DNA of 64,000 nucleotides, from positions 28,738 through 92,737 of the forward strand of contig CAZVZC010000002.1 in the NCBI GenBank assembly GCA_964631415.1, read 5' to 3'. A model generated the notes under the pieces. The model was not told the DNA's origin and ran no database searches. It worked only from the letters and a program-made list of their open reading frames with translations. Positions 1 through 64,000 of this stretch are shown here, in pieces. Numbering within the stretch: position 1 is the first letter of the stretch; each line of letters opens with the position of its first letter. Source of the stretch: an uncultured archaeon. GTDB lineage: Archaea; Asgardarchaeota; Thorarchaeia; Thorarchaeales; Thorarchaeaceae. Position numbers and translations under genes: made by a program.

Positions 1-3000
1 ATCACTATTGTGACCACCGTGCCAGAATTCGCAAAAGCCGAGTCGGTGCTTTCCGAGGTTATCCAGAGTGTGTACGTTGTTGCCGTCAGGACAGATGTGT
101 TCAGCCAGTAGTAGAAGTAGCCGGGCGTCGATAAGTCCCGAGTGAATGTACCGTTCAGTCCTCCTGTTCGCCATGTGACAGTTGCATCTTCTCGGTAGTA
201 TCCAGGGTCTGTTTCAGACAGATTGGCGGTGACCCACACGCCAATTTTCACGATTTCGGTCCAATAGAAGGTCCTGTGGACGTACGTGGCAGTCTCAGCG
301 TCAGGATTCGTATATGTGAGAGTGGTTGTGACCGCAAGCTGCAGCGAAGTTGATACACTCTGATAGTTGTCCTTCGTGGCAACTATGCTGATTGGATAGA
401 CACTGCCGACCTCAGCTTCGTATGTGGGTAGCTGATATTGATAGCGTCCATCTCCGAGAGAAGTCATGTACTCACTGCGAGAACCAAACTCGAAAATCCA
501 GAAGATCTGCACAGTCGCTCCGGCCACCGGCACGTGATTGTATGTGTCGGTCAAGTAGACTGTGATATCCCAAGGTGAACCCCGGGGTAGGACAATCGCA
601 GGGGCGTCTGATGTCATCGACGTTGGCAGTCTTTCTACGTTCAACGCGATCTGGGCGTCAGCTAAGGCGTAGTTGTTCTTTTCAGCGTGAATCTGGACTG
701 CAAGGGTGCCCCAAGCGACCAGTGAAGTATCGAGGATTACCGAGTAGTTGCCACTCGGGGTCGTTGGAGTCATGTTTCCTGAGTTAATGTCGAAGAAGTA
801 AGTGACTGTTACTCCAGGGACAAGCACGCGATGTAGCGTGTCATTGATGAGAACGTGGATGACGATCTGGTCACCCCATTTCACTGATTGACCGTTAAGC
901 CCGGATGGAATCACGATCTGCATTGGAATAGCTCTGAGGAATATGTCAACCTGAAGCAGCTGAATGGTGTAGTTGGCTTTGGATGCCTGTATCTCTATGG
1001 TCCGAGAGCCGGCTGGCAGTCCAGACGTGAGGAAAGACACGTTATAACAACCTGAGCCAATGTACTGCCATGAACTGGTTGAGCCCCATGTGATGGCCAA
1101 TGTGGCGCCGGCTAATGGTTTCCCAGCATCAACATCAGTGAGATTCAGGATAAGATAGGAGGGGTCACCCGCATAGAAGGCAGATGGAATGGAACCAACT
1201 GACGGTGCGCCGATCCTGTATCTGACCTGGAACTGGACCTGTCGCTCCAACACAGTGTATGGATACCAGTTGAACGTTATCTTCAGCGATTTCAAACCGG
1301 CAAGCCCCGAATCGGAAACATTAACGGTAATCCTGTACTTGCCGCCACCTAACTCGCTGAATCCCCAGACATTGGGCTGTGCGCCCGGCATATAGACCAC
1401 GGTCACATTGTTCTTGGTCACGCCTGTGATAGGACGCAGATGGTCAGTGTCATCGAAGGTCATATTGACCGACACAATCTCGTAGTACGGCACTGTTGAA
1501 GGCGTTGGGAGACCAGCGTCAAGAGAGGACGAAATTATCCGGACCGTGCCACCAATGGATCTAGGGGTCTGATTGGAGTAGTATGGGACCGTAGCTGCGT
1601 TCCACAGGACAGTCAACGTAAACGTGTAAGTCCGTATGCCCAAAAGACGATCGGTATCTACTCGGACGTAATATGTACCAGTGTTCGCGCCAGTGCCTTT
1701 CACGACTGTGTAGTCAACTCCTACCTGGAGACCTGGCTTCTCGACGCAATCGAACTGGACAATCGCGTTGGCGATCCCTGTGCCGGTGTCCGAGTCCTTG
1801 TAGTAGAATGTGAGGTTCATCAAGTCCCCAAGGGGTGTGTTGTCTATCGGATTCCAGGTCAATGTACCAACCCTGTTTGTGGTTGTCACCCGTAATGATG
1901 TCGTGCCGTTCGCATAGTACGGTACCGAATTCAGCCAGTAGACCTTCACTGAAAGCTGGTAGTTTGTCAACAACCGGGTACTAAGAACAGTCGAATTGAT
2001 TCTTATGTCGAACGTCCCAGGAAGTGTCCCTGCTACCACGGAGTACTGGCCAGATGTCAGATACTTTGTACCGTTGAGGATGAGGATCTTGTCAGATACG
2101 CCGGAGATGTGGTACCCTCGTCCTAGATCAACGTAGGCTATTGTGAACACAACACTGTCAAGGTATCGAGTCAGTGATGGCGGTACTAGAATGTCGACCG
2201 AAGTGGGTCGCCGAATGACAGGAATGTCTACTGACTGTGTCCTGTTCGAGTAGTAAGGAGTACCGTACCAAGTCGCATACACGATCACCTGAGTTGTGCC
2301 AAGACCTCCCAGTGCAGTGGTATTAACTGATATGACCCACACACCCGGAGAACTCTCGATGGCAAGGTACTCTGTTCCAAGCTGCAGAGGCACGCCGCCT
2401 CTCCTGATAGAGATGCTGGCGGATCCGATGCCCTTGCCACCGGCATCCACATCCAAATAGCCGATTGTGAAGTTTGCGTAGTTGAGATAGGGCGTTGATG
2501 TCGGAGCAGAAGGACTCAGAGTTGTGACTCTCAGACGCAACTGGAATGTAACGTAGGCATCATCCCAATCATAGAATGGAACCTGACTTGCGTATGTCAT
2601 GTTGATGCGGAGTGTATAGAGTCTGCCAATCCTGAGCTCAGGGTGATTGTAAGTGTAGACTGTGAGAACGTAGTAACCGAACGCAGGTTGCCAAGAACAT
2701 GTGAAAAGCCAACCTGTACCGTTGAGAATCCTAATAGAAGTGAGTCCACTGCCGTTGCCAATCTCAGTTAACCTCAACGAATCCCGATAGTGAACGTTCA
2801 CCACAACCGATGAGTTGTACGGGACTTCGCCGGGTAACTCTGGCGAAACGAGAGTAACGCGGTATCTAATGTTGAATTGTCTCGAGGAGTCAGCGCCCGG
2901 TATGTAGAACTCGGGTCTTGTGAGCGTAATCCTCAACGAATATGTACCTGGCGAGGCCTTGTAGGTGGTATTGAGCTGGACTGAGTAGCTGCCGCCTCCC

Positions 3001-6000
3001 AGCGGTATGACTTTGTACTTCGTAGCTGATACTGGAGTGACCCCATCATAGAGCGTCACTGTTGCGCCAGTGATACCTACAGGGGAAGCTGTCACATCAG
3101 TCCAAGTCACGACAAAGGTGACATTGTCAAGGTACTGAGTCGGAGCTGGAGACTGATAGTCCAGAACCGTCTGTCTGGCAATCACCGTCACAGTGATCGA
3201 CCGACCGGTTCGGTTGGCATAGAAGGGCACGCCGGCCCATTGTACGCTTAATGTGAACGACTTCGAACCCAGCGGAGCATCGCCCACGGGAGACTGACTC
3301 GTGCTAAACGAAACTGTGAATAGCCTCGTGGAGCTATTGTAGGTGAGAGTGTAGCTAGCCAGGTTCAATGATACTGTCATCTTGGCATCGTAGGCTATCG
3401 GCTTGCTGCCACCTCCGGTAACATCATCGAAGGTAAAGGAGAACGTTGCGTTCTGGCCCCACGCCGTCGGTGACGGTGGGATGACCGAAACAAGCGTGTC
3501 TCTTGGCAGTATCCTGACTGATATCGTGTCAGTCCTGTTAGTGTAGAATGGCGAGGCACCCTTGGACCAGTTAACATACACATTCATGTAGGTGAGACCA
3601 GTCTTGCCAAACAGGGTCGTGTTGAAGCGAATTGAGTAGTAGCCCGGGTAGACCCCACGGTTAGTTTCCCATATGGAAACTTTCGAGAGGTCAACACTCT
3701 CACCTTGGAACTGCACGTAGACATGGACGTTAAGCGTTTCGTTTGTTATGCCGATTCCGCTGTACAGCTCGGCATAAAGGAACGTATAGGACATGTTGCC
3801 ATAGTAGGGTGTCGGTTCCGACCCTGTTGTCAGGGTGTACTTAGAGTCCTCTCCTACAATGTTCGCTGACGCTATCAGCGTCTTGTTGAAGTACTTGTAG
3901 ACGCTACCGGTCCAGTTGAAGTAGATCGTGAAGGTTCGTAGTCCAAGACCTCCAAACTGCGAGGCCGAAATCCTAACTGTGTAGAAGCCCGTCCCCAGTC
4001 CAGTGTCGTTGTACAGGCTTGAGGCCACAAGGCCTGTCGAGTTGATTACCCTATGGTGGACATAACTCGACCGAATTCCCATGTTGTTGTCCAAATCTCC
4101 GTAGTACAGAGAGATGTTGATGATGCCATTGTAGCTTGTTGGCTCCACAGCACTCACAAGTCTGAACTCGGTGCTATGGGTCCTGATTGTAATGGTGATG
4201 TTGAAGATACCGAACTGATAGTTCTCGCCTTTTGAAAAGTTGAACGAAACAACATAGTTTTGCCTCAACTGGTCGGTGTCATAAGTAGTGAATTCAATCC
4301 GATATCTTTGCTCCGCCGAGATGTATGTTGTCGACAGACTTCGAATCCAAGACGAAGTCATTGTCGCTCCTGTAACAGGCTGATCACGATCCGTGTCCCA
4401 GTACCTCACGTAGAAGATGGGAGTGTTTCCGATAGGAATGTCGAGGGTGCCGACAGTTGGAATAGCAGAGGTATAGGCGATTCTGACGGTAAGAGTGAAC
4501 GTCAGGATCTTGGTTTCGTATTGTGGTGCAGATGCACTGAGGTTGAATAGATGGTCGCCCTTGGACAACAGGGTGACGTTCAGTGTTACCCGGTAGATGC
4601 CGTTACCCAAGTTCTGGATTCCGTAGATGGAAATGCCCTGAGCTGCAACGGTTCCAGTGGCTATCCCCTTGTTGCGGTCCACGTCAGTGTAGTTCAGGGA
4701 GATCGTGATGTCGATGCCATATGGCGTAGTGACGTGTGGATAGCTCGGAGACGACAAGTAGCTCCTGGCTGGTCGATAGCTGAACGATATCACTAGCGAT
4801 GCGGTGGCATAGTTCGGGCTCGTCGGATCAACGACAACGGTAATCGTGTATGCATTCATGTTCAGGTAGGTGCTGCTTATTGTGAGGTTGTACCTGCCAT
4901 TCCCCAAAGCCGTGATTGTCTTGGGAAACGTGTATGTGGAATTGGTGACTGTGAACTCCGATACGGTCAGGCCATTGATTGGATTCCTGTTGTATGGATT
5001 GCCTGACTCGCTGACGTTGACACGAAGCACAATCGTGAAACTGTCCCCACTCGGGAAAACCAGATCACTCGGCTCATGGTAGAGGTACACTCCCAAGCTC
5101 CGAATCGTTATCGTGAATGTGTAAGAGGCAGTGTCATAGAACTTGTTTGTTTGCACGCATGTCACGGTCAGTGTGACGCTGTGCGTGCCTACTGACCAAG
5201 TGCCAGTCACCAACGTCGGGGCGTACGTACTGAAGCTCTGTGTTCCCAGAGCACCAGCGTTGAATGATATCCCGTTCGCGCTCACATTGGCGAGGCTCAC
5301 TTGAACATCGCTGTCAAGGTCCCAAAAGACGACACTGACAGAAGTGCTGTTCCCATAGGGGGACGTCATGCTCCCTTTGACAGAAACAGAGGTGTGGTGA
5401 GCTCTGATCACGATGTTGAACGTGCTTGATGCCGCCTCATAGTATGCATTCGAGCTCACGCAGGTGGCCGAGACACCTGTCGATACTGTTCCGACTGTCC
5501 AAGAGCTGGTTGTCAGACTTGGTGAGTAGCTCTTAGTCGGGCTCTGTACGGGGTAGCCAGTAGGAGAGTATTGGATTGCCGAAACATTCGCCAAGGGCAC
5601 TTGCGAATTCGAGTCTGTGTCCCAGAACACGACATTGACGACAGTATTGTACCCCCATGCTGTCGGGCCTGCAACGGAGGCCGAAAGTGAAGTATGGTGC
5701 GACCTTACTGTTATGACGAGACTGCCCGAGGCTGCATTGTAGTACTTGTTGGAGTCGACGCAAGTCACAGATACTCCGGTTGACACTGCGCCGACAGTCC
5801 ATGTACTCGTCGAGAGAGTGGGCGTGTAACTCTTGGTAGGGGTCTGTACAGCATAACCAGTTGGAGTGTACTGAATTGCGGACACGTTCGCCAGAGGCAC
5901 TTGGCTGCCAGTATCAGAATCCCAGAATGTTACTGTGACCAGCGTGTTGAGTCCCCAGGGTGTCGAAGAGCCAGTAACTGCGCTCACAGTTGTGCGATGC

Positions 6001-9000
6001 GCTCTGATTGAGATTGTGAAACTGCTGGCAGCAGAGGTATAGAACTTGTCGGAGAGCACGCAAGTTGCCGTCACTGTGGTGGAAACTGCCCCAACGCCCC
6101 ATGTGCTGGTCGTCAGAGTAGGCGTGTAACTCTTGGTAGGGGTCTGCACGGCGTAACCAGTTGGAGTGTACTGAATTGTGGACACGTTCGCCAGAGGCAC
6201 TTGGCTGCCAGTATCAGAATCCCAGAATGTGACCGTGACCAGCGTGTTGAATCCCCATGGCGTGGAGTTGCTCACGACCGCTGTGATTGTCGTGTAATGC
6301 GCCCTCACAACAATCGTGACAACCTCCCATGAGCTCTTGTAGTTCGCGTTCCCAGAGTTCACGGTCACATTAAGATTGAAGCTTCCGACTGTCAGACCAC
6401 TTGAGATGTAAGTGAAGCTCAAGCTACTTCCATAGGACTGTCCATTGACAGTAACGCTGCTGACGGTCACCGAGCCTGAGATATTTGCCCCACTGGCATC
6501 AGCATCATACCATGAGACAGCGAATGGTGAGTTGACGCCCCATGGCACAGTAGTAATGTACTTGCTCACTATGTACGTGTTATGAGCCAGAATCGTCAAT
6601 GATATCCGAATGGTGCTGCTGTAGTAGTTCGTCTTTGATAGCGTGACATTGATCAGGTAGATTCCAATCGGTTTTGTGCCGACATTGATGCTGACGGTGT
6701 AGCGGCCCCCTCCAGAGTCGGACACGGTTGCTACAATGCCCGAGGGCGACTGAACTGAGTTGGTTGCTCCTGCTATCCCAGCGGAGGCGTGATCGGTGTC
6801 ATTGTAGGTAATGACCTTGGACGTACTGACCGCATACGGCGTTGGCACTCCGCTTCCACCCACGAAGTAGATCGCCGTGAATACGTTGCGCAATGTGAAC
6901 TTGATGTTGACAGAACAGGACAACAGGTATGTGCTGCTAGGCGCAGCATTGATTCGATAGAGATAGTCACCGACACTGAGACCGCTTGTTTCGAGCGTGA
7001 CAGTATAGCTACCGTTGCCATGATTCGTGGGTGAACCGAAAAGCGTCCCATTGGAGGTTATCGTTGCACCCGATACGAGGGCTCCGCTGAAAGCATCATA
7101 GAGATTCACCTTCACCTTGAAGTCGTCCCCGTAAGGCGTGGACACCGGGGTCAGATATGTCAAGTATGTCGCATGACACAGGTCCAGGTTGAAGTAAGTG
7201 GTCGAGCCTGTGTAGAACTGCTTGGATGCAGTCAACTGAATCCTCCATCTCCTTGCGGTCCCTAGGTCAGTCGTGTTCAGCGTCTTTCCATAGAGTCCAT
7301 TGCCATAGTCGTCCAAGGTCTTCACGGTCGGACTACCGGAAACGGTCCAGTTCATGGTGACTGTCGCTCCCGTAACAAGAGCCGAGTTGTCGGTATCAGT
7401 AAGCTTAGCCTCAACGTACAAAAGGTCGCCCGCCGTCTTGGTTATAGTCTGACTGGCGGGGGATTGCAGGGTAAGGCTCGTCGCGTGCACGACAGTGAAG
7501 GTGCGACTGTATCTGCCAGTGATCGCGGGGTAGGCGCCCTTAGTGTTATTGAAATTCACGTCTGCAGACCATATGCCCGCCGCCCATGAACCGGTCACCG
7601 CGATGCCCGTCCATGTGAAATAGCCGCTGGTATCCTGAGAAACATTATCTGCGGCATAGAAGAGTTGTCCGTTGGGGGCGGTGAGTAGCAGCCGCTCTGC
7701 TGAGTTAGCCGTGGGGGGTGCTGCACCCCTGAAGCAGGCAGAACTGCCTACGGTGTACGTGTAGGTGCTCGCATAGCTGCCAGCGTTGATGCCGCACTGT
7801 AGGTTTGTCGCGATTACAGTATTAGTCGTGAACACGAACTTCCAAATGCCATACACGTCAACTACCGACGATTTTGCTCGGACCTCTGTTGATGTCGGTA
7901 CAGTAACCTCTGAGGTGCGAGTAGAACCGTCAGCATCCGTCACACTGACAAGTGTCCAAGTGGACGGCTTGCTGAATGAGATATTCGTGTATCCCACACC
8001 TGCCGGCGGAGAAACCAAGACGTTTGCAGTCCATGTTGTGAATGAATTATTGGACACGCTGAACGTTGTGCCGACATTGAGGCTGTTGTCCAGAGAGCTC
8101 ACGGTAGTCGTAGCGTTGAGAAACATGCTCGAGCTGAAAGAAACGTCGGTCGCATTCGTCTGGAAGTTCAGCGAAACCGAGTTGGTCGTTGACCATGAGC
8201 CCGCGGTCGAGTACTTGGTCTGCTCTGTTGCGCTTGACGGTGTCAGCCATGTCATGCTCAAGTAGGCAGCGTAAGCATCGACTCCAGCTGCCGATCCGTA
8301 GATGTGAAATCCACCATCCTGTGTGCCGCCGAAGTATGCACCTGACACCGACAGCGTCACGTAGTTTCCACTGACCCAGCTGCTGTTGGAAACCACCCTC
8401 TGGAGCAGAGCCGAGATGTCAGGTGACGTGTATTTGGTGCCGCCGGTGTAAGATGGGAACTCCCAGACAACGGGGTTGTTAGACCAAGTAGCATTCAGGA
8501 GGAGTCCTAGGCCGCCCTGTTTGAAGGCAGTGGAATTGGCGCGGTCTGCTACGTCAACGAGTATTCTTGCAGGATAATACACCGTACCGACGGTATCTGC
8601 TCCGGTAATCGTCAGATATGCGCCTGTTATGACAGCACCCTTGGGGACATACATGCGTATCTGGATACCCATGCGACCGGGACCACCATTACTCAGGTAG
8701 TAGGCCACTGATAGTTGCCCATCGTCTCCGTACCCATTCAAGTCGAACGTCTGTGCATCATAGTTGTAGCCATCTCTGCCCGATGTCCCCGCAACGTACT
8801 GACTCAGTAGCACTTTGAACGGGCTGGCGCCGGTACTGCCAGCGACTGCATCCGATATTGACGTGGAATTGCTTGTTAGATTGATCTTCTCAGGAAGGGG
8901 CCGGGCCTTCACATCGACTTGGACCCCTATGATATTAAGGGCGACTGTGTAAGACCCAGATGCGCCAAGCTTCACCTTGTTGCCGATTTCGAACTTCACG

Positions 9001-9776
9001 GAAGTGGGGCAGGTGAGAGTGGACAAGTAGGAACTGGATACAGAGTATGTCTTGGTCACCCGGACCCCGAGAGGATCTGTGCTCTCGAAACAGTAGTCTG
9101 ACGCTTGGTACGTCCCGACAGTGATGAACATATATGATTGGTTGTAACCCGTTGTTCTAGTCGCTTGGTATGTCACTGTGACTAGGACCTCTTCAGTCGC
9201 CATGTACGGAAGATTAAGGATCTGTGAGAGGGAAAGATAGTCGCCTACATCAACAGGATTATCATTGATGTTCATGCTCCAGACATTGTTTGACACAGCG
9301 AAGTACAGCTGTCCCCAAGTGGCATCATTGGTGGATCCTACTGGATCATACTTGTGGACTCGCCAGTAGTTGGGGTAGGAAATCACATCCGTGCCTCCCC
9401 TCTCTGTGTATACTTCATCGTGGCTGGCAGAGAAATCACCGTTCTTCAGAACGCTGTAATACCATGACCTGAGCCCTCTGATGTCTGACTTGAGGTATGT
9501 GCCAGTCCAACCTGTCGGTCGAAGCACTCTGGATGTTGCAGACCCACCAGAGTCGAGATTCAGGATTTGAGTGATGTTGCTCGTCATGCCCTTCAAGGTG
9601 GCAGTGCGCGCTGCACCACTGCCCGTGTAGGGAGGCTGCCCTGCCTCAGTGAAACCCTCGTCCACCAGCCCGAAACCGGCCTCGGGGACGGTCGCAATTG
9701 GACTGCCTGCGAAATCTACAGCTGTGATAAGAAACAACATGGTCATGACTATCGCAGAGATGCTACCTCTCTTCAT
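1..9776 (-). CDS. Giant secreted/surface protein with many ~100-aa Ig-like beta-sandwich repeats (>3258 aa, 3' end outside the window)
   Basis: ATG at 9776 follows GGAGG. The N-terminus MKRGSISAIVMTMLFLITAVDFAG looks like a signal peptide. The same frame is still open at the window edge (...YTLWITSESTDSAFANSGTVVTIV). The ORF track lists no stop-terminated minus-strand ORF in this frame. The protein is rich in Thr/Ser/Val/Tyr with many N-x-S/T sequons. Confidence 0.9.
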   Translation of the reverse strand, partial: MKRGSISAIVMTMLFLITAVDFAGSPIATVPEAGFGLVDEGFTEAGQPPYTGSGAARTATLKGMTSNITQILNLDSGGSATSRVLRPTGWTGTYLKSDIRGLRSWYYSVLKNGDFSASHDEVYTERGGTDVISYPNYWRVHKYDPVGSTNDATWGQLYFAVSNNVWSMNINDNPVDVGDYLSLSQILNLPYMATEEVLVTVTYQATRTTGYNQSYMFITVGTYQASDYCFESTDPLGVRVTKTYSVSSSYLSTLTCPTSVKFEIGNKVKLGASGSYTVALNIIGVQVDVKARPLPEKINLTSNSTSISDAVAGSTGASPFKVLLSQYVAGTSGRDGYNYDAQTFDLNGYGDDGQLSVAYYLSNGGPGRMGIQIRMYVPKGAVITGAYLTITGADTVGTVYYPARILVDVADRANSTAFKQGGLGLLLNATWSNNPVVWEFPSYTGGTKYTSPDISALLQRVVSNSSWVSGNYVTLSVSGAYFGGTQDGGFHIYGSAAGVDAYAAYLSMTWLTPSSATEQTKYSTAGSWSTTNSVSLNFQTNATDVSFSSSMFLNATTTVSSLDNSLNVGTTFSVSNNSFTTWTANVLVSPPAGVGYTNISFSKPSTWTLVSVTDADGSTRTSEVTVPTSTEVRAKSSVVDVYGIWKFVFTTNTVIATNLQCGINAGSYASTYTYTVGSSACFRGAAPPTANSAERLLLTAPNGQLFYAADNVSQDTSGYFTWTGIAVTGSWAAGIWSADVNFNNTKGAYPAITGRYSRTFTVVHATSLTLQSPASQTITKTAGDLLYVEAKLTDTDNSALVTGATVTMNWTVSGSPTVKTLDDYGNGLYGKTLNTTDLGTARRWRIQLTASKQFYTGSTTYFNLDLCHATYLTYLTPVSTPYGDDFKVKVNLYDAFSGALVSGATITSNGTLFGSPTNHGNGSYTVTLETSGLSVGDYLYRINAAPSSTYLLSCSVNIKFTLRNVFTAIYFVGGSGVPTPYAVSTSKVITYNDTDHASAGIAGATNSVQSPSGIVATVSDSGGGRYTVSINVGTKPIGIYLINVTLSKTNYYSSTIRISLTILAHNTYIVSKYITTVPWGVNSPFAVSWYDADASGANISGSVTVSSVTVNGQSYGSSLSFTYISSGLTVGSFNLNVTVNSGNANYKSSWEVVTIVVRAHYTTITAVVSNSTPWGFNTLVTVTFWDSDTGSQVPLANVSTIQYTPTGYAVQTPTKSYTPTLTTSTWGVGAVSTTVTATCVLSDKFYTSAASSFTISIRAHRTTVSAVTGSSTPWGLNTLVTVTFWDSDTGSQVPLANVSAIQYTPTGYAVQTPTKSYTPTLSTSTWTVGAVSTGVSVTCVDSNKYYNAASGSLVITVRSHHTSLSASVAGPTAWGYNTVVNVVFWDTDSNSQVPLANVSAIQYSPTGYPVQSPTKSYSPSLTTSSWTVGTVSTGVSATCVSSNAYYEAASSTFNIVIRAHHTSVSVKGSMTSPYGNSTSVSVVFWDLDSDVQVSLANVSANGISFNAGALGTQSFSTYAPTLVTGTWSVGTHSVTLTVTCVQTNKFYDTASYTFTITIRSLGVYLYHEPSDLVFPSGDSFTIVLRVNVSESGNPYNRNPINGLTVSEFTVTNSTYTFPKTITALGNGRYNLTISSTYLNMNAYTITVVVDPTSPNYATASLVISFSYRPARSYLSSPSYPHVTTPYGIDITISLNYTDVDRNKGIATGTVAAQGISIYGIQNLGNGIYRVTLNVTLLSKGDHLFNLSASAPQYETKILTFTLTVRIAYTSAIPTVGTLDIPIGNTPIFYVRYWDTDRDQPVTGATMTSSWIRSLSTTYISAEQRYRIEFTTYDTDQLRQNYVVSFNFSKGENYQFGIFNITITIRTHSTEFRLVSAVEPTSYNGIINISLYYGDLDNNMGIRSSYVHHRVINSTGLVASSLYNDTGLGTGFYTVRISASQFGGLGLRTFTIYFNWTGSVYKYFNKTLIASANIVGEDSKYTLTTGSEPTPYYGNMSYTFLYAELYSGIGITNETLNVHVYVQFQGESVDLSKVSIWETNRGVYPGYYSIRFNTTLFGKTGLTYMNVYVNWSKGASPFYTNRTDTISVRILPRDTLVSVIPPSPTAWGQNATFSFTFDDVTGGGSKPIAYDAKMTVSLNLASYTLTYNSSTRLFTVSFSTSQSPVGDAPLGSKSFTLSVQWAGVPFYANRTGRSITVTVIARQTVLDYQSPAPTQYLDNVTFVVTWTDVTASPVGITGATVTLYDGVTPVSATKYKVIPLGGGSYSVQLNTTYKASPGTYSLRITLTRPEFYIPGADSSRQFNIRYRVTLVSPELPGEVPYNSSVVVNVHYRDSLRLTEIGNGSGLTSIRILNGTGWLFTCSWQPAFGYYVLTVYTYNHPELRIGRLYTLRINMTYASQVPFYDWDDAYVTFQLRLRVTTLSPSAPTSTPYLNYANFTIGYLDVDAGGKGIGSASISIRRGGVPLQLGTEYLAIESSPGVWVISVNTTALGGLGTTQVIVYATWYGTPYYSNRTQSVDIPVIRRPTSVDILVPPSLTRYLDSVVFTIAYVDLGRGYHISGVSDKILILNGTKYLTSGQYSVVAGTLPGTFDIRINSTVLSTRLLTNYQLSVKVYWLNSVPYYANGTTSLRVTTTNRVGTLTWNPIDNTPLGDLMNLTFYYKDSDTGTGIANAIVQFDCVEKPGLQVGVDYTVVKGTGANTGTYYVRVDTDRLLGIRTYTFTLTVLWNAATVPYYSNQTPRSIGGTVRIISSSLDAGLPTPSTVPYYEIVSVNMTFDDTDHLRPITGVTKNNVTVVYMPGAQPNVWGFSELGGGKYRITVNVSDSGLAGLKSLKITFNWYPYTVLERQVQFQVRYRIGAPSVGSIPSAFYAGDPSYLILNLTDVDAGKPLAGATLAITWGSTSSWQYIGSGCYNVSFLTSGLPAGSRTIEIQASKANYTIQLLQVDIFLRAIPMQIVIPSGLNGQSVKWGDQIVIHVLINDTLHRVLVPGVTVTYFFDINSGNMTPTTPSGNYSVILDTSLVAWGTLAVQIHAEKNNYALADAQIALNVERLPTSMTSDAPAIVLPRGSPWDITVYLTDTYNHVPVAGATVQIFWIFEFGSRSEYMTSLGDGRYQYQLPTYEAEVGSVYPISIVATKDNYQSVSTSLQLAVTTTLTYTNPDAETATYVHRTFYWTEIVKIGVWVTANLSETDPGYYREDATVTWRTGGLNGTFTRDLSTPGYFYYWLNTSVLTATTYTLWITSESTDSAFANSGTVVTIV
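5100..6310 (-). repeat. About four tandem 300-bp (100-aa) intragenic repeats (boundaries approximate)
   Basis: Blocks at 5221/5521/5821/6121 align with an exact 300-bp period. 5821-5950 and 6121-6250 differ at only 6 of 130 nt. Confidence 0.9.
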
Positions 9777-10320
9777 GTGGGGCTACCTCCGACTACGGCT
9801 CTTGCACACAATGGACTGGTCTTGGCTATCAAGTGGCCTGGATGTCCATCCTCACTTGAATACGTGCTCCCTGAGCTTCGCATAATAAACAATTCCGTAC
9901 GAGTTGATTCTTTTGACAGCCAAGCCGTTCCATTTTTCGGACGATATCCGGCAGTCGCATATATGCCCTTCATATCAGACCGGTCATATACGAGAACCTC
10001 ACAAGACTGGTTCAGCTATGAGCCACTCCTCGACACCAATCATCATGTGAAGCTTGGACACCCTGCAGGACATATGTCTGGTGAAGCGCCTACTGGTCTG
10101 CTTGGCAAACTCATATACTTGTTCTGTGGGGACTCGAAATCTCAGCTCCCTGTCCCAGTTTCCATGGATCACAGATGGCCGTCCAATCTTGGAATCCCTC
10201 ATGATACGCCTCATACTGCTTTCGACGCAGCTTTCAATCCGCGGAGGATTTTACTAGATAATGGGTTTTCCATGGCACTAGCAGTATGCAACCTTGCAGT
10301 CAGATGCCAGCGACGAGCCT

Positions 10321-11034
10321 TCAAGGAACCGAAACCAAGTAGTCATGGTAGCCGATGAAACGGTAACCCAGTCGATCCTTCATGTCCTCAAGCAGCTTGT
10401 AGACCTTGTCGGTGCGGTGGTCCAATGGATGCACACCAACCTGCACCGGACCGCCAAGCTCGAGTTCGAGGAAGGAGTCAACAAAGGAGGTCTTGGCCGT
10501 GCCCTCACTGACTAGGTAGTTGGCGGTGGTGAGGACTCTTGAATCAGCATGAGAGTACAGTTTCTTGCCAACAACGCAGTACTCGAACCCCACCTCCTTT
10601 GAGATGCCAACAATCTTGACAGGTGCCTGCCAGAGCGGCGGCACAAAACCGCTGGGCCTGCGATTCATTCCCCTCTCTATTGCCTCGAATCCGGATCGAA
10701 GTCTTGCAGCTGCCCGGTCGGGAGATATCTTGTTGAACTCATCGCCGGCGCCTGACTTCGAAAGATGTGAATAGCCGTGCATCGATATCTCGAAGCCAAG
10801 CGACTGGATGTACTCACAGAAGAGATCATTCTTCTCGAGGCTGTGGACCATTCTCATGCCGTAGAAAGGTGTGACAAGAAGGGTCAGACTTTCCATTCCC
10901 AAGTCAGCCATTCTATCGCATGACTTGACAACATCGTCTTCGAAGGCAGGGCTGACGTCATGGAGTGACAGAAGAGCAGTATTGTCTCGGACTCTCTCTT
11001 CAGTCTTGCCCACTCTATCTGTTCTCCTCGTCAT
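10321..11034 (-). CDS. Polysaccharide deacetylase-like protein (DUF2334/NodB-like)
   Basis: LHDVSP, MHGYSH, GFVPP.W and late VHP motifs. Confidence 0.8.
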   Translation of the reverse strand: MTRRTDRVGKTEERVRDNTALLSLHDVSPAFEDDVVKSCDRMADLGMESLTLLVTPFYGMRMVHSLEKNDLFCEYIQSLGFEISMHGYSHLSKSGAGDEFNKISPDRAAARLRSGFEAIERGMNRRPSGFVPPLWQAPVKIVGISKEVGFEYCVVGKKLYSHADSRVLTTANYLVSEGTAKTSFVDSFLELELGGPVQVGVHPLDHRTDKVYKLLEDMKDRLGYRFIGYHDYLVSVP

Positions 11035-11092
11035 GATGCCTTGTTCTCAGTATCTGCTTTGATGCGTGCTGAAACCAAGTATGATGCCGCTG

Positions 11093-11368
11093 CTATTTGG
11101 GCTTGCCCCATTGCTTGTAGGCCAACTCTATGTCCTTATCAGTGATCGTCTTGCGGCCGGTGTGTTCTGTCAGTTCAAAGGCACGATGGGCTATGAACTC
11201 ACCCACCTCCTCAAGGATTGATGCTAGTCTCTCGGCGCCCTTATCGCTCACCCGACCTGCCCCGGCCTTACGAATCAGGCGATCTATCGGTGCCACGGGA
11301 ATGATCCTGTCCTTTCTTGATCGCGGCAAAGTGCTCTCACTCCTCGGACTGCCTCTAGCAGTCCGCAT
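11093..11368 (-). CDS. Archaeal histone (HMf-type fold), possibly with an N-terminal tail; alternative TTG start at 11329
   Basis: IPVAPIDRLIRKAGAGRVS...HTGRKTITDKDIELA histone-fold signature. Confidence 0.95.
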   Translation of the reverse strand: MRTARGSPRSESTLPRSRKDRIIPVAPIDRLIRKAGAGRVSDKGAERLASILEEVGEFIAHRAFELTEHTGRKTITDKDIELAYKQWGKPK

Positions 11369-11391
11369 AAACTCCTATTTGCATCCATCAC

Positions 11392-11399
11392 TATTTAAA
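11392..11399 (-). promoter_or_regulatory. TATA box (TTTAAATA) upstream of the histone gene
   Basis: Consensus archaeal TATA about 24 nt upstream of the ATG at 11368. Confidence 0.6.
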
Positions 11400-11457
11400 A
11401 CCTTAGTATGGTCAAAGCCTGACAGTTGGCTGGAGCAAACAATGGAGAAAGCCTTGC

Positions 11458-12735
11458 TCAGGATTCCTTCTTTACGATGACGATCCTAGCCTGCGACACC
11501 TGTGTTTTGAGGATGCTCAGGTCCAGACCCTGCTCCGCTTCTTTCACTTTGTCGATGTCGGCCGAGATCATTGGATACTTCGGCGGTAGAGTACAGCATG
11601 AAAGCCCTTCGCTGGCAAACTGGTACGTTCCGATTGATGCAGCTAGGTGCTCGACATCCACCTTGTCATCGCCGATGCAGGGCCTTAGTACAGGATAGTC
11701 GCAGACAACGCCGCCTATCGCTCTCAGATTTCTGCTTGTTTGAGAGGCCTGTTCGCCAATAATCTCACCTGTGACAAGGGCGTCTGCATTCTCCAGCACG
11801 GCTATTTCACGAGCCATCCGAAGCATGTTCCTCTTGCAGTACAGACACGTCATTCTATAGGGCGCATGACTGACTATGTCAGCCAGATCGGCACCGTGTG
11901 GCACTACGTACACCTTCACCTGGTAGTCATGGACGTACTCAGCGAGTTTTGCCGCCTGCTTCACTGCGACGCCACTGCATGCCTCGTTGGCATACGGTAT
12001 GTTATCGAAGGTGACAAAGACAGGGATACATCCTCTCTTCATTGCCTTGTACGCTGCGACTGGTGAGTCAAGTCCGCTTGAAATCAGACAGACGACTTTG
12101 CCCTGAGACCCCATGGGCATACCTCCAACACCAGGTATGGTTTCACTGAAAACATAGGCTGTTTCGTCACGGACTTCAACATCGACTACCTGAGCTGGTG
12201 ATTTGAGATCAACTTTGAGGTCGAAGCTGGCCAGCTTCTCTAGAATGCGTTCGCCCAGACGTTCTCGGATATCCTGACTGGAGTACGCGTGCGTGCCCAC
12301 CCTGCTTGCGCGGACAGCGAAGCTCCTACCTTTTGTGAATGAGGTCACGGCCATTGCGGAGCCCACGTCCAGTATGGTGTCCAAGTTTGAGTCAGTCACG
12401 ACCACGGGCGAAGTGGAAACAATGCCAAAGACGCGTGAAGCGACCTGCGACACTTTCACTGCCTCGGTTGTTTCAACATAGACCCGACCGAAGTCGGTCC
12501 TTATGCGAGAGAAGCTCACTCCTACCTCCTTCAGCGCTGTTTCCACATGCTTCACGAGCAGAGAGACCATCCGTCGTCGGGTCTGTTTGGACTTGATACC
12601 AATCTCACCATACCGGAGAAGCACGGCTGAGTACTCTGGCAACATATCGGAGGGCTCCTTTTTGGATTGTGAAGGGAATTGCCGCACTGGACGGCAGTCA
12701 TCCACTTTAGAGATGGAGTAGGGCTTCGTTGACAC
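11458..12735 (-). CDS. thiI: tRNA 4-thiouridine synthase ThiI (true start may be further downstream)
   Basis: RYGEIGIKS, a THUMP region, GGMPMGSQG, PP-loop SSGLDS and TGE..GEQASQT. Confidence 0.93.
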   Translation of the reverse strand: MSTKPYSISKVDDCRPVRQFPSQSKKEPSDMLPEYSAVLLRYGEIGIKSKQTRRRMVSLLVKHVETALKEVGVSFSRIRTDFGRVYVETTEAVKVSQVASRVFGIVSTSPVVVTDSNLDTILDVGSAMAVTSFTKGRSFAVRASRVGTHAYSSQDIRERLGERILEKLASFDLKVDLKSPAQVVDVEVRDETAYVFSETIPGVGGMPMGSQGKVVCLISSGLDSPVAAYKAMKRGCIPVFVTFDNIPYANEACSGVAVKQAAKLAEYVHDYQVKVYVVPHGADLADIVSHAPYRMTCLYCKRNMLRMAREIAVLENADALVTGEIIGEQASQTSRNLRAIGGVVCDYPVLRPCIGDDKVDVEHLAASIGTYQFASEGLSCCTLPPKYPMISADIDKVKEAEQGLDLSILKTQVSQARIVIVKKES

Positions 12736-12744
12736 CCGCGATTA

Positions 12745-13488
12745 TCACACTTTGAGGGCGACAGAACCATTCAAGCCATTGACTCTCATTATCTTCGACT
12801 TGCCGCCTGCCGATACAGTCACGTAGTAGGTCGGCACGTAGAATCCATCAAGCCGGCTGAAGACAACCTTATGATTGACGATACGCTTTGCACCAGCCGG
12901 CGCCTTCGCCGCCACTTTCAGGATGTCTTTGACAACCTTGTCGATGGAGGTATATTTTCCGGGAGAAACACTCACCTTCTTCAGCCAGCTGCCTACAGCG
13001 GGTTTCTTCCCTGCGCCAGCAAGAAGCGGCTCGATGGCCCTAGCTTGAGTACCATTCGCTCCGTCGAGCGTCATGCCATCAGATGCTGAAACTTCGTACA
13101 ATTCTGATATCTCAAGCGCGACAGCCTTGCCCGGTACATCCTTGCCCTTCTTGGGCACGATCACGGAATTGCCCACCATCGCTGCGACGACTCTGTCATT
13201 CACCCCGAGCTCTTGTTGGCGAGATTGGACGTACTTCATCGACATGTCAGCCTTGTAGATGCAGTAGAAATCATACTTCAATGAAGGCTTGCCCACAGTG
13301 ACTGAACCGGGCGAAGTCCCCAGTGCCGCTGCCCCATCTCTCGTGGCCAGCTCCGTGGCCTTCTCAGGTTTCATCTTGGGCTCGAAGTAGTACGCTTTCT
13401 GCTTCTTGTCATCCACGGCCATTTTCACGCTTGGGCCGACTGGTTTCAAGAGAGCAGGCGACACAGAAGACGGTTTCTTTGACATCAT
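12745..13488 (-). CDS. Hypothetical Lys-rich protein
   Basis: Coherent ORF directly upstream of thiI on the same strand, ending FYVPTY...VNGLNG. No function recognised. Confidence 0.7.
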   Translation of the reverse strand: MMSKKPSSVSPALLKPVGPSVKMAVDDKKQKAYYFEPKMKPEKATELATRDGAAALGTSPGSVTVGKPSLKYDFYCIYKADMSMKYVQSRQQELGVNDRVVAAMVGNSVIVPKKGKDVPGKAVALEISELYEVSASDGMTLDGANGTQARAIEPLLAGAGKKPAVGSWLKKVSVSPGKYTSIDKVVKDILKVAAKAPAGAKRIVNHKVVFSRLDGFYVPTYYVTVSAGGKSKIMRVNGLNGSVALKV

Positions 13489-13592
13489 GTACCACCAACA
13501 GGTCAATGACTGCTAGGTATTTGTTCTCTTTGGTCTGCAGAACGCACCATACTCAAGCTAGGGCAGCACTTCCGTACTGCTAAGTCGTCCCG

Positions 13593-15326
13593 TCACTTGT
13601 GGGCGAAAGCGACTCGAACGGACGGGTCCGCTTCAAACACACGGCCAAAGCCCACACGCTCGAATTGGACAAAAGTCCCAACAGAAATCATGGATATTGC
13701 TGGCTCGGCAAGTCCCGTGATCTTCTTCCCGTCGACCAAGGTCATCTCTACTGGAACGCCATCTTCCTTGGGCACCCACTGAATAATCGGCGCACGAGTT
13801 TCCCGTACGCGTTCAACCTCGCGGCTATGGAACATAGCTCCAGGGGTTGGTGTCTTCTGGAGAGTGAAGTTCGCAAAGTCCTTCATCCTGAAGATGGCAC
13901 CCTCCTCAATGTGCTCATAGTCAGTCCCCTGTATTCCGATGATGAGCTTCCTGGCCTTCCGAGTGAGTGGAATCTCCCTTATTCCGCGTTCAGGGAAGTC
14001 AGGGTGCACAGGAGCTTCAGCCTTCACCATGTCAGCTGGTACTTTGGTCAGGCTCAGCCACACAGGAGATTCGACAAAGAACAGACGCGGTGCTTCAGTG
14101 TCTTTCAGCTTCCTGTTCTCGGAGTAGACGGCCTTCATGGATATCGAGATGTCCGCCAGACTAAGGCCCAAGTCAAGCATGACCTTCTTCAGTGCATTTG
14201 GGTCAATCCCGCGTTTTGCTAGCGACTGCATGCTCCAAGTACGCGGGTCATCCCAGCCGCTATAGGTCCCCATTTTCACTTCTCTTCGAGACTTGCTCTT
14301 GCTCAACGTTGCGTCTTCGAACTTCAGCCGACCATAATAGATGAGCTCAGGATGTCGCCATCCGTACATGTTCCACACGAACTCCTCGATCTTCCCCTCT
14401 TTCACGAGATCCTTTCCTCTGATTATGTGGGAGATGCCAAGCTCATGATCGTCTATCCCCCATGAGAACTCAAGTAGAGGCCAGACTCTGTAACGAGAGC
14501 CAACCCTGGGATGTTCGGTCTCAGAAACTCTCAGAATGACGTGGTCTCGAAGTGCAGGGTCAGGAAGATCCATTCCAGTTTTGAGCCGAACTGCTGCAGC
14601 TTTGGCAGAATACGTACCGTCCAGCATCTTTTCCCATCGGTCGATATTCTCCTCTGGGCTGATGTTGCGGCAGGCACAGGGTATCCCTTTCGCCTTGTTC
14701 TCCTTCCTCCAAGTTTCTGCATCGCATGTGCACACGTACGCCAAGGACTTCTGAATCAAGTCCCTCGCATACTTGTAGAACAACTCAAGCCTATCAGATT
14801 TGTAGATGGTTCGATCGCACTTGACACCCAGATACTCGAGACCTTGAGGTATCAGGTCATAGGCATCAGGCTCCAGCACTTTTTCTTCAGAGCCTATCGT
14901 ATCATCAAAGACCAGAATCAGCTCGCCGCCATACCTGTGTACGTAGTAGTCATTGAGAATCACCATACGAGCATTCCCCACATGGAGCGGACCAGAGGGG
15001 AAAGGTGCGAGCCGCATCACGACCTTTGGCCATGCTTGCAGATTTGGCAGGTCAGGCAGACCCTTAGGTTCAAGCTTCCGCTCGGTGGCCTGTCCAACCA
15101 GATCTGGCGCAATCCTTGCGAACTCAGTTCGTTGCTCATCCAAGGACATAGCGCCCACTTCTGCGACCATTCGCTCGGTAATCTCCTTTACTTCGCGAGC
15201 ACGCGACCGCAGATCTGCACGGACACCGAGCAGAGCGCCCATGACCGACTTGGCGCTCGGAACCCCGTTGTATTTCATGGCGTTGTCAAGCACCAGCTTA
15301 CGGATTTCTACTTCCAGCTCGCTCAA
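13593..15326 (-). CDS. gltX: Glutamate--tRNA ligase (archaeal type)
   Basis: RLAPFPSGPLHVGN (HIGH motif), LSKS (KMSKS motif), GWDDPR, QFERVGF. Confidence 0.96.
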   Translation of the reverse strand: MSELEVEIRKLVLDNAMKYNGVPSAKSVMGALLGVRADLRSRAREVKEITERMVAEVGAMSLDEQRTEFARIAPDLVGQATERKLEPKGLPDLPNLQAWPKVVMRLAPFPSGPLHVGNARMVILNDYYVHRYGGELILVFDDTIGSEEKVLEPDAYDLIPQGLEYLGVKCDRTIYKSDRLELFYKYARDLIQKSLAYVCTCDAETWRKENKAKGIPCACRNISPEENIDRWEKMLDGTYSAKAAAVRLKTGMDLPDPALRDHVILRVSETEHPRVGSRYRVWPLLEFSWGIDDHELGISHIIRGKDLVKEGKIEEFVWNMYGWRHPELIYYGRLKFEDATLSKSKSRREVKMGTYSGWDDPRTWSMQSLAKRGIDPNALKKVMLDLGLSLADISISMKAVYSENRKLKDTEAPRLFFVESPVWLSLTKVPADMVKAEAPVHPDFPERGIREIPLTRKARKLIIGIQGTDYEHIEEGAIFRMKDFANFTLQKTPTPGAMFHSREVERVRETRAPIIQWVPKEDGVPVEMTLVDGKKITGLAEPAISMISVGTFVQFERVGFGRVFEADPSVRVAFAHK

Positions 15327-15450
15327 TCGTACCAGCTCCTCACCGACACACAGACCTTGTCATTTAACTTTGACTGGATGTGAAAGACTCTGTCCGTGCA
15401 ATCACAAAAGGGGGTTTGAGCTTCAGAATACCTTATTTGGAATCAGTTAA

Positions 15451-15867
15451 GTGGCAAAAGGGCATTCATATCCATCACAGGTGCAGGCGTTGACTCAAGA
15501 GCTCAAGTGCTGCAAAAGGTGCGGAGGTTACTACTCCTGTAGTCACAAGGGTGAGTGTTGCCCTGAGTGCGAGTACCTCGATCCAGAAGAGAATGTCTGT
15601 CTTGCTGTTCACAAGGCCAAGAAGGGAAAGAAGGAGCAGCCCGTAGAGGAGGAGCCGGAACCGGAAACCTTCCTATTCGAAGATGAGGAAGAAGAGGAAG
15701 AGGCCCCAAGCGGGACAACAACAACACCAACAACACCAGTAGCAGCAGAAGAAGAAGAAGAGGAAGAGGAAGAAGAGGTCGAAGAGGAGCTTGATGAGGA
15801 TCTGGACGAAGACCTCTTCGAAGAGGATGAAGGGGAAGAGGACCAAGGGGACGACGACTGGCTCTAG
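15451..15867 (+). CDS. Small Cys-rich (probably Zn-binding) protein with a long Glu/Asp-rich tail ending DDDWL
   Basis: CCKRC..CSHKGECCPEC..C cluster followed by a very acidic C-terminal half. Divergent from gltX. Confidence 0.75.
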   Translation: MAKGHSYPSQVQALTQELKCCKRCGGYYSCSHKGECCPECEYLDPEENVCLAVHKAKKGKKEQPVEEEPEPETFLFEDEEEEEEAPSGTTTTPTTPVAAEEEEEEEEEEVEEELDEDLDEDLFEEDEGEEDQGDDDWL

Positions 15868-16655
15868 GGCGATGGTGGCATGAGTATGTTGTAGAAATAC
15901 AACGCGAACAGGGCCGTAGCTATCATCAGCAACAGGGTTGCATTGCCTACCAACCACGTCCTCGCTTGGCCTTTTCCTACCTTGATTGGGCCAAAGGGCT
16001 TCAGGCCAGTTGGAGCCTTGTGTGCCGGGTCGGCTGAGATCCAGAGTATCTCCAGCGGACTTGCATCACTGGGGAAGACGTCAAGGTACAGATGCGCCGC
16101 ATATCCTAGAAGGAAGAGAGCGGTGATGTAGTATTCTGTCGCCGCTCCTATTCTGAGAGAGGTCGTCGAGGTTATCGCCAGAAACACATTGATCAGAGTC
16201 ATCAAGACGATGAGCATAGGTAGGACCGCAGAGTGGAATATTACATTCCGGTGGCGCTCAATTCCCATTAGAGGAATGTCCCAGTCCGGCATCAACGTTC
16301 CCGACATCATTATGAATGCGCCAATGAAGATAGACAGGTTTCCGATGATTGGCACCCCGCTGACCAAGTGATAGGCCACGCTACCAACAAGCGTTCCCAG
16401 ACAGAACACAATGAAGGTCAAGGCGCCCGCCGACGCCCTGTTACTGGTCGTGCGATCGGCCATCTCCTTGTTGGGGGCTTTGTAGAAAAGTATTGGCACG
16501 ACGACCACCGTGAGCAAGACTCCGCCGGCGAGATAGTAGAACAGCAAGGCCGAGAGAAGACCTATGTCCGAGAGCCACACACTGGCCGCATAGACTAGGG
16601 AGTACAGAGCCACAAACAGGCCGAAGCCGAACATCATGTGTGAGAACGAGTTCAT
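15864..16655 (-). CDS. Membrane-bound metal-dependent hydrolase (YdjM-like)
   Basis: N-terminal SH, PDWD, RHR..FHS and GY.AHLYLD motifs in a multi-TM protein. Confidence 0.75.
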   Translation of the reverse strand: MNSFSHMMFGFGLFVALYSLVYAASVWLSDIGLLSALLFYYLAGGVLLTVVVVPILFYKAPNKEMADRTTSNRASAGALTFIVFCLGTLVGSVAYHLVSGVPIIGNLSIFIGAFIMMSGTLMPDWDIPLMGIERHRNVIFHSAVLPMLIVLMTLINVFLAITSTTSLRIGAATEYYITALFLLGYAAHLYLDVFPSDASPLEILWISADPAHKAPTGLKPFGPIKVGKGQARTWLVGNATLLLMIATALFALYFYNILMPPSP

Positions 16656-16709
16656 CTTCCCAAACTCCTTTCTGACGAACGCTGGCTAGCTGCCGGGTCC
16701 ATGATAGTC

Positions 16710-19049
16710 TTATGCCTTTCTACTCCTCAGACCTGGGAACCAGTATTGAGTGCTCTGTGAGTAGCTTCGCTGGACTTTGGCGACGCCGCCATTGACGAGA
16801 AGGTCCAGAGCATTCTTGACTCTCTCCTCTGTCCAACCCAGACCCACGACCGCTTCCTCTATTGTCAGCCGTGCCTCCTTCCGGGCCGCAAGACCCAGTA
16901 TTTGCTCTGGGTCGTCTGTAAGTGAAACAGGCACGAACTTGACCAGCCTTGCCCCTCCCTCCAAACTGGTCATGCCCTCAATGAGACCTTCCCGAGACAT
17001 TTCCTGAATGGCGGACTCAATCTCGTCTGCGTTCGCGTTCCAGCCAAGGTCGTCTAGTTGAACCATGAGCGTTGAGAAGAGCATGATGCCGCCAGACTGC
17101 TTGGATTCTTCAGCGATTCTCAGTATGTCTCTCCTGAGAGCCTCACTCCTGTCATCGCGCTTCAGAAGACGCTTGATCATTCCCTTCTTCTTGGTGGCCT
17201 CAACAATCCAGGCTTCGGACTCATATCCGAGGTCTGACAACAGTTCCACCAGAGCAGTTCGATATGCGGGGATATTCAGAAGTGTGTCGCCATGAGTCTG
17301 AAATGCATCCCACAGCCGGTCTCGAATCATGTCTATCCGCCTTGCTCGTTCGACAAGCTTGTCTAATGAATCCCCTAGCTGCTCCTCATGAGACATCTGA
17401 GTCAAGACGACGGGAATGACAGTGTCAGTGCTACCTGCAAGATGGAACTCGATTGTTTGATCCCTGTGGCCGGGTGCACTGACACGCCCTCTATGCAAAC
17501 CCGTCTGTAAAGACAAACTAACCGCTCCACTTGCATCGGCCTCACTATTGACCCCGTCCAGCTCAAGAACAGCACGACCAACCGGCGTACCTGCCTCATT
17601 ATGGATACGAAACTCAACTCGACACTCCGCTGACGTACCTGAAACCAGTGGGGGGCTGATTGGCACGGTAGCAGTCGTTGTCAGGACTTGCTCAGAGAAG
17701 CCTGAAAGCATAGAGTCCACGTCTGCCAGAGCAGACTCCTTGATTAGGCCATCGGCAAGAAGCATCTTGGCTCCTTCTTTAATCATCTGCCTCGTGTTCT
17801 TCAGCACAAGCAGGTTGTACATCTGAGATGCATCCCTGATCATCTTCCTCAAAGCGACATCACTGTTTGCTCGCTCCTCGCACCAGCTAGAGATCTGCGT
17901 AATCTCTCGGGAGGCTTCCGACATCGAATCGACGTACTCCCTTCGCAGACCAATCTTCTGGCGGTCAATCAGCAAGCGCGAGGGAGGATAGACAGCGATG
18001 TCCAGCCGCCCCTTCTTTGAGAAACCAGCGAAGACCAGAGGAATGAGAAGGACAGCCGCACCTCCTGAGAGGTCCAGATCATGTGCCGAAACCTCTAGGC
18101 GTTCCAGATTCGTACGGCATTCAGACAACGCCCCTCTGGCCGTGTTCATCTCTGATTCCATCGATTCCAGACTGAGCAGCAGTCCCCTCGAGGCGGCTTG
18201 ACCCTCGGCGAAGGTCTTCTTCTTCTTCTCGAGGTCTCTCTTCAGAGCAGTTTCACGGGCTCTCAGGAGCTCTGGGAGCTCTGTTCCTTTCGTGCTACTC
18301 TTGTCGGGTTTGGAAGTCGTTGTCTGCCTGAGCCGGGACTGAAGACTGGACACTTCCTTCTGAAGGGTTTCAATCCTCAAGTCCAGCCGTGCTACTACCT
18401 CTGAAACCTCCTTCTCGCGTGCTGCGATGATTTGGCGCGTCTTTGCCCTCAATGCTTCAATCAGTTGTGGAATCTGCGTTTCCGCCGTCCGTAGCGAACT
18501 GGCGGCAGCCCTGACCGTTTCGGAAGCCTCGTCGGATGCAGACGACTGGATCACTGGCGACAGAATAAGCGCGTAGGCCTCTGGTCCCTTTCTGAGAGGC
18601 CAACCCAAGAGCTGCGTAACTCCTCCTGCTGTAGGCTCCGAGAGAGCACCACGGAGTGTGACCGACGTTGCACTAGCGATGCTTCTGGCTGCCGCCAGCG
18701 CCTCGTCCAAGCACTCTTGGATCTGGGCGTCTGTCGCGGCGCCCTCGACCTTCTTCAGGAGGCTCTCAAGACTGGGGTTTCGAGGAACTCTGACCGAAGT
18801 CGAAGCGAACCCCAGAAGCTCTACCAGGAAACACTTGCCAGCATTGGGGGAAGGCACAACAAGCACAGGCAGGTAGACCTTGAGAAGGAACTCCAAATCC
18901 CTGCCATTTCGTGCTACAATCGATCTGAATGTGAAATCCGCAAAGACGTACTCTTCAGGGGCCCCCTGCTCCACGGACCTGCCGTCTGGCAAGCGCACGC
19001 TGCTTGTGCCAGTGACTGGAACAATCATCTGTCTGCGGTCTTGGTCCAT
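16710..19049 (-). CDS. Multidomain protein: coiled-coil domain + PEGA/carboxypeptidase-regulatory-like beta sandwich + C-terminal ESCRT-II Vps22/Vps36 (EAP30)-like tandem winged helices (start uncertain, ORF extends to 19124)
   Basis: The C-terminus GGIM...VKFVPVSLTDDPEQILGLA...LGWTEERVKNALDLLVNGGVA...QYWFP follows the Vps22/SNF8 pattern (VP.EL..D...L.LA...L.W..ER....L..L...G.A...YW.P). Confidence 0.8.
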   Translation of the reverse strand: MDQDRRQMIVPVTGTSSVRLPDGRSVEQGAPEEYVFADFTFRSIVARNGRDLEFLLKVYLPVLVVPSPNAGKCFLVELLGFASTSVRVPRNPSLESLLKKVEGAATDAQIQECLDEALAAARSIASATSVTLRGALSEPTAGGVTQLLGWPLRKGPEAYALILSPVIQSSASDEASETVRAAASSLRTAETQIPQLIEALRAKTRQIIAAREKEVSEVVARLDLRIETLQKEVSSLQSRLRQTTTSKPDKSSTKGTELPELLRARETALKRDLEKKKKTFAEGQAASRGLLLSLESMESEMNTARGALSECRTNLERLEVSAHDLDLSGGAAVLLIPLVFAGFSKKGRLDIAVYPPSRLLIDRQKIGLRREYVDSMSEASREITQISSWCEERANSDVALRKMIRDASQMYNLLVLKNTRQMIKEGAKMLLADGLIKESALADVDSMLSGFSEQVLTTTATVPISPPLVSGTSAECRVEFRIHNEAGTPVGRAVLELDGVNSEADASGAVSLSLQTGLHRGRVSAPGHRDQTIEFHLAGSTDTVIPVVLTQMSHEEQLGDSLDKLVERARRIDMIRDRLWDAFQTHGDTLLNIPAYRTALVELLSDLGYESEAWIVEATKKKGMIKRLLKRDDRSEALRRDILRIAEESKQSGGIMLFSTLMVQLDDLGWNANADEIESAIQEMSREGLIEGMTSLEGGARLVKFVPVSLTDDPEQILGLAARKEARLTIEEAVVGLGWTEERVKNALDLLVNGGVAKVQRSYSQSTQYWFPGLRSRKA

Positions 19050-19186
19050 TGCGGCCCCCGGCTTTCGGGGTATGTGGCAAGGCTTTTCATCCTTTCTGGG
19101 CACGAGCATCTGCCAGTGAACCAAAGTCCCGACTCAGGTCAACTTTGTCGCGGCACGGTCATGGTGAAAGGACTAGGTCAACGTCT

Positions 19187-19627
19187 ATGTCCAAGAGGAA
19201 TAGCGAGGCTCTCGACCCCTACTGTCGGCAATGCGGGCAATACAAGGGTGTTGGCCCCTGTTCTAGGTGCTCTCCACACGAGGCATCAGAGCGAACAATG
19301 GAAGCCAAGGAAGGCGATATTGATCACGGAGGCAGCATTCGACGAGCAAGCGGCCGGTTAGAAGCAAAATGCTACATCTGTGGCACACCGGGGTCTGTAG
19401 TATGCCATGTGTGCGGTCGGGCTTATTGCGATAGACATGGAATAGGCTGCGATAGGAGAACACTCGGAGGACCAGAACACCGCATCGGGACTTGCAGCAG
19501 GTGCGGGCAGCAAATATGCGAACACTGTTGGCTACTCAGTGATCAGGGCCAAATACTCTGTGTCGAGCACATTGAAGAAGAGGCACCGAAGCGCTCTAGT
19601 GAACGGCACCACAGAACCCTTGAGTGA
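19187..19627 (+). CDS. Multi-zinc-finger (B-box-like) protein
   Basis: CxxC..CxxC; CYIC-x7-CHVC-x4-CDRH; CSRC-x4-CEHC..CVEH. Confidence 0.75.
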   Translation: MSKRNSEALDPYCRQCGQYKGVGPCSRCSPHEASERTMEAKEGDIDHGGSIRRASGRLEAKCYICGTPGSVVCHVCGRAYCDRHGIGCDRRTLGGPEHRIGTCSRCGQQICEHCWLLSDQGQILCVEHIEEEAPKRSSERHHRTLE

Positions 19628-19677
19628 CCCTAGACACCTGCATTCATCGTTAAGGAACGTCGCAGTCAAACATTTAT

Positions 19678-20820
19678 GTGGAGACTGCAAATCCAAGTCC
19701 GGAGCAGGACATGCCAGAAGCGGTGTTCGTTGTTCATCTAGATGACTACCAGGGTTTCATAGTCGAGAAGAGGCATCCCGCTTCGTTCACATTGAACGAA
19801 AAAGTGCTGAACCTCATCTTCTATGAACATGAGAAAGAAGACAAGGAGAATCTCAGGTACACCGAGATTGAGAGTCTCAGAGTCGTTTCCTTCGTTGACA
19901 AGACCCATCATGGTTGGATGGTATGCTTCGTCCTAAGCCCCGAAGAGCAATTCGAAACTCTCAGAACGCCAGTTTTGGGCATGGGACGGCTGATACTAGA
20001 GCTCATGATTGAGGCTCCGGAAACAGTCCATCTTGACCAGATACTGGAACGCCAGAGTTCACTCGACGAGATTGGCGATGAGCAGAAGTGTGCGCAGGTC
20101 TTTCTGACGCCATCCTCGGCGCTACTACTGGAGAAGATGGAAGCAGAGGGAGTCGAGAAGGCGGCGAAGATTTCAATCTGGCTGAAAGGGCAAGTACAGA
20201 CTGACTCCGTAGACCTGCGTGAGGTGATTAAACCGTTGATGGACTCAGGTTTAGTCAAGGTTGAGGTCGTTGGCAAGACCACTGAAACCGTGTTCCTGCT
20301 CAGAGACCTGTTTGGCTACCGGGCACCGCCTGTCAAGGCAATCGCAAGAGCAAAAGAGTCCACGCCCCAGCTGGCTGCGAAGTACCTAGAGCATGTGACG
20401 CAGTTCTTCGCACCGCCACCACCGAGCAAGGGATACAACCCCACGATACCCAGTGATGACCCAAACTCACCAGTATTCGAGGACAGAGAGAGGATCTCAC
20501 GCGTACTGTCAAAGAGCCTTCGTTACAAGGTCCTCAAATATCTCCGGGAAGAGCCTTTGACTGTGCGGCAGATTGCGGACAAGACAGAACTGCCTGAGGG
20601 AGTTGTCCAGAACGCATTGTCGGCATTGCAGTCGGACCATGTCACGGCTGAAATCGGGGAAGGAGTATGGGGTCTCTTAACAGATCCAGTCATGGAAACT
20701 TTCATGCCAGAGTTCATACTGCCTGTCATTGCCAAGAAACTGTCGGCCAAGGAGATAGGACTCGACACTGCGAGAAGGCATCTTGAGCTTCTCTCTGAAG
20801 CATGGAGTGGTCATCAATGA
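19678..20820 (+). CDS. Longin/uDENN-like N-terminal domain plus winged-helix domains (NPRL2/3-like layout)
   Basis: VFVVHLDDYQGFIVEKRHP start resembles uDENN/longin beta strands. wHTH-like segments (PLMDSGLVK; PLTVRQIADKTELPEGVVQNALSAL). ATGA overlap with the GTPase gene. Confidence 0.6.
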   Translation: METANPSPEQDMPEAVFVVHLDDYQGFIVEKRHPASFTLNEKVLNLIFYEHEKEDKENLRYTEIESLRVVSFVDKTHHGWMVCFVLSPEEQFETLRTPVLGMGRLILELMIEAPETVHLDQILERQSSLDEIGDEQKCAQVFLTPSSALLLEKMEAEGVEKAAKISIWLKGQVQTDSVDLREVIKPLMDSGLVKVEVVGKTTETVFLLRDLFGYRAPPVKAIARAKESTPQLAAKYLEHVTQFFAPPPPSKGYNPTIPSDDPNSPVFEDRERISRVLSKSLRYKVLKYLREEPLTVRQIADKTELPEGVVQNALSALQSDHVTAEIGEGVWGLLTDPVMETFMPEFILPVIAKKLSAKEIGLDTARRHLELLSEAWSGHQ

Positions 20821-21668
20821 TTAGGAGCATCTACATACTCGGACCTCAAAGTAATATGGTCTATTCAAAGGAGTATGCTAAGAGCGAATCGAGAGACACA
20901 ATAATCGAGTTCCTAGTCAACCTTGCTCATTTCCTCGGCTCAGTCGATCTTGAGAGCAAGACGGAGTACATGAGCTTCTCGACAGCAAGGATATTCTATA
21001 CCGTACGACGCGACTTCACGTTCATCTTCATGGCAGACAAGGCTGACGACGCAGCTCAGATTGAGGAAAGAATGGGACAACTCGTGACTACTTTCATGAA
21101 GGACTTCGCATCTCTGGCTGACGCGAATCTGCCCCTGGACGGCCTTGATGCCAAGGTGGACGAGATCGCAGTGACAATGGTCAAAGTCGCGATACTGGGA
21201 TACGCCGGCGTTGGCAAGACCACAACGCTTCATCTGCTGCGTGGAGAAACTCTCCCTCTCGTTCATGATCCGACAATTGGTGTTTCGATAAAGAAGCTGC
21301 CAGATGAGGTCCAGAACGCCAACATTGTTCTATGGGATTTGGCAGGCCAATCCAGGTTCAGCATCCTCTGGGCAAAGATGATAGCAAATGCTCAGGTCGT
21401 CATCATCGTGACAGACAGTACATTAGAGAATGTCCTGCGCAGCAAGAAGCTCGTTTCGTTGGTAAAGGAAGAGGTACCTGAGGCGAAGGTCATAGGAATC
21501 GCCAACAAGCAGGACTTACCGACAGCGCTGACGCCTGAGAGGGTGGGCCAGATTCTTGCTATTCCCACCTATGAACTCGTTGCGATAGACATCTCTTACA
21601 GAGACCGCCTGATTCAGATCATCCGAAGAGCCATACTCGAAGGAAAGGCCGAAACCAAGCAGTCCTGA
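20817..21668 (+). CDS. Longin-domain-fused small GTPase (Arf/Ras superfamily)
   Basis: MIRSIYIL...VYSKEY longin-like start; G1 GYAGVGKTT, G2 PTIG, G3 WDLAGQ, G4 NKQD. Confidence 0.9.
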   Translation: MIRSIYILGPQSNMVYSKEYAKSESRDTIIEFLVNLAHFLGSVDLESKTEYMSFSTARIFYTVRRDFTFIFMADKADDAAQIEERMGQLVTTFMKDFASLADANLPLDGLDAKVDEIAVTMVKVAILGYAGVGKTTTLHLLRGETLPLVHDPTIGVSIKKLPDEVQNANIVLWDLAGQSRFSILWAKMIANAQVVIIVTDSTLENVLRSKKLVSLVKEEVPEAKVIGIANKQDLPTALTPERVGQILAIPTYELVAIDISYRDRLIQIIRRAILEGKAETKQS

Positions 21669-21779
21669 GAATCGCCTGCAGATTCTCGGCGCCCGGATAA
21701 TGGTGTTGATGACGGCAAAGGTTAAGAACGACAATCCAGCCTTAGCATAAGACAGAGGCTGTTCCGTAGGTGAGTATTC

Positions 21780-22379
21780 ATGGCCTTTGATTTTAGTGCT
21801 ATTCAAAGACAGATGGAAGAACTGAACCAGAAGCTCAAGGCTATCGAGAGCTTCGCAAACAAGGTTGCTGAAACCAAGAAATTGACTGACCAGCTGGCAG
21901 AGAACTTTGCAAGAATGAAGACCGCTCTCAATCAGGCGATGAACCAGAGCTTCTCTGAGATCGCTGACCAGATTGAGAACCTGAGACGCAACATGGAGAG
22001 CATGGAGAAAGTTCACGCCAGTCCCTCGGTGGCTCCGATCATTATGCCGACTCCTGCACCGGCTCCGACTCCAGCTCCGACACCCAAGCCGACACCGACT
22101 CCCGGAACGAAGCCTGCGCCGGCTCCAACCCCGAAGCCAGCTCCAACCGCCAAAATGGCACCAACTCCTCCTCCCGCTCCTGCACCAGCTCCGGCAGCAG
22201 GCGGAAGTGACCAGCTCGACGTCTTACTTCAACAGAAGGATCGGCTGAAGGCGTCGCTCACTGATCTACGCTTCGACTACATGAGAGGCTACATACCCGA
22301 GGATGAGTACAAGACAAAAGAGGCAGACCTTGACTCTCAGCTGGAGGATCTGGATCGACAGATTGCTGGGGTCAAGTGA
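21780..22379 (+). CDS. Coiled coil + Pro/Ala/Thr-rich linker + helical hairpin (L..DY..G.I.E.EY; CdvA/steadiness-box-like)
   Basis: Heptad N-terminus, PTPAP repeats, C-terminal LRFDYMRGYIPEDEYK; GGTGA SD upstream. Confidence 0.75.
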   Translation: MAFDFSAIQRQMEELNQKLKAIESFANKVAETKKLTDQLAENFARMKTALNQAMNQSFSEIADQIENLRRNMESMEKVHASPSVAPIIMPTPAPAPTPAPTPKPTPTPGTKPAPAPTPKPAPTAKMAPTPPPAPAPAPAAGGSDQLDVLLQQKDRLKASLTDLRFDYMRGYIPEDEYKTKEADLDSQLEDLDRQIAGVK

Positions 22380-22602
22380 AAGATAGAACTCTTCGTAAGG
22401 ACGAACATCTCAGCCGCGCACTAGAGCCGCGGCCCTTCTTCTCATCAAGGTGCCTGTAGTTCTCCGAAGAAAAGAGTCCGTCAAACTAGACCTTGGTCAT
22501 TCCTCTTCTTCGCTATCCCTTTCTCATCCTGTGATACATCTATTGGCTTCGCAGGCGATACGCGACAGATTGATCCCTAGCAGGCGGTTGCAGAGTGTCC
22601 AG

Positions 22603-23523
22603 CTACTCGGCCTTCTTCTTAGCTTGCTTCGCAGGCTTCTCACTGCTTGACTCGGGCTTCTTCCTAGGCCGGGGCTTCTCAGCCTTGGCCTCTGTTTTCG
22701 GAGCAGGCTTGCTGGGCTTCGCACCAGTTGGCTCGGCCTTCTTCCTAGCTCTGGGTTTTTCTTCGGCTGCTTCCACCTTCACCGCAGCGGCTGGCTTGGC
22801 AGGCTCTGCCGCGGGCCTCTTCTTGGGTCGAGGTCTCTCTTCCGCCACTTCCGTCTTCGGACTGACGGTCTCAGCGGTGATGACGGGCGTTTCTGGTTCA
22901 ACCGCTTTCTTCGCAGGAGCCGCCTCCGGCCCAAGCTCCGGTTTGCCAACACGTGCCTCTGGGAATGGCTCCCTCCGAGCTCTCTCTGGTTCACCGATAG
23001 GTGGGATGATTTCTTCCTCTCGTTCTTCTTCGAGGGGTTCGACGACGACCTCAGGCCTCTTATCATGGACCTTCTCCTTTCGTTCTCCGGCCTCACGTCT
23101 CTGTCTTGCGAGTCTGCTCGGCTTTACTGTCGTGATGCTTGCCGCCGCGGCAAGAGCGGCCTCCATCTCGTCCGTCATCAAACGCTCAGAAGGCGTTGAT
23201 CCTGCAACTTCCTCGAGTGCATCTCCTATGAGCACAGATCGTCCTGATGCGCGTCTCTCGAGCTCAGCTGGGAGGCTATATGCAACAAAGCCACCATCCC
23301 GGACGTAAGCAACCATACTGCCATCGGCCTCTCGTTGTCTCAGGATGCCCTTCGCAACACTCATCCTGACACCAAAACGGTTGGCAATGTCGTACACCGT
23401 AGTGTGTTTTGTCTTCTTGAGATACTCGGCGATCTCTTGCATTGTTTCGGGCTTTGGAACGGCTTCACGAACGAGCCGCTCAGTCTTAGTGGCAGTCTTT
23501 CCCCACTTCTTCCTGACGGACAC
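22603..23523 (-). CDS. rps25e: Ribosomal protein eS25 with a ~220-aa low-complexity C-terminal extension
   Basis: RKKWGK...TVYDIANRFGVRMSVAKGILRQ...Y matches the eS25 winged helix. GTG start follows GGAG. Confidence 0.8.
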   Translation of the reverse strand: MSVRKKWGKTATKTERLVREAVPKPETMQEIAEYLKKTKHTTVYDIANRFGVRMSVAKGILRQREADGSMVAYVRDGGFVAYSLPAELERRASGRSVLIGDALEEVAGSTPSERLMTDEMEAALAAAASITTVKPSRLARQRREAGERKEKVHDKRPEVVVEPLEEEREEEIIPPIGEPERARREPFPEARVGKPELGPEAAPAKKAVEPETPVITAETVSPKTEVAEERPRPKKRPAAEPAKPAAAVKVEAAEEKPRARKKAEPTGAKPSKPAPKTEAKAEKPRPRKKPESSSEKPAKQAKKKAE

Positions 23524-23660
23524 AGAGTCACTCTCCAAATGATTCCGGACGGGGTCTCGGCGGATGACCCGGAACTTGGCTTTTAAACATGCTCATGGGA
23601 CAGCCACCTCGGCTCTGAGTCCGAAGGGGCTATTAACTCCAGCAGACAAGGAACGGAAGG

Positions 23661-24332
23661 TTGACGTTGACAGGTCGGAAGCATACCCCGCCGGACTTGG
23701 AGTCTCTGGTTTCCAGACTCGTCCGCCATGCCTATCCAGAGCTCTTGGACCACCGTCTCACAATGCGATGGTCAAGAATCTCATCTTTTGCAGAAGTGAG
23801 ATGGGACAATCACCAGAGGCGCGTTTCCATTACATGTGATCTCACCACGAGAGCCTGGCATGAAGGAGCCCTGTTCGGTCTCCTGTCCCATGAACTCAGC
23901 CATCCAATCTCGGAAGGCACACGCCCCGTGGAGGCTCGGACTGACTTGGATGTGATAGACAGAGGGCTGGGTGTCTATCTCGCGACAGAGAGGGTCACGA
24001 CTGGGCGGTACAAGGACCAAGCGACGCACAGGGGCCGCGACAGGTACTATGGATATCGGTCAATCCGGGAGCGACTGAATCGTCAGGAAACAGCTCAGCT
24101 GGATCACCTGCTTGACGATCTGAGAATCGTGCCCTCGATTTCCTCCGACGGAGGAATGGACAGGATTCACGACATAGCGGTGGTCGAGGACGAACGTGGA
24201 CAATTGTCTGTGGGAGGATACCTATTCCGGGGTCTCCAGATACCTTCCTCATCAGGCGTCAAGCTGGTCATCAGGGGTGACGTGGCCTATCTGTATGTGA
24301 ATGACAGGATAGTAGGACAGTCCAGTCTTTAG
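23661..24332 (+). CDS. Putative zinc metallopeptidase-like protein
   Basis: LLSHELSH (HExxH) followed by E..TD...I.RGLG. Confidence 0.6.
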   Translation: MTLTGRKHTPPDLESLVSRLVRHAYPELLDHRLTMRWSRISSFAEVRWDNHQRRVSITCDLTTRAWHEGALFGLLSHELSHPISEGTRPVEARTDLDVIDRGLGVYLATERVTTGRYKDQATHRGRDRYYGYRSIRERLNRQETAQLDHLLDDLRIVPSISSDGGMDRIHDIAVVEDERGQLSVGGYLFRGLQIPSSSGVKLVIRGDVAYLYVNDRIVGQSSL

Positions 24333-24346
24333 CCATCAGACTGCCA

Positions 24347-25636
24347 CTAGCTCGTCTTGCTTTCGGAACGTCTTGTGACCGTGATGTTGTGCTGTGCCTG
24401 GACATCACTGTCAGGCGGGATGTCCTGATCGATGATGCATCCAGCTGAGATGACGCTGTTCTCTCCTATCCGTGTCGCGGGATATACCGATGTATTGACT
24501 CCGATGACAACATTGTCCCCGATTATGGCTCCAAACTTACTCAGAGGTATTCGTACAGCTTCAGGACCGTCCAGATAGAGAGGCTGGCCACCCGGACGCC
24601 AGTTCCACAGCTGTGCCCCGGCTTCGATACAGCTGTCTGCACCCACGATCGAATCGGCGAGGAAAGTCAATCTCCCTATGTTGACCCTCTCAAAGACCAT
24701 GCTGTTTCTGACCTCGACAGCGTAGCCAAGGTGGACGCCGTCGCACAGACTAGCGTAGTCCCTCACAAGTGAGTTGTTGCCCACGTACACTCTCTTGCCA
24801 ATGTAGGCAGGACCCCGTACTGTGGTGCCCGGTCGAATGATGCTGCCCTCGTCGATGAACACGGGTCCTTCCAAGACAACATTCTTGTGGATCTCAGCTG
24901 ACTCTGCTATGAATGTTCCATACCCCCTGAGCTTCCTATCCATCACGATCCTATTGGCTTTCAGAATGTCCCAGGGCCAAGTGAACTCAGCCCATTCTTT
25001 CTCCCACACAGCCGCGTTCACCTTTTTCTTGCTCGTGATCATGCCCTCGATTGTGCCTTCTAGCGTCTTGTGCTTCTCAAGTAGCGGAAATATGCCGCGG
25101 TTGAAAACAGAAACCCCGGCCACTGCATAGTTGCTCACATAGCGGTCTGGGCCGCCCTTTTCCACAAGACGCTCTACCACGCCGTCCCGGCCAATCCGGA
25201 CTGTGCCATACTGCTCAGGGTTTGATACGAGCGTGACCAGCATAGTGGCATAGGCGTCAGCATTACGGTGATTGTCAAGTGTACGAGACACCATTTCCGG
25301 CTCCACAAGGACATCTCCGTACACTAGCAGAAACTCCTCTTCATCGGCCAGCTCCTCCTTCGCACACAAGATCGCGTTTTCCGTGCCCACCTGCTGCAAC
25401 TGATGAACATACCTAATGCTGATGTTCTGGTCGCCACCTTGCTGGAAATGACTCATTAGCTCGTCTTTCCCATGACCCACCACTAAGACTATGTCCCTGA
25501 CGCCATTGTCCTTCAGGCTGTCTACTATGTATTGCAGGACCGGTTTTCCAGCAATCATCAGCATGGACTTGGACCGATTCGCGGTAAGAGGCCTCAGACG
25601 ATTGCCTGTTCCCGCAGTGAGGACAAGTGCCTTCAT
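24347..25636 (-). CDS. Sugar-1-phosphate nucleotidyltransferase/acetyltransferase (archaeal GlmU-like)
   Basis: LTAGTGNRLRPLT..RSK NTP-transferase motif plus hexapeptide repeats (KFGAIIGDNV.IG). Confidence 0.9.
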   Translation of the reverse strand: MKALVLTAGTGNRLRPLTANRSKSMLMIAGKPVLQYIVDSLKDNGVRDIVLVVGHGKDELMSHFQQGGDQNISIRYVHQLQQVGTENAILCAKEELADEEEFLLVYGDVLVEPEMVSRTLDNHRNADAYATMLVTLVSNPEQYGTVRIGRDGVVERLVEKGGPDRYVSNYAVAGVSVFNRGIFPLLEKHKTLEGTIEGMITSKKKVNAAVWEKEWAEFTWPWDILKANRIVMDRKLRGYGTFIAESAEIHKNVVLEGPVFIDEGSIIRPGTTVRGPAYIGKRVYVGNNSLVRDYASLCDGVHLGYAVEVRNSMVFERVNIGRLTFLADSIVGADSCIEAGAQLWNWRPGGQPLYLDGPEAVRIPLSKFGAIIGDNVVIGVNTSVYPATRIGENSVISAGCIIDQDIPPDSDVQAQHNITVTRRSESKTS

Positions 25637-25698
25637 CTAGCTCACACCGTGCATCCACGAACCCTTGCTGGGATAAAACCTTTGGTCAGCGGCTAGTT

Positions 25699-26427
25699 TC
25701 AGCGGTCCAAGAGCGAAAAGTAGATTCTCTGCTTTCCGGCGCCCATGTTCTTGTTCTTACCAATCTGAATCTTACCGACCTCTTGCGTGTTCGCCACGTG
25801 TGTCCCTGCACAAGAGGAAGCGTCGAAGTCGCCTATGATTAGAACACGGAACTCAGTGACAGACTCGGGCACCATCTCCATATACCTCACCTGATACCCT
25901 GCCTGCTTCAGGAAAAGCAATGCCTGTTGGCGAGGCATGAAGCGAGTTTCGACTCTCATGTTTCTCGCGAGAACAGCGTTGATACCGTCCTCGACAGAAC
26001 GCTTCATGTCATCTGTAAAACGTTCTATAGGATGGTAGTCAGCTCTGCTCTCGCCAGGTTTGACCATGTTTCCGACAGTTTCCAGTCTGTAGTTCAGCTG
26101 GAGATATCGTGAAAGTACATGCTGGGCTGTGTGAAAACGCATACACTGGTACCGCCATCCCCAGTCCAGCACCCCATGGACTTGGGGTCCGAACCCGTGA
26201 GGAATGCTGCCAATGACAATGTGATGGACTTCGCCGTCCACTTTCTTCGTGTCCGACACTTGAAGGTTCGTACGTCCGTCACTCAGTGTGCCATGGTCCC
26301 CCACCTGTCCCCCACCCTCAGGGTAGAATGCAGTACGGTCGAGGATGACTGCAGTCTCGAGTGATTTCACTATTCGCGCATCGAACTCCCGAAGGTAGTT
26401 GTCCCGCATATGAAGGAGATCTGTCAT
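25699..26427 (-). CDS. alaX: Alanyl-tRNA editing protein AlaX (AlaX-M type)
   Basis: TAFYPEGGGQ.GD.G, RFHTAQH and CAGTH Zn motifs. Confidence 0.92.
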   Translation of the reverse strand: MTDLLHMRDNYLREFDARIVKSLETAVILDRTAFYPEGGGQVGDHGTLSDGRTNLQVSDTKKVDGEVHHIVIGSIPHGFGPQVHGVLDWGWRYQCMRFHTAQHVLSRYLQLNYRLETVGNMVKPGESRADYHPIERFTDDMKRSVEDGINAVLARNMRVETRFMPRQQALLFLKQAGYQVRYMEMVPESVTEFRVLIIGDFDASSCAGTHVANTQEVGKIQIGKNKNMGAGKQRIYFSLLDR

Positions 26428-26439
26428 CTATTGACTCCT

Positions 26440-26955
26440 CTAACGGCCGGCAGTTCTCATGCGCTTCCACTCAAGAGTCGCAAGCTCCTTGGCCTTTGTG
26501 AGGTCCGGACCTTTCAACCCCACCTGAGCGCTCTCGGCTGCGGCTTGCACAATCTCTTGCACCTCACTTTCGCTTCCCGCCTCCTTCACGCCTGACAGTA
26601 TAGCACTTGTCATATCCTCGGCGACACCATGCTCGCTGAGGAACTCAGCGAATGGCGTGAACATGACAGGCACGTAGCCAGAATCATGTGACGGCTCCAA
26701 ACCCACGGTTCTCATCTTGCTCTCGAACAGCTGAGTAATCACTTCTTGACGAGACCTCGTTGGAGGAACTGCGATGGGTTTGCCTTTGTCGAGCGCAGTC
26801 ATCATCCTGAAGACATGCTTCATCAGGGGTGCCTTTGCACGCCCACTGGGCTTCCTTCTCCGCTTGACACCTCCCGCGATCAGCACAATGACGACAGCAA
26901 GGACCAGAATCACCAAAGGATTCTGCATCATGGCTAGAATTTCAGTGACCTGCAT
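26440..26955 (-). CDS. Single-pass membrane protein of unknown function
   Basis: N-terminal hydrophobic helix followed by KRRRK; co-oriented with alaX. Confidence 0.7.
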   Translation of the reverse strand: MQVTEILAMMQNPLVILVLAVVIVLIAGGVKRRRKPSGRAKAPLMKHVFRMMTALDKGKPIAVPPTRSRQEVITQLFESKMRTVGLEPSHDSGYVPVMFTPFAEFLSEHGVAEDMTSAILSGVKEAGSESEVQEIVQAAAESAQVGLKGPDLTKAKELATLEWKRMRTAGR

Positions 26956-27105
26956 GCAGACCTGCCCCTGAGCCTAGAGCCTTATCGAAGCCGGTGCTAC
27001 ACAACGTCAACTTTAATGTTTCTGCGAGCTTGGCCGGTGAGACATACCGAATGAGGAAGCATGATGAGGAGGAGTACAAGAGTGACAACATGCCAAACGG
27101 AGTCA

Positions 27106-28251
27106 CTACATAGCGAAATGCCGAGCGATTGTGAGATAGACATCGACAGATTTGAGCAACTGATTCACGGAGATGTATTCGTCAGGCTGGTGAGCCTGTT
27201 CAATGGACCCGGGTCCGCAAATCACGCTGACTATGCCGACCTTAGGTTGAAGGACCGAACAGTCGGTTCCAAAAGTGGCTGCGCGGAGCTTCAGTGTCTT
27301 ACCCATTATCTTGTGAACGGCTTGAGCAGCAACAGTGACTATCTCCGAGTCAGGTGGTGCCCTCACAGGAGGCTTCCCAAATACGTACTCGACACTCACG
27401 CGCTCCGAGAGGCCGGCAGACTGGAGCCTGTCCCTCATCTGCCCAAGCACGGAGTCTGGGGTCTGTCCCTTAACTAGACGCATGTCCACCAGAGCCTCGC
27501 ATTGGTCTGGGACAACATTAATCCTGATACCACCTTTGATTGTGCCGATGTTCACTGTTGGCCTGCCCATCATGTGATCGGCTTCGTACGCGTACCCTCG
27601 TTTGATGAGCACCCGGAGAGCGTCCATGCACATATTGATTGCATTCAACCCATTCTCGGGTCGAGAACCATGAGCAGCCTTGCCCACAGCACTGACACGA
27701 GTCCAAAGCATCCCTCGCTCGCCCACCAGGACGTCGAGATCAGTTGGTTCTGCACACACTCCGAACTTGGTCCCGGCCAGTTGTCCGCTCAGAGCAACAT
27801 CCTCAGCACCCAAGCATCCGCTCTCTTCGTCAGAAGTGGCCAACATGAGAAGTGGCCTTGATTGAGGCTCCTTGCTGTATTCTATGAGAGTTTCTGCCAG
27901 TGCAGCCATTGGCCCCTTCATGTCACAAGCCCCTCGACCATAGAGTCTGCCATTCACTACTTCAGACTCAAACGGGTCATGAGACCAAGACTCTCTTGCA
28001 CCCGCAGGTACTGTGTCCAGGTGACCGTGCAAAACCAGTTGGGCTTTGCCTGTTCTGCCGGATGAAAAAATCAGGTTTGGTCGCTCGGACCGTCCAACCT
28101 GAGTGCAGATAAGCCCATGAGCCTCCATGTGTTCCTTCAAGACTCGGGCCGCGTCCGCTTCCCTGCCCGGTGGGTTTTCTGAGTTGGTCGCAATCAGGTC
28201 TCGGGCCAGTTTCATCAAGCGAGTGCTGTCCGTCAAGATGATACCTAACAC
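27106..28251 (-). CDS. M20 family amidohydrolase (ArgE/DapE-like)
   Basis: HGHLDTVP, GRGACDMKG, DEESG, GKAAHGS, AHQPDE. Confidence 0.92.
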   Translation of the reverse strand: MLGIILTDSTRLMKLARDLIATNSENPPGREADAARVLKEHMEAHGLICTQVGRSERPNLIFSSGRTGKAQLVLHGHLDTVPAGARESWSHDPFESEVVNGRLYGRGACDMKGPMAALAETLIEYSKEPQSRPLLMLATSDEESGCLGAEDVALSGQLAGTKFGVCAEPTDLDVLVGERGMLWTRVSAVGKAAHGSRPENGLNAINMCMDALRVLIKRGYAYEADHMMGRPTVNIGTIKGGIRINVVPDQCEALVDMRLVKGQTPDSVLGQMRDRLQSAGLSERVSVEYVFGKPPVRAPPDSEIVTVAAQAVHKIMGKTLKLRAATFGTDCSVLQPKVGIVSVICGPGSIEQAHQPDEYISVNQLLKSVDVYLTIARHFAM

Positions 28252-28835
28252 ATCTCAAAGGGGGGGAGTGCTAAGAACATTCCTGACACGCGTTTCGGTC
28301 ATTTCATAAGTGCGAATGCTGTACAGACAGCAGGCGGTCAATGAGGCGGTTACCCCTGTCTGAGCTGTGAGCAATGACGAACCAAGAGCTTGCTGAGACT
28401 CGCCACCTTGAACTTATCGTGACTTGGTTGGTTGAAACCTGCCTGCCTAAGAAACAGCAGCGAGCCAACAGGCACAGCCAGCTGTCTTGCGATGAGTGGT
28501 CACGGCGACCCGAGTCCCCAATGACGCATCCCCAAAATGGGTCGCATCCATCTCATCATCTCTGGCACCTGAACTTGGCCCCTGCGCATGAAACAAGCAG
28601 GCCTCAACCATTGTGTCGAGCTCCAGGAAGCTATGATAGCGCGTAGCGGAAGGTTCGCGCAATAGCACAAGCCCGCCGAGAGTATATATAGCTGAGAGTG
28701 CCGGAAACAGCCCTAGAAAGGCTCAGACGTGCTCCCTGAAAGGTCACACATCATGTTGGTTGCCATGTGAAAAGAACTGCGGAAAACACAGACATTCCAC
28801 AGCCATGGAACTTAACAAACGGACAATGGACGAAC

Positions 28836-29039
28836 TCACTTGACCCGGAGTCCCTTGCTCTCAATGCTTGATCCAGCGAAGGGCGCTACGGTAAGAACAC
28901 CGTTCTTTCGCGATAGAGCCACCTTCTCTGACCCGGTGTCTATGACAACAGTTTCCCCCTCAGCGACAAATGCCCCGGTGTCGGCCGCGCATATCTTCTT
29001 CAAGATATCCTTGAGACATGACGAGTAACTCTCTGCCAC
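28836..29039 (-). CDS. Small hypothetical protein (67 aa)
   Basis: Protein-like composition downstream of the aldolase-Fae genes; no family recognised. Confidence 0.55.
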   Translation of the reverse strand: MAESYSSCLKDILKKICAADTGAFVAEGETVVIDTGSEKVALSRKNGVLTVAPFAGSSIESKGLRVK

Positions 29040-29171
29040 ATTTGAGGCATCCTAATTGGATGTGGTGACGCGTTTTGGCCTTTATCCGTGTAGGAGAGTT
29101 TCGCTTATAGAAGCATCTATGTCGTACCTATTAGATACGGCCTGCCAACGTCGTTCCTCCAATCGACTTGG

Positions 29172-30650
29172 CTACGGATTGTAGGCGAACGGATGCCGCG
29201 CAGACTCCCTTCTTGCCATGATCTCTTCTACTGACTGCCTTCGCTCTAGCGCGTGGCGTATAGCATATCTCACTGCGCGGAAGTTGTTGTAGAAGACCCT
29301 ACGTGGATTGTTGGCGTTCGGATGCACGAAAACGCTGACCGCAATGATGAGGTCAGGTACTAGCTCCTCAGGAATCATCCTATCCGTGATGGTCCTCGTG
29401 ACAGCATCTGCCACGGCCTTCTGGGCAGTTTCATAGACCATCTTTCTGTGGCGCTCACCTGTGATGGCGACAGTTGATGCGAAGACAGTTGTGGGACGCA
29501 CGTCTTTGACGATGTTCGACGAGTGGAATCCATCGACGAGTTTTCCTGAATTCGCCACCGCGGCTTGGAGTGGTCCATCCTTCAGACCCATCACAAGGTC
29601 GATATGAGCAACTTCAAGCGCCTCACCGCACAGAGCTTCTCCATGAAGAAGTGTGAGATCATCGATGACATCTCTTGTCATTCCTACGGCCTTGGGATAG
29701 GCTTCAGCCACGAGTGAGCGGTTGCCCATCTTGTAGGTCACGGGACCGCGTGGAATGAGCTGAAGGTCCTCGAGGAGAGCTCTCAACTCATCGATCTCAT
29801 CATAAGCCAGCAGATCACCGTCCATCAAGGGCATTCGCGCCTTGCCCACAGGGACTCCCATCATGTTGAGAGCTGCCTTGACCGCAAGGCCTCCACCCTT
29901 TACAAGAACCTTGACTGTCCTTTGGATGCTACGTTGGATGAGCCTCGCTTCCTTCAGGTCGCCCTGAGAGAGGTCGGTCATGATTCTCAAATAACGATCC
30001 AAGAAGACATTCGCGCTCGCCAGTACGGCTCCGTCACAACCCGCTGCAAGTGCAGGCAGTGCAATCTCGTCGTGGCCAACGACAATCTGAAACTCCTCTG
30101 GCCGACGGATTAGAATGCTCATGAGATTGATCATGTCGCCGCTAGAGTCCTTCATCCCAACGATACCGTCAATCTCACGGAGACCATCGACCAGCCACCA
30201 GTCGAGATTGACGCCAGTGACCTGTGGAAAGTTGTAGAGGAAGATTGGCAGTTCGCTAGAGCCTGCCACCTTCTCAAAGTGCTCGTAGATCTCCTTGGTG
30301 GATGGTTTCAGGTAGTATGGTGATATGACAAGGGCCGCAGACGCACCAAGTTCTGCAGCTTTTCGAGTGAGCTTGACGGCATCGTTCGTGTACGCGGCAC
30401 CGGTCCCGGCGAGGACAGGTACACGTCCCTTTGCTGCTTCACACGCGATGCGCAAAGCCTCTAGACGCTCCTCAAAGCTCATGTTTGTGAATTCGCCTGT
30501 CGAGCCACATGGAACAATGCCAGTGGCCCCAGCCTTGATGACATGGTCGATGAGACCCCGGTACTGCTGCTCGTTGACCCCATTCTCGTCGAAGGGTGTG
30601 ACAAGTGCTGGGTACACACCTTTGAACCGCCAAGAACTCCTTGACACCAT
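29172..30650 (-). CDS. DapA/NanA-family class I aldolase fused to a C-terminal formaldehyde-activating enzyme (Fae) domain, copy B
   Basis: GSTGEF, YNFP and GMKDSSG (Schiff-base Lys); C-terminal GEAL.G...EVAHIDL..G, VFVH, HPF Fae motifs; GGAGGTGA SD before ATG 30650. Confidence 0.88.
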   Translation of the reverse strand: MVSRSSWRFKGVYPALVTPFDENGVNEQQYRGLIDHVIKAGATGIVPCGSTGEFTNMSFEERLEALRIACEAAKGRVPVLAGTGAAYTNDAVKLTRKAAELGASAALVISPYYLKPSTKEIYEHFEKVAGSSELPIFLYNFPQVTGVNLDWWLVDGLREIDGIVGMKDSSGDMINLMSILIRRPEEFQIVVGHDEIALPALAAGCDGAVLASANVFLDRYLRIMTDLSQGDLKEARLIQRSIQRTVKVLVKGGGLAVKAALNMMGVPVGKARMPLMDGDLLAYDEIDELRALLEDLQLIPRGPVTYKMGNRSLVAEAYPKAVGMTRDVIDDLTLLHGEALCGEALEVAHIDLVMGLKDGPLQAAVANSGKLVDGFHSSNIVKDVRPTTVFASTVAITGERHRKMVYETAQKAVADAVTRTITDRMIPEELVPDLIIAVSVFVHPNANNPRRVFYNNFRAVRYAIRHALERRQSVEEIMARRESARHPFAYNP

Positions 30651-30652
30651 TG

Positions 30653-32053
30653 TCACCTCCATACCTGACCTAGCGCAGCCGACACTGCATTCTCAGTGGC
30701 GGCAGTAATCGCTCGCCGGTCAATCGCATCCAGATCGACGTCAAGGGCCATCACTATGACTTCTCCATTGATGGCATCCTCAGGTATCTTCCCTGCACGG
30801 AGATGAGTGACCACTGCCTTGGCTGCTCCAGACTGAACCGGGCCGTAGAAGAGCGACGCCTGGCGCAAAGACTCTATCTTCCTAGCAGGCAACATGATAC
30901 TTGTCGGTCGCACTGCAAGGTTGGGCTCTAGAATTACACTTAGAGCCTCATGACCAACTCTGGGCGTCGTCAATAGCTGAACGAACGCCGCACCCAGTGG
31001 ACCGGTCTTGGGCCCGCTGACTATGCTCGCAGCCACAGTCTGGTTCGAGCCCCTCCCAAACTTCAAGCTGCCATGCTGCTGGGCGGTTACTCCAACCTCA
31101 GCAAGAGACGTGGCAATGTCAACATCCTTTGACGGCGGAGTGTGCTTGACACCCTTGAGTAGTCCAAGCTTTTCAAGTTCTACCCGTATCTCATCCTTGA
31201 GTTCAGGAGTGAGTGTTCCCCCCGAGTTGAGAGGCATGCGTGATTTCCCGGCATCGATACCCATCATCTTCAATGCTGCTTTGACAGGTGGAGCACCGCC
31301 ATACCTTGTCACTATGCGAGCTAGGGTCTGCATTGAAAGCTGCAGTCTGGCGGCTCCTTCAATGTCACCCTTCTGCACCTTCTTCATGACATCGAGCCAC
31401 AGGTGGGGCATGATGTTGCCCGAGGCCATGATTGCAGCCCTCACACCTGCCGCGACTGCTGAGAGGAAGCATTCGTCGTGCCCTATGATGACCGGAATAC
31501 GGTCCTTGAGCTTCTGGATGAGTTCGAGAGTGTAGCCTATGTTGCCACTGCTATCCTTGATGCCCACAATGTTGTCAATTTCTGCAAGGTCTTCCACGAC
31601 GTTCGGTTGAAGGATTCCCAGAGTACACTGGGGGATGTTGTAGAGTATGACTGGCAGGTTTCCTTGGTTGGCAACTGCCGCAAAATGCTCGAAGTAGCCC
31701 TTGTCGTTCGGTTTCAAGTAGAACGGAGAAACAACGAGAGCAGCATCACATCCGACCTCAGCTGCGTACCTCGTGAGAGCGATTGTCCCCTTCGTGCTGT
31801 TTTGACCTGTGCCCGCGATCACAGGAACACGGCCATCGACAAACTCGACCGTCAGCTTCAACAGCTTCTTGCGCTCCTCCGTTCGCATGTAGACAAACTC
31901 GCCAGTGGTGCCGGCAGGCACAACGCCTGTTGCACCCTTACTGATGGTGTAATCTATGATTTGACGGAAGCTGTCCTCCATAATGTCACCGTCCTTTGTA
32001 AACGGAGTAACGAGGGCAGGCATCACTCCTTTGGGAACGAACTTCCTTGGCAT
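30653..32053 (-). CDS. DapA/NanA-family class I aldolase fused to a C-terminal Fae-like domain, copy A
   Basis: GTTGEF, YNIP and GIKDSSG; C-terminal GP..GP.G.AF, GHEAL..ILEPNL..RP, FYGPVQ Fae motifs. Confidence 0.88.
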   Translation of the reverse strand: MPRKFVPKGVMPALVTPFTKDGDIMEDSFRQIIDYTISKGATGVVPAGTTGEFVYMRTEERKKLLKLTVEFVDGRVPVIAGTGQNSTKGTIALTRYAAEVGCDAALVVSPFYLKPNDKGYFEHFAAVANQGNLPVILYNIPQCTLGILQPNVVEDLAEIDNIVGIKDSSGNIGYTLELIQKLKDRIPVIIGHDECFLSAVAAGVRAAIMASGNIMPHLWLDVMKKVQKGDIEGAARLQLSMQTLARIVTRYGGAPPVKAALKMMGIDAGKSRMPLNSGGTLTPELKDEIRVELEKLGLLKGVKHTPPSKDVDIATSLAEVGVTAQQHGSLKFGRGSNQTVAASIVSGPKTGPLGAAFVQLLTTPRVGHEALSVILEPNLAVRPTSIMLPARKIESLRQASLFYGPVQSGAAKAVVTHLRAGKIPEDAINGEVIVMALDVDLDAIDRRAITAATENAVSAALGQVWR

Positions 32054-32124
32054 ATTGACTCACCAGATTGTTGAGGCGGGTCTAGACGTTCGTTTATAAA
32101 TCTCAGCTTCCGGATATCCACGCA

Positions 32125-32451
32125 ATGAGCCGCTATATCCTCGCCCTGACCGCTTGCCCTGAGAGCAAAGCCGAAGGAATCGCGTCCAAGCTTGTGGAAG
32201 ACAGGCTCTGTGCCTGTGTCAACATGGTCTGCAACGTGACAAGCATCTACCGTTGGAAGGGCGAGATACGCAACGACAAGGAGGCGATTCTGATGATCAA
32301 GACTGACAAAAGACTACGAGAGGCACTTCGTAACGCCATCAAGAGAGTGCATCCATACGAACTACCCGAGTTCGTTGTAGTACCCATAGATGGGGGCTCG
32401 AGAGAATACCTTGAATGGATCTCAGGCTGCGTGATGGCTGATCGACGATGA
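32125..32451 (+). CDS. cutA: Divalent-cation tolerance protein CutA
   Basis: RLCACVN, SIYRWKG, HPYELPE, YLEWI. Confidence 0.95.
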   Translation: MSRYILALTACPESKAEGIASKLVEDRLCACVNMVCNVTSIYRWKGEIRNDKEAILMIKTDKRLREALRNAIKRVHPYELPEFVVVPIDGGSREYLEWISGCVMADRR

Positions 32452-32468
32452 ATGGCTACTTGCACAAC

Positions 32469-34910
32469 TCAAGCAAGGTCTGCCCTTCGCGCAGCGTACT
32501 CAAGTGACTCGTTAAAGTACTTGCCAACCACTACGGCTATTGCTGGTCCGACGATGTTGTTCAATTCGCCAGGCAGAAGCTCCCTCAAATTCGTCTTCGC
32601 TGTGAGCTTCCCCCTCTGTCTCAGGAGCGAAACCTCTCGCTGGACGATTGCTCTGGTCTTGTCCCAAGGCATTGCCTCAGAGGTCGGGCCAATGAGACCA
32701 CTCTTGATGTCAGTGAGAGCCCGCATCACGAACACAGCTAGATTGTCCATGTCATTGCTTGTGGTCATGTCGGACTTGCCATGAGTAGGGCAGACTCCCT
32801 CCTTGGGTGTTTCTCCGCAGACCGAGCACACGAGCCGTCCCCGGTTCACTCTGACATAGTACGATAGAAGATTCGCACATTTCGCATCGTCAACAGGACT
32901 CCACTCGAGTCCTTTGGTGCCGAGACGGCCTATTGCTCTGAAAACAGTGTGGGCCTTTGTGTAAATGAACAAGAGAGGATCGAGTGCCTTCCTCTTACTG
33001 TCAGCAATCCTCTGCTCCTCCAGTTGTGCCTGAACCGCCGCCTCCTCCTTGACCAGCCTCTGGGCACGCTCCTGTTTGAGGAATCGACTCATGAGATCAA
33101 AGGCCACAGCATAGTTGTCGCACTCCAAGCCGCTCATCCCAAGAGGCGTTTCAGCGATCCCCTCAAAAACAGGGCTTGGTGTCGATTCCAAGTCAGAGTC
33201 AGCCATGGCCATGTCTAAGCCTGAGAAGCGTGCATGCAGCCAAGCAGAAACCGCTGGGGTATCGAGCTCAGGGTGCACGCATTTGAACTCCTGGACTCTG
33301 TTTGCCGTCAGATCTATGAGTATCTCCTCACGCAGGTACTGCAGCTCTGTTTCTGTCTTCTCGTAGATGCTTTTCAGAAGGGCCTTTGTTCGCAATAGAT
33401 CCTGCTTCGATCTCACGTAGGTCTCTACAACTCTCGTCAGATTCGTGAACAAGCCAATCATGAAATGCCAGACAATGTCTAGCTTGAGGGAGGCGATAGT
33501 TTCCTCCTGCCGCAGCTGTTGGCCCATTTCATGCGCAGAAGCAGCCCCTGCCTGAGTCGCTCCCGTCCCTTGTAATGACTCTCTTGCTTTGATCAGTCTC
33601 TTGATCTCATCGGGCGGTGGTAGACGGACTCTTTTCTTCAGTTCCTCCACCACTTCGATCTCTATGCCGATTAGACTACCACGATCCTTTGTCAGAAGCT
33701 GGAGTGATATCTTGTCGAGCTCGGCTCCTCTTAGGCCCCGAGAGCGGAGCGCGCCTTTTACTGATCGTTCCAGTGTCTGCTCTATCTTCTCCAGAGTCTT
33801 TAGCGACCTAGTTAGGTCTTCCAAGTCCTCCCTGGAAACACGGTCGGCGGCCTTGCTGGCTGTTGCCCTCCCGAAGGACGCACTTAGTCCGACTGCAAGG
33901 TCTGCGGGTGATGCAATACCTTTCGGCTGTAACGAAACCCGTATGTCTTCAGGGTTCAGTCCCAGCAAGTACCCCAACAGAGTGAATGTGTCAGTAGGGT
34001 TCTTCTCGAATTCCGCCGCTAGTTTCTTCGCCACCACATCAGCAATCCGACTCTCGAAGTCACCAATCGTTGTGGGCGTGTCGATATCTCCCTCGATTGC
34101 ATCAAGGATCGCAATTCTGAGCTCGTGCGCACGTTTCAGCGTCTGTCTGTTTCGCCCTTTGGGCAAGTTGCCAATCACAGCCAGGGCTACTTCGTCCCAG
34201 GTTTCGTCGGTCACACCAGACATCATAAGCCGGGCAGTGAGACATGTTGGTCTTCTGAGTAGACGCGCAATCCCACGCTTCAGAATGGAGGTTTCCGGGA
34301 CCTCCTCCTCATGCTCCCTAAGAAGCTCTTCCCTGAGTGACATTGATGACTCCTTCAGACCGGACGCCTTAGCATAGATGTCACTCCTCCACACCGGGCC
34401 CCAGCCCGTCACTTCGTTCACGAAGTCGATATCATGATTGCCGGCATACTCTCGAGGCAGCTTGCTCAGGTGACTCTTCAGCTGAGCCACGACTCGCTTG
34501 ACTGTCTGAGGCTCCGAGGCATTAGTATCGTCTACGATTTCACAGAGTGCAATTAAGAACTCGCTGACAAGTCTGGCTCGGTCGAGTTCCTCCCTCTGCT
34601 TGTTGCCGAGAATCTGTCGGACCTCCAGTTCCAGAAGTCGGCGGGACTCTTTCTCTGTGTCACTCTTCTGTTCGATTGTCAGCTGCCCGCCTGCGGTGTT
34701 CTGCCTGACGTGGACGTCTTGGTAGTTAACAAGGTAGAAAGCAGAGAAGAATGAAAGAAGGTCCTCAAGAGGTCGACGGTCCGCAAGGATTTCTGCAACC
34801 ATCTGCCTGTCACGTGGGCTCCGCATATGCGTGGCCAATGCCTCTCTCAGAAGTATCTCTTTGCCCGCCTCACTCATCTGACGTGTCCTTAGAATCCAAG
34901 CACTCGACAC
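32469..34910 (-). CDS. Large alpha-helical hypothetical protein with a C-terminal CxxC-x8-CxxH zinc finger
   Basis: 813-aa ORF; CSVCGETPKEGVCPTHG; starts 4 nt after the upstream gene's stop, with a GAGGTGA SD. Confidence 0.8.
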   Translation of the reverse strand: MSSAWILRTRQMSEAGKEILLREALATHMRSPRDRQMVAEILADRRPLEDLLSFFSAFYLVNYQDVHVRQNTAGGQLTIEQKSDTEKESRRLLELEVRQILGNKQREELDRARLVSEFLIALCEIVDDTNASEPQTVKRVVAQLKSHLSKLPREYAGNHDIDFVNEVTGWGPVWRSDIYAKASGLKESSMSLREELLREHEEEVPETSILKRGIARLLRRPTCLTARLMMSGVTDETWDEVALAVIGNLPKGRNRQTLKRAHELRIAILDAIEGDIDTPTTIGDFESRIADVVAKKLAAEFEKNPTDTFTLLGYLLGLNPEDIRVSLQPKGIASPADLAVGLSASFGRATASKAADRVSREDLEDLTRSLKTLEKIEQTLERSVKGALRSRGLRGAELDKISLQLLTKDRGSLIGIEIEVVEELKKRVRLPPPDEIKRLIKARESLQGTGATQAGAASAHEMGQQLRQEETIASLKLDIVWHFMIGLFTNLTRVVETYVRSKQDLLRTKALLKSIYEKTETELQYLREEILIDLTANRVQEFKCVHPELDTPAVSAWLHARFSGLDMAMADSDLESTPSPVFEGIAETPLGMSGLECDNYAVAFDLMSRFLKQERAQRLVKEEAAVQAQLEEQRIADSKRKALDPLLFIYTKAHTVFRAIGRLGTKGLEWSPVDDAKCANLLSYYVRVNRGRLVCSVCGETPKEGVCPTHGKSDMTTSNDMDNLAVFVMRALTDIKSGLIGPTSEAMPWDKTRAIVQREVSLLRQRGKLTAKTNLRELLPGELNNIVGPAIAVVVGKYFNESLEYAARRADLA

Positions 34911-34914
34911 ATGA

Positions 34915-37590
34915 TCACCTCAGGAAGTTGCTGCCCAAGCGAACAGTCATCTCATCGCCATGATAATCGTAGGTCACCAAGTAGACTAGGCCTGGAAACT
35001 CTGGGTCTGTCAGATAGACCCGTGTCGCGCGAGGCAACAGTCTGCCGATGCTCCTTATTGCTGAACCCATCAGATACTCGAGAAACTCCTCATTGATGCT
35101 GACAGTTGACTCACCCGTGACTCGCGCGCGCTCAGCCTTCAGCCTTTGCAGGTGTTGGGAAATCAGCTTCTCCAATTCCTGCTCTCTTTTTCCCATCTCA
35201 TCCAGCTTGGCCGTCAACAGATCTCGCAGCTTGGCGCTTGTGATTAGATTCTGTGAGGGCTCCGGTTTCACCGGGAGCGGTTTGACCACCAGTAGTGGAA
35301 ACTCAAGATCCACTTTGCGAAGCCGCGTTTCGAGGGACTCAGGAGGTGCTACAGACACACGGGGGCCCTCATCTGGTGGCACCACAGTCTGTTCACCGAC
35401 TTCCGGCTTGGGTTCGACCTGTTTCGGAGAAGCCTCGTACTCAGCGGACTCTCGCCCGTAGTCGACCTTTGCCTGCTCGAGAAGTCTTTGTCGCTTTTCA
35501 TTGTGCTGCCGGATACCGTCGTTTTCTGCCTCTGTCAGCAAGCAGATCTGTTTCCACTGCTTCAAGTCCTGCTCATGCGTCCTCTGAAGATGGTCCGCCT
35601 CAGACTTGACTCGATCCAGTATTGACTGGGATGACATGCGTAGTCCAACGTTATCGTGAACATAGCGAGCAAAAGCTATTAGATTGGAGTGATAATCAGC
35701 TGTGCCTTTCATACCGCCGAACGCATCCTCGATCAAATGCAATGCCTCAGCCCTCCACTCACGGGACCTATCACCAAACGACTGGACTGCCCTTGTTAGC
35801 TCGGTCTTTAGGTCAGCGCCCGCAGTGCCCATTGCATCAAGGACTTGGCTGAGGAAGGGTCTTGCAAGGACTGTTCCGGCGATATTCGGTGATATATCAC
35901 GAACGAGCGCCTCTAGAGTGGACAGCCTTTCCATCAGGGTCTTGCCTTCTGAGTCAATTGCCGCTTCCTGGGCCGCACCTGGAATTGTTTGTTTGCTTAT
36001 GACTTCCGATCTGGCAATCTGTGCTGTGTCACTGAATGATATCAGATCCGACACATCAAGATTGTCGAAACCCTCAATCATGGCATCTATGGCGACGTCC
36101 ATGAGCTGTGCAGGCGTCTTCATCTTCACACCCTCGAATGCCGCCCTGTCAAAAGCGGCATTCAACATCGAGTACAGTTCGGCGATGAACTTGTGAAACA
36201 GCATCAGATCAGTAGGACTCGTGTCGCGACCGGTCAGTTCTTGACGAAAAGCGACAATCGCATTGAGTACTGCCTTTCGTGACAACGTAACGACGAGGAA
36301 TCTACGAAACTCCTCAGCAAAGTACTGAGCGACCTTCCTTGCATATGTGACGAAATACCTCAATGTCCCCTTAAGCTGCCAAGCTCTAGCTTCTTCTCCT
36401 TGAGGGATGGTACGTCCGACAGAGTCCATCATATGGTCCAAGAGTCTGATAAGCATCTTCAGAGCGACCTCGCCACCACGACCCGTCAAGTTCTTGGCCT
36501 TGACCGTGAGTATTTTGACAAGTGCGTCTCTGTGGCCAGTCGACAAGAGAGCCAAGCCAGAAGAAATGTGCTGTTCTACAGCTTCACTTAAGACATCGAC
36601 AGACTTGGCGACCAGCTCAGCAAAGCTGTTCGCTTGGTCCATTACCTTATCGAGCTCACTCGCCTTGACACTGTCTCGGCCAATATACTCAACAAGCGCT
36701 CCGATGACTGTTGTCGCGATGTTGACTTCCTCGCTGCTGTATGCGTAAGCATTCAGCTCGCCAAGTATGGTCCTGCCGATCTCTGGAATGTGAGTGACAA
36801 GGGTTTCAATGGCATTCGGAGTCATGATACGATGTCTGAAATGCTGGCTGAGTGCTGCGGGCTCGGCCTTTGGAAGGACCAGCTGGAGCTCCCAGGGCTT
36901 GAGGACCCTCAGACCAGGAGGCATCGAGCTGAAGTCCTTCCGGCACTTCGCCTTCACAACAGCCTCCAGATCGATATCGTCAGGTTTGATACTCATAGTA
37001 GTATATGAAGTCTGAAACTGGCGGTCCAACATGTCAACAAACATTACTCTGTTGAACCTGTCAGCAAAATGGCGAAGGACTGCCAATCCCTCGCGGTCAT
37101 AATCAAGACCGCTGCTCAGGATGGCAACCTCTATGTCAGCCATCTTCTTTGTCAGTCGTCTGATGTTAGCGTCCACCTTGAAGGGATCCACGATACCCCT
37201 TTCCCAGGTTAGCATACATGCATGAGAACTCACTTCACCAACGGAACTGCCTGCCACGACTAGTTGTTCTGGTAGAAGCTCAGAACTTGGCGCTCGTTCC
37301 AGGTCCCATATGAGTGACAGAAGCTCTAGGCCTTCGGATTGTCTCAACGAATCTCGCACAGAGAAGACAAGTGGTGCGACATTCATAGCCACAGTCTCAG
37401 AGTTCTCTTCCATCATGCTGCCTAGCCCGACAGCTGCGCCGACCGGAAGACCGCGAGTAGTTGTGGAACCCAACACTGAAACGGACGCCATCCGGATGGC
37501 TTCGACTGTACTAGTAACGGTGGTCTTGGCCTTGCCAGTTGCAGACATGACTCTACCTCCAGCTCTGAGCCACCGTTCGAGTTGGCTCAC
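34915..37590 (-). CDS. Large hypothetical protein (helical/coiled-coil, beta-rich termini)
   Basis: 891-aa ORF, apparently operonic with 32469-34910. Confidence 0.8.
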   Translation of the reverse strand: MSQLERWLRAGGRVMSATGKAKTTVTSTVEAIRMASVSVLGSTTTRGLPVGAAVGLGSMMEENSETVAMNVAPLVFSVRDSLRQSEGLELLSLIWDLERAPSSELLPEQLVVAGSSVGEVSSHACMLTWERGIVDPFKVDANIRRLTKKMADIEVAILSSGLDYDREGLAVLRHFADRFNRVMFVDMLDRQFQTSYTTMSIKPDDIDLEAVVKAKCRKDFSSMPPGLRVLKPWELQLVLPKAEPAALSQHFRHRIMTPNAIETLVTHIPEIGRTILGELNAYAYSSEEVNIATTVIGALVEYIGRDSVKASELDKVMDQANSFAELVAKSVDVLSEAVEQHISSGLALLSTGHRDALVKILTVKAKNLTGRGGEVALKMLIRLLDHMMDSVGRTIPQGEEARAWQLKGTLRYFVTYARKVAQYFAEEFRRFLVVTLSRKAVLNAIVAFRQELTGRDTSPTDLMLFHKFIAELYSMLNAAFDRAAFEGVKMKTPAQLMDVAIDAMIEGFDNLDVSDLISFSDTAQIARSEVISKQTIPGAAQEAAIDSEGKTLMERLSTLEALVRDISPNIAGTVLARPFLSQVLDAMGTAGADLKTELTRAVQSFGDRSREWRAEALHLIEDAFGGMKGTADYHSNLIAFARYVHDNVGLRMSSQSILDRVKSEADHLQRTHEQDLKQWKQICLLTEAENDGIRQHNEKRQRLLEQAKVDYGRESAEYEASPKQVEPKPEVGEQTVVPPDEGPRVSVAPPESLETRLRKVDLEFPLLVVKPLPVKPEPSQNLITSAKLRDLLTAKLDEMGKREQELEKLISQHLQRLKAERARVTGESTVSINEEFLEYLMGSAIRSIGRLLPRATRVYLTDPEFPGLVYLVTYDYHGDEMTVRLGSNFLR

Positions 37591-37683
37591 AATTGAGAAG
37601 AGCCATGGTCGTTCGGTGGCATGTCCAACAGTCCAAACAGTGAGCGGACCTTTTGAATATAGCTCGGTTGTAGGGGCGACTCC

Positions 37684-38643
37684 CTAGACCCGCGTCCATA
37701 TGCCATGGGTGTCGGCCTTCACAAGACCGGCCTTTTCCAGGTCACGTAGTGCCACCTCTAGGGTAGTTGGAAGCAGAGAGGCCACTTCTTCTGGTACAGG
37801 TACAGCACGGCTCTGCCGTATGTCGAATGTGAGCTGTTCAATGTCGATCTCACCCCTTAGTGAAACATGTTCTAGAACTGTGTCCAAGAAGTGTGTGACC
37901 CCATCACGTACGTCCTGAATCTGGAGTCGTGCATCATGCCCAATATGCGGGATGTCATGTGCGGGCAGCAAGTACTCGATGTCATAGGAGGCGATCTCGT
38001 CTATCGCTGCCAGCTTCGCAGTCAGGCTTCCACTGAGATCAACATAGAACTTCCGTGAATCATCTGGGAGGTTATTCAGCTCATCGCCCGAGAACAGGAT
38101 CTTCCTGTCAGCGTCTAGAAACACACAATGCCCGGCCGAGTGGCCTCCTGTATGAATGACTTTCAAGACCACATGGCCAATCTTGACCTCATCCCTCTGC
38201 CGGAGTATCCTATCAGGCTTTGTTCCTGCGTAGTTGACCCGGAGCGGGCTTCTGTCCATCTTCATTGCCAGCCTTTCAGCGGCGCCGAGCCTCAATCTAT
38301 GCTTGATGAAGATGCGAGGATCCTCCAAGAGCTCCACGTCTCCACTATGGATCATAATCTGCGCACCGGTGCTCCTGCGCAGCCGGGCAGCCCCACCGAC
38401 ATGATCAGGATGACCATGAGTACATAGGATTCCAATGAGAGCCTTCTTGGGGTTCAGACCAAGACTGACCATTCCTTTGACGATTTCCTCGCCCGGATCT
38501 CCCGCTGTTCCCGGGTCTATGACTAGGGCCTCCTCGCCTTCCACTACTAAGTAGCTCGATATGAAACCAAACTCACCTGCAAACCTGCCCTTTATGGTGT
38601 ATACTCCGGGGACAATCTCTGTAGGGGCCATCTTCTCCGTCAT
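37684..38643 (-). CDS. MBL-fold metallo-hydrolase with a C-terminal wHTH-like region
   Basis: IDPG, THGHPDHVGG, GGHSAGH, FSGD, PAH. Confidence 0.9.
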   Translation of the reverse strand: MTEKMAPTEIVPGVYTIKGRFAGEFGFISSYLVVEGEEALVIDPGTAGDPGEEIVKGMVSLGLNPKKALIGILCTHGHPDHVGGAARLRRSTGAQIMIHSGDVELLEDPRIFIKHRLRLGAAERLAMKMDRSPLRVNYAGTKPDRILRQRDEVKIGHVVLKVIHTGGHSAGHCVFLDADRKILFSGDELNNLPDDSRKFYVDLSGSLTAKLAAIDEIASYDIEYLLPAHDIPHIGHDARLQIQDVRDGVTHFLDTVLEHVSLRGEIDIEQLTFDIRQSRAVPVPEEVASLLPTTLEVALRDLEKAGLVKADTHGIWTRV

Positions 38644-38678
38644 ACTGCACGACGCCGTCCTTATGACGCTATCGACCC

Positions 38679-41507
38679 CTAGCGATTCCGCCCGCCCCTC
38701 CAGTGCCCGAAGATGATGTGCGGAGGTATCAAAAGAGCAGGCAGAGAGGCCAGCAGTATAACCATCCAATCCCGTGAGTTGAGAGGCATGGTTTCGAACA
38801 GTGGCTGCGCGAATGGCAGATAGATCGTTGCCAGTGTCAGCACGACGGAAGCCATCACGGCTGCGAACAGGTATTTCGTCCCAGCCAAGCTCGTTCTCCA
38901 GACCGGTCGATGCTCGTCTCTACAGTTCCAGACAAAGAGGAGCTCGAATGTAACAACGGCAGCGAAGACCGCAGTTCTAGCGTGCACTAGGACATCAGCC
39001 CACGCAATACCTGTCACTGCCGAGATGCCAGTTCTCCAATCCAAATCGGACAGAGCGTTGCCAGTGATGCCCGGGATGTACCCGCCGTATATGCTGAGCG
39101 AGTAGAAGTAGACCAGAGCAGACGCGAGGAAACCTGTAGCTCCAACTATCATTATGAAAGCGGCCATTCTTCGGTCCATCATCTTCGCGCCGGCCTTTCT
39201 AGGCGGTCGTTCCATCAGACCCCTCTCGGGAGGGTCGACTCCAAGTGCCAATGCCGGAAGGCCATCAGTGGCCAAGTTGAGCCACAGAATCTGTATTGCT
39301 GTGATTGGGATTGGCAGTCCGATCATGACCACTGTGAAGACTAGGAAAAGCTCGTCGAAATTGGCAGAGAGCAGGAATCGGACAAACTTCCGAATGTTCG
39401 AGTAGATCTCGCGTCCCTTTTCAACAGCAGAAACAATCGTGGCGAAATTGTCATCGACCAGAATGACATCGGATGCCTCCTTTGTGACGTCTGCCCCGCG
39501 GATGCCCATGGATATCCCTATGTCCGCCGATTTGACGGCTGGTGCATCATTCACTCCATCGCCAGTCATAGCAACGACATTTTCGGCGCTCCTCAAAGCA
39601 GCCACAATTCTCAGCTTGTGTTCTGGGGCGACTCTGGCGAAAACGTTGTTCTCAAAGACACATCGTCTGAACTCCTCGTCGTTCATCGCGTCAAGCTGTT
39701 CGCCTGTCACCACGCGACCGTCCCTCTCGATGAGTCCTACGTCTTGGGCGACCGCTTTCGCAGTCAGGTGGTTGTCGCCTGTGATCATCATGGCGCGAAT
39801 CCCGGCAGTCCTGCATAGACGAATTGCGGCTCTGACCTCATTCCTCGGCGGGTCGATCATCCCCGCCAATCCGACGAACACTAGGTTCCGCTCCACGACG
39901 CCGGGGTCGTAGTCATTCAGACTTCGCTCAAGAGGTCGGTAGGCCAAAGCCAGCACCCTGAGCGCCCTCTCTGCCATCTGCGCATTCGTATTGAGAATCT
40001 CTCTTCTGAGATCGCTATCAAGAGGCTTGACAACCCCGTTCTCCAGAGCACTGCTGCACAGCAGAAGCACAACTTCGGGCGCACCCTTAGTGAAAGCACA
40101 TATCTCACCGGATGCATCAGCCACAATAGATGTCATCCTCTTCCGAACAGAGTCGAAAGAGATCTCATGAATCTCCTTGTACTCTGCCGCTGTTTCATGA
40201 TACGAGAGACCGCCCTTCTCTGCAAGCACCATGAGCGCACCTTCGGTTGGATCCCCCACCACATTGTAGTCGTCCTTCTCAGTGGGACCATCTTGAAGGA
40301 TAGTATTGCTGCATAGCTGTCCTATCAAGAGCAGTTTCTTCAGCTGCGTGTCAGCCATCGGGTTAACCTTGTGGCCATGATGGACGAAGTCCCCTGACTT
40401 GGCGTAGCCGGAGCCGCCAACTTCGAAAATCTTTCCGTCAGAGTAGACTGCTTTCACAGTCATCTCATTCTTCGTTATTGTGCCGGTCTTGTCAGAACAG
40501 ATCACAGTCGTCGAGCCAAGTGTTTCCACAGAAGGCAGCTTCCTTACGATTGCATTCCGTTGGACCATCCTCTGTACGCCTATCGCAAGTGTGATTGTCA
40601 CGACGGCAGGCAGTCCTTCTGGTATCGCAGAAACAGCAAGGGCAATCGCCGCCATGAGCTCCTCCACAAATGAATCAGACACGTCACGCAATACCTCTGC
40701 GGCCAGCACGAGGGCAGCCAAGATCACTACCACAAGGCCCAGCTTCTTGCCGAGGTCGTCCAAGTCCTTCTGAAGAGGAGTCGTAACATCATCGCGCTGC
40801 TGCACAACCTGAGCTATCTTGCCGAATTCCGTTTCCATTCCAGTCGCGGTTACAAGTACACGACCCTTTCCTGAGGTGACTGTGGTTCCCTGATATACCA
40901 TGTTCGTCCTGTCGCCTATTGAGGTGTGTTCCTGACGGATCGGCCCTGGTTTCTTCTGAGTGGACTGAGACTCACCCGTAAGAACTGACTCGTCTGCCGA
41001 GAAGCCTACTGCACTCAGTATCCGCCCGTCGGCGGGAAGCCGATCACCGGTTTCTAGTGAGATGAGATCGCCGGGTACTAGCTCGCGCGACTCGAGGACT
41101 ATCCACAGTCCATCTCGCATGGCGCGTGCCTTTGGCGCCGCCATCTGCTTGAGAGCATCCAGCGCACGCTCTGACTTGTACTCCTGAACAAAACCGAATA
41201 GCGCATTCGCTAACACAATCACCGCAATGACAACTGCGTCGATGAGCCCCCCCTCTTCGCCTGATCCTGGGATGAATGATGCTGCCAGCGTGATGGCTAT
41301 GGCGACAAGCAGAACGACTACCATGGGATTCTTGAACTGACTCAAGAACTGGCTGAGCATACTCGTACGTTTCGCCGCAACAAGCTCGTTGTAGCCATAG
41401 ACCTGAATTCGCGCTTGGGCTTCAGTTGTCGTAAGGCCCTTTGGCGTGGTCTGGAGCTCTTTGATTGCATAATCAATATCATTGGCGTGCCAGAGACGAT
41501 CGGGCAT
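38679..41507 (-). CDS. P-type cation-transporting ATPase (type IIA, Ca2+-like)
   Basis: [40 protein letters not shown]. Confidence 0.95.
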
Positions 41508-41817
41508 GGCAAAGACTCCGATTCCGCATGTTTAGCATTCCGCACTTGACAAAGTGGCTGGGCTTATAGACAAATATCTTTCGCTGACGACACAGCTGGA
41601 TGCCCCATCTCAATCGCCCTTCTACAGCTGGTGCGGCTCCAAGCTATTTCATCGACAGGTAGACTCAAGACGTCAGAGTTGGACGGAACGAATTGGTTCT
41701 TTTTGAACTCAACTCTTCAGCCAAGTGGTATGCTGACGCTATGGCGGACACGTTTCAGCCGAGAGCAAGCATTAAATGCGCGGCCTCGTTATGCGAGTCC
41801 TACTGGAGGATGCTTGG

Positions 41818-42036
41818 ATGCCAAACTGGAAGATGATATTCGAAGACTTGAAGGCCAAAGGTCAGACCTTTACAGTCTACTTGCGCTACATGCAAAAAGA
41901 CACGCTCGCCAAGATACCCAATGTCCGTGTTAGCGAAGTGCAAGAGGATTATGTATGGCTTGAGAATCCGTCAGGGTTTGGCGTGCTCGGGTTCGAGGAT
42001 GTCCTCTACATCTCCATTCCGAGGCAGGGGTCATAG
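41818..42036 (+). CDS. Small helix + beta-barrel protein (possibly Sm/SH3-like)
   Basis: GGAGG SD before ATG 41818; a helix followed by about five short beta strands. Confidence 0.65.
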   Translation: MPNWKMIFEDLKAKGQTFTVYLRYMQKDTLAKIPNVRVSEVQEDYVWLENPSGFGVLGFEDVLYISIPRQGS

Positions 42037-42121
42037 TCCATAGCCTTGCTCAGACTGGTACCTCGCACGGCCAACTCTTAATAGGGTCTCCACCTTCACA
42101 TAGGAAGTAGTAGCTCTTAGG

Positions 42122-43099
42122 TTGGTGCTTACAGCTTTGTCGTCGCTTGTCTTCATTCCCATCGAGGGTGAACGGATTGTCGTTCAGAAGCCAGAGTACT
42201 TACTGAGCAACTACAGGCTTGTTCAGTACGACCGCGGATCAAAGACCACCGTCAGTCTGCCGCTCCATATGATCAAGGAGTACAAGCTGACCCCGACCGC
42301 GGCGATGTTCAAGGTGACAAATGGCATTGTGAACGTCTTGGGCACAATGCCGCAAAGAGAGGAAATGAGAGGAGCACTGAGCCTAAGAGAGTACGAGCGG
42401 CTTCGAGTGGGGGACCAGAAGAAACTGTGTGATGTGTGCGGTGTGCCGTTCATTCATCCCGATCAGCCGTACAGCCGCTGGATCTGCACGGGTTATCATC
42501 AGGATTTCTGCAGAAGATTCTATGAGGGCTTCGCCTGGATGAAAGGCGAGGAGATCTTCACGTACTTCCCGGATAGCTTCATATTGACGACGTACAGACT
42601 ATACCAGTATGACGCCAAGACAAGGAAGCTCTTCATGTTCCCCATGAATATGGTACAGACTTTCGAAGCCAAGAGCAACAAGCTGTTGATTAGCGCGGTG
42701 TCTGGGAAATTCGAGATCAAAGGGAAGGTCCCAAGACAAGACCACCTTCTAAGAGTCTGGCAGGCAAGGGCGTGGGAGTCGCTTCCTAAGACCAACCTTG
42801 ACTGGCTCATCATGCCGCTTTCCCAGATACAGACCATCAGTCCATTACCTCAATATACCTACACTGACACGACGATTCTCAAGCCAATGGCTGCGGCCAC
42901 CGAAAGCAGAGAGGACATCCAAGTCAGTGCAGGGATGCCAGCGGGAACAACCACAGTCTTCATGAAACCCGTCATCAAGGACAGGTGCAGCTACTGCAAC
43001 GCGCCGCTGTCTTGGGAAAAGATTGACTGGGTCGGCCCCGACCAGTATGCGTGTCCGTCCTGTAAGAGCTCTCATAGAGTTGAGTACGTTCGCATCTAG
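42122..43099 (+). CDS. Tandem PH/GRAM-like domain protein with a C-terminal zinc ribbon
   Basis: Two internal repeats GE.I....(Y/F).L(S/T).YRL.QYD...; C-terminal CSYC...CPSC; central CDVC. Confidence 0.7.
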   Translation: MVLTALSSLVFIPIEGERIVVQKPEYLLSNYRLVQYDRGSKTTVSLPLHMIKEYKLTPTAAMFKVTNGIVNVLGTMPQREEMRGALSLREYERLRVGDQKKLCDVCGVPFIHPDQPYSRWICTGYHQDFCRRFYEGFAWMKGEEIFTYFPDSFILTTYRLYQYDAKTRKLFMFPMNMVQTFEAKSNKLLISAVSGKFEIKGKVPRQDHLLRVWQARAWESLPKTNLDWLIMPLSQIQTISPLPQYTYTDTTILKPMAAATESREDIQVSAGMPAGTTTVFMKPVIKDRCSYCNAPLSWEKIDWVGPDQYACPSCKSSHRVEYVRI

Positions 43100-43117
43100 G
43101 CCTCAGGAATAGCAGAC

Positions 43118-45019
43118 CTACGAGCTTGTCGAACGACTACGTGTCCACTCTAGCGCTAGCCTTCGGACTGTCTCCTGAGTAGGCAATCCCGTTGTTTCGT
43201 CCCAGCCTCGTAACCTGTAATAGTCATTGAGCATGGGTTCTAGGTTGACCCTCTGACCTTTCCCAGGTCCCTCTGGCATCGGATCAACAGTGAAACGTTT
43301 CGGAAGGGTGTCGTCCTTCCGGCTTATTCCCTCTCGTGCGTTGAAAAGGCGCTTCAGAGTCACCTGCCGCTCTGCAATCTCTATCAGGTTCTTTATCTCT
43401 CCAAAGTGACTCACTCCGGTCAGGACAGGCAGCATCTGTGCGAAGTCCTCCATCCAGAAGATTGGCGGCCATGACACAGAGTACCAGCACACAATTAGAG
43501 CATCACGAATACAGTACGTGTTCTCAGTCTCGACGACAGCTGCGGCTTTGTACTTCTCAGTGTACGGGTCCACTATCTCTGGGAGTTTGTCGCGACCCCA
43601 CCTCTTGGCGGCAACCTCTTGATAGCCCAGCTGATCGACAGTGACAAGACTCCTGAGGTGGTCAGCCCCTCGAGCGGCGGTGGCATGAGATAGGCCGATA
43701 CTCCTGTGAGTTCGCCCGTCCTGACCGGAGACCTCGAGTCCCTTGACATGGATGGCAAACTGTTCAGAACCACGCCCTATTCTCCGAGAGGCCTCCCGGC
43801 TCCCTTCCGCCAATAAGTCCCCGAAGCCTGTCCTGTTGCCAATCATATCGAGCAGCTGTAGGGCCTGTTCACTGTTGCCCCACTCAAGGTCGATACCGCC
43901 GGTCATCTTGCTGTCAATCAAGCCATTCTGAAAAGCTTCGGTGGCAAAGGCGATGCAGGACCCGGCTGAGATCATATCTATGCCAAACCTGTTGCAGATC
44001 TGATTGGCTCTGAGAGCAGTTGGAAAGTCTGAGATTCCCAGAAGGCTCCCGAATGCCATCAGACCTTCATACTCAGGGCCTTCTTCAAGAGTGCCAGCGT
44101 AAGGACCTTCACGAACGTAGTTTACTTTCTTGCAGCCAAGACTACAGCCGAAACATGCCCTGTCCCCAATAGTGTATCTGGGTCTGATGTAGTCGCCACT
44201 GAGCTTTTCCCAACCTGAGAAGACACCTGTGCGGTGATTGTATGTCGGGAGTTCGCCTATTGTCTGCTTGACAGCAGTGAGGACCCATGTACCATACTTG
44301 TGCATCTGCTGGGCCTGAGGATTCTGCCTGACTCTCCTGTGGGCATCCTTTGCCAGTTCTACAAAATGCTCATGGTCGCTGACCTCGATCCCTTGGTGAC
44401 CTCGAACTGCGATTGCTTTCACGTTCTTCGACCCAAGGACCGCACCCATACCCGTTCTGCCCGCCGCACGAGCGTTGTTCACTATTATCGATGCAAAACG
44501 GACACATCGTTCTCCCGCAGGACCTATAGCTGCAACTTGGACATCTGGGTCATTGTGCTTGCTCCGGATTGCAGCTGACACCTCATCAGTCTTCAACCCC
44601 CAGAGATCAGATGCATTGATTATCTCAAGATCTTGGTCATGAATGCTGACATAGACGGGCTTTTCGGCGCGACCCTCAATCACTAGAGCATCGTACCCGG
44701 CATACTTCAGCTCTGGTCCAATGAAGCCTCCAACATGAGATTCGCCCCATATGCCCGTCAGAGCTGCCTTGGAAACGAACACGGTTCTGCCACTCATTGG
44801 CCATAGCGTCCCAGTCACTGGGCCGGTCGCCAGTATCAGCTTATTCTTCTCGCCGAGTGGGTCAGTCTTTGCTGGCACTTCATCATACAGGATTCTGGCC
44901 GCAAACCCGTCGCCACCAATGTACTCGTGGACCCACTCAATCGGCAGTGGCTCGACTCGGAAGTCGCCCCTGTTGAGGTCGGCCCTTAGTATTCTGCCTG
45001 CATAGCCTCCGGGCTTCAA
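43118..45019 (-). CDS. aor: Tungsten-dependent aldehyde:ferredoxin oxidoreductase family protein
   Basis: AAGRTGMGAVLGSKNVKAI, CFGCSLGC, GPEYE, DDTLP.RF, YY.LRGWD. Confidence 0.95.
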   Translation of the reverse strand: MKPGGYAGRILRADLNRGDFRVEPLPIEWVHEYIGGDGFAARILYDEVPAKTDPLGEKNKLILATGPVTGTLWPMSGRTVFVSKAALTGIWGESHVGGFIGPELKYAGYDALVIEGRAEKPVYVSIHDQDLEIINASDLWGLKTDEVSAAIRSKHNDPDVQVAAIGPAGERCVRFASIIVNNARAAGRTGMGAVLGSKNVKAIAVRGHQGIEVSDHEHFVELAKDAHRRVRQNPQAQQMHKYGTWVLTAVKQTIGELPTYNHRTGVFSGWEKLSGDYIRPRYTIGDRACFGCSLGCKKVNYVREGPYAGTLEEGPEYEGLMAFGSLLGISDFPTALRANQICNRFGIDMISAGSCIAFATEAFQNGLIDSKMTGGIDLEWGNSEQALQLLDMIGNRTGFGDLLAEGSREASRRIGRGSEQFAIHVKGLEVSGQDGRTHRSIGLSHATAARGADHLRSLVTVDQLGYQEVAAKRWGRDKLPEIVDPYTEKYKAAAVVETENTYCIRDALIVCWYSVSWPPIFWMEDFAQMLPVLTGVSHFGEIKNLIEIAERQVTLKRLFNAREGISRKDDTLPKRFTVDPMPEGPGKGQRVNLEPMLNDYYRLRGWDETTGLPTQETVRRLALEWTRSRSTSS

Positions 45020-45020
45020 C

Positions 45021-45518
45021 TCAACTCTCTCCGCCAGACTCGTGCGTCTGCCCAGTCCGTCTGATCTCTCTCAGGTAGCCTGTGATCTTGTCGTGTCTAC
45101 TCAGGACTGATGCTTGGGCGGCCGATGCATACTGAATGGCACCCGTTGGGCACGCCTTTGCACACTCCGGGTCGCCACCACAATGGTCGCACTTCAGAAT
45201 TCGCATACGGGAGGTGTCAAGCCGGATGACGCCGTTCACGCAGGCTCCTGCGCAGGACTTGCATAGGATGCACTTGTCTTCGTCAAGATAGGTCATCTTC
45301 GAAGTGGGATCCCGCCGCATCGCATAGACTGGGCATACTTCAACGCAGGGTGCTTCCTCGCAAGGGCCGCACACATTGGGAATGTCTATGCCTAGGTCAT
45401 CATATCTGATTACTTTGAGCCGGGCAAGACTGGGCCGAAAGACACCTTCTTTCTTCGCAGAACATGCGAGCTCGCATATTCTGCAACCGGTGCACTTCGT
45501 TTGGTCAACGATCAGCAT
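45021..45518 (-). CDS. 4x[4Fe-4S] DmsB-like electron-transfer protein (start uncertain)
   Basis: CTGCRICELAC, CGPCEEAPCVEVCP, CILCKSCAGAC, KCDHC..PECAKACP. Confidence 0.9.
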   Translation of the reverse strand: MLIVDQTKCTGCRICELACSAKKEGVFRPSLARLKVIRYDDLGIDIPNVCGPCEEAPCVEVCPVYAMRRDPTSKMTYLDEDKCILCKSCAGACVNGVIRLDTSRMRILKCDHCGGDPECAKACPTGAIQYASAAQASVLSRHDKITGYLREIRRTGQTHESGGES

Positions 45519-45596
45519 TGAAGGCAGCGTGTCCACCTCATCTAACATGCCCGTACACAGAGTCACGCTAAAAGCTTCCTGCTCTGTGCGTGTCGG

Positions 45597-46670
45597 TCAT
45601 ACGCTCAAGACCCAACCGTAGCTGTCCCGTTTCTCTCCACATTGTATCCCAAGTATCTCATCGTATAGCCTTCGAGTCAGATCCCCTGTCTTGCCACCGT
45701 TTATCACATGTGCCTTCCCCTGATATGAAAGCTCACCGATAGGTGCTATTATGGCTGCAGTACCTGCGCCGAAAACCTCTCTCACCGTTCCGGACTTAAT
45801 CCCTTTCAGAAGCTCATGGATAGATATCCGCCGCTCGCTGACCTTCAACCCCCAGTCACGAGATATTCGTAGAACGGAGTCCCTAGTTATACCGGGCAGT
45901 ATGGTCCCGTCTAGTGGAGACGTAGCGAGTTCATCCTTGAACTTCACGAACACATTCATTGTACTGGTTTCTTCGATGTATTCCCGCTCGAGCGCATCCA
46001 GCCATAGGACTTGCGAATAGCCCTGGTCCGCTGCCTCCTTTCCAGCCAACAGACTTGCAGCATAGTTGCCAACTGTCTTGGAGAAGCCAATGCCGCCGCG
46101 TACGGCCCTCACGTACTTCTCTGAAACCAACAGCTTCACAGGGTCGAAGCCTTCTTTGAAATATGGACCCACCGGGCTCAGAATGATGAAGAAAAGGTAC
46201 TCAAGTGAAGCCCGGACTCCGAGCTTTGGCTCAGTCGCTATCATTGTTGGCCTGATATAGAGTGAGGTCCCGGGGATCTCCGGTATCCAGTCGCGCTCGA
46301 TCCGTATGAGCTCTGTCAAACAGTCTAGAACGAAGTCAATGTCGACATCCGGCATGACTATTCTTTTCGCTGAGGCGTTGAGCCGCAGGATGTTGTCACG
46401 AGGCCTGAAGAGGTACACGTTCCCCTTCCTTCGATAGGCCTTCATGCCCTCGAACACGCCCTGACCATAATGAAGGCACATTGCGGCGGGATTCAGAGAC
46501 AAGGGCTGAAAGGGACCTATCCCCGGGTCAGTCCACTGACCTCCTTGATAACTCATTGTGAACATGTGGTCAGTGAAGGTTGTGCCAAACTCCAGCTTGA
46601 GCGGGTCAGCCGGCTTCTGCTTCCTCTGTCCGGGGGGTAGGAGTTCCACTTTCAGATTCATCACCCTCAC
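45597..46670 (-). CDS. ilvE: Branched-chain amino acid aminotransferase
   Basis: LHYGQGVFEGMKAY, SLYIRP, K..GNYA, ILPGITR. Confidence 0.95.
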   Translation of the reverse strand: MRVMNLKVELLPPGQRKQKPADPLKLEFGTTFTDHMFTMSYQGGQWTDPGIGPFQPLSLNPAAMCLHYGQGVFEGMKAYRRKGNVYLFRPRDNILRLNASAKRIVMPDVDIDFVLDCLTELIRIERDWIPEIPGTSLYIRPTMIATEPKLGVRASLEYLFFIILSPVGPYFKEGFDPVKLLVSEKYVRAVRGGIGFSKTVGNYAASLLAGKEAADQGYSQVLWLDALEREYIEETSTMNVFVKFKDELATSPLDGTILPGITRDSVLRISRDWGLKVSERRISIHELLKGIKSGTVREVFGAGTAAIIAPIGELSYQGKAHVINGGKTGDLTRRLYDEILGIQCGEKRDSYGWVLSV

Positions 46671-46845
46671 GACACCTGAGCCGCTAAGGGCACCTGACCT
46701 TTAGGTTTTCGGTTGAGTGGAGGCAGCAACTGGAGCGCAAGAAGCCAGTAGTCGTTAGTACCGCTGGTCAGAAAACGTTAAGTCGGTCTTACGAGCATCA
46801 AGATGACACAGCTTTGCTGGCTGGCACCAAAGAAGGACGATATCC

Positions 46846-47457
46846 ATGAGCCACGGCCCGGGGTTTAGACAGCGTGGAGATGACTACCTCTACCTCGATC
46901 CAAAAGACGTGCTGGCTCAGTATAGTGTGGAGTGGGTGGCCCTTCGTCAGTCATACGAGGAAGTCAAGACAAGACTCCTACAGGTGCAGACCGAACTGAC
47001 GGCGCTGGATCAGAAGCTGGAGAGGGGCGAGATAACAGAGCAGGAGCATCTACAGCAGTACAGGGAGAGATGGGCCACATCCACTCAGATGATCGAAGTG
47101 AAAAGAGAAGTCGAGGCGAGACTCTACGACATCCAGCGAGAGATAAGGGCCGCCAATAAGATGCTCAAGGAAATGGAGGAGGAGCGACTCAAGAGGGAAC
47201 GTCTTGAGCAAGAGAAGAGCAATGCCTTGATCGAATGGATGGCATTGAAGCAAGGTTTCGATCTTGTCATGGGCAGAAGGAAAGACATAACGACTGAGAT
47301 GGACAAGATTGAGCTCCGTCGTAGAACAAGCAAGATATCGGACACGGAGTATCGTGGCGCTCGAGTGGCCCAAATCCGACAGCTGGCAGAGCTCAGAACA
47401 CTTGAAACAGACATCAAGAATCGTCTGGGTGAGCTTCTGGAGATCATTCGCAAGTAG
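46846..47457 (+). CDS. All-helical coiled-coil protein with two G/K-I-x-E/D-x-E-Y/H hairpin repeats (CdvA-like)
   Basis: LDQKLERGEITEQEH and IELRRRTSKISDTEY; internal duplication with W..L.Q at the start of both halves. Confidence 0.7.
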   Translation: MSHGPGFRQRGDDYLYLDPKDVLAQYSVEWVALRQSYEEVKTRLLQVQTELTALDQKLERGEITEQEHLQQYRERWATSTQMIEVKREVEARLYDIQREIRAANKMLKEMEEERLKRERLEQEKSNALIEWMALKQGFDLVMGRRKDITTEMDKIELRRRTSKISDTEYRGARVAQIRQLAELRTLETDIKNRLGELLEIIRK

Positions 47458-47643
47458 TGATTGGGTCCACAGAAAGTCGAGAGGAGCAGCGGAATCGAGA
47501 TTCCGACGACCAACTCACAATTCGCTTTGGTGGACTTGAGCGCAAGTCTGCGCATTCAACGGGCCGAGCTGGACACATCACCAACCGAACCATTAATATC
47601 CTATTTCACCACGGTCCCGCCAGAAATCGGAGGAAGACAAACC

Positions 47644-48906
47644 GTGTCAAGTTCTGGATTCAATCCATGGGAGGCTGTTTTGACCCAACTGCGGACTGCT
47701 GCTGAGGCCATCAAGCTGGATGGAAACATACTCAAGATACTTGAGAAGCCGGACAAGATACTAATAACGTACTTCCCCGTTATCATGGACGATGGACACC
47801 TTGAGATGTTCGAGGGGTACAGAGTGCAGCATTCGCACCATCGAGGACCATGCAAGGGTGGAATCCGATATTCGCCCGACCTGAGCCTCGACGAAGTGAA
47901 AGCCTTGGCTGCACTAATGACATGGAAGACCGCTGTCGTGAATATCCCTTTTGGCGGCGCCAAAGGAGGAGTTGTGTGTGATCCGTGGAAGCTTAGTCTT
48001 GGAGAGCTCAAGCGGATGACACGGAGATTCACTTACAGCCTGATCAACATGATTGGCCCAGAGTCCGACATACCTGCACCTGACGTAAACACAAACTCTG
48101 AGGTTATGTCGTGGATGCTTGATACATACTCTATGATTACCGGCCACACTGAGCTCAGTGTTGTGACGGGCAAGCCAGTGGAAATCGGCGGTAGTATCGG
48201 CAGAACGGAAGCGACAGGAAGAGGGCTGTTCTATGTGATGGAGGAGGCTTTGAAACAGAGAGGTCGAAGCACGAGAGGAATGCAGGTTGCTGTGCAGGGC
48301 TTTGGCAACGTAGGCAGTTACTTCTGCCGATTCGCTCATCAGGCAGGCTACAAGGTGGTAGCTGTTACCGACGCCTTTGGCGGAGTCTTCAGCCCGAACG
48401 GGCTTGATATCCCGAAGCTCATCGAGTATTCCTCGAAACATCCTAAGAGATCAGTTGCGGGCTTCCCGGATGCAGACACCATGACTAACGAGGAGCTCTT
48501 CGGACTCGATGTGGATGTTCTCGCCCCCTGTGCCATGGGCGATGCCATCAACGAGAGGAATGCGGATTCTGTGAAGGCCTCACTAGTAGTTGAAGGAGCG
48601 AACGGCCCGACCACTCCGGAAGCTGATGCAATTCTGTCAGAAGAAGGAATAACAGTAGTCCCAGACATTCTTGCCAACGCTGGCGGTGTGACAGTTTCCT
48701 ACTTTGAGTGGGTTCAGGGACTACAGCACTTCTTCTGGAGCGATCAACAGGTCAATCAGGCGCTCCGCGATATCCTTGTCAGAGCCTTCAACGAGGTCAA
48801 CAAGACGGCAACGGATTTCAACATCAGGAATCTCCGAACTGCTGCCCTCGCATTGGCTGTGGGACGGGTAGCAAAGGCAATAGAACTGAGGGGCATATTC
48901 CCATAG
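47644..48906 (+). CDS. gdhA: Glutamate dehydrogenase 1
   Basis: GPCKGGIRY, MTWK, GGAKGG, PAPDVNT, GRTEATG, GFGNVG; GTG start after GGAGG. Confidence 0.93.
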   Translation: MSSSGFNPWEAVLTQLRTAAEAIKLDGNILKILEKPDKILITYFPVIMDDGHLEMFEGYRVQHSHHRGPCKGGIRYSPDLSLDEVKALAALMTWKTAVVNIPFGGAKGGVVCDPWKLSLGELKRMTRRFTYSLINMIGPESDIPAPDVNTNSEVMSWMLDTYSMITGHTELSVVTGKPVEIGGSIGRTEATGRGLFYVMEEALKQRGRSTRGMQVAVQGFGNVGSYFCRFAHQAGYKVVAVTDAFGGVFSPNGLDIPKLIEYSSKHPKRSVAGFPDADTMTNEELFGLDVDVLAPCAMGDAINERNADSVKASLVVEGANGPTTPEADAILSEEGITVVPDILANAGGVTVSYFEWVQGLQHFFWSDQQVNQALRDILVRAFNEVNKTATDFNIRNLRTAALALAVGRVAKAIELRGIFP

Positions 48907-49104
48907 TCACTCATGTGTCAGTGGCTCGACTACTGCAGAATCTCTATGCGATGAATCTGGCTGGCCTGTGCACAACAGCACTGTCGGTGCCATTTGGATG
49001 CTGATTGGCGCCTCCTAGTGAATGCACGAAGCGGTCAGATTCATCCTTCCTGTGAGAGGCATGGCAAGCCTGTACCAGCTGGTACCGCGGATTGTCAGGA
49101 AAGA

Positions 49105-49134
49105 CTGGTGGACCATCCGAATGGATGGTCCCAG
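49105..49134. terminator. GC hairpin between convergent gdh genes (possible terminator or processing site)
   Basis: GGACCATCC (49110-49118) - GAAT - GGATGGTCC (49123-49131). Confidence 0.45.
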
Positions 49135-49141
49135 AAGAATT

Positions 49142-50410
49142 CTACGGAAATAGACCACGTAGTTGCATGACTGAGGCGATTCTGCCAACAGCGAGCATGA
49201 ACGCCGCAGTCCTCATATGGACGGTTTCTTTCTTAGAGAGCTCATAGACTTCCCGGAATGCTTTCATGATCCGTGCCTCGAGTTTGGCATTCACCTCTTG
49301 CTCAGTCCAGTACTCTCGTCTAAGGTTCTGAAGCCACTCGAAGTAAGAAACTGTCACACCGCCAGCGTTGGCAAGAATGTCGGGGACAACGAAAGTGCCA
49401 GCTTCGAAGAGAATGTCGTCGGCTTCAGGTGTCGTAGGACCATTTGCCCCTTCTACAACTATCTTCGCATTCACTGAAGAAGCATTGGCTGCCGTTATCT
49501 CGTTCTCCAGAGCGCAGGGAAACAGGAAGTCAACGTCGAGTTCGACCACCTTGTCAATTGGTATTTGTCTGGCTCCGGGGTAGCCTTTCACAGACCCGGT
49601 TCGTGCCTTGAAGTCACCGACCTTTCGAGCATCGAGTCCATCGGGATTGTAGATTGCGCCTTGAGAGTCACTACACGCAACGATTCTCATGCGAAGATCT
49701 GCTGCCAGCCAAGCTGAGTTGTAGCCGACATTTCCGTACCCGGTCACTGCAACAGTGGAGCCCTCCAGTTTTGTACCTGTTACCTTGGCCGCCTCTCTGG
49801 CACATATGACCACACCCCTCGATGTGGCCTCGTTCCGACCCAGGGACCCACCAAGTGCAATCGGTTTACCTGTCACAACTCCGGGCTCCGCAATCCCTGC
49901 TATTGCGCCATAGGTATCCATTATCCACGCCATTGTCTGAGGGTTTGTGTTGACGTCGGGAGCCGGAATGTCCCTCAATGGGCCAATAATGGAACTGATC
50001 TCTGATGTGAACCTGCGGGTCAGCCTTTCGAGCTCGGCACTGCTCATCTCTTTGGGATTACAGACAATCCCACCCTTGGCACCGCCGTATGGTATGTCCA
50101 CGACTGCCGTCTTCATAGACATCCATGTGGCAAGTGCCTTGACCTCATCAAGATTCACCTGAGGACCATAGCGAATACCTCCCTTGAAGGGGCCACGCGC
50201 GTCGTTGTGCTGGACTCTATAACCGCGAAACACGCGCAGCTGACCATTGTCCATTCTTATTGGAACTGACACCTCCAAGACACGCTTAGGCTGTTTGATG
50301 ATTTCGATGATGCCAGGGTCGATTTTCATCCGCTTCGCAACGATGTCAATCTGATGCTGAGCGATTTCGAATGGGTTGTTCGTTGTACTACGATGTGTTT
50401 CCTCTTCCAA
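49142..50410 (-). CDS. gdhA: Glutamate dehydrogenase 2
   Basis: GPFKGGIRY, MSMK, GGAKGG, PAPDVNT, GRNEATS, GYGNVG; TTG start after GGAGG. Confidence 0.93.
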   Translation of the reverse strand: MEEETHRSTTNNPFEIAQHQIDIVAKRMKIDPGIIEIIKQPKRVLEVSVPIRMDNGQLRVFRGYRVQHNDARGPFKGGIRYGPQVNLDEVKALATWMSMKTAVVDIPYGGAKGGIVCNPKEMSSAELERLTRRFTSEISSIIGPLRDIPAPDVNTNPQTMAWIMDTYGAIAGIAEPGVVTGKPIALGGSLGRNEATSRGVVICAREAAKVTGTKLEGSTVAVTGYGNVGYNSAWLAADLRMRIVACSDSQGAIYNPDGLDARKVGDFKARTGSVKGYPGARQIPIDKVVELDVDFLFPCALENEITAANASSVNAKIVVEGANGPTTPEADDILFEAGTFVVPDILANAGGVTVSYFEWLQNLRREYWTEQEVNAKLEARIMKAFREVYELSKKETVHMRTAAFMLAVGRIASVMQLRGLFP

Positions 50411-50751
50411 CTTCGCGTTCCTCCATTGGAACATGCTCTGGAAAGGCATTCGCGCGTTGATGCTCCGACTATTAAACACTGACGGTCGTCTGACAACTGT
50501 GGATAAAACGACTCACTCTTTTTGTGAAGTTATGCCATCGCGTGACGGATAAGGGTCTGAATGTGTCGTTCCTGACAAAACCCTATGTACTGAATTGCCA
50601 CAGTGGTGTAGCTTGGGAACACAACCAAGTCAACACAGTTCGTGGCCCATCTTGGCTTCATGGCAGCACGACTCATCTCAGCTCTGCTTCCTGTCTTGCC
50701 AAGAGGTAGAACTGGAACCTGCCCCTCACACATAGTTGGCTTGCTGTATAT

Positions 50752-51834
50752 CTAGCGGGCCGGTTTTAGCAGCTCCCTAAGCTTCCTACCCTTGTACATC
50801 TCCATTCTCTTGCGAACGAACATCAAAGCGACTATCCTGTGACTGAAGAGGATGGTCATGCGAGGGGTGAGGTATGTAACATTGGCACCTCCGAAGGCGC
50901 TAGGGAATCTTTCTCTGTAGCCATCGTCCCATTTCAGATAGTCGCCAATACTGTAGTGGTTGCCAAGCAGAAGGAGATTGTACCTGCCTTGCACTGTCCT
51001 AAAAGCAACAGGAACATGCGGGTCGACCATGATATCGCGCATGATCTTTTCCGATTGTTTCTTTACTTCGACCAATGAGAGGGTCAGCATGCAATCTGGA
51101 GGAACGAAGTAACTGGGGAAGCTGCAAACCGGGCGAGCGATGTACCCTTCGTCCATCAGCGAGGCAATCCGCTTTTCAACCGTCTTTCGATGCAAGCCGG
51201 TCTTCTTACATAGATGAGCCTCATTGATCTTGAGGCCAACTCCCGAACATAGACAATTCAGTATCTTGAAGTCTAGATCATTGAGCATGAACCCGCCGTT
51301 ATTGTTAGTACCGTTTATTCGAGCCTTTTCAATCATGAGAGCCAATCCAGAAGACGGTTCGTGCTTGATCGTTAGCTCGTTTGAGTGGTAGAATGAACTC
51401 GAAAGAAATGATGTAAGTTCCTCAGGGATATTGTACTCTGTCCTCATGACTGACGGAAGTGATTCTCTCCAGCGGAGATAGCTTGTCAGGTTCTCATGGT
51501 ATAGGAAGAGCAGGGTGTTGAAATCAGACTGTCTGGTTCGGAAGGCTGCGAATATGTATGGGTCTTCTCTTATCCACTTCTCGAACCGGACGTCATCTGG
51601 AGCCTCGAGATAAAGAATCACGAACAGCGGATAGACCTTGCCCAATCCGACGAATGGAACGTATGGAGTATCCAGAATCCCATTGTCAATTATGGCCTTG
51701 ACTCTGCCCATAATCGTGTGCCTGTGATGACCCAGTTCGCGAGAGAGCTCGCTAAGGTTTACACGTACAGCATCCCCGGACAACAACTCCTCTAGGATTA
51801 CTAGATTGTTCTTGTCAGCTAGAAGATCTGGCAC
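50752..51834 (-). CDS. Internally duplicated Lrp/AsnC-like transcription regulator
   Basis: Two HTH+RAM-like units: NLSELSRELGHHRHTI..DPYIFAAFRT and NEAHLCKKTGLHRKTV..DPHVPVAFRT. Confidence 0.7.
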   Translation of the reverse strand: MPDLLADKNNLVILEELLSGDAVRVNLSELSRELGHHRHTIMGRVKAIIDNGILDTPYVPFVGLGKVYPLFVILYLEAPDDVRFEKWIREDPYIFAAFRTRQSDFNTLLFLYHENLTSYLRWRESLPSVMRTEYNIPEELTSFLSSSFYHSNELTIKHEPSSGLALMIEKARINGTNNNGGFMLNDLDFKILNCLCSGVGLKINEAHLCKKTGLHRKTVEKRIASLMDEGYIARPVCSFPSYFVPPDCMLTLSLVEVKKQSEKIMRDIMVDPHVPVAFRTVQGRYNLLLLGNHYSIGDYLKWDDGYRERFPSAFGGANVTYLTPRMTILFSHRIVALMFVRKRMEMYKGRKLRELLKPAR

Positions 51835-52089
51835 GCGACGGATGCCTCCGTGACATAATTAATACTTTCGCGTAGATGCAATGCCGGAAATGTCAGAAGA
51901 CCGGCGGCGCTGCTGGGTGATATTCTTTACACATAGAATCTGGGGGAATGGTACGCAAGTGCACTCTCTGTGGCCCGATTGTACGCTTTCTGACACCACG
52001 GCTTGTCTGTGGGTCCGCCGGCCTTAAGTGTATTCCACTTGCCCGAAAAATCACAAGCTCTTGTAAACAACCCAAAGGAGCTAGAGAAC

Positions 52090-53316
52090 ATGGCAACATT
52101 GAAAGATGCATCGACAGAAGTCCAATCGCAGCAGCTGGCTATGCTCGAGCGCATGCTCGAGGATGTTAACATTGCTGCTTTCAGTGACAAATGGGGCCCT
52201 GAGAAGGTCATTCGTGTCTATGACCCACAACTCGGGATGGAAGGAATCCTTATCATAGACAACACCGCCCTAGGTCCCGGTAAGGGCGGATTCAGAATCA
52301 GAGCAGGCCTCACTCCACTTGAGGTGTTTGGTCTGGCCAGAACCATGACGTGGAAGTGCGCGCTTGCCAATCTTCCTTTCGGGGGAGCGAAGGGAGGAAT
52401 AAGTGCAGATCCCTATTCGATCGATAAGCAATCATACGTCAGAGCATTCGCGAAAGCGGTTTCGGCTCATGTACCAAACGAGTGGGTTTCTGCACCGGAC
52501 ATGAATGTCGGTGAGGAAGAAATCGCCGCCTTCGTTGAAGTGATTGGTGACAGGAAGGCCGCCACAGGAAAACCAGAGAGAATGGGAGGAATACCGCACG
52601 AGCTCGGAACGACTGGATTCGGACTTGGAGTCACCATAGAAACAACCCTGAGCATGCTATCCGAATTCGTGCCAATCAAAGACACAGTTGATGGTCTAAC
52701 CGTCGCAGTCCATGGATTCGGAAATGTCGGGTCAGAGGTTGCTAAGTATCTCTCCCGAAAGGGTGCGAAAATCGTGGCTATAGGAGACTATTGGGGAGGA
52801 GCTTACAACTCAAAGGGCATTGACATTGATCAGGCAATGAAACATGCTTACGCAACCGATGATGCGCACTCCTGCAAGCACTGCAAAGGGGCCAAAGAGA
52901 TTGGCAGGGACGATGTCCTCGAAGTGGAATGTGATGTACTGATACCAGCAGCAGTCGGAAACGTCATCACAGAGCGGAACGCGTCCAAGGTGAAGGCCGG
53001 ACTCATTGTCGAAGGTGCAAACAACCCGACAACATCAGCAGGCGAAGAGATACTCTTCAAGAGGGGAATCCTGGTGCTCCCGGACATGCTGGCTAACGCG
53101 GGAGGTGTGATAGGCTCCTACGCTGAGTATCTTGGCAAGAATATCGATGAGGCATTTGCAATGATTGATGCCAAGATTAGGGAGAACACAAAGCTAGTCC
53201 TGAGCAGCTCGATTAGCGGTGATGTCGTGATGCTTCCGAGGGCTGTCGCATTGATGATTGCCAAGGAGAGGGTCCTGAAGGCAACCGAGCGACGCATGAA
53301 CAAGGGGAGTCATTGA
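52090..53316 (+). CDS. Glu/Leu/Phe/Val dehydrogenase family protein (divergent third copy)
   Basis: DNTALGPGKGGFR, MTWKCA, GGAKGG, APDM, GFGNVG, EGANNP; AGGAG SD before ATG 52090. Confidence 0.9.
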   Translation: MATLKDASTEVQSQQLAMLERMLEDVNIAAFSDKWGPEKVIRVYDPQLGMEGILIIDNTALGPGKGGFRIRAGLTPLEVFGLARTMTWKCALANLPFGGAKGGISADPYSIDKQSYVRAFAKAVSAHVPNEWVSAPDMNVGEEEIAAFVEVIGDRKAATGKPERMGGIPHELGTTGFGLGVTIETTLSMLSEFVPIKDTVDGLTVAVHGFGNVGSEVAKYLSRKGAKIVAIGDYWGGAYNSKGIDIDQAMKHAYATDDAHSCKHCKGAKEIGRDDVLEVECDVLIPAAVGNVITERNASKVKAGLIVEGANNPTTSAGEEILFKRGILVLPDMLANAGGVIGSYAEYLGKNIDEAFAMIDAKIRENTKLVLSSSISGDVVMLPRAVALMIAKERVLKATERRMNKGSH

Positions 53317-53340
53317 GCAAGAACAAGACGAGGTGAAAAA

Positions 53341-53625
53341 ATGGAAAAGAAGATGACTGTTGTGCTTCAAGCGCTAGATATGGCCAAGGGCTCTTGTCCA
53401 CTGGGTTTCATTTCGCTGCACACAAACATAGCTGAGCCACTGCCGATTCTCGAGGCTCTCGAGAAGGCAGGGCTAGCTCGACGTGTCGAGTCTAGAGAGT
53501 GGTCGTTGGCTGCTGGCCCGCGATTCGAGATCACCGAAAAGGCTCGCAAGCAGTTGAGAGAGATGGAGTCGGCCAGCCCTAAGGTTTCACTCAGCGTTGT
53601 TGAAGAGGCTCTAACTCATCATTGA
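53341..53625 (+). CDS. Small winged-helix protein
   Basis: LEALEKAGL..., FEITEKAR wing motif; GAGGTGA SD. Confidence 0.65.
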   Translation: MEKKMTVVLQALDMAKGSCPLGFISLHTNIAEPLPILEALEKAGLARRVESREWSLAAGPRFEITEKARKQLREMESASPKVSLSVVEEALTHH

Positions 53626-54072
53626 GCAGCCGAACGTGTCGATAGAACTTAGAACAGTGAGTGCCCCGAGGACGCTCGAATTCCCTGCGACAGCCGCTTC
53701 CTGAGTGCGCCCAAGTCGCGAGGAATACCGGCGTCCTCCACATTATTCTCTCCAGCATACCGGGTGTGTTCTTGTTTCCAGTGCAAAGCCATGTGAGCCG
53801 CAGGAAGATTTGCTGACAATCATGCTTTTTCTCTGGCATTAGCAGGAACGGAAAGAATCCCTCAATGAGTCATTCTGATTGTGATTTTCGCGACCGTTGC
53901 TGTTGCCCTTCCTTCCAAGGTCTGAGAAGAGCAGCGATAAGATGCCCTGAGTGATTCCAAAATGCGCAACGTCAGATTGGCTGGACCCGTTGCGTGCAAT
54001 GAATGTCAGCGAGTAGGGCTGATGAATCAATGACAATGGGAACAGTCATTAGCAACTGAAGATGGAGAAAGC

Positions 54073-54732
54073 GTGGGTTTCGATATTATGCCAGTGTTCG
54101 AGCAGGAGTGGATCTCTCCGATTCTCGAGGTATACAAGAAGAGGAAGATTGAGGACCCTCTCACCGTCATCCTTGGGCTCAATCCCATCGGTCAAGTCCT
54201 ATGCAGACGCCTGTATGAAGAGATTCATTTCGAAACCGTCTTGGTGTTCAATTCCCCACAGTTCACAACATGGAACCGCTATCCGGCTGACGTCAGGCCG
54301 CCAGTCGTCCCTGTGCATGGAATGATATCTAATGATCTCATGATGGTCTTCGGCGACGTTGTGATCAAAGACTACGAGTGGCTTGCTGATATGCTGTTCT
54401 ACCTGCGTGGCTGCGTGCCAATCAATCACACAATTGCCTTCATGACTCATGACGGTCCCACTTGTGGATTGGCGCTCTCTAGGAAGGGGGAGAGACTGCT
54501 CAAACGTATGGAGGTTTCAGCAGGGAGACCTAACTTCTATGATGGGCTTACTGGACCCTTGATTAGTGTGGGAGATGTCGCGGACATTGATCCAGTCGTC
54601 ATATTCCTAGAAGAGGAGCCGGAAACAGAAGTGATCCTCCAGGTGGATGAGATAGTCGTGACTCAGGCTGATCTTGACAAAGCCAGGCTGCTGCTCTCAA
54701 AAGGACTGGACTTGAAAATTCCAACACTGTAG
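54073..54732 (+). CDS. PAC2 (proteasome assembly chaperone)-like protein, divergent
   Basis: P.TVILGL..IGQ, SPQF..., G..GPLI pattern resembling the archaeal PAC2/PbaA fold. Confidence 0.45.
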   Translation: MGFDIMPVFEQEWISPILEVYKKRKIEDPLTVILGLNPIGQVLCRRLYEEIHFETVLVFNSPQFTTWNRYPADVRPPVVPVHGMISNDLMMVFGDVVIKDYEWLADMLFYLRGCVPINHTIAFMTHDGPTCGLALSRKGERLLKRMEVSAGRPNFYDGLTGPLISVGDVADIDPVVIFLEEEPETEVILQVDEIVVTQADLDKARLLLSKGLDLKIPTL

Positions 54733-54782
54733 GTCCGATGCCCAACACTCGATAGCGTAGACATGTCGCTGGAATCGGAATC

Positions 54783-55508
54783 TTATTCCACAGGGTTGCC
54801 ATCTTCGGCCCGACCATAGCCGACACGTTCTCTTTCCTTTGGCGAAGACAAGCCCATCCCAGGAAGGGCGTGGGCCATTCTCGCGTCACACTGCGGACAC
54901 ACCAGTGCCCTCGTTTCACCCAGCCCGACTATTCTGCCGCATGAAATGCATGTCCAGAGCCCTCCCTGGTACAGTTTGGTCTTGCGAAAAACAGACCGGG
55001 CCATTGGAACCAAAGACTCGGGGCAGTTTCTTGCCACGCCGTGAATTCCATCCTTGGACCACTCACATACTAGAGACACTAGAGTTGTGAGCAGCTCTAT
55101 TATCCTAGTTGTGTCCTCATCCACTTCCAACGATACTCCGTCAGCAATGTTACGAGGTGCATCGGGAATCGCTGACAGAAGTTCGAGGAAAGCGAAGAAG
55201 GCTGGAGGTGGCAGAGCGTCTTTGCCCTTCGACTCCATCATGCGCGCAAGGACTGCAGACATCATGAGAGTACGTGAGTAGTTCCTCTGCAGGATACCCA
55301 AGGCCTCGTCTGCAATCGACTTGGGGTTCAGCTTGTATCCGTCAGGATCCAGGCCGACCTCCCGTGCTATCGAATCCACAGAGTGGACAAAGCTCTCTCC
55401 TCTTCTCATCTCTTTGTTCACACGCAGAGCCAATTGCCTGTAGTCTAGGCCCGAGTCATTTGCGAGCTTTCGGAGCAAGTCACGAGCAGTAACACTCAAT
55501 GGACACAC
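54783..55508 (-). CDS. Hypothetical protein with a C-terminal CxxC-x13-CxxC zinc ribbon
   Basis: WTCISCG...VCPQCD. Confidence 0.7.
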   Translation of the reverse strand: MCPLSVTARDLLRKLANDSGLDYRQLALRVNKEMRRGESFVHSVDSIAREVGLDPDGYKLNPKSIADEALGILQRNYSRTLMMSAVLARMMESKGKDALPPPAFFAFLELLSAIPDAPRNIADGVSLEVDEDTTRIIELLTTLVSLVCEWSKDGIHGVARNCPESLVPMARSVFRKTKLYQGGLWTCISCGRIVGLGETRALVCPQCDARMAHALPGMGLSSPKERERVGYGRAEDGNPVE

Positions 55509-55671
55509 GTACCTGCGGCGGCATGTGCTCTAGCGACAGGAGTCACTTTAGGTTGTCGTATGGGAAGAGTGCACTGACCGGGAATCGCAGCGGGCCATCT
55601 AGTCCAACCGAAGGACACACCCAGTTGTGGGGCAACTCTCATAAAGGGGGATGTCGCGCGAGTAAGTCAGT

Positions 55672-56658
55672 ATGAAGAAGTACGACGTAGTTCTTGCCAG
55701 CGGGGCTGACCATCTGAGAACGAGATTCGAGAAGCTCGGATATCGTGTGTTCGGCTGTGGAATGAACTACGACGGGCGCCACATGTTCCCGAATGCAGAC
55801 ATATACGCCCGAATACCTGATGTGACCCAGATGTCGGACCGGAGAGTCGTGGTTATCCAGAGCTGCACTGGTTCAAGTCCTGTTGAGAAAGAGGTGTTCA
55901 CAACCTCTGATCGCCTAGTTGAGCTACTGCTGATGCTGGACAGTCTGACTCACCCCGTGGAAGTGGAGGAAATGGCCCACAAGGAATACAGGACGAGGTC
56001 CATTCCTCCGCCCTCACATGTGGAAGTCGTGCTGACATTCCAGCCATTTGCTCTGCAGGACAAGGCATTCAAGACAGGAGAAGCGGTTTCCTGCAGGTGG
56101 GCCGCAAACCAGATAGCAGGTGCCTGCAACAAGGTGTGGGTAGTGAATCCTCACGCACCGGATAGCTTGGATTGGGTCAAGGCCCTAGACGGCAAAGGCC
56201 TCTACGAAGAGATAGACATAACACACGACCTTGTGAAGTTCGGAGCAGCAAAGTTTGACTTTCATGACTATACTGTCATCACCCCTGATGAAGGCGGCCA
56301 AGAGCGATTCGCTGTCGAGGGGTTCGGAAAACACCGTCGCGACTCCTATACCGTGGAGCTTGAGGGGGAGGTTGGGGTCAAAGGCAAGAACGTCATAGTC
56401 CTAGATGACTTGACAAAGAGCGGAAGTACTCTGCTGAAAGCATCCGAGAAGATCTATGCCCAAGGGGCCTCAGATGTTGGACTCGCGGTTGTTCATGTAA
56501 TGCCGCTTCTTGAGAAGGGTGAACAACTGCTTGAGAACCTTGTCGAAAAGAGCAAGGGAAGGATTGTGACGTCCAATACAATCAGAACTCGGACTTTCTG
56601 TGATTGCAGGCCAGACAGCACATACAACGTGGTCGATTCACTGGTCAAGGTTCTCTGA
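55672..56658 (+). CDS. Ribose-phosphate pyrophosphokinase-like protein (divergent)
   Basis: FPNADIY, ELLLMLDSL, QDK.F..GE, PDEGG, VLDDLTKSGSTL PRPP-binding loop, TSNTI. Confidence 0.8.
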   Translation: MKKYDVVLASGADHLRTRFEKLGYRVFGCGMNYDGRHMFPNADIYARIPDVTQMSDRRVVVIQSCTGSSPVEKEVFTTSDRLVELLLMLDSLTHPVEVEEMAHKEYRTRSIPPPSHVEVVLTFQPFALQDKAFKTGEAVSCRWAANQIAGACNKVWVVNPHAPDSLDWVKALDGKGLYEEIDITHDLVKFGAAKFDFHDYTVITPDEGGQERFAVEGFGKHRRDSYTVELEGEVGVKGKNVIVLDDLTKSGSTLLKASEKIYAQGASDVGLAVVHVMPLLEKGEQLLENLVEKSKGRIVTSNTIRTRTFCDCRPDSTYNVVDSLVKVL

Positions 56659-56764
56659 TTCGTGTGAGAAGGCACTCGCCTGTCGGCAACAATAAATAAC
56701 CAGCTGCGCCAAGACGCATCATTGACCAAGCACCTCTCCAGATTGGGTGAATGTGGTGGTCTAA

Positions 56765-58357
56765 ATGGTCCGACAGATAGGGATGTGTTACCTTGGCTCA
56801 AGGTCCGCAGCAGACCTTACGCCTGAACCAGCCAGAGTTGCCCTTGTCATTGCTTTCATGCTCGCAGAGTCGCATGGGGGAGGGAGTAAGATCTCAATCC
56901 TCGCTCCTGTTTCAATCCCCTACTGGTTGGTCCAGGTGTCGGCTAGGGAGTCCATTCTCCTTTCCGGAGTGACAGATCGGACGCAGAGCATTGAGTTCAC
57001 TGACAACACTGCACTGAACACTGTCAGGAAGATACTCAGCAGCGAAACAGCTGAAGCGAAGAACATACCAGATGTGGTAGAGCGGGTGTTGGCGGCTCTG
57101 GGCAGTGTTGAGAGGAAGAAGCAATACGTCAAGCACATCGAACAGGCAGGCTCCTTGGCACGTATCGGTAGATGGATGCAAGAAACAGAGATGACGGCGA
57201 AGCCTCGCAGACTTGATCTCAAACTTGATTCTCAGGGGGCACTCGCTATCAGTGAGCAGTTCAGGCAGCTGAAAGACACAGCGGAGAGGCGGCTCGCCAC
57301 CATGGAAGAGATTCAGAAGCTGATGAAGGAGAAGGTTGGTGCTCAAGCGGGCACTCTCGCAAGCATTGTCAAGAGAGACCGGGAGCGCAAGAAGAAACAG
57401 TCTCAGTCTTTGGAGGAGATTGCAGAACTCGAAACATCTGAGATTTCAGATAAGACAAGAGACATCCTGCAGGCCCTTGAGGAGAAGCACAGGATGGAAC
57501 TCCGGGCCCTCACGGCCGAGTTCGCAAGAACGAGTTCGTCGCTTGAACAGTTCTTCAGCCAGGTTCTTGAAAGCATACGACAATCAAGGATAGTGATTGG
57601 TCAGAAGGCAGAAAACGTCGTTGGCGCGGTCGAGGAGTTCAGGAAGCTGGCAAGCCTCCTCGCTCAGAATGTGCCAAAGTATGCGGACTCATTGCGTGGA
57701 CTGGAGGAGAAGGCTCAGGACATGCTCAACCGCTCAAGACAACTCGCAGAGGCCCTGAAAGAGCAGAAAGTCAAGGCCACACAGTCTCATGATGCTCTGA
57801 TAAGGGAGCACAGACATCGTATTGTCGACTTTGACCTCGAAAGGAATCAAAGCGAAAACGAATCCGAGGAACTGCTAGATCGCGTGAAGACTTCCGTCGC
57901 AAGGATTGAAACAGCCTTGGAACAGAGAGTGCAGGAACTAAGAGCAGAGCTCCGTCAGCTCTCGACATTCGCATTCGAGAGCAGCCTTGTCAGGGGAGCA
58001 GCGCCACTGACACTGGTCGACATCAACACATATGTGGCATTGTACCAAAACGGGGACCTGAGAGTGTTCGGCCCGAACATCCTGCCATCCGACAGGTTTG
58101 GCATCCCATTCACAGAGTTGCCTGTTGAGCCCGCTTTAGATGACTACTTGCAGAAGGTAATTGTGGATCTCTCTGAAGCGAGTACTGAGTTCAAGAACGG
58201 TCTGAGGAGGGCACTCAACGAGTGCAACCTGCTTGGAGATGCCAAGGCGCGGGAAGAACTTGCAGACGGTCTGCAACAGCTACAGGCTAGGCAGCTGCTG
58301 AAGGAAGGAGTGGCAGAAGCTGTGTCAGCAGCTTGGAACAGGCAAGCTGGCAGATGA
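56765..58357 (+). CDS. Long coiled-coil protein, paralog of the N-terminal part of 16710-19049
   Basis: Globular N- and C-terminal caps around heptad repeats; shared NLL....R.....G...L....L.KE motif. Confidence 0.8.
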   Translation: MVRQIGMCYLGSRSAADLTPEPARVALVIAFMLAESHGGGSKISILAPVSIPYWLVQVSARESILLSGVTDRTQSIEFTDNTALNTVRKILSSETAEAKNIPDVVERVLAALGSVERKKQYVKHIEQAGSLARIGRWMQETEMTAKPRRLDLKLDSQGALAISEQFRQLKDTAERRLATMEEIQKLMKEKVGAQAGTLASIVKRDRERKKKQSQSLEEIAELETSEISDKTRDILQALEEKHRMELRALTAEFARTSSSLEQFFSQVLESIRQSRIVIGQKAENVVGAVEEFRKLASLLAQNVPKYADSLRGLEEKAQDMLNRSRQLAEALKEQKVKATQSHDALIREHRHRIVDFDLERNQSENESEELLDRVKTSVARIETALEQRVQELRAELRQLSTFAFESSLVRGAAPLTLVDINTYVALYQNGDLRVFGPNILPSDRFGIPFTELPVEPALDDYLQKVIVDLSEASTEFKNGLRRALNECNLLGDAKAREELADGLQQLQARQLLKEGVAEAVSAAWNRQAGR

Positions 58358-58428
58358 TCCGAGTCCGATTCGGCTATGGTCACCGGAACCGATTTCAACT
58401 CCAGTTGCGGCACGAGGCTGAGTTGAAC

Positions 58429-58653
58429 TCACTGGGCTTCTGACTGGCCTTTTGAAGTGGCCACCCAAGTCTTCGCGGTGAACCTCTCCACAAGGCCTCT
58501 CTTCTCGAGCTCCAGCAGAGCCTGGGTCACTTGATTCTGATCGCAGGGGAATCGATGGGAAACGAGCACTCTCGTTATCGCAGACGGCCTGTGGCTGTCT
58601 TTGCTAACCAGAGTGAGAACTCTCTGCTGAATGTCTGTCAGATCGGTGCTCAT
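58429..58653 (-). CDS. Small winged-helix protein
   Basis: LTDIQQRVL...ALLELEKRGLVER...W.AT.KG. Confidence 0.7.
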   Translation of the reverse strand: MSTDLTDIQQRVLTLVSKDSHRPSAITRVLVSHRFPCDQNQVTQALLELEKRGLVERFTAKTWVATSKGQSEAQ

Positions 58654-58840
58654 GGTCGTCACTCAAGCCCGACCCCGGTCTGATTCTTTTAAGGGTGTCG
58701 GAGTGGAAGCATGTGCTAGGAGGGGAGAATCGCAGCGGCATGGTCAGATTGATGGGATGCATCTTTCCAAGTGCTTTGGTGAGCATGCTGCGAAATCCTT
58801 TTTATCAGACCTCATGACGCCGACAAGGGTGGATGCCCCG

Positions 58841-59593
58841 ATGACCCAAGAAAGAGAGTATCACATATCGATTGCACCTGGAGAGATGCCGCCCTCAGTG
58901 CTGCTACCGGGAGACCCTGATAGGGCCCGACTGATTGCAGAGAAGTTCTTCAAGAAGCCAACGGAAGTCGCGCACAAGAGAGAGTACTGGAGCTTTAGAG
59001 GTGAGTACGAAGGAGTACCTGTGGGTGTCTGCTCGACGGGCATAGGATGCCCTTCTGCGGCAATCGCCCTCGAAGAGCTCATCAGAGTTGGTTGCAGGAC
59101 ATTCATACGAGTCGGGACTGCTGGCGCAATCGATCCGTCATTGAACGCTGGTGACCTCGTGATATTCACAGGGGTTGTGAGAGACGACGGCACATCCAGG
59201 CAATACGTCCCCATTGAGTTCCCGGCAGTGGCCGATCCCGGGCTGGTGATGGCGCTCAGCGATTCGGCCGGAAGAAGAGGGGCAAGATATCGAACGGGTA
59301 TCGGTCATACCAAGGATGCATTCTACAGCGAGCACCCGGGACTGGTTGCTGACCCGGACCAGATGAAAGGCCGATGGGATATGCTACGCCGGGCAAACGT
59401 CATAGCGACAGAGATGGAGTCTGCCGCACTTTTCGTCATAGGGCAGCTGAGAGGTGTCAGGGTAGGCTCTATCTGCGTTATAGTTGGCGAGCCAATAGAC
59501 AAGGAGTCCAGAATCACCGGAAAACCTCGCATAGATGAGCTCACGTACATCGCTCTTGATGCTCTCAAGAAGGTTGGAACAGGCCCGAAATGA
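58841..59593 (+). CDS. udp: Uridine/purine nucleoside phosphorylase (PNP_UDP_1 family)
   Basis: LLPGDPDRA, STGIGCPS, IRVGTAG, DAFY, EMESA. Confidence 0.88.
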   Translation: MTQEREYHISIAPGEMPPSVLLPGDPDRARLIAEKFFKKPTEVAHKREYWSFRGEYEGVPVGVCSTGIGCPSAAIALEELIRVGCRTFIRVGTAGAIDPSLNAGDLVIFTGVVRDDGTSRQYVPIEFPAVADPGLVMALSDSAGRRGARYRTGIGHTKDAFYSEHPGLVADPDQMKGRWDMLRRANVIATEMESAALFVIGQLRGVRVGSICVIVGEPIDKESRITGKPRIDELTYIALDALKKVGTGPK

Positions 59594-59610
59594 GCTTGTC
59601 AACGCGGTGG

Positions 59611-60390
59611 CTAGATGCCGCCAAACCACACTCTCTTCTGCGCAGCCATGAGTAGGGCGTCGGCAGTCTTCTTGTCTACACCTATCATGGTGGCCAGCTG
59701 ATCCGGACCAGTTCCGACAAGGTCCTCCACAGTGGCAATGCCTGCACCTATGACGCCTTTTATGATCCCATCAGGTGCACCAATCTCTGTCAGTAGATCC
59801 CTCAACTTCGTCACACTCTTCTCATCGGCCACCGGCGCCGCAACACCCGGCATCTCAGCCTCAATCGATTCTTCCTCGGTATCAGGCTTCGGTTCGACAG
59901 GTACTGGTTTGGCAGGTTCCGCTGCAGATGTCTTCCTTCTTATGAAGGACGGGCGCAGGATAAGAACCCCCAGCAATGGAAGCACGATGAATGCAGGAAT
60001 CAGCAGCACAGAGTCGATTCGGCCACCGATGATACTACCTCCCGGTCCGAGAAACGGCAGACCTTCGACTCCAGCAAGCAACACTTGAAGCCACGAGTCG
60101 CCAGACAGTTCTGTGGCAAGTGCAAACCAGAATGGCGTGAACAGAGCTAGGCCGCCAATCTCGAACAGGAACGCTTCCTTGAGAATGCTCCGACGTGCAA
60201 AGTACAGAATCAAAAGCGGAGCTATTAAGATCACGACGGACACGACAACCCAGATCATGAAGATATCCCAAATCGCCACCAACACATCAGGGTCGGTTTC
60301 ACCCACTCCCATCAGTTTGATGAAAGCACTTACCATGAAAACAATCCCAGGCAAAAGAGCACCGTAGAGAACTCCTAGTGCGTACCTCAA
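59611..60390 (-). CDS. Multi-TM membrane protein with a C-terminal helix-hairpin-helix domain
   Basis: About four hydrophobic helices, an acidic linker, then AGIATVEDL.....QLATMIGVDKKTA HhH motif; GAGGTG SD before TTG 60390. Confidence 0.75.
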   Translation of the reverse strand: MRYALGVLYGALLPGIVFMVSAFIKLMGVGETDPDVLVAIWDIFMIWVVVSVVILIAPLLILYFARRSILKEAFLFEIGGLALFTPFWFALATELSGDSWLQVLLAGVEGLPFLGPGGSIIGGRIDSVLLIPAFIVLPLLGVLILRPSFIRRKTSAAEPAKPVPVEPKPDTEEESIEAEMPGVAAPVADEKSVTKLRDLLTEIGAPDGIIKGVIGAGIATVEDLVGTGPDQLATMIGVDKKTADALLMAAQKRVWFGGI

Positions 60391-60490
60391 GTAGTTACAC
60401 CTCAACCTCTCTGGGGTTGGCTAGTGTCGGTCCACGGACTTAAAGACATTGCGAGAAAAGTGGCCCCGATTCTCCAGACCATCGATGGAT

Positions 60491-60624
60491 GTCCGCGAAG
60501 AGGCGCCAGAAAAATAGCAGGTTCGCTTCGTGGTTGCTTGAGGGGGAAGATGTGTGCATTCTCTGTAGGGAGAACTCGTCGCTGCAGGACGAGAAACGCT
60601 TGATTGGCGCCTCCTCGACAGGAC
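60491..60624 (-). ncRNA. Candidate structured small RNA 1
   Basis: 13-bp closing stem 60496-60508/60605-60617 (fully paired on the minus strand with one G-U); inner hairpins CTCGTC/GACGAG and TTCTC/GAGAA; TATA-like CTATATTT at 60653-60646. Confidence 0.45.
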
Positions 60625-60769
60625 TGTATGTAGAAACTGGAACACAAATATAGACTTTGTGATATATTCGCGACAATTCGGGCACCGTATTGCGAATCCC
60701 GCAGTATCCTCAGCTAGGTCAAGGCGCTAATCGTAACCTTAAATATCGTTCATGACGAGTGGTTTCCAC

Positions 60770-60940
60770 AGAAGAAAGGCACGGGAGTGGGCCTGTTTAT
60801 CACATGATCTCGCTCTTCACTTCCTCCTTCCAGCCGCGTTCTTTCACCCCCGTGCCTTTACGACCCCCCAGTTCTCGGTTGACAGGCCCGCTGATCTGCT
60901 GTATTGTTGTTCGCACCTGCAAGCAGTGTCAACCAACTGA
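60770..60940 (+). ncRNA. Candidate structured small RNA 2
   Basis: TATA-like TTAAATAT 60739-60746; stem AAAGGCACGGG 60775-60785/CCCGTGCCTTT 60849-60859; second hairpin CAGTT..GGTTGACA/TGTCAACC-AACTG 60869-60939. Confidence 0.55.
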
Positions 60941-60991
60941 TGAGTAAATACAGATTACACTTATCTATGAAATATGCGATAATATTAGCTG

Positions 60992-61110
60992 TCTGGGGAC
61001 CTGTGTTCCACTCACGACTCTCTCCTCCTAAGCGAACACGAGTATGCTCTGGAAAATCTCCTCCTTTCTCGAAGGTCCCCACTCACTCATTCTCGTGAGA
61101 GAGAGTGCGG
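60992..61110 (+). ncRNA. Candidate structured small RNA 3 (or the 3' domain of RNA 2)
   Basis: Stem TGGGGACCT 60994-61002/AGGTCCCCA 61073-61081 encloses GTGTTC/GAACAC and GGAAA/TTTCT hairpins with CTCC-rich loops. Confidence 0.5.
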
Positions 61111-61229
61111 CATGATTATGAATACAACTTCGCAACTGAATCGACCTGTTGCTTGACTTCGGCCTCTAGAGCCGAAACCAGCAGCAAGTTTTAAAGGCTC
61201 ATCCAGACGGGCAGCACCAGGAGCCAGAC

Positions 61230-61688
61230 ATGTCAGTAGCAAGGAAAGTGGTTGACAGCACATTTCAGAGAGTCTTAAGCCACATCGGTGAGATTGTGAG
61301 GTCTATCATCCTCCTGATCATCATCTGTATTCCGCTTGCCTATGCCGTGCCGATGTGGATTCAGCACGTTGCGTTTGGCGTACCCTTCTCGAGCCTTATC
61401 ATTGACCCAGTGGCATGGTTTGGGACCAATGGTGCTGTCCTCGTGATCTTGTTGCTTGCGGCCGTAAGCCTGGTTTTAGGATACGCATACGTTTCAAAGA
61501 TGGCCCCGAAGCCAGAGGTAACCCCGTCAGCCAAGAAGACAGCTCCTGAAGAAGAAGGAGCCGAGGAAGAGGAGCCAGAGATCGAAGCTGAAACCGTCGC
61601 CGAAGAAGCAGAAGAAGTGGGCGAAGTAGAGGCTCCTTCGGAAGAGGCAGGCGAGGACGACACAGACACTTCCGACTCGGAGAGCTGA
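61230..61688 (+). CDS. Two-TM membrane protein with an acidic C-terminal tail
   Basis: AGGAG SD, TTTTAAA upstream, two hydrophobic segments, Glu-rich tail. Confidence 0.8.
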   Translation: MSVARKVVDSTFQRVLSHIGEIVRSIILLIIICIPLAYAVPMWIQHVAFGVPFSSLIIDPVAWFGTNGAVLVILLLAAVSLVLGYAYVSKMAPKPEVTPSAKKTAPEEEGAEEEEPEIEAETVAEEAEEVGEVEAPSEEAGEDDTDTSDSES

Positions 61689-61812
61689 TATATCGCTACG
61701 GGTCGTCCACGTTCCGAACTGGAATCGAACCTTGAGCAATCGATCTCCGCGACACTTCTGCCACTGCTTTGCCTTTGTGCTTCATGACAACCCGATGTGC
61801 CAAAGTACACCT

Positions 61813-62640
61813 TCATGCACTCGAAAGGTCGCGCTTAAGGAAAAGTCGCACAACCTCCAGTGCCAAGTCCTTGGATGAGGCAGCAACGAAGGCCATTCTC
61901 TGCTGCATGTCTATCGGGAGCCTGAGTCTTTTGCCAAGCATGTCGACAACATAGCCTTGGCCCTCTACCACCATGTGGGTTCCAGACACATGGACTATAG
62001 GTAGTACTCTCCGAAGGTCAGCCATCGCATCCAAGGCGCCAGTTGCGGTCCAGCAGAGATCGAGCAGGTTGCTGCCACTCCTGCGTATATCCTTCGCTGA
62101 AGATATCACCCTCCGTGAGCCCGATGCGAAGTCGTCATGCCATGGAGCTTTTGTGTCGTAGGAAATGACTGCCTGTGCAAGAGGCTTCGGAGTTGCCACT
62201 CTGGCCGGCTTGCCGTTCCTCTGGAGACCCTTTCCTCTCTGTGCAACATAGGTCTCGTTCGTGAAATATGACTCGATAACACTGATCTCAATGTTGTCTG
62301 TGGTCATTCTTTCGGAAAATGGCACTACGGAGATACCGCCAGAACACAAGGGTATGCCGCGCTCAAGATTGGCAGAACCGTCGACAGGGTCTACAATCGC
62401 GAGGTATTCTGGTTGTCTGCCCGAGTCAATCAGGCCGCGTTCCTCGGTCACAATCATGAATGACGTGCCTGATTCATCCAGCACTCTGACAATCTCATCT
62501 TCAGACACTCTGTCTGCTAACAGTGTCTGGTCACCAAAAGGGTTCATTGTCCCGGTGGTTTCCGACCTGCGAGACAGGTTGTCGACGACCGCTCTGCGTG
62601 CCGACAGCAGTGCATTCTTCAGGATTCGGACGAGTGTCAA
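61813..62640 (-). CDS. Inositol monophosphatase/FBPase family protein
   Basis: GD.T..AD, TEE.G, DPVDGSAN, RRSGS; GGAGGT SD before TTG 62640. Confidence 0.88.
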   Translation of the reverse strand: MTLVRILKNALLSARRAVVDNLSRRSETTGTMNPFGDQTLLADRVSEDEIVRVLDESGTSFMIVTEERGLIDSGRQPEYLAIVDPVDGSANLERGIPLCSGGISVVPFSERMTTDNIEISVIESYFTNETYVAQRGKGLQRNGKPARVATPKPLAQAVISYDTKAPWHDDFASGSRRVISSAKDIRRSGSNLLDLCWTATGALDAMADLRRVLPIVHVSGTHMVVEGQGYVVDMLGKRLRLPIDMQQRMAFVAASSKDLALEVVRLFLKRDLSSA

Positions 62641-62704
62641 TCTGATACCTCCGGTGCTCTGCGTGCGCTGTGGCGTTGTCAGCCACTCAGCGAAGCTCAA
62701 ATCC

Positions 62705-62710
62705 TTTAAA
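62705..62710. promoter_or_regulatory. Palindromic TTTAAA TATA box between the divergent IMPase and Snf7 genes
   Basis: Only AT-rich box in the 118-bp spacer; reads the same on both strands. Confidence 0.45.
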
Positions 62711-62758
62711 TGTGTCAGGGTAGGAGTTCATTCGATAAGGGCAATACCGGTGAAGATG

Positions 62759-63418
62759 ATGGGCTTCCTAAGCGGTAAGAAGAAAGTCGATGCCGAACGG
62801 GGAATCCTCGAGATCAAGGGCACCATGAATGCAATGACGCTGAGGATTCGAAGACTTGAGACACGGATGGGTGAAGAGAGGAAATCCGCAAAGGAGGCGA
62901 TGGCGGAGGGCGACAGGTCAGCGGCGAGATCGCACCTTTCGATTGTGACTGACCTAGAAACCAGAAGAGGAAGATACCACCAGCAATACCTCACTTTGGA
63001 GACCGCGCTCCTGAACATCGAGGAAGCGAAGGACCAGACAGAGGTTCTGAGAGCATTCAAGACAGCCAACAATGCTTTGACACAAGCGAGGGCTATGCTC
63101 AGCCCTGTTGAAATCCAGGCACAGCTGGAAAGGCTGTCTCAGTCATTTGAGCAGATCTCAATCGCCGGCGAACTCCTGTCAGAGGATCTATCAACGACAG
63201 GCAGCACTGTTGAGATGGACGAGAAGGTCGAACGCGAACTGCAGGCTATGGAGGCTGAGATACTGCTTGAGAAGGAGGGAGTGCTTCCACCTCTTCGGGC
63301 AGAGAGAGGAAAACAGCCGGCCGCAAAGAAGACTCCCGAGGAAAAGCGCGTTGACGAGATGCTGGCTGACCTTGAGAGAGAGGCTAAGGAAGAGAGGGAA
63401 AAAGAGGCTCAAGGATAG
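62759..63418 (+). CDS. ESCRT-III Snf7-family protein (Vps20/32/60-like)
   Basis: MGFLSGKKK start, AKEAMAEGDRSAAR..L, L..LE....NIEEA....EVL.A...AN.AL, DE..VEREL..ME acidic tail. The track's 62261 start is an over-extension antisense to the IMPase gene. Confidence 0.88.
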   Translation: MGFLSGKKKVDAERGILEIKGTMNAMTLRIRRLETRMGEERKSAKEAMAEGDRSAARSHLSIVTDLETRRGRYHQQYLTLETALLNIEEAKDQTEVLRAFKTANNALTQARAMLSPVEIQAQLERLSQSFEQISIAGELLSEDLSTTGSTVEMDEKVERELQAMEAEILLEKEGVLPPLRAERGKQPAAKKTPEEKRVDEMLADLEREAKEEREKEAQG

Positions 63419-63454
63419 CCGATGCGGCTCTGCGACTCCTTCGCTGGTGCATTC

Positions 63455-64000
63455 ATGAAGATCAGGCTAGTGGTTTTTGACGTCGACGGTACGTTGACCC
63501 GCCACAACAGCATATGGTGGCGCCTTCACGAAGTCTTCGGAACTGAGAAGAAGGGCAAGGCCTTCTTTGACCAGTTCTTCGCAGGAGAGATCACATACGA
63601 CCAGTGGGCGCACTACGATGCGGCCCTGTGGTCTGGGAAATCTCTGAAGGAAGTCATGAGGGTGGTTCGTGAAACAGAACTGGTCCCTGGAGCCATAGAA
63701 ACAGTCCGAGCATTGAAGAACGCTGGGATATCAGTCGCAATCCTGTCGGGAGGAGTGGACCTGCTCGCAGATGATGTTGCTAAGCGTGTTGGGATCGACT
63801 ACGTCCTGACTAACAAGCTTCAGCATTCAAGAGGACGGCTGACCGGTGAGGTCGAAGTACATGTGGGATGGGGCGAGAAAGTGCAAGAGATCTCCCAGAT
63901 AGTCGATCACTTCGGTGTTACCCTTGATGAAACGGCATTCATTGGTGACGGTCGGAACGATGTGAGCGTCTTCAAGTGCGTGGCTCTCTCCATTGCTTTC
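63455..64000 (+). CDS. HAD-superfamily phosphatase (phosphoserine phosphatase-like, subfamily IB), runs off the window
   Basis: MKIRLVVFDVDGTL, ILSGG, K, IGDGRND motifs read directly from the DNA. Confidence 0.9.
   Translation, partial: MKIRLVVFDVDGTLTRHNSIWWRLHEVFGTEKKGKAFFDQFFAGEITYDQWAHYDAALWSGKSLKEVMRVVRETELVPGAIETVRALKNAGISVAILSGGVDLLADDVAKRVGIDYVLTNKLQHSRGRLTGEVEVHVGWGEKVQEISQIVDHFGVTLDETAFIGDGRNDVSVFKCVALSIAF

Follow-up and report, generated by a model that had tools for sequence, protein, structure and literature searches.

Paired aldolase-Fae fusion genes of a Thorarchaeota archaeon: probable subunits of one enzyme and a candidate 4-hydroxy-2-oxobutanoate aldolase

Two adjacent genes in a 64,000-nucleotide stretch of archaeal DNA (the window) encode proteins, A and B, in each of which a DapA-family aldolase barrel is followed by a Fae-like domain. 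Homologues of A and B identify the host as a Thorarchaeota archaeon. We found that the Fae active site is divided over the two genes, and A and B are probably a split heteromer with shared halves of this site. The enzyme would interconvert 4-hydroxy-2-oxobutanoate (HOB) with pyruvate and methylene-pterin; judging from sequence and gene context, we consider this reaction somewhat better than an even bet. The family itself is real, conserved, misannotated and uncharacterised. A literature search retrieved no paper describing a fusion of Fae with a DHDPS-type barrel, and queries combining Fae, DapA and Bathyarchaeia returned generic mentions of fae only.

The gene pair and its aldolase barrels

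As the first-pass annotation had described, both fusion genes lie side by side; they are on the minus strand (Table 1), and in profile searches both domains exceeded the Pfam cut-offs in each product: DHDPS at 1e-77 (residues 8-277) and Fae at 8.5e-26 (residues 340-461) in A, and DHDPS at 1e-72 and Fae at 9e-33 (residues 341-492) in B. The two proteins are 37% identical. The fusions are not a product of chance because more than 110 full-length homologues with both domains were found for A, and more than 110 for B. Three longer DapA-family proteins from the representative search, P0261 (757 aa), P0264 (616 aa) and P0334 (600 aa), may be other fusions or tandem barrels. The start of B is more likely at 30650, 2 nt past the stop codon of A, since a putative Shine-Dalgarno sequence, GGAGGTGA, precedes this position and P0003, the closest homologue of B (492 aa; 95% identity across the searched C-terminal part), begins at the same Met. 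Through the overlap of GGAGGTGA with the A stop codon, translation of A and B may be coupled. The candidate TATA box, TTTATAAA, lies between A and the divergent cutA gene, at distances of 40 nt from A and 24 nt from cutA.

Table 1. Positions of the gene pair, its putative signals, other window features and the partner gene c1 (residue numbers of B follow the 496-aa frame)
Feature	Position	Strand	Description
ORF A (subunit A)	30653-32053	-	466 aa; DapA-family barrel and half Fae domain
ORF B (subunit B)	29172-30662	-	496 aa as longest frame; DapA-family barrel and half Fae domain
Subunit B from likely start	29172-30650	-	492 aa
GGAGGTGA, putative Shine-Dalgarno sequence	30653-30660	-	overlaps A stop codon; 2 nt upstream of likely B start
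TTTATAAA, archaeal TATA-box candidate	32093-32100		self-complementary; read from sequence
c1 of own genome	G000:C41:1561-2826 (L080:1555-2970)	-	on another contig than the pair; 67% identity
Two large ORFs	32469-37590		813 and 891 aa
Very large ORF	1-9776		>3200 aa; signal-peptide-like start; runs off the window end; probably a large surface protein
AOR and ferredoxin subunit	43118-45566		next to the dehydrogenase-like genes
Branched-chain aminotransferase-like gene	45597-46670		next to the dehydrogenase-like genes
Three clustered glutamate/amino-acid dehydrogenase-like genes	47461-53316

The neighbours of the pair in the window (cutA, an ArgE/DapE deacylase, AlaX and the two large ORFs) were considered as pathway partners and set aside, as their synteny is confined to Thorarchaeota. 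The two large ORFs are conserved upstream of the pair across this group and had no Pfam match above the cut-off.

Both chains have an intact Schiff-base set. The motifs reported earlier, YNIPQCT and YNFPQVT together with G.KDSSG, were found as described, with the Schiff-base lysine in place; the catalytic residues are T49/T50, Y112, Y138 and K166 in A, and Y117, Y143 and K171 in B. The aldolase catalytic set is conserved across relatives, K171 being retained in 96% of B homologues. A and B share with the pyruvate aldolases of the DHDPS/NAL class I superfamily (DapA, the KDX-KDG aldolases YagE/YjhH, NanA and HOGA) the PF00701 barrel, GxTGE, the Tyr133 equivalent and the Tyr-Lys Schiff-base machinery; however, they differ from these enzymes in lacking Arg138, in their GHDE and ASAN/ASGN pocket motifs, and in the Fae domain. 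Scores were under the cut-offs of the NanA, KdgD, KDG aldolase and HpaI models.

The databases label these proteins dapA because both pass the corresponding equivalog cut-off (TIGR00674; 231.9 for A and 223.2 for B vs. 206.15). A role as true DHDPS in lysine biosynthesis would also be in line with the best solved relatives of A and B, which are DHDPS, and with the own genome (85% complete), where A and B are the only DapA-family genes. They are also its only Fae matches. In true DHDPS, Arg138 binds aspartate semialdehyde. Where solved DHDPS read YNVPGRS or YNVPSRT, A and B have Cys or Val, and the Arg138 equivalent is missing from all 141 fusion proteins, which carry Cys, Val, Ala, Thr or Leu instead. 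In addition, DapB was detected in none of the 86 genomes of the own Thorarchaeota family, matches to the Asd family were found in 17 of them with weak scores, and the own genome (85% complete) yielded no Hsd, DapB or Asd match. The lysine assignment is thus extremely improbable, and the earlier claim that A and B are not lysine-biosynthesis enzymes is upheld.

A Fae site divided over two genes

The first-pass annotation treated A and B as two self-sufficient fusions; the distribution of Fae residues suggests, rather, complementary subunits of one enzyme. The Fae domain of A keeps the ILEPNL loop (GHE-L--ILEPNL) and the R-Q-x5-YGP-Q helix (112 A homologues compared) and is devoid of GEAL, the catalytic His and the HPF tail. 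The domain of B keeps GEAL, H353, D355, FVHP, NN and RHPF (112 B homologues) and is devoid of the EPNL loop and GP-Q. His353, which corresponds to the catalytic residue of Fae, His22, is retained in 99% of B homologues, along with D355, FVHP and RHPF. Neither A nor B contains a complete site (His22 segment, EPNL-type loop, GP-Q helix and HPF tail) in a single chain. Both domains score above the PF08714 gathering threshold (91.3 for A and 114 for B vs. 27); under the Fae equivalog model, with a cut-off of 118, A falls below (82.6) and B is barely above (119.5).

Among the fetched loci, both Fae halves are present in 62 single-gene fusions, whereas 41 A-type and 38 B-type proteins have one half each; no protein lacks both. 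Single-gene fusions occur in Borrarchaeum, Atabeyarchaeum, Promethearchaeota and many Bathyarchaeia; A/B-type pairs occur in Thorarchaeota, Baldrarchaeum, some Bathyarchaeia, Thermoplasmata and Chloroflexota. In an unrooted tree of the aldolase domain alone, a branch sets off each of the three types, namely A (98/85), B (100/96) and the single forms (93/90), and the A/B pair is consistent with an origin from one old duplication. The prediction of a complex between the Fae domains of A and B scored 0.81, compared to 0.15 for the best control, with at least 83% contact agreement between runs and partner pLDDT of at least 83; the mark applied here was reached by 58 of 80 solved pairs and by 2 of 110 mismatched pairs. 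It should be noted that, because a Fae oligomer has been solved, similarity to it may account for the score of 0.81. In the modelled interface, residues 374-382, G404, P405 and Q407 of A meet residues 340-344, H353, D355 and 488-491 of B, and FVHP and NN are absent from the named contacts.

Compared with solved Fae (PDB 1Y5Y/1Y60; PF08714, TIGR03126), B gave an alignment spanning the entire chain (E 8e-19), in which His22 is conserved. In known Fae, a homo-oligomer, every chain contains both halves of the site, whereas A and B have one half per chain and possibly a carrier other than H4MPT. The Fae oligomer is a pentamer. A and B would form one hetero-oligomeric enzyme, probably A2B2, and this arrangement would resolve the conflict between the tetrameric state of DapA and the pentameric state of Fae. 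The architecture is a variant of the design known from Fae-Hps (NF009833; methanogens and other archaea), where an aldolase is likewise fused to Fae and formaldehyde is caught as methylene-pterin. A and B resemble Fae-Hps in working but are not members of that family: they score 62.7 and 91.3 against its cut-off of 274 and contain no Hps (OMP-decarboxylase-type) domain. Their aldolase is an N-terminal class I DapA barrel putatively acting on a 2-oxo acid, whereas Hps is a C-terminal, metal-dependent sugar-phosphate enzyme; moreover, unlike in Fae-Hps, two genes each encode a part of the Fae site. In Asgard archaea, most genomes with the single fusion also have a second, stronger Fae match.

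Partner genes and the proposed reaction

Two genes, c1 (~427 aa, 22 loci) and c2 (~316 aa, 15 loci), recur beside the fusion and never together; c1, or its distant homologue c2, was found there in Asgard archaea, Bathyarchaeia, Thermoplasmata and Chloroflexota. The two match weakly (225 aligned columns, E 0.004), and both model as TIM barrels, that of c2 being U32-like without the Fe-S cysteines. Neither has an NCBIfam or PDB-sequence match; fold searches returned generic TIM barrels only (best Z 12.6), with no listed fold prominent, and Atlas naming gave U32-like for c2 (share 17-23%) and none for c1. The c1 protein, a U32-like TIM barrel and probably the key enzyme of the proposed pathway, is 53-82% identical across archaea and bacteria; 227 of 400 Asgard genomes carry it. 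In Thorarchaeota, the pair and c1 are not neighbours; c1 is found in 78 of 85 genomes of the family, a count equal to that for Fae. In the largest Asgard family, where the genes are adjacent, c1 and the fusion occur together in 77 genomes, each alone in 4, and neither in 50. Next to c1 in the own genome are genes for an ECF S component and for a threonine-synthase-like protein that is extended at its C-terminus.

The surroundings of c1 comprise three alternative modules. Among 118 c1 loci, many of which are close kin and thus not independent samples, the fusion lies within 3.5 kb in 60, homoserine dehydrogenase (Hsd) in 19, and both in one. The Hsd-bearing loci mostly also carry an aminotransferase and AOR. 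Two Asgard families without Fae (0/31 and 0/22) carry c1 (24/31 and 20/22), and the c1 loci read in them contain all or part of an Hsd-type operon, i.e., c1, a class I aminotransferase, homoserine dehydrogenase above its equivalog cut-off, and AOR; no Mch was detected in nine tested genomes of these families. This operon, observed in the Fae-less Asgard families and in unassigned metagenome contigs (L081, L082, L096, L136 and L160), is a candidate homoserine/HOB catabolic route. In Chloroflexota, a distinct PanB clade stands beside c1 in 11 of 18 c1 loci, all 11 in genomes that lack Fae; the two genomes that do have Fae show no PanB next to c1. An amino-acid dehydrogenase is found at two further c1 loci. 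Members of this clade (L155, L208-L223) are mostly 69-80% identical to each other and 42-46% identical to Thorarchaeota PanB, and the clade is a candidate pyruvate hydroxymethyltransferase. Its residues at E. coli positions 202, 212 and 214, which we take to be donor-pocket sites, are larger; we do not count this as evidence. The homoserine-to-C1 route engineered by Bouzon reportedly used PanB, too.

We propose HOB as the substrate because the three modules (the fusion; Hsd, aminotransferase and AOR; the PanB variant) meet at this compound, which is the keto acid of homoserine, a product reachable by PanB from pyruvate and C1, and the aldol of pyruvate and formaldehyde. The substrate suggested in the first-pass annotation thereby gains support from the gene context of c1, as a putative activity; it should be noted that this assignment is a triangulation in which related genomes are not independent. 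HOB is one transamination away from homoserine (PMC9792984), and the DapA-family aldolases YagE/YjhH cleave KDX, its next-larger homologue (PMC13279387). In a Pseudomonas putida screen, PanB partly supported HOB formation from formaldehyde, and YjhH and DapA had no HOB aldolase action in vivo (bioRxiv 2025.02.17.638773).

In the proposed mechanism, HOB would form a Schiff base on the barrel lysine (K166 in A, K171 in B) and undergo retro-aldol cleavage to pyruvate and formaldehyde. Formaldehyde and a reduced pterin would then condense at the single Fae site, composed of the A loop and the B half with His353, as in the modelled contact, and this capture would pull the otherwise uphill cleavage. 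HOB would be supplied by the unlinked, conserved c1, possibly from the keto acid of methionine (by methanethiol loss) or from tetronic acid (by dehydration, a step used in engineered routes; PMC13279387). We consider cleavage appreciably more probable than synthesis because the Hsd operon contains AOR without aspartokinase or Asd, because a transporter and dehydrogenase cluster surrounds c1 in Polaromonas, and because Thorarchaeota use peptides. Synthesis, the less likely direction, would fit two Chloroflexota loci where genes for aspartokinase and Asd converge on c1, and the threonine-synthase-like gene near c1 in Thorarchaeota.

Pterin carrier, alternative readings and meaning

The first-pass annotation named H4MPT as the carrier, which is doubtful in the split-pair lineages. 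In the own genome (85% complete), Mch was found, and Mtd, Ftr and MptG had no match; FolD and PanB are present. Within the Thorarchaeota family, Mch is near-universal (80/86; the control, Haloferax, matches as well) and the H4MPT-synthesis gene mptG near-absent (1/86), which casts doubt on the H4MPT pathway commonly ascribed to this group. According to a preprint of 2018, Thorarchaeota have both carriers (bioRxiv 374165). Non-Asgard pair carriers had Mch in 3 of 18 and mptG in 2 of 19 genomes; single-fusion genomes had mptG in 3 of 4 tested, a small sample. Because mptG is scarce in pair carriers, and Mch in the non-Asgard ones, while the own genome has FolD, the split site may use folate, and the Thorarchaeota carrier is somewhat more likely to be folate than H4MPT.

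The scarcity of these genes (most pair carriers are without MptG, and most non-Asgard carriers without Mch) would also fit non-catalytic Fae-like domains, serving as a pterin-binding regulator or as a holder of the heteromer beside barrels that are ordinary 2-keto-3-deoxy acid aldolases, and so would the equivalog scores of A and B. However, we regard this as very unlikely, given the near-invariant His353 with D355, FVHP and RHPF, the complete Fae of the single-gene relatives, and the alternative partner PanB, a methylene-pterin transferase. The alternation of PanB with the fusion pair beside c1 in Chloroflexota could, in turn, indicate the same architecture and chemistry with another 2-oxo acid, for example, a PanB substitute acting on ketopantoate (2-oxoisovalerate + formaldehyde) or on another 3-substituted HOB. 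Ketopantoate is the natural product of PanB. Conversely, Thorarchaeota retain canonical PanB (76 of 86 genomes, including the own one), together with PoK and CoaBC homologues, in addition to the pair; pantoate would not account for the operons with homoserine dehydrogenase, and DapA-family barrels are pyruvate-donor enzymes. This substrate is unlikely.

DapA-family members of the NahE or KDX-dehydratase kind catalyze hydration, dehydration or elimination. The DapA barrel might perform such a step on a 2-oxo acid, while c1 or c2 is the formaldehyde-releasing aldolase: the nearest folds of c2 include class II aldolases and methylisocitrate lyase, distant c2 relatives lie in biosynthetic and sugar-acid clusters (the latter without another annotated aldolase) where c2 itself could be the aldolase, and the AOR of the Hsd operon could oxidize formaldehyde. 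However, Fae is fused to the DapA barrel and not to c1, c1 next to PanB would be redundant, and the fold matches are weak (10-16% identity), so that this assignment is decidedly unlikely. Two plasmid loci are of interest with respect to c2. On a Mycobacterium plasmid (L182:9241-12407), an apparently broken c2 homologue directly precedes the genes for acetaldehyde dehydrogenase and 4-hydroxy-2-oxovalerate aldolase, so that here, too, the gene lies upstream of an aldolase for a 4-hydroxy-2-oxo acid; on an Enterobacter plasmid (L179:8901-16686), a c2 homologue is part of what is probably a biosynthetic cluster (phosphotransferase, oxidoreductase, aminotransferase, iron redox enzymes and MFS).

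Returning to HOB cleavage by the A/B heteromer, a broader and more tentative proposal, to which we give less than an even chance, is a natural, widespread HOB catabolic pathway in abundant sediment archaea and in Chloroflexota, in which c1 would make HOB, the fusion, the PanB variant, or the aminotransferase with Hsd and AOR would dispose of it, and the split Fae site would use folate. If it exists, this pathway would be new; current papers describe HOB as non-native or non-natural (PMC8879981, PMC13279387). The engineered HOB routes (the homoserine cycle, in which RhmA/GarL serves as HOB aldolase, and homoserine-to-C1, Bouzon 2017) share with our proposal the equation of HOB with pyruvate and C1; however, they employ promiscuous enzymes, whereas A/B is proposed as a dedicated natural one. 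HOB aldol cleavage is central to engineered formaldehyde assimilation, which relies on weak promiscuous aldolases, and a dedicated HOB aldolase with built-in formaldehyde capture would, if true, be a useful part. Two annotation traps are corrected, namely, dapA read as lysine synthesis and fae read as formaldehyde detoxification via H4MPT. The A/B pair would be a clear example of duplicated genes that divide an active site at an interface between them. If the proposed reaction is true, it would also connect pyruvate and the aspartate family with pterin C1 metabolism in a way so far unrecognised in Asgard archaea, Bathyarchaeia and Anaerolineae.

Follow-up and report, generated by a model that had tools for sequence, protein, structure and literature searches.

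Paired aldolase-Fae fusion proteins of Thorarchaeota are a candidate heteromer with a Fae active site divided between paralogs

Introduction

Two overlapping genes in a 64,000-nucleotide window of Thorarchaeota DNA each encode an aldolase of the DHDPS family joined to an incomplete Fae domain, and the locus raises the question of how two such proteins might work. The original prediction, made from this sequence, was that gene duplication had been followed by reciprocal loss, leaving complementary halves of the Fae active site on two proteins that would be active only together. The active site of Fae reportedly lies in a cleft between subunits, so each of two copies could lose one face of the site. 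Here we describe the analysis of the two genes, referred to as A and B, together with their relatives in other genomes.

Results

Gene A (P0001; positions 30,653 to 32,053 of the window, minus strand) is an open reading frame of 466 amino acids that encodes a DHDPS-family aldolase followed by a degenerate Fae domain. Gene B (P0002; 29,172 to 30,662, minus strand) encodes the same type of aldolase followed by the catalytic-face half of Fae, and comprises 496 amino acids when read from its first ATG. The two reading frames, both on the minus strand, overlap by 10 nucleotides. Direct reading of the coupling junction (30,648 to 30,662, minus strand) placed the TGA stop codon of A (30,655-30,653) inside GGAGGTGA (30,660-30,653), and a Shine-Dalgarno sequence at the junction overlaps this stop codon. 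The first ATG of B (30,662-30,660) overlaps the end of A, and the A stop codon lies two bases upstream of a second ATG (30,650-30,648). Translation of B probably starts at this second ATG, at position 30,650, giving a protein of 492 amino acids; the homologs of B are mostly 491 to 492 amino acids long. A TATA-like element, TTTATAAA (32,093 to 32,100, minus strand), was read about 40 nucleotides upstream of the A start codon. No similar signal and no gap were seen on direct reading of the A/B junction, which suggests that both genes are carried on one transcript. Translational coupling of A and B would be expected to provide the two subunits in equal amounts.

The surroundings of the pair were less informative. 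No Rfam family and no tRNA were found in the gap downstream of B (28,252-29,171). In Thorarchaeota the neighbours of the pair encode an M20 peptidase, AlaX, CutA and coiled-coil proteins, and this synteny looks inherited rather than functional. Neighbours common across phyla are proteins without any family match, and the conserved neighbours gave no clear functional hint.

Profile searches identified a DHDPS barrel (PF00701) in A (261 bits) and B (244 bits), in both cases N-terminal to a Fae domain (PF08714). The Fae domain of B scored 114 bits across profile positions 2-158, and that of A scored 91.3 bits across positions 13-134 only, of 159 in the profile (cut-off 27). Against the TIGR03126 equivalog (cut-off 118.05), B scored just above the threshold (119.5) and A below it (82.6); against NF009833 (Fae-Hps, cut-off 274), the two proteins reached 62.7 and 91.3 bits, in each case through a match to the Fae part alone. 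The barrel of A (residues 8-277; 31,223 to 32,032, minus strand) contains GTTGEF, YNIPQ, a Schiff-base Lys in GIKDSSG, and GHDE. Its counterpart in B (residues 13-285; 29,808 to 30,626, minus strand) contains GSTGEF, YNFPQ, the Lys in GMKDSSG, and GHDE. Thus the catalytic Lys, Tyr and Thr motifs are retained in both barrels, which are approximately 40% identical to solved DHDPS structures. Approximately 120 homologs of A were identified (64-94% identity), and all of them contain both domains.

Motif states in the Fae domains were read from alignments to Fae of M. extorquens (PDB 1Y5Y/1Y60). The Fae domain of A (residues ~325-466; 30,656 to 31,081, minus strand) corresponds to the pterin-face half, with GHEAL...LEPNL and YGPVQ kept and the His/Asp segment, FVH and C-terminal arm gone. 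In the alignment, VGHEALSVILEPNLAVRP and LFYGPVQ are present, TVAASIV replaces EVAHIDL, and the protein ends about 30 residues short of the position of the HPF tail; the losses and retained motifs originally attributed to A were all seen. LEPNL and YGPVQ are invariant in the A family, the longer motif GHEALSVILEPNLAVRP (residues 367-383; 30,905 to 30,955, minus strand) is invariant or nearly so in three phyla, and the Gln of YGPVQ (residues 403-407; 30,833 to 30,847, minus strand) is the equivalent of Fae Gln88.

The alignment of B gave the opposite pattern, with GEAL...AHIDL, FVHP and the RHPF tail kept and both the PNL loop and the first two residues of GPxQ gone. HGEALCGEALEVAHIDL, VFVHP and ARHPFAYNP are present, MVYETAQ replaces FGPAQ, and a gap at APNLP reflects a deletion of 5-6 residues at the PNL loop. 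Within the B motif GEALCGEALEVAHIDL (residues 341-356; 29,595 to 29,642, minus strand), His353 and Asp355 align with His22 and Asp24 of Fae. All members of the B family keep this His/Asp segment unchanged, whereas A reads AASIV and no A-type sequence retains the His. FVHP (residues 445-448; 29,319 to 29,330, minus strand) is missing from A but does not vary within the B family, and the C-terminal RHPF arm (residues 489-492; 29,187 to 29,198, minus strand) is likewise invariant. The original prediction had B losing both PNL and GPxQ; the PNL loop and the Gly-Pro are indeed gone, but the Gln of GPxQ is retained in B of Thorarchaeota. The full set of motifs (GEAL, AH.DL, GH, PNL, GPxQ, VF.H and HPF) is obtained only when A and B are combined, and the alignments thus bear out the complementary halves. 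The pattern is not due to chance, since it recurs at every paired locus of three phyla and the columns involved are invariant there.

One alternative accepts the A/B complex but not a composite site, with B working alone and the Fae domain of A serving as a structural or regulatory pseudoenzyme. A is the more degenerate of the two, with 26/63 canonical-conserved Fae columns kept compared with 40/63 in B, and it also has the lower Pfam score and the longer branch. However, A keeps exactly the canonical motifs that are missing from B, not arbitrary surface residues, and its E, P, L, P, RQA, G and Q do not vary between the three phyla. Moreover, the PNL loop is deleted in B, so a site built from B only would be without half of the conserved Fae cleft. 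We therefore consider a pseudoenzyme role for A improbable.

Complex modelling covered the Fae domain of A with the Fae domain of B. The model reached an ipSAE of 0.89 in three runs compared with 0.00 for the best of 3 controls, a mark reached by 58/80 solved complexes and 2/110 mismatched pairs, although a value this high may reflect mere resemblance to, or recall of, the solved Fae homopentamer. At least 90% of contacts agreed between runs, and partner pLDDT was at least 87. The modelled interface comprises GHEAL, EPNL and GPVQ of A (including GHEALSVILEPNLAVRP and the Gly, Pro and Gln of YGPVQ) and GEAL, His353, Asp355 (both within GEALCGEALEVAHIDL) and RHPF of B, with the RHPF arm touching A. 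The retained face of A is thus set against the retained face of B. The face test drew its faces from this A/B model and not from the coordinates of 1Y60, and is therefore partly circular. Columns conserved in canonical Fae and belonging to the A face only were kept at 10/14 positions in A and 2/14 in B, and those of the B face only at 4/14 in A and 11/14 in B. Lineage-balanced conservation of the A face and the B face was 0.67 and 0.27, respectively, in the A family (p ~1e-7), and 0.39 and 0.76 in the B family (p ~1e-8). In the model, therefore, the retained residues segregate by interface face, as had been proposed, and both this and the predicted A/B interaction make the pair a well-supported candidate for an obligate heteromer.

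The reciprocal pattern, in A-then-B order, was found at approximately 54 loci in Thorarchaeota, 15 in Chloroflexota and 2 in Bathyarchaeia. Among 79 related loci, all those with enough upstream DNA have A preceding B in the same orientation; two Chloroflexota loci have another gene between A and B. All B-only cases lie at contig ends, and degenerate copies never occur alone where the contig permits this to be checked. In the family of the source genome, Fae matches were found in 78/85 genomes, with exactly two in approximately 69, and a score at the level of canonical Fae-Hps was found in none of the 85. Thorarchaeota have no Fae-type domains apart from the pair. Three single-copy fusions from Bathyarchaeia kept every canonical Fae motif in a consensus table, in which one motif set is common to all A types and the other to all B types. 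Pfam Fae scores were 200-217 bits for the single copies, 119-150 for the pairs of Bathyarchaeia and Chloroflexota, and 91-117 for Thorarchaeota. The original prediction added that the split might also resolve a clash between the 5-fold symmetry of Fae and the 4-fold symmetry of DapA-family enzymes; the complete Fae domain of the single-copy fusions shows that fusion of the aldolase to Fae does not require the split. Pairs with the same reciprocal losses therefore co-occur in three phyla, and the lone homologs are those with all motifs intact.

In a phylogenetic tree the fused Fae domains formed one clade (support 94), within which A and B each formed a clade (support 98) containing all three phyla. 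The single-copy fusions were basal with short branches, and the A branch was longer than that of B. This topology supports one duplication, which would have preceded the reciprocal split, in agreement with the order of events first put forward, and reciprocal loss in the three phyla therefore does not count as three independent replicates. Reciprocal loss arising separately in each phylum was ruled out, since sequences from all three phyla occur both in the A clade and in the B clade. Part of the grouping of the A and B clades could come from shared losses.

A second alternative is that A and B are independent proteins that form no heteromer, each Fae domain having gone on to a separate new function, for instance in sensing a ligand or in another reaction. 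Both barrels look fully intact, so each protein could be a lone working aldolase, and the gene found between A and B in two Chloroflexota loci would fit such independence. Against this stand the strict co-occurrence and fixed gene order in three phyla, the overlapping genes with their coupling junction, the complementary and non-overlapping retained faces, and an A/B model that passes its controls. We give independent function little credence.

A third alternative concerns the ligand. Here the complex is real, but its Fae-derived site has given up formaldehyde and H4MPT in favour of another pterin or some other metabolite, and might, for instance, serve an aldolase of different substrate specificity as its allosteric or channelling module. 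Mch (PF02289), a marker of the H4MPT pathway, matched the source genome at 411 bits and is present in the Bathyarchaeia carriers of the fusion. No Mch match was found in two Chloroflexota genomes that carry the pair, so the ligand may differ from H4MPT in places. In Chloroflexota the neighbours of the pair include a transaldolase/FSA and a xylose-isomerase-like barrel, and the GHDE of both barrels resembles GYDE, the sugar-binding motif of sialic acid lyases. On the other side, the equivalents of the catalytic His, the Asp and Gln88 are invariant, Mch occurs in Thorarchaeota and Bathyarchaeia carriers, and Thorarchaeota contain no other Fae. Such a change of ligand thus seems unlikely.

The barrels are publicly annotated as DapA, and both exceed the TIGR00674 (DapA) cut-off of 206.15 (231.9 and 223.2 bits). 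At the position of the substrate Arg of DapA, which we take to be the residue that binds aspartate semialdehyde (Arg138 in E. coli numbering), A has Cys (LYNIPQCT, compared with LYNVPGRS of solved DHDPS) and B has Val (YNFPQV), with Val or Cys across the B family. In the source genome, which is 85% complete, we found neither Asd (Semialdhyde_dhC; the control matched 14/14 reference genomes) nor DapB (DapB_C; 11/14 reference genomes), nor any further gene of the DHDPS family. Despite the profile scores and public names, the view that A and B are true isozymes of DapA (4-hydroxy-tetrahydrodipicolinate synthase) was therefore rejected as extremely improbable on the combined lack of the substrate Arg, Asd, DapB and a further DHDPS paralog.

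Discussion

We consider it likely that A and B form a two-subunit enzyme in which a reciprocally split Fae site is rebuilt at the A:B contact. The ancestor would have been an aldolase-Fae fusion whose Fae domain was complete; it would have duplicated once, and its undivided form would survive as the single gene of some Bathyarchaeia. The catalytic face, comprising GEAL, the His/Asp pair of AHIDL, FVHP and the RHPF arm, would then have stayed with B, and the opposite face, which binds the pterin and carries GHEAL-LEPNL and YGPVQ, with A, so that a complete Fae-type site would be rebuilt only by A:B contact in one orientation.

The domains of A and B share their fold family with Fae (M. extorquens, PDB 1Y5Y/1Y60; PF08714, TIGR03126; EC 4.2.1.147), the entries of which contain 10 chains together, which fits a pentamer. 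Fae is a free-standing homo-oligomer with both faces on every subunit, whereas in the A/B pair the faces lie on two aldolase-fused polypeptides; unlike Fae, B carries a loop deletion and A has no C-terminal arm. Duplicated interface-site enzymes in which catalytic residues were lost and only the heteromer is active are known from trypanosomatids (deoxyhypusine synthase and AdoMetDC/prozyme). Those enzymes have unrelated folds and come from unrelated organisms, and one paralog is mainly 'dead', whereas the losses in A and B are reciprocal by face.

A second point of comparison is archaeal Fae-Hps (NF009833), the usual form of Fae in other Asgard families. There too, as predicted for A/B, the fusion partner of Fae either produces or consumes formaldehyde, hinting that the one-carbon unit is passed on directly. 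In Fae-Hps, Fae is N-terminal and complete and its partner is hexulose-phosphate synthase; in A/B, Fae is C-terminal and split between paralogs, and the partner is a class I aldolase of the DHDPS family. With other members of the DHDPS/NAL family (DapA, NanA, YagE/YjhH and KDG aldolases; PF00701), A and B have GTTGE, YN.P and the Lys of KDSSG in common; they differ in having no substrate Arg, their own YNIPQ and GHDE, a C-terminal Fae domain and no DAP pathway in the genome. A literature search for an aldolase-Fae or DapA-Fae fusion found no published description.

The barrels thus carry the Schiff-base Lys machinery of the pyruvate-dependent DHDPS/NAL family without the Arg of DapA, which points to a pyruvate-type aldol reaction coupled to an H4MPT-borne C1 unit. 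Such coupling is the most likely function of the A/B enzyme. Our best guess for the reaction is pyruvate + formaldehyde (from or to methylene-H4MPT) <-> 4-hydroxy-2-oxobutanoate. In the engineered homoserine cycle, a laboratory design, this putative reaction appears as the HOB aldolase step, in which pyruvate and formaldehyde yield 4-hydroxy-2-oxobutanoate, a metabolite called non-native, and then homoserine by transamination (PMC8879981). That step uses promiscuous E. coli RhmA, a class II aldolase, and free formaldehyde (PMC8879981), whereas the class I aldolase proposed for A/B would occur naturally and work with a pterin carrier.

A further, more doubtful proposal is that A/B is a natural H4MPT-linked pyruvate:C1 aldolase, in which formaldehyde derived from methylene-H4MPT would reach pyruvate by way of the composite Fae site to give 4-hydroxy-2-oxobutanoate, and that it replaces the aspartate-semialdehyde/homoserine-dehydrogenase route to homoserine and threonine in Thorarchaeota. 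Homoserine dehydrogenase was present in 3/58 genomes of the family, and in 1/31 of those at least 92% complete. ThrC is present alongside the missing Asd, which is consistent with such a replacement. Conversely, no canonical ThrB was found, which counts against it. Homoserine dehydrogenase occurs in 2/5 pair carriers outside Thorarchaeota, and about half of the genomes of the largest other Asgard family are without it.

The pair is a clean natural case of an interface site divided between paralogs by reciprocal loss, and the undivided form of the ancestor is still extant, allowing the two to be compared. Hundreds of public records label these proteins DapA, the wrong name for an organism without Asd and DapB, and published reconstructions of Thorarchaeota metabolism that count 'Fae' or 'DapA' depend on this pair. 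If pyruvate and a C1 unit are its substrates, the aldolase would form a new connection in nature between the H4MPT pool of the Wood-Ljungdahl pathway and C4 amino-acid precursors, and would offer a ready-made part for synthetic C1 assimilation. If the homoserine-route reading is true, Thorarchaeota would contain a natural version of a route otherwise known only as a laboratory design.

Genes A and B are predicted to form one translational unit

The window derives from Thorarchaeota (Asgard), the name borne by its closest homologs and loci. Genes A (30653-32053, minus strand; ORF of 466 aa) and B (29172-30662, minus strand; ORF of 496 aa from the first ATG) overlap by 10 nt. Profile searches revealed a PF00701 barrel in both (A, 261 bits; B, 244 bits), followed C-terminally by a PF08714 (Fae) domain that scored 91.3 bits in A, over profile positions 13-134 of 159 only, and 114 bits in B, over positions 2-158. 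These are the sole Fae and the sole DHDPS-family matches in the genome, which is 85% complete. The A-B junction (30648-30662, minus strand) reads GGT CAG GTA TGG AGG TGA CA ATG; its Shine-Dalgarno sequence GGAGGTGA contains the A stop codon and lies 2 bases upstream of the second ATG of B (30650). Because of this placement, and because B homologs are mostly 491-492 aa, B probably starts at 30650, giving a 492-aa protein, rather than at 30662. Together with a TATA-like signal, TTTATAAA, read from the sequence ~40 nt upstream of A, the junction makes A and B look like a single translationally coupled unit. The ~900-bp gap downstream of B (28252-29171) has no long ORF, and no Rfam family or tRNA was found in it; a 67-aa ORF within it (28836-29039, minus strand) displayed weak similarity (32% over 50 aa) to an ORF that follows B at other loci of Thorarchaeota.

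The Fae motifs are reciprocally retained across three phyla

The original prediction was that the Fae domains of A and B keep complementary halves of the active site and form an obligate heteromer. Alignment to the solved M. extorquens Fae (1Y5Y/1Y60) verified every motif string quoted with that prediction. The B domain contains GEALCGEALEVAHIDL, VFVHP and ARHPFAYNP, shows a gap in place of the APNLP loop, and carries YETAQ in place of FGPAQ; the Gln of GPxQ is retained in Thorarchaeota B. The A domain contains GHEALSVILEPNLAVRP and FYGPVQ, carries VAASIV in place of VAHIDL, and ends short of the HPF arm. A consensus table and alignments revealed the same reciprocal pattern in Thorarchaeota, Chloroflexota and Bathyarchaeia, with columns E, L, E-P-(N)-L, P, P, R-Q-A, G and Q invariant across phyla in A, and E (of GEAL), A-H-x-D-L, G, G-P, T, F-V-H, A, R, N-N and R-H-P..Y.P invariant in B. 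Some decay is lineage-specific: Bathyarchaeia B retains GH and YGPA, and Chloroflexota A retains the Asp and HP.

With one genome scanned per species, 79 related loci were identified. Wherever the contig extends far enough upstream, a B-type gene is preceded directly by an A-type gene in the same orientation (~54 Thorarchaeota, 15 Chloroflexota of the Anaerolineae and 2 Bathyarchaeia), with an intervening gene in two Chloroflexota loci; all B-only loci are located at contig ends. Three Bathyarchaeia loci (L060, L061 and L063) carry a single aldolase-Fae gene with all motifs, and its Fae domain scores 200-217 bits, compared with 119-150 bits for pairs in Bathyarchaeia and Chloroflexota and 91-117 bits in Thorarchaeota. 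Thus, the co-occurrence of A and B homologs with the same reciprocal losses, as anticipated, was seen in three phyla in a fixed A-then-B order; no degenerate copy was seen alone at a locus with sufficient upstream sequence, and the copy that stands alone is the complete one. In the taxonomic family of the window, Fae matches were detected in 78 of 85 genomes, with exactly two in ~69 of the 78, and those with one match are mostly incomplete. None of the 85 reached the E-values typical of the Fae-hexulose-phosphate synthase fusion Fae-Hps (~1e-70, as in other Asgard families).

In a Fae-domain tree with free Fae and Fae-Hps as the root, all domains fused to an aldolase formed one clade (support 94). 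Within it, the A and the B domains each made up a clade of their own (98* in both cases) that contained Thorarchaeota, Bathyarchaeia and Chloroflexota; the single-copy fusions were basal with short branches. Independent reciprocal loss in each of the three phyla is rejected on this topology. The two clades spanning three phyla and the basal single copies point to a single duplication, then reciprocal loss, then spread of the pair as a unit, so the loss was not repeated independently in the three phyla, although subsequent decay differed between lineages. As for the original suggestion that the split might relieve a clash between 5-fold and 4-fold symmetry, the single-copy fusions, judged by their sequences, carry an intact Fae domain on the same type of barrel, so that the split is not required by fusion.

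Neighboring genes were also recorded. Immediately upstream of the pair, Chloroflexota and Bathyarchaeia carry a 316-aa gene (L067:3179-4126, L062:3496-4443, L065, L066, L072 and L076; divergent in L063) with 65% identity across the two phyla. Searches of Pfam, NCBIfam and PDB yielded no match beyond a faint hint of Peptidase_U32, and the gene is absent from the genome of the window. Outside Thorarchaeota, it may provide an additional part of the system. Genes of ~430 aa, also with no family match, adjoin the fusion genes in some Chloroflexota and single-copy Bathyarchaeia loci (L077:3227-4543, L073:2778-4043, L060:4646-5926, L061:4645-5982). At two Chloroflexota loci, A and B are separated by a gene for a xylose-isomerase-like TIM barrel (L066:3537-4400, L076:3482-4363), and at two others a transaldolase/fructose-6-phosphate aldolase gene is located two genes upstream (L067:2336-3076, L072:2740-3483), which hints at a link to sugar metabolism.

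Conservation segregates by face of a predicted A:B interface

A complex of A-Fae (residues 300-466) and B-Fae (residues 303-496) was modelled, with the family alignment supplied for each domain. The model reached an ipSAE of 0.89 in three runs (best of 3 controls, 0.00). Solved complexes attained this mark in 58 of 80 cases, and mismatched pairs in 2 of 110. Agreement between runs was at least 90% of contacts, with partner pLDDT of at least 87. This supports predicted binding of A-Fae to B-Fae. The high score may stem from resemblance to the solved Fae pentamer; even so, the model would still indicate which elements are opposed in a contact of the Fae type.

The modelled interface is heterologous, and opposes the retained faces of A and B. 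A contributes helix 1, GHEAL-ILEPNLAV and GP-Q-SG..AK, and B contributes the GEAL strand, His353, Asp355, the GP turn, the T.T strand, FVHP-flanking residues, the C-terminal helix and the RHPF arm. Conserved columns were enriched in it (A, 17/30, P = 2e-4; B, 18/48, P = 0.02). With faces defined from this model, retained residues segregated by face as originally predicted: among columns conserved in canonical (free-standing) Fae, A-face-only columns were kept at 10/14 in A and 2/14 in B, and B-face-only columns at 4/14 in A and 11/14 in B (Fisher P = 0.06 and 0.002). Lineage-balanced conservation was 0.67 on the own face versus 0.27 on the other face in the A family (P ~1e-7), and 0.76 versus 0.39 in the B family (P ~1e-8). 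The unused faces drift, with a loop deleted in B and the arm lost in A. Taken together, these data argue that each family is under selection solely at the modelled face that meets the other subunit.

In canonical Fae, methylene-H4MPT reportedly binds in the cleft between adjacent subunits; His22 is said to be the acid catalyst, Gln88 to flip and the C-terminal arm to become ordered. Their equivalents straddle the modelled A:B interface. This fits a composite Fae-type site in one A:B orientation, and suggests that a Fae ring with A and B would no longer close. With co-occurrence, the tree, face-specific conservation and the complex model in agreement, we consider it likely that A and B form a heteromer, as originally predicted.

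The barrels are not DapA and may serve C1 exchange

GTTGEF, YNIPQ, the Schiff-base Lys in KDSSG, GHDE and LASAN are conserved in both barrels in all lineages, and comparison of family consensuses revealed no reciprocal decay. Public records name A and B homologs 'DapA' because their TIGR00674 score is just over the cut-off. This identity is untenable, since the aspartate-semialdehyde-binding Arg of solved DHDPS is Cys in A and Val in B, and profile searches of the 85% complete genome detected neither Asd nor DapB. In DHDPS dimers, the second aromatic of the PYY motif extends into the site of the partner. This residue (A, SPFYLKP; B, SPYYLKP) is Tyr in Thorarchaeota A and mostly Phe in Thorarchaeota B, and the reverse in Chloroflexota, which could represent a second, lineage-specific asymmetry of the aldolase dimer.

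In the family of the window, homoserine dehydrogenase was identified in 3 of 58 genomes at ≥85% completeness and 1 of 31 at ≥92%, compared with 76 of 127 in the rest of the phylum (controls, 14/14), and the genome of the window lacks matches to Asd and DapB yet retains ThrC/threonine synthase homologs. The rarity of the dehydrogenase makes its replacement by the A/B enzyme a candidate, but a doubtful one, because no canonical ThrB was found and the dehydrogenase occurs in 2 of 5 carriers of the fusion from outside Thorarchaeota.

Mch, which marks the H4MPT pathway, is encoded by the genome of the window and by the Bathyarchaeia carriers, and was not found in two Chloroflexota carriers of the pair. 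By analogy with Fae-Hps, from which the pair differs in that Fae is fused to a class I pyruvate aldolase, the pair most plausibly exchanges a C1 unit, with methylene-H4MPT on one side and a 2-oxo acid on the other. Pyruvate + formaldehyde <-> 4-hydroxy-2-oxobutanoate would be the simplest candidate, a reaction that a review (PMC8879981) places in an engineered homoserine cycle, where the intermediate is non-native. No earlier description of an aldolase-Fae fusion or its split site was found in the literature. Both parts of A and B belong to known families; what is new is that they are fused and that two paralogs divide a single interfacial site between them.

Follow-up and report, generated by a model that had tools for sequence, protein, structure and literature searches.

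The window, by which we mean the whole stretch of 64,000 nucleotides that was analysed, lies on contig C2 of a 2.16 Mb, 85%-complete Thorarchaeota MAG (G000). Between gene A (59611–60405, minus strand), which encodes a membrane protein with a helix-hairpin-helix domain, and gene B (coding sequence 61230–61688, plus strand), which encodes a membrane protein of 152 aa that has an acidic tail and matched no Pfam family, it contains a gap of ~825 bp. An earlier note on this DNA had seen no credible ORF in this gap, and we agree: only ORFs of 30–81 aa are found in all frames, and there is no coding-type conservation. Gene B is a syntenic neighbour of the RNA cluster described below in several genera (tblastn; L003, L004, L006, L007).

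Within the gap we find three units of a common design, in which an end-to-end helix of 9–13 bp clamps a pyrimidine-rich stretch of 60–100 nt. Unit 1 (60496–60617, minus strand, ~122 nt) is closed by a helix of 13 bp (60605–60617 with 60496–60508), and its loop contains two short hairpins, the pyrimidine tract CAUCUUCCCCCUC, a conserved CAAGCAACCA..GCGAAC block and a run of five U before the 3′ arm. Unit 2 (60775–60859, plus strand, 85 nt) is closed by 11 bp (60775–60785 with 60849–60859) and carries CUUCCUCCUUCCAGC..GUUCUUU in the loop, and unit 3 (60994–61081, plus strand, 88 nt) is closed by the 9-bp helix UGGGGACCU/AGGUCCCCA and carries both CUCUCUCCUCCU and AUCUCCUCCUUUCUC. The earlier note had delimited the same three units, and the stems that it placed there are present, as are the CU motifs that it quoted.

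All three units fold better than shuffled sequences, with z-scores of −3.64 for unit 1 (MFE −38.9 kcal/mol, 0 of 200 shuffles as good), −2.29 for unit 2 and −2.49 for unit 3. The loops contain about 10% G, and the share of pyrimidines is 62% in unit 1 and 73–76% in units 2 and 3. As a G-poor, pyrimidine-rich loop of this kind cannot fold on itself, it stays single-stranded. In our reading, the conserved feature of the RNAs is this clamped, open pyrimidine platform, and the combination of a clamp with an open loop is an unusual means of keeping a long segment of RNA unpaired. The U run of unit 1 (60509–60520, minus strand, in the window) is nearly invariant in homologues, where four to six U, often in the form AAUUUUU(C)UGG, lie directly 5′ of the 3′ arm. 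It could be a site for an Sm-like protein or, alternatively, a partial archaeal terminator that gives a shorter isoform without the closing helix.

Two further features were seen around the arms. Immediately behind the 3′ arm of unit 1, (C/G)CACCUUCA(A) is retained in many genera (e.g. after position 1588 in L024 and after 1597 in L047); this motif recalls the 16S 3′ tail CACCUCC and is absent in the window. In region 60786–60892 of the window, unit 2 could also adopt a different 12-bp helix, AGUGGGCCUG... with ...CAGGCCCGCU, which overlaps the 11-bp closing helix and extends past it; this helix was not reported in the scan of the same-genus MAG G002, where the locus ends at the contig end.

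Each 5′ arm is preceded at ~30–36 nt by a TATA-like box, in the window and in other genera, and the boxes of the window are found where the earlier note had placed them. For unit 1 this is CTATATTTG (60645–60653, minus strand), ~30 nt upstream of the 5′ arm; with a strict pattern, 21 of 30 loci show such a box at −32 to −40 relative to the start of the unit, and it can be made out in further loci. The box of unit 2, TTAAATAT within CCTTAAATAT (60739–60746, plus strand), is replaced by CCTTAAAT, TTTAAT or TTTATTATAT at the same position in other genera. That of unit 3, CTTATCTA (60961–60968, plus strand; GCTTATATG in other genera), lies ~31–35 nt before the 5′ arm and is kept in G003, G015, G022, G024 and G051.

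The flanking genes have boxes of their own, both of which come after the units: TCTTTAAG (60439–60446, minus strand) lies downstream of unit 1 and before gene A, and the conserved promoter box TTTTAAAGG (61189–61197) lies before gene B. In G003, gene A is present with its own TATA box and unit 1 is absent, so unit 1 is not simply a leader of gene A, and in other genera unit 1 is present without gene A. We therefore regard the units as separate transcription units.

Some features of the surroundings should also be mentioned. At 61150–61188, in the space that separates unit 3 from the promoter of gene B, there is a short hairpin (UUCGGC-CUCUAGA-GCCGAA) which UUGCU/AGCAA on either side could lengthen; it may serve as a terminator or as a binding site. 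Further on, a 385-aa ORF (62261–63418, plus strand) contains a Snf7 (ESCRT-III) domain at residues 182–343 and overlaps by ~440 nt an ORF of the inositol-monophosphatase family on the opposite strand (61813–62700, minus strand); the true start of the Snf7 ORF is probably further downstream. In g5, g6, g10 and g16, a conserved protein of ~130–150 aa is encoded convergently with unit 1 (L023:1642–2091, minus; L047:1681–2103, minus; L003:1688–2068, minus; L044:1010–1408, plus; L038:978–1427, plus), with its stop ~50 nt from the 3′ arm, and is followed by a HAD hydrolase. R-P-H, a W and P-F..E-V-F are among its invariant residues, no Pfam family was matched, and its AlphaFold model (pLDDT 47.8) is too poor for use. 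In G000, the sole homologue is distant and lies on a different contig (C40:16225–16515).

Conservation and covariation of the three RNA families

All units occupy the same genomic spot in Thorarchaeota MAGs of one family. The locus of G002 aligns with the window over 535 bp, with 93% identity in unit 1 and 92% in unit 2 and with 55–71% in the spacers between them. Homologues of unit 1, collected by BLAST and then with two covariance models, are found in 46 of the 86 family genomes, and in 42 the match has E<1e-5. Strong matches represent 12 of 16 genera; of the 23 high-quality genomes, 16 gave a match. Unit 1 nearly always occurs once per genome, and covariance model searches with units 1 and 3 gave a weak second match in two genomes. 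The 125 other Asgard genomes yielded a single weak match to unit 1 (G189), which we take to be false as it has no convincing helix. The length of unit 1 varies from ~75–90 nt in g6 and g8 to 120–175 nt in g1, g5, g10 and g16, the longer forms having lineage-specific hairpins inserted in the loop.

The closing helix of unit 1 is paired at 86.8% in a plain MAFFT alignment of 30 sequences, compared with 41–64% when the partner arm is slid. Double-sided changes occur in 12 of the 13 pairs, as in the arms GAGAGGCACC/GGUGCCUCUC, GAGGGGCGUC/GACGCCCCUC and GGGGCGCGGGAGG/CCUCCUGCGUCCC, and none of 500 shuffles reaches the observed covariation. For unit 2, 18 homologous sequences from 7 genera lie at the same position; their helix is paired at 80.4%, with double changes in 7 of 8 pairs (0 of 500 shuffles). 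Covariance model matches to unit 3 are found in 23 of the 86 genomes, and here the helix is 90% paired in 25 sequences with little covariation, its GGGG/CCCC core hardly varying. Support for the helix of unit 3 is thus not statistical; it comes from conservation, from wobbles and from a small number of compensatory changes specific to particular lineages. The G-U wobbles in units 1–3 are compatible only with the proposed strands; those of unit 1 (e.g. GGCGUU/GGCGCC) fit only the minus strand of the window.

Measured from the 5′ end of unit 1, unit 2 lies on the other strand at ~145–250 nt and unit 3 at ~330–520 nt, and some g6 genomes have genes inserted between the units. In the 23 genomes with a covariance model match to unit 3, its distance from unit 1 was in every case ~400–500 nt, again on the opposite strand. 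The units are three distinct RNA families, not one. The genome comparisons establish three independent single-copy non-coding RNA genes, each of which would be transcribed from its own archaeal TATA promoter, and for these families boundaries, strands and promoters are now specified, together with covariance models and a candidate site for a regulator.

The RNAs are not catalogued in Rfam 15, which gave no match at the gathering score over the whole window and none even at E≤10 over 60300–61300; a tRNA/tmRNA scan found none. We rejected a MITE or dispersed repeat, as the 821-bp region is single-copy and matches only itself in G000, bar one 25-nt match at chance level (E about 0.01). The points that the earlier note had named, Rfam, shuffled sequences, covariation and MITEs, come out in favour of genuine RNAs, with strong covariation in the closing helices of units 1 and 2. 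In the literature, we found no description of Thorarchaeota small RNAs, nor of regulatory RNAs in Asgard archaea. A pattern scan of metagenomes for transcript-like contigs gave 36 matches, of which 3 were true homologues, all on ordinary genomic contigs, and a generic genome-wide scan for clamp-closed CU loops was dropped because it was swamped by antisense strands of coding regions.

Operator-like palindromes at the divergent promoters

Two operator-like sequences accompany the promoters of units 1 and 2. A proximal inverted repeat (60657–60673) abuts the TATA box of unit 1; it reads TTGTGA-N5-TCGCGA here, has N3 in most other genera and is found at about −55 from unit 1 in many of them. A distal palindrome (60690–60704), placed between the divergent promoters, reads TTGCGA-ATC-CCGCAG here, a degenerate form of the family consensus TTGCGA-WWW-TCGCAA, and lies at about −86 in most loci, ~31 bp beyond the proximal box. 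At least one palindrome box is present in 24 of the 30 unit 1 loci; in the window both are degenerate. Searched for in five genomes, the perfect palindrome occurs 0–3 times per genome (backwards control 0), and in three of the five it is found at the sRNA locus.

Archaeal FFRP sites have the form abcdeWWWedcba (PMC2715240), which the family consensus fits. The arrangement also agrees with that of characterised archaeal Lrp/FFRP operators (Ss-LrpB, FL10, FL11; PMC2715240) in that two boxes stand about three helical turns apart beside a TATA box, but the half-site sequence of the Thorarchaeota boxes is unlike that of each characterised FFRP, and the boxes of the window are degenerate.

Palindrome copies were also seen elsewhere. 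In G070, perfect copies of TTGCGA-N3-TCGCAA (L053:1501–1515 on contig C12 and L054:1501–1515 on contig C16) precede an 88-aa gene with only the ligand domain of Lrp/AsnC proteins (AsnC_trans_reg domain) and an IorA-like 2-oxoacid:ferredoxin oxidoreductase, and at each site there is a divergent zinc-ribbon protein of 84–99 aa with a weak, sub-threshold Brz-like match. Together with the sRNA, these genes may make up a small feast/famine regulon. On contig C5 of G022 (L052:1280–1410, minus strand), two more copies lie beside a candidate clamp-closed, CU-rich RNA, with GGCAGGCC...GGCCUGCC around ~100 nt that contain CUCUCUCCUCCCUCC; this may be a fourth RNA of the clamp type elsewhere in the genome.

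From the position and rarity of the palindromes, their FFRP form and their circumstantial link to an Lrp/AsnC gene, we infer control by an Lrp/FFRP-type (feast/famine) regulator. Unit 1 points leftwards and units 2 and 3 rightwards from a shared divergent control region; in the scheme that we propose, the regulator would switch unit 1, and probably unit 2, through the two palindromes ~31 bp apart.

Possible partners of the pyrimidine loops

We suggest that the RNAs could act in trans, with their open CU tracts offered to purine-rich RNA. The likeliest partners would be Shine-Dalgarno-type GGAGG tracts in a subset of mRNAs, in which case the induced RNAs would lower the translation or stability of these mRNAs. 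Judged from sequence, pairing with purine-rich mRNA tracts is our best single guess, and we hold it tentatively. If the RNAs do pair with ribosome-binding sites, they would be a rare instance in archaea of small RNAs that control translation globally.

G000 does use ribosome-binding sites of the AGGAGGUG type, as the earlier note had gathered from the genes of the window: genome-wide, GGAGG begins 73 times in the −15..−11 bin against roughly 5–20 times in upstream bins, with crude gene calls. UCCUC, CUCCU and CCUCC are 6–11-fold more frequent in unit 1 loops than in shuffled ones, and CCUCC is present in 28 of 30 homologues. The two copies from g1, one of them that of the window, have no exact CCUCC in the loop, which is a correction to the earlier note; units 2 and 3 of the window do contain it. 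Only 6 of 13 homologues of unit 3 have CCUCC. What units 2 and 3 share universally is CUCUC/UCUCU (13 of 13 for unit 3), and start sites show no enrichment of its complement GAGAG.

The search for targets at Shine-Dalgarno regions that the earlier note had called for gave no enrichment at start regions and no extended target. With heuristic gene calls in this one 85%-complete genome, loop–mRNA duplex energies were no better at 600 start regions than in gene interiors, and perfect complementary runs of at least 7–9 nt were not enriched at start regions. A near-perfect complement of the conserved core of unit 1 was found neither in G000 nor in five g6 genomes, except in its own gene. Loop duplexes with the 16S and 23S rRNA of G000 were no better than those of shuffled loops, with the 3′ end of 16S reading N; one 10-nt match between unit 1 of the window and a site near the 16S 3′ end is not conserved. 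Pairing with the start regions of neighbouring genes was unremarkable (23rd–74th percentile), and Shine-Dalgarno pairing does not account for two features of unit 1, its CAAGCAACCA..GCGAAC block and its U run. Of the undescribed archaeal anti-Shine-Dalgarno sRNA family that the earlier note had proposed, it is thus the uncatalogued, conserved and covarying RNAs with their own promoters that stand, as three families, whereas the mechanism finds no backing in start-region enrichment.

The main rival to mRNA pairing is that the RNAs are protein sponges or scaffolds, in which an RNA-binding protein, for example one with a KH domain or a SmAP ring of the Sm-like kind, would recognise the UCCUC/CUCUC repeats, a fixed block and a U run in the loops and would be titrated, as CsrA is by CsrB/RsmZ, or assembled into an RNP. 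We consider this possible and nearly as likely as mRNA pairing. It would account for the long unpaired stretches that are near-invariant across genera, among them parts with no Shine-Dalgarno complementarity (the block and the run of four to six U), and for pyrimidine tracts that tolerate C/U exchanges and indels of CU units while tract length is kept; the lack of an RNA target signal in the tests run, and the existence of three RNAs with several motifs apiece, point in the same direction. KH-domain proteins are encoded, but KH and Sm proteins are universal in archaea, which makes their presence uninformative, and no RRM protein was found in G000. No candidate protein is linked to the RNAs by synteny; the conserved neighbour of ~130 aa in other genera matched no family, and its model is poor. 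If the RNAs do bind proteins, they would point to a new RNP in the Thorarchaeota lineage.

A further reading holds that the RNAs are cores of Y-RNA-like or snRNA-like RNPs, built from a terminal helix, a pyrimidine-rich loop and the Sm-site-like AAUUUUUGG. Asgard archaea are the closest known relatives of eukaryotes, and such particles, bound by Sm-like or KH proteins and placed under feast/famine control, would be Asgard-specific counterparts of eukaryotic small RNPs, either forerunners or analogues of Y RNA- and snRNA-type particles. The paired ends and the large pyrimidine-rich loop do resemble Y RNAs, and in nearly all homologues of unit 1 four to six U followed by G lie directly 5′ of the 3′ arm. 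However, no TROVE/Ro60 gene (PF05731) was detected in G000 and 30 relatives, with control genomes positive, Rfam gave no Y_RNA or snRNA match at E≤10, the stems are perfect and without a bulged Ro-binding helix, and the U run can equally be read as a partial archaeal terminator. We find these particles improbable.

It is more improbable still that the units do not act in trans at all and are DNA-level or cis elements (regulator sites, terminators, insulators) or leaders of the neighbouring genes. In the genus of the window, unit 1 does point to gene A, and units 2 and 3 point to gene B, but both genes have conserved TATA boxes of their own after the units, gene A and unit 1 each occur without the other, and a promoter of its own stands at a fixed distance from every unit; the G-U wobbles and compensatory changes argue for pairing at the level of RNA. 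Finally, hidden small protein genes, for which one could cite ORFs of 54–81 aa that overlap the units and a GGAGG...AUG inside the conserved core on the strand opposite unit 1, are highly implausible and were rejected, as all frames are about as conserved as the DNA in the same-genus relative G002, G024 lacks the putative AUG, the reading frame into which the conserved motif falls differs between genomes, and neither stops nor lengths are conserved.

Relation to known small RNAs

Pairing of the open CU tracts with mRNA, our best guess, has a parallel in the cuckoo RNAs of Alphaproteobacteria (RSs0680/CcsR, SmelC397), which consist of 2–4 adjacent hairpins with CCUCCUCCC in each loop (PMC4615179). 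The two groups share clustered siblings and unpaired pyrimidine motifs, here of the CCUCC type in part of the units, and for cuckoo RNAs pairing with purine-rich mRNA sites has been proposed or shown. The Thorarchaeota units differ in having one end-to-end helix with an open loop, motifs that vary (CUCUC in units 2 and 3) and archaeal TATA promoters, and they come from an Asgard host and have no sequence or Rfam relationship to cuckoo RNAs; CCUCCUCCC is absent from the units of the window. As architecture, motifs and lineage differ, we do not count them as members of this group, although the logic may be alike.

RsaE/RoxS (Rfam RF01820), the C-rich anti-Shine-Dalgarno sRNAs of Firmicutes, likewise are conserved within a lineage and have unpaired C-rich motifs complementary to ribosome-binding sites. 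The units have no Rfam match and no hairpin-plus-terminator architecture, and their complementarity is not enriched at start sites. In the sponge RNAs CsrB/RsmZ, as in the units, a short motif recurs several times in unpaired positions and is shared among sibling RNAs, but the motif here is CU-rich rather than GGA, no partner was found, and we know of no CsrA-like partner in archaea.

Y RNAs, found in eukaryotes and in bacteria as YrlA together with Rsr, are ~85–120 nt long and have a helix of the 5′ and 3′ ends that closes a large pyrimidine-rich loop. The Thorarchaeota units differ from them in that there is no Ro60/TROVE gene as a partner in the 31 genomes, no bulged Ro-binding helix, no tRNA-like module and no Rfam match. 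They do, by contrast, have the terminal helix closing a pyrimidine-rich loop, and in architecture the units are closest to Y RNAs.
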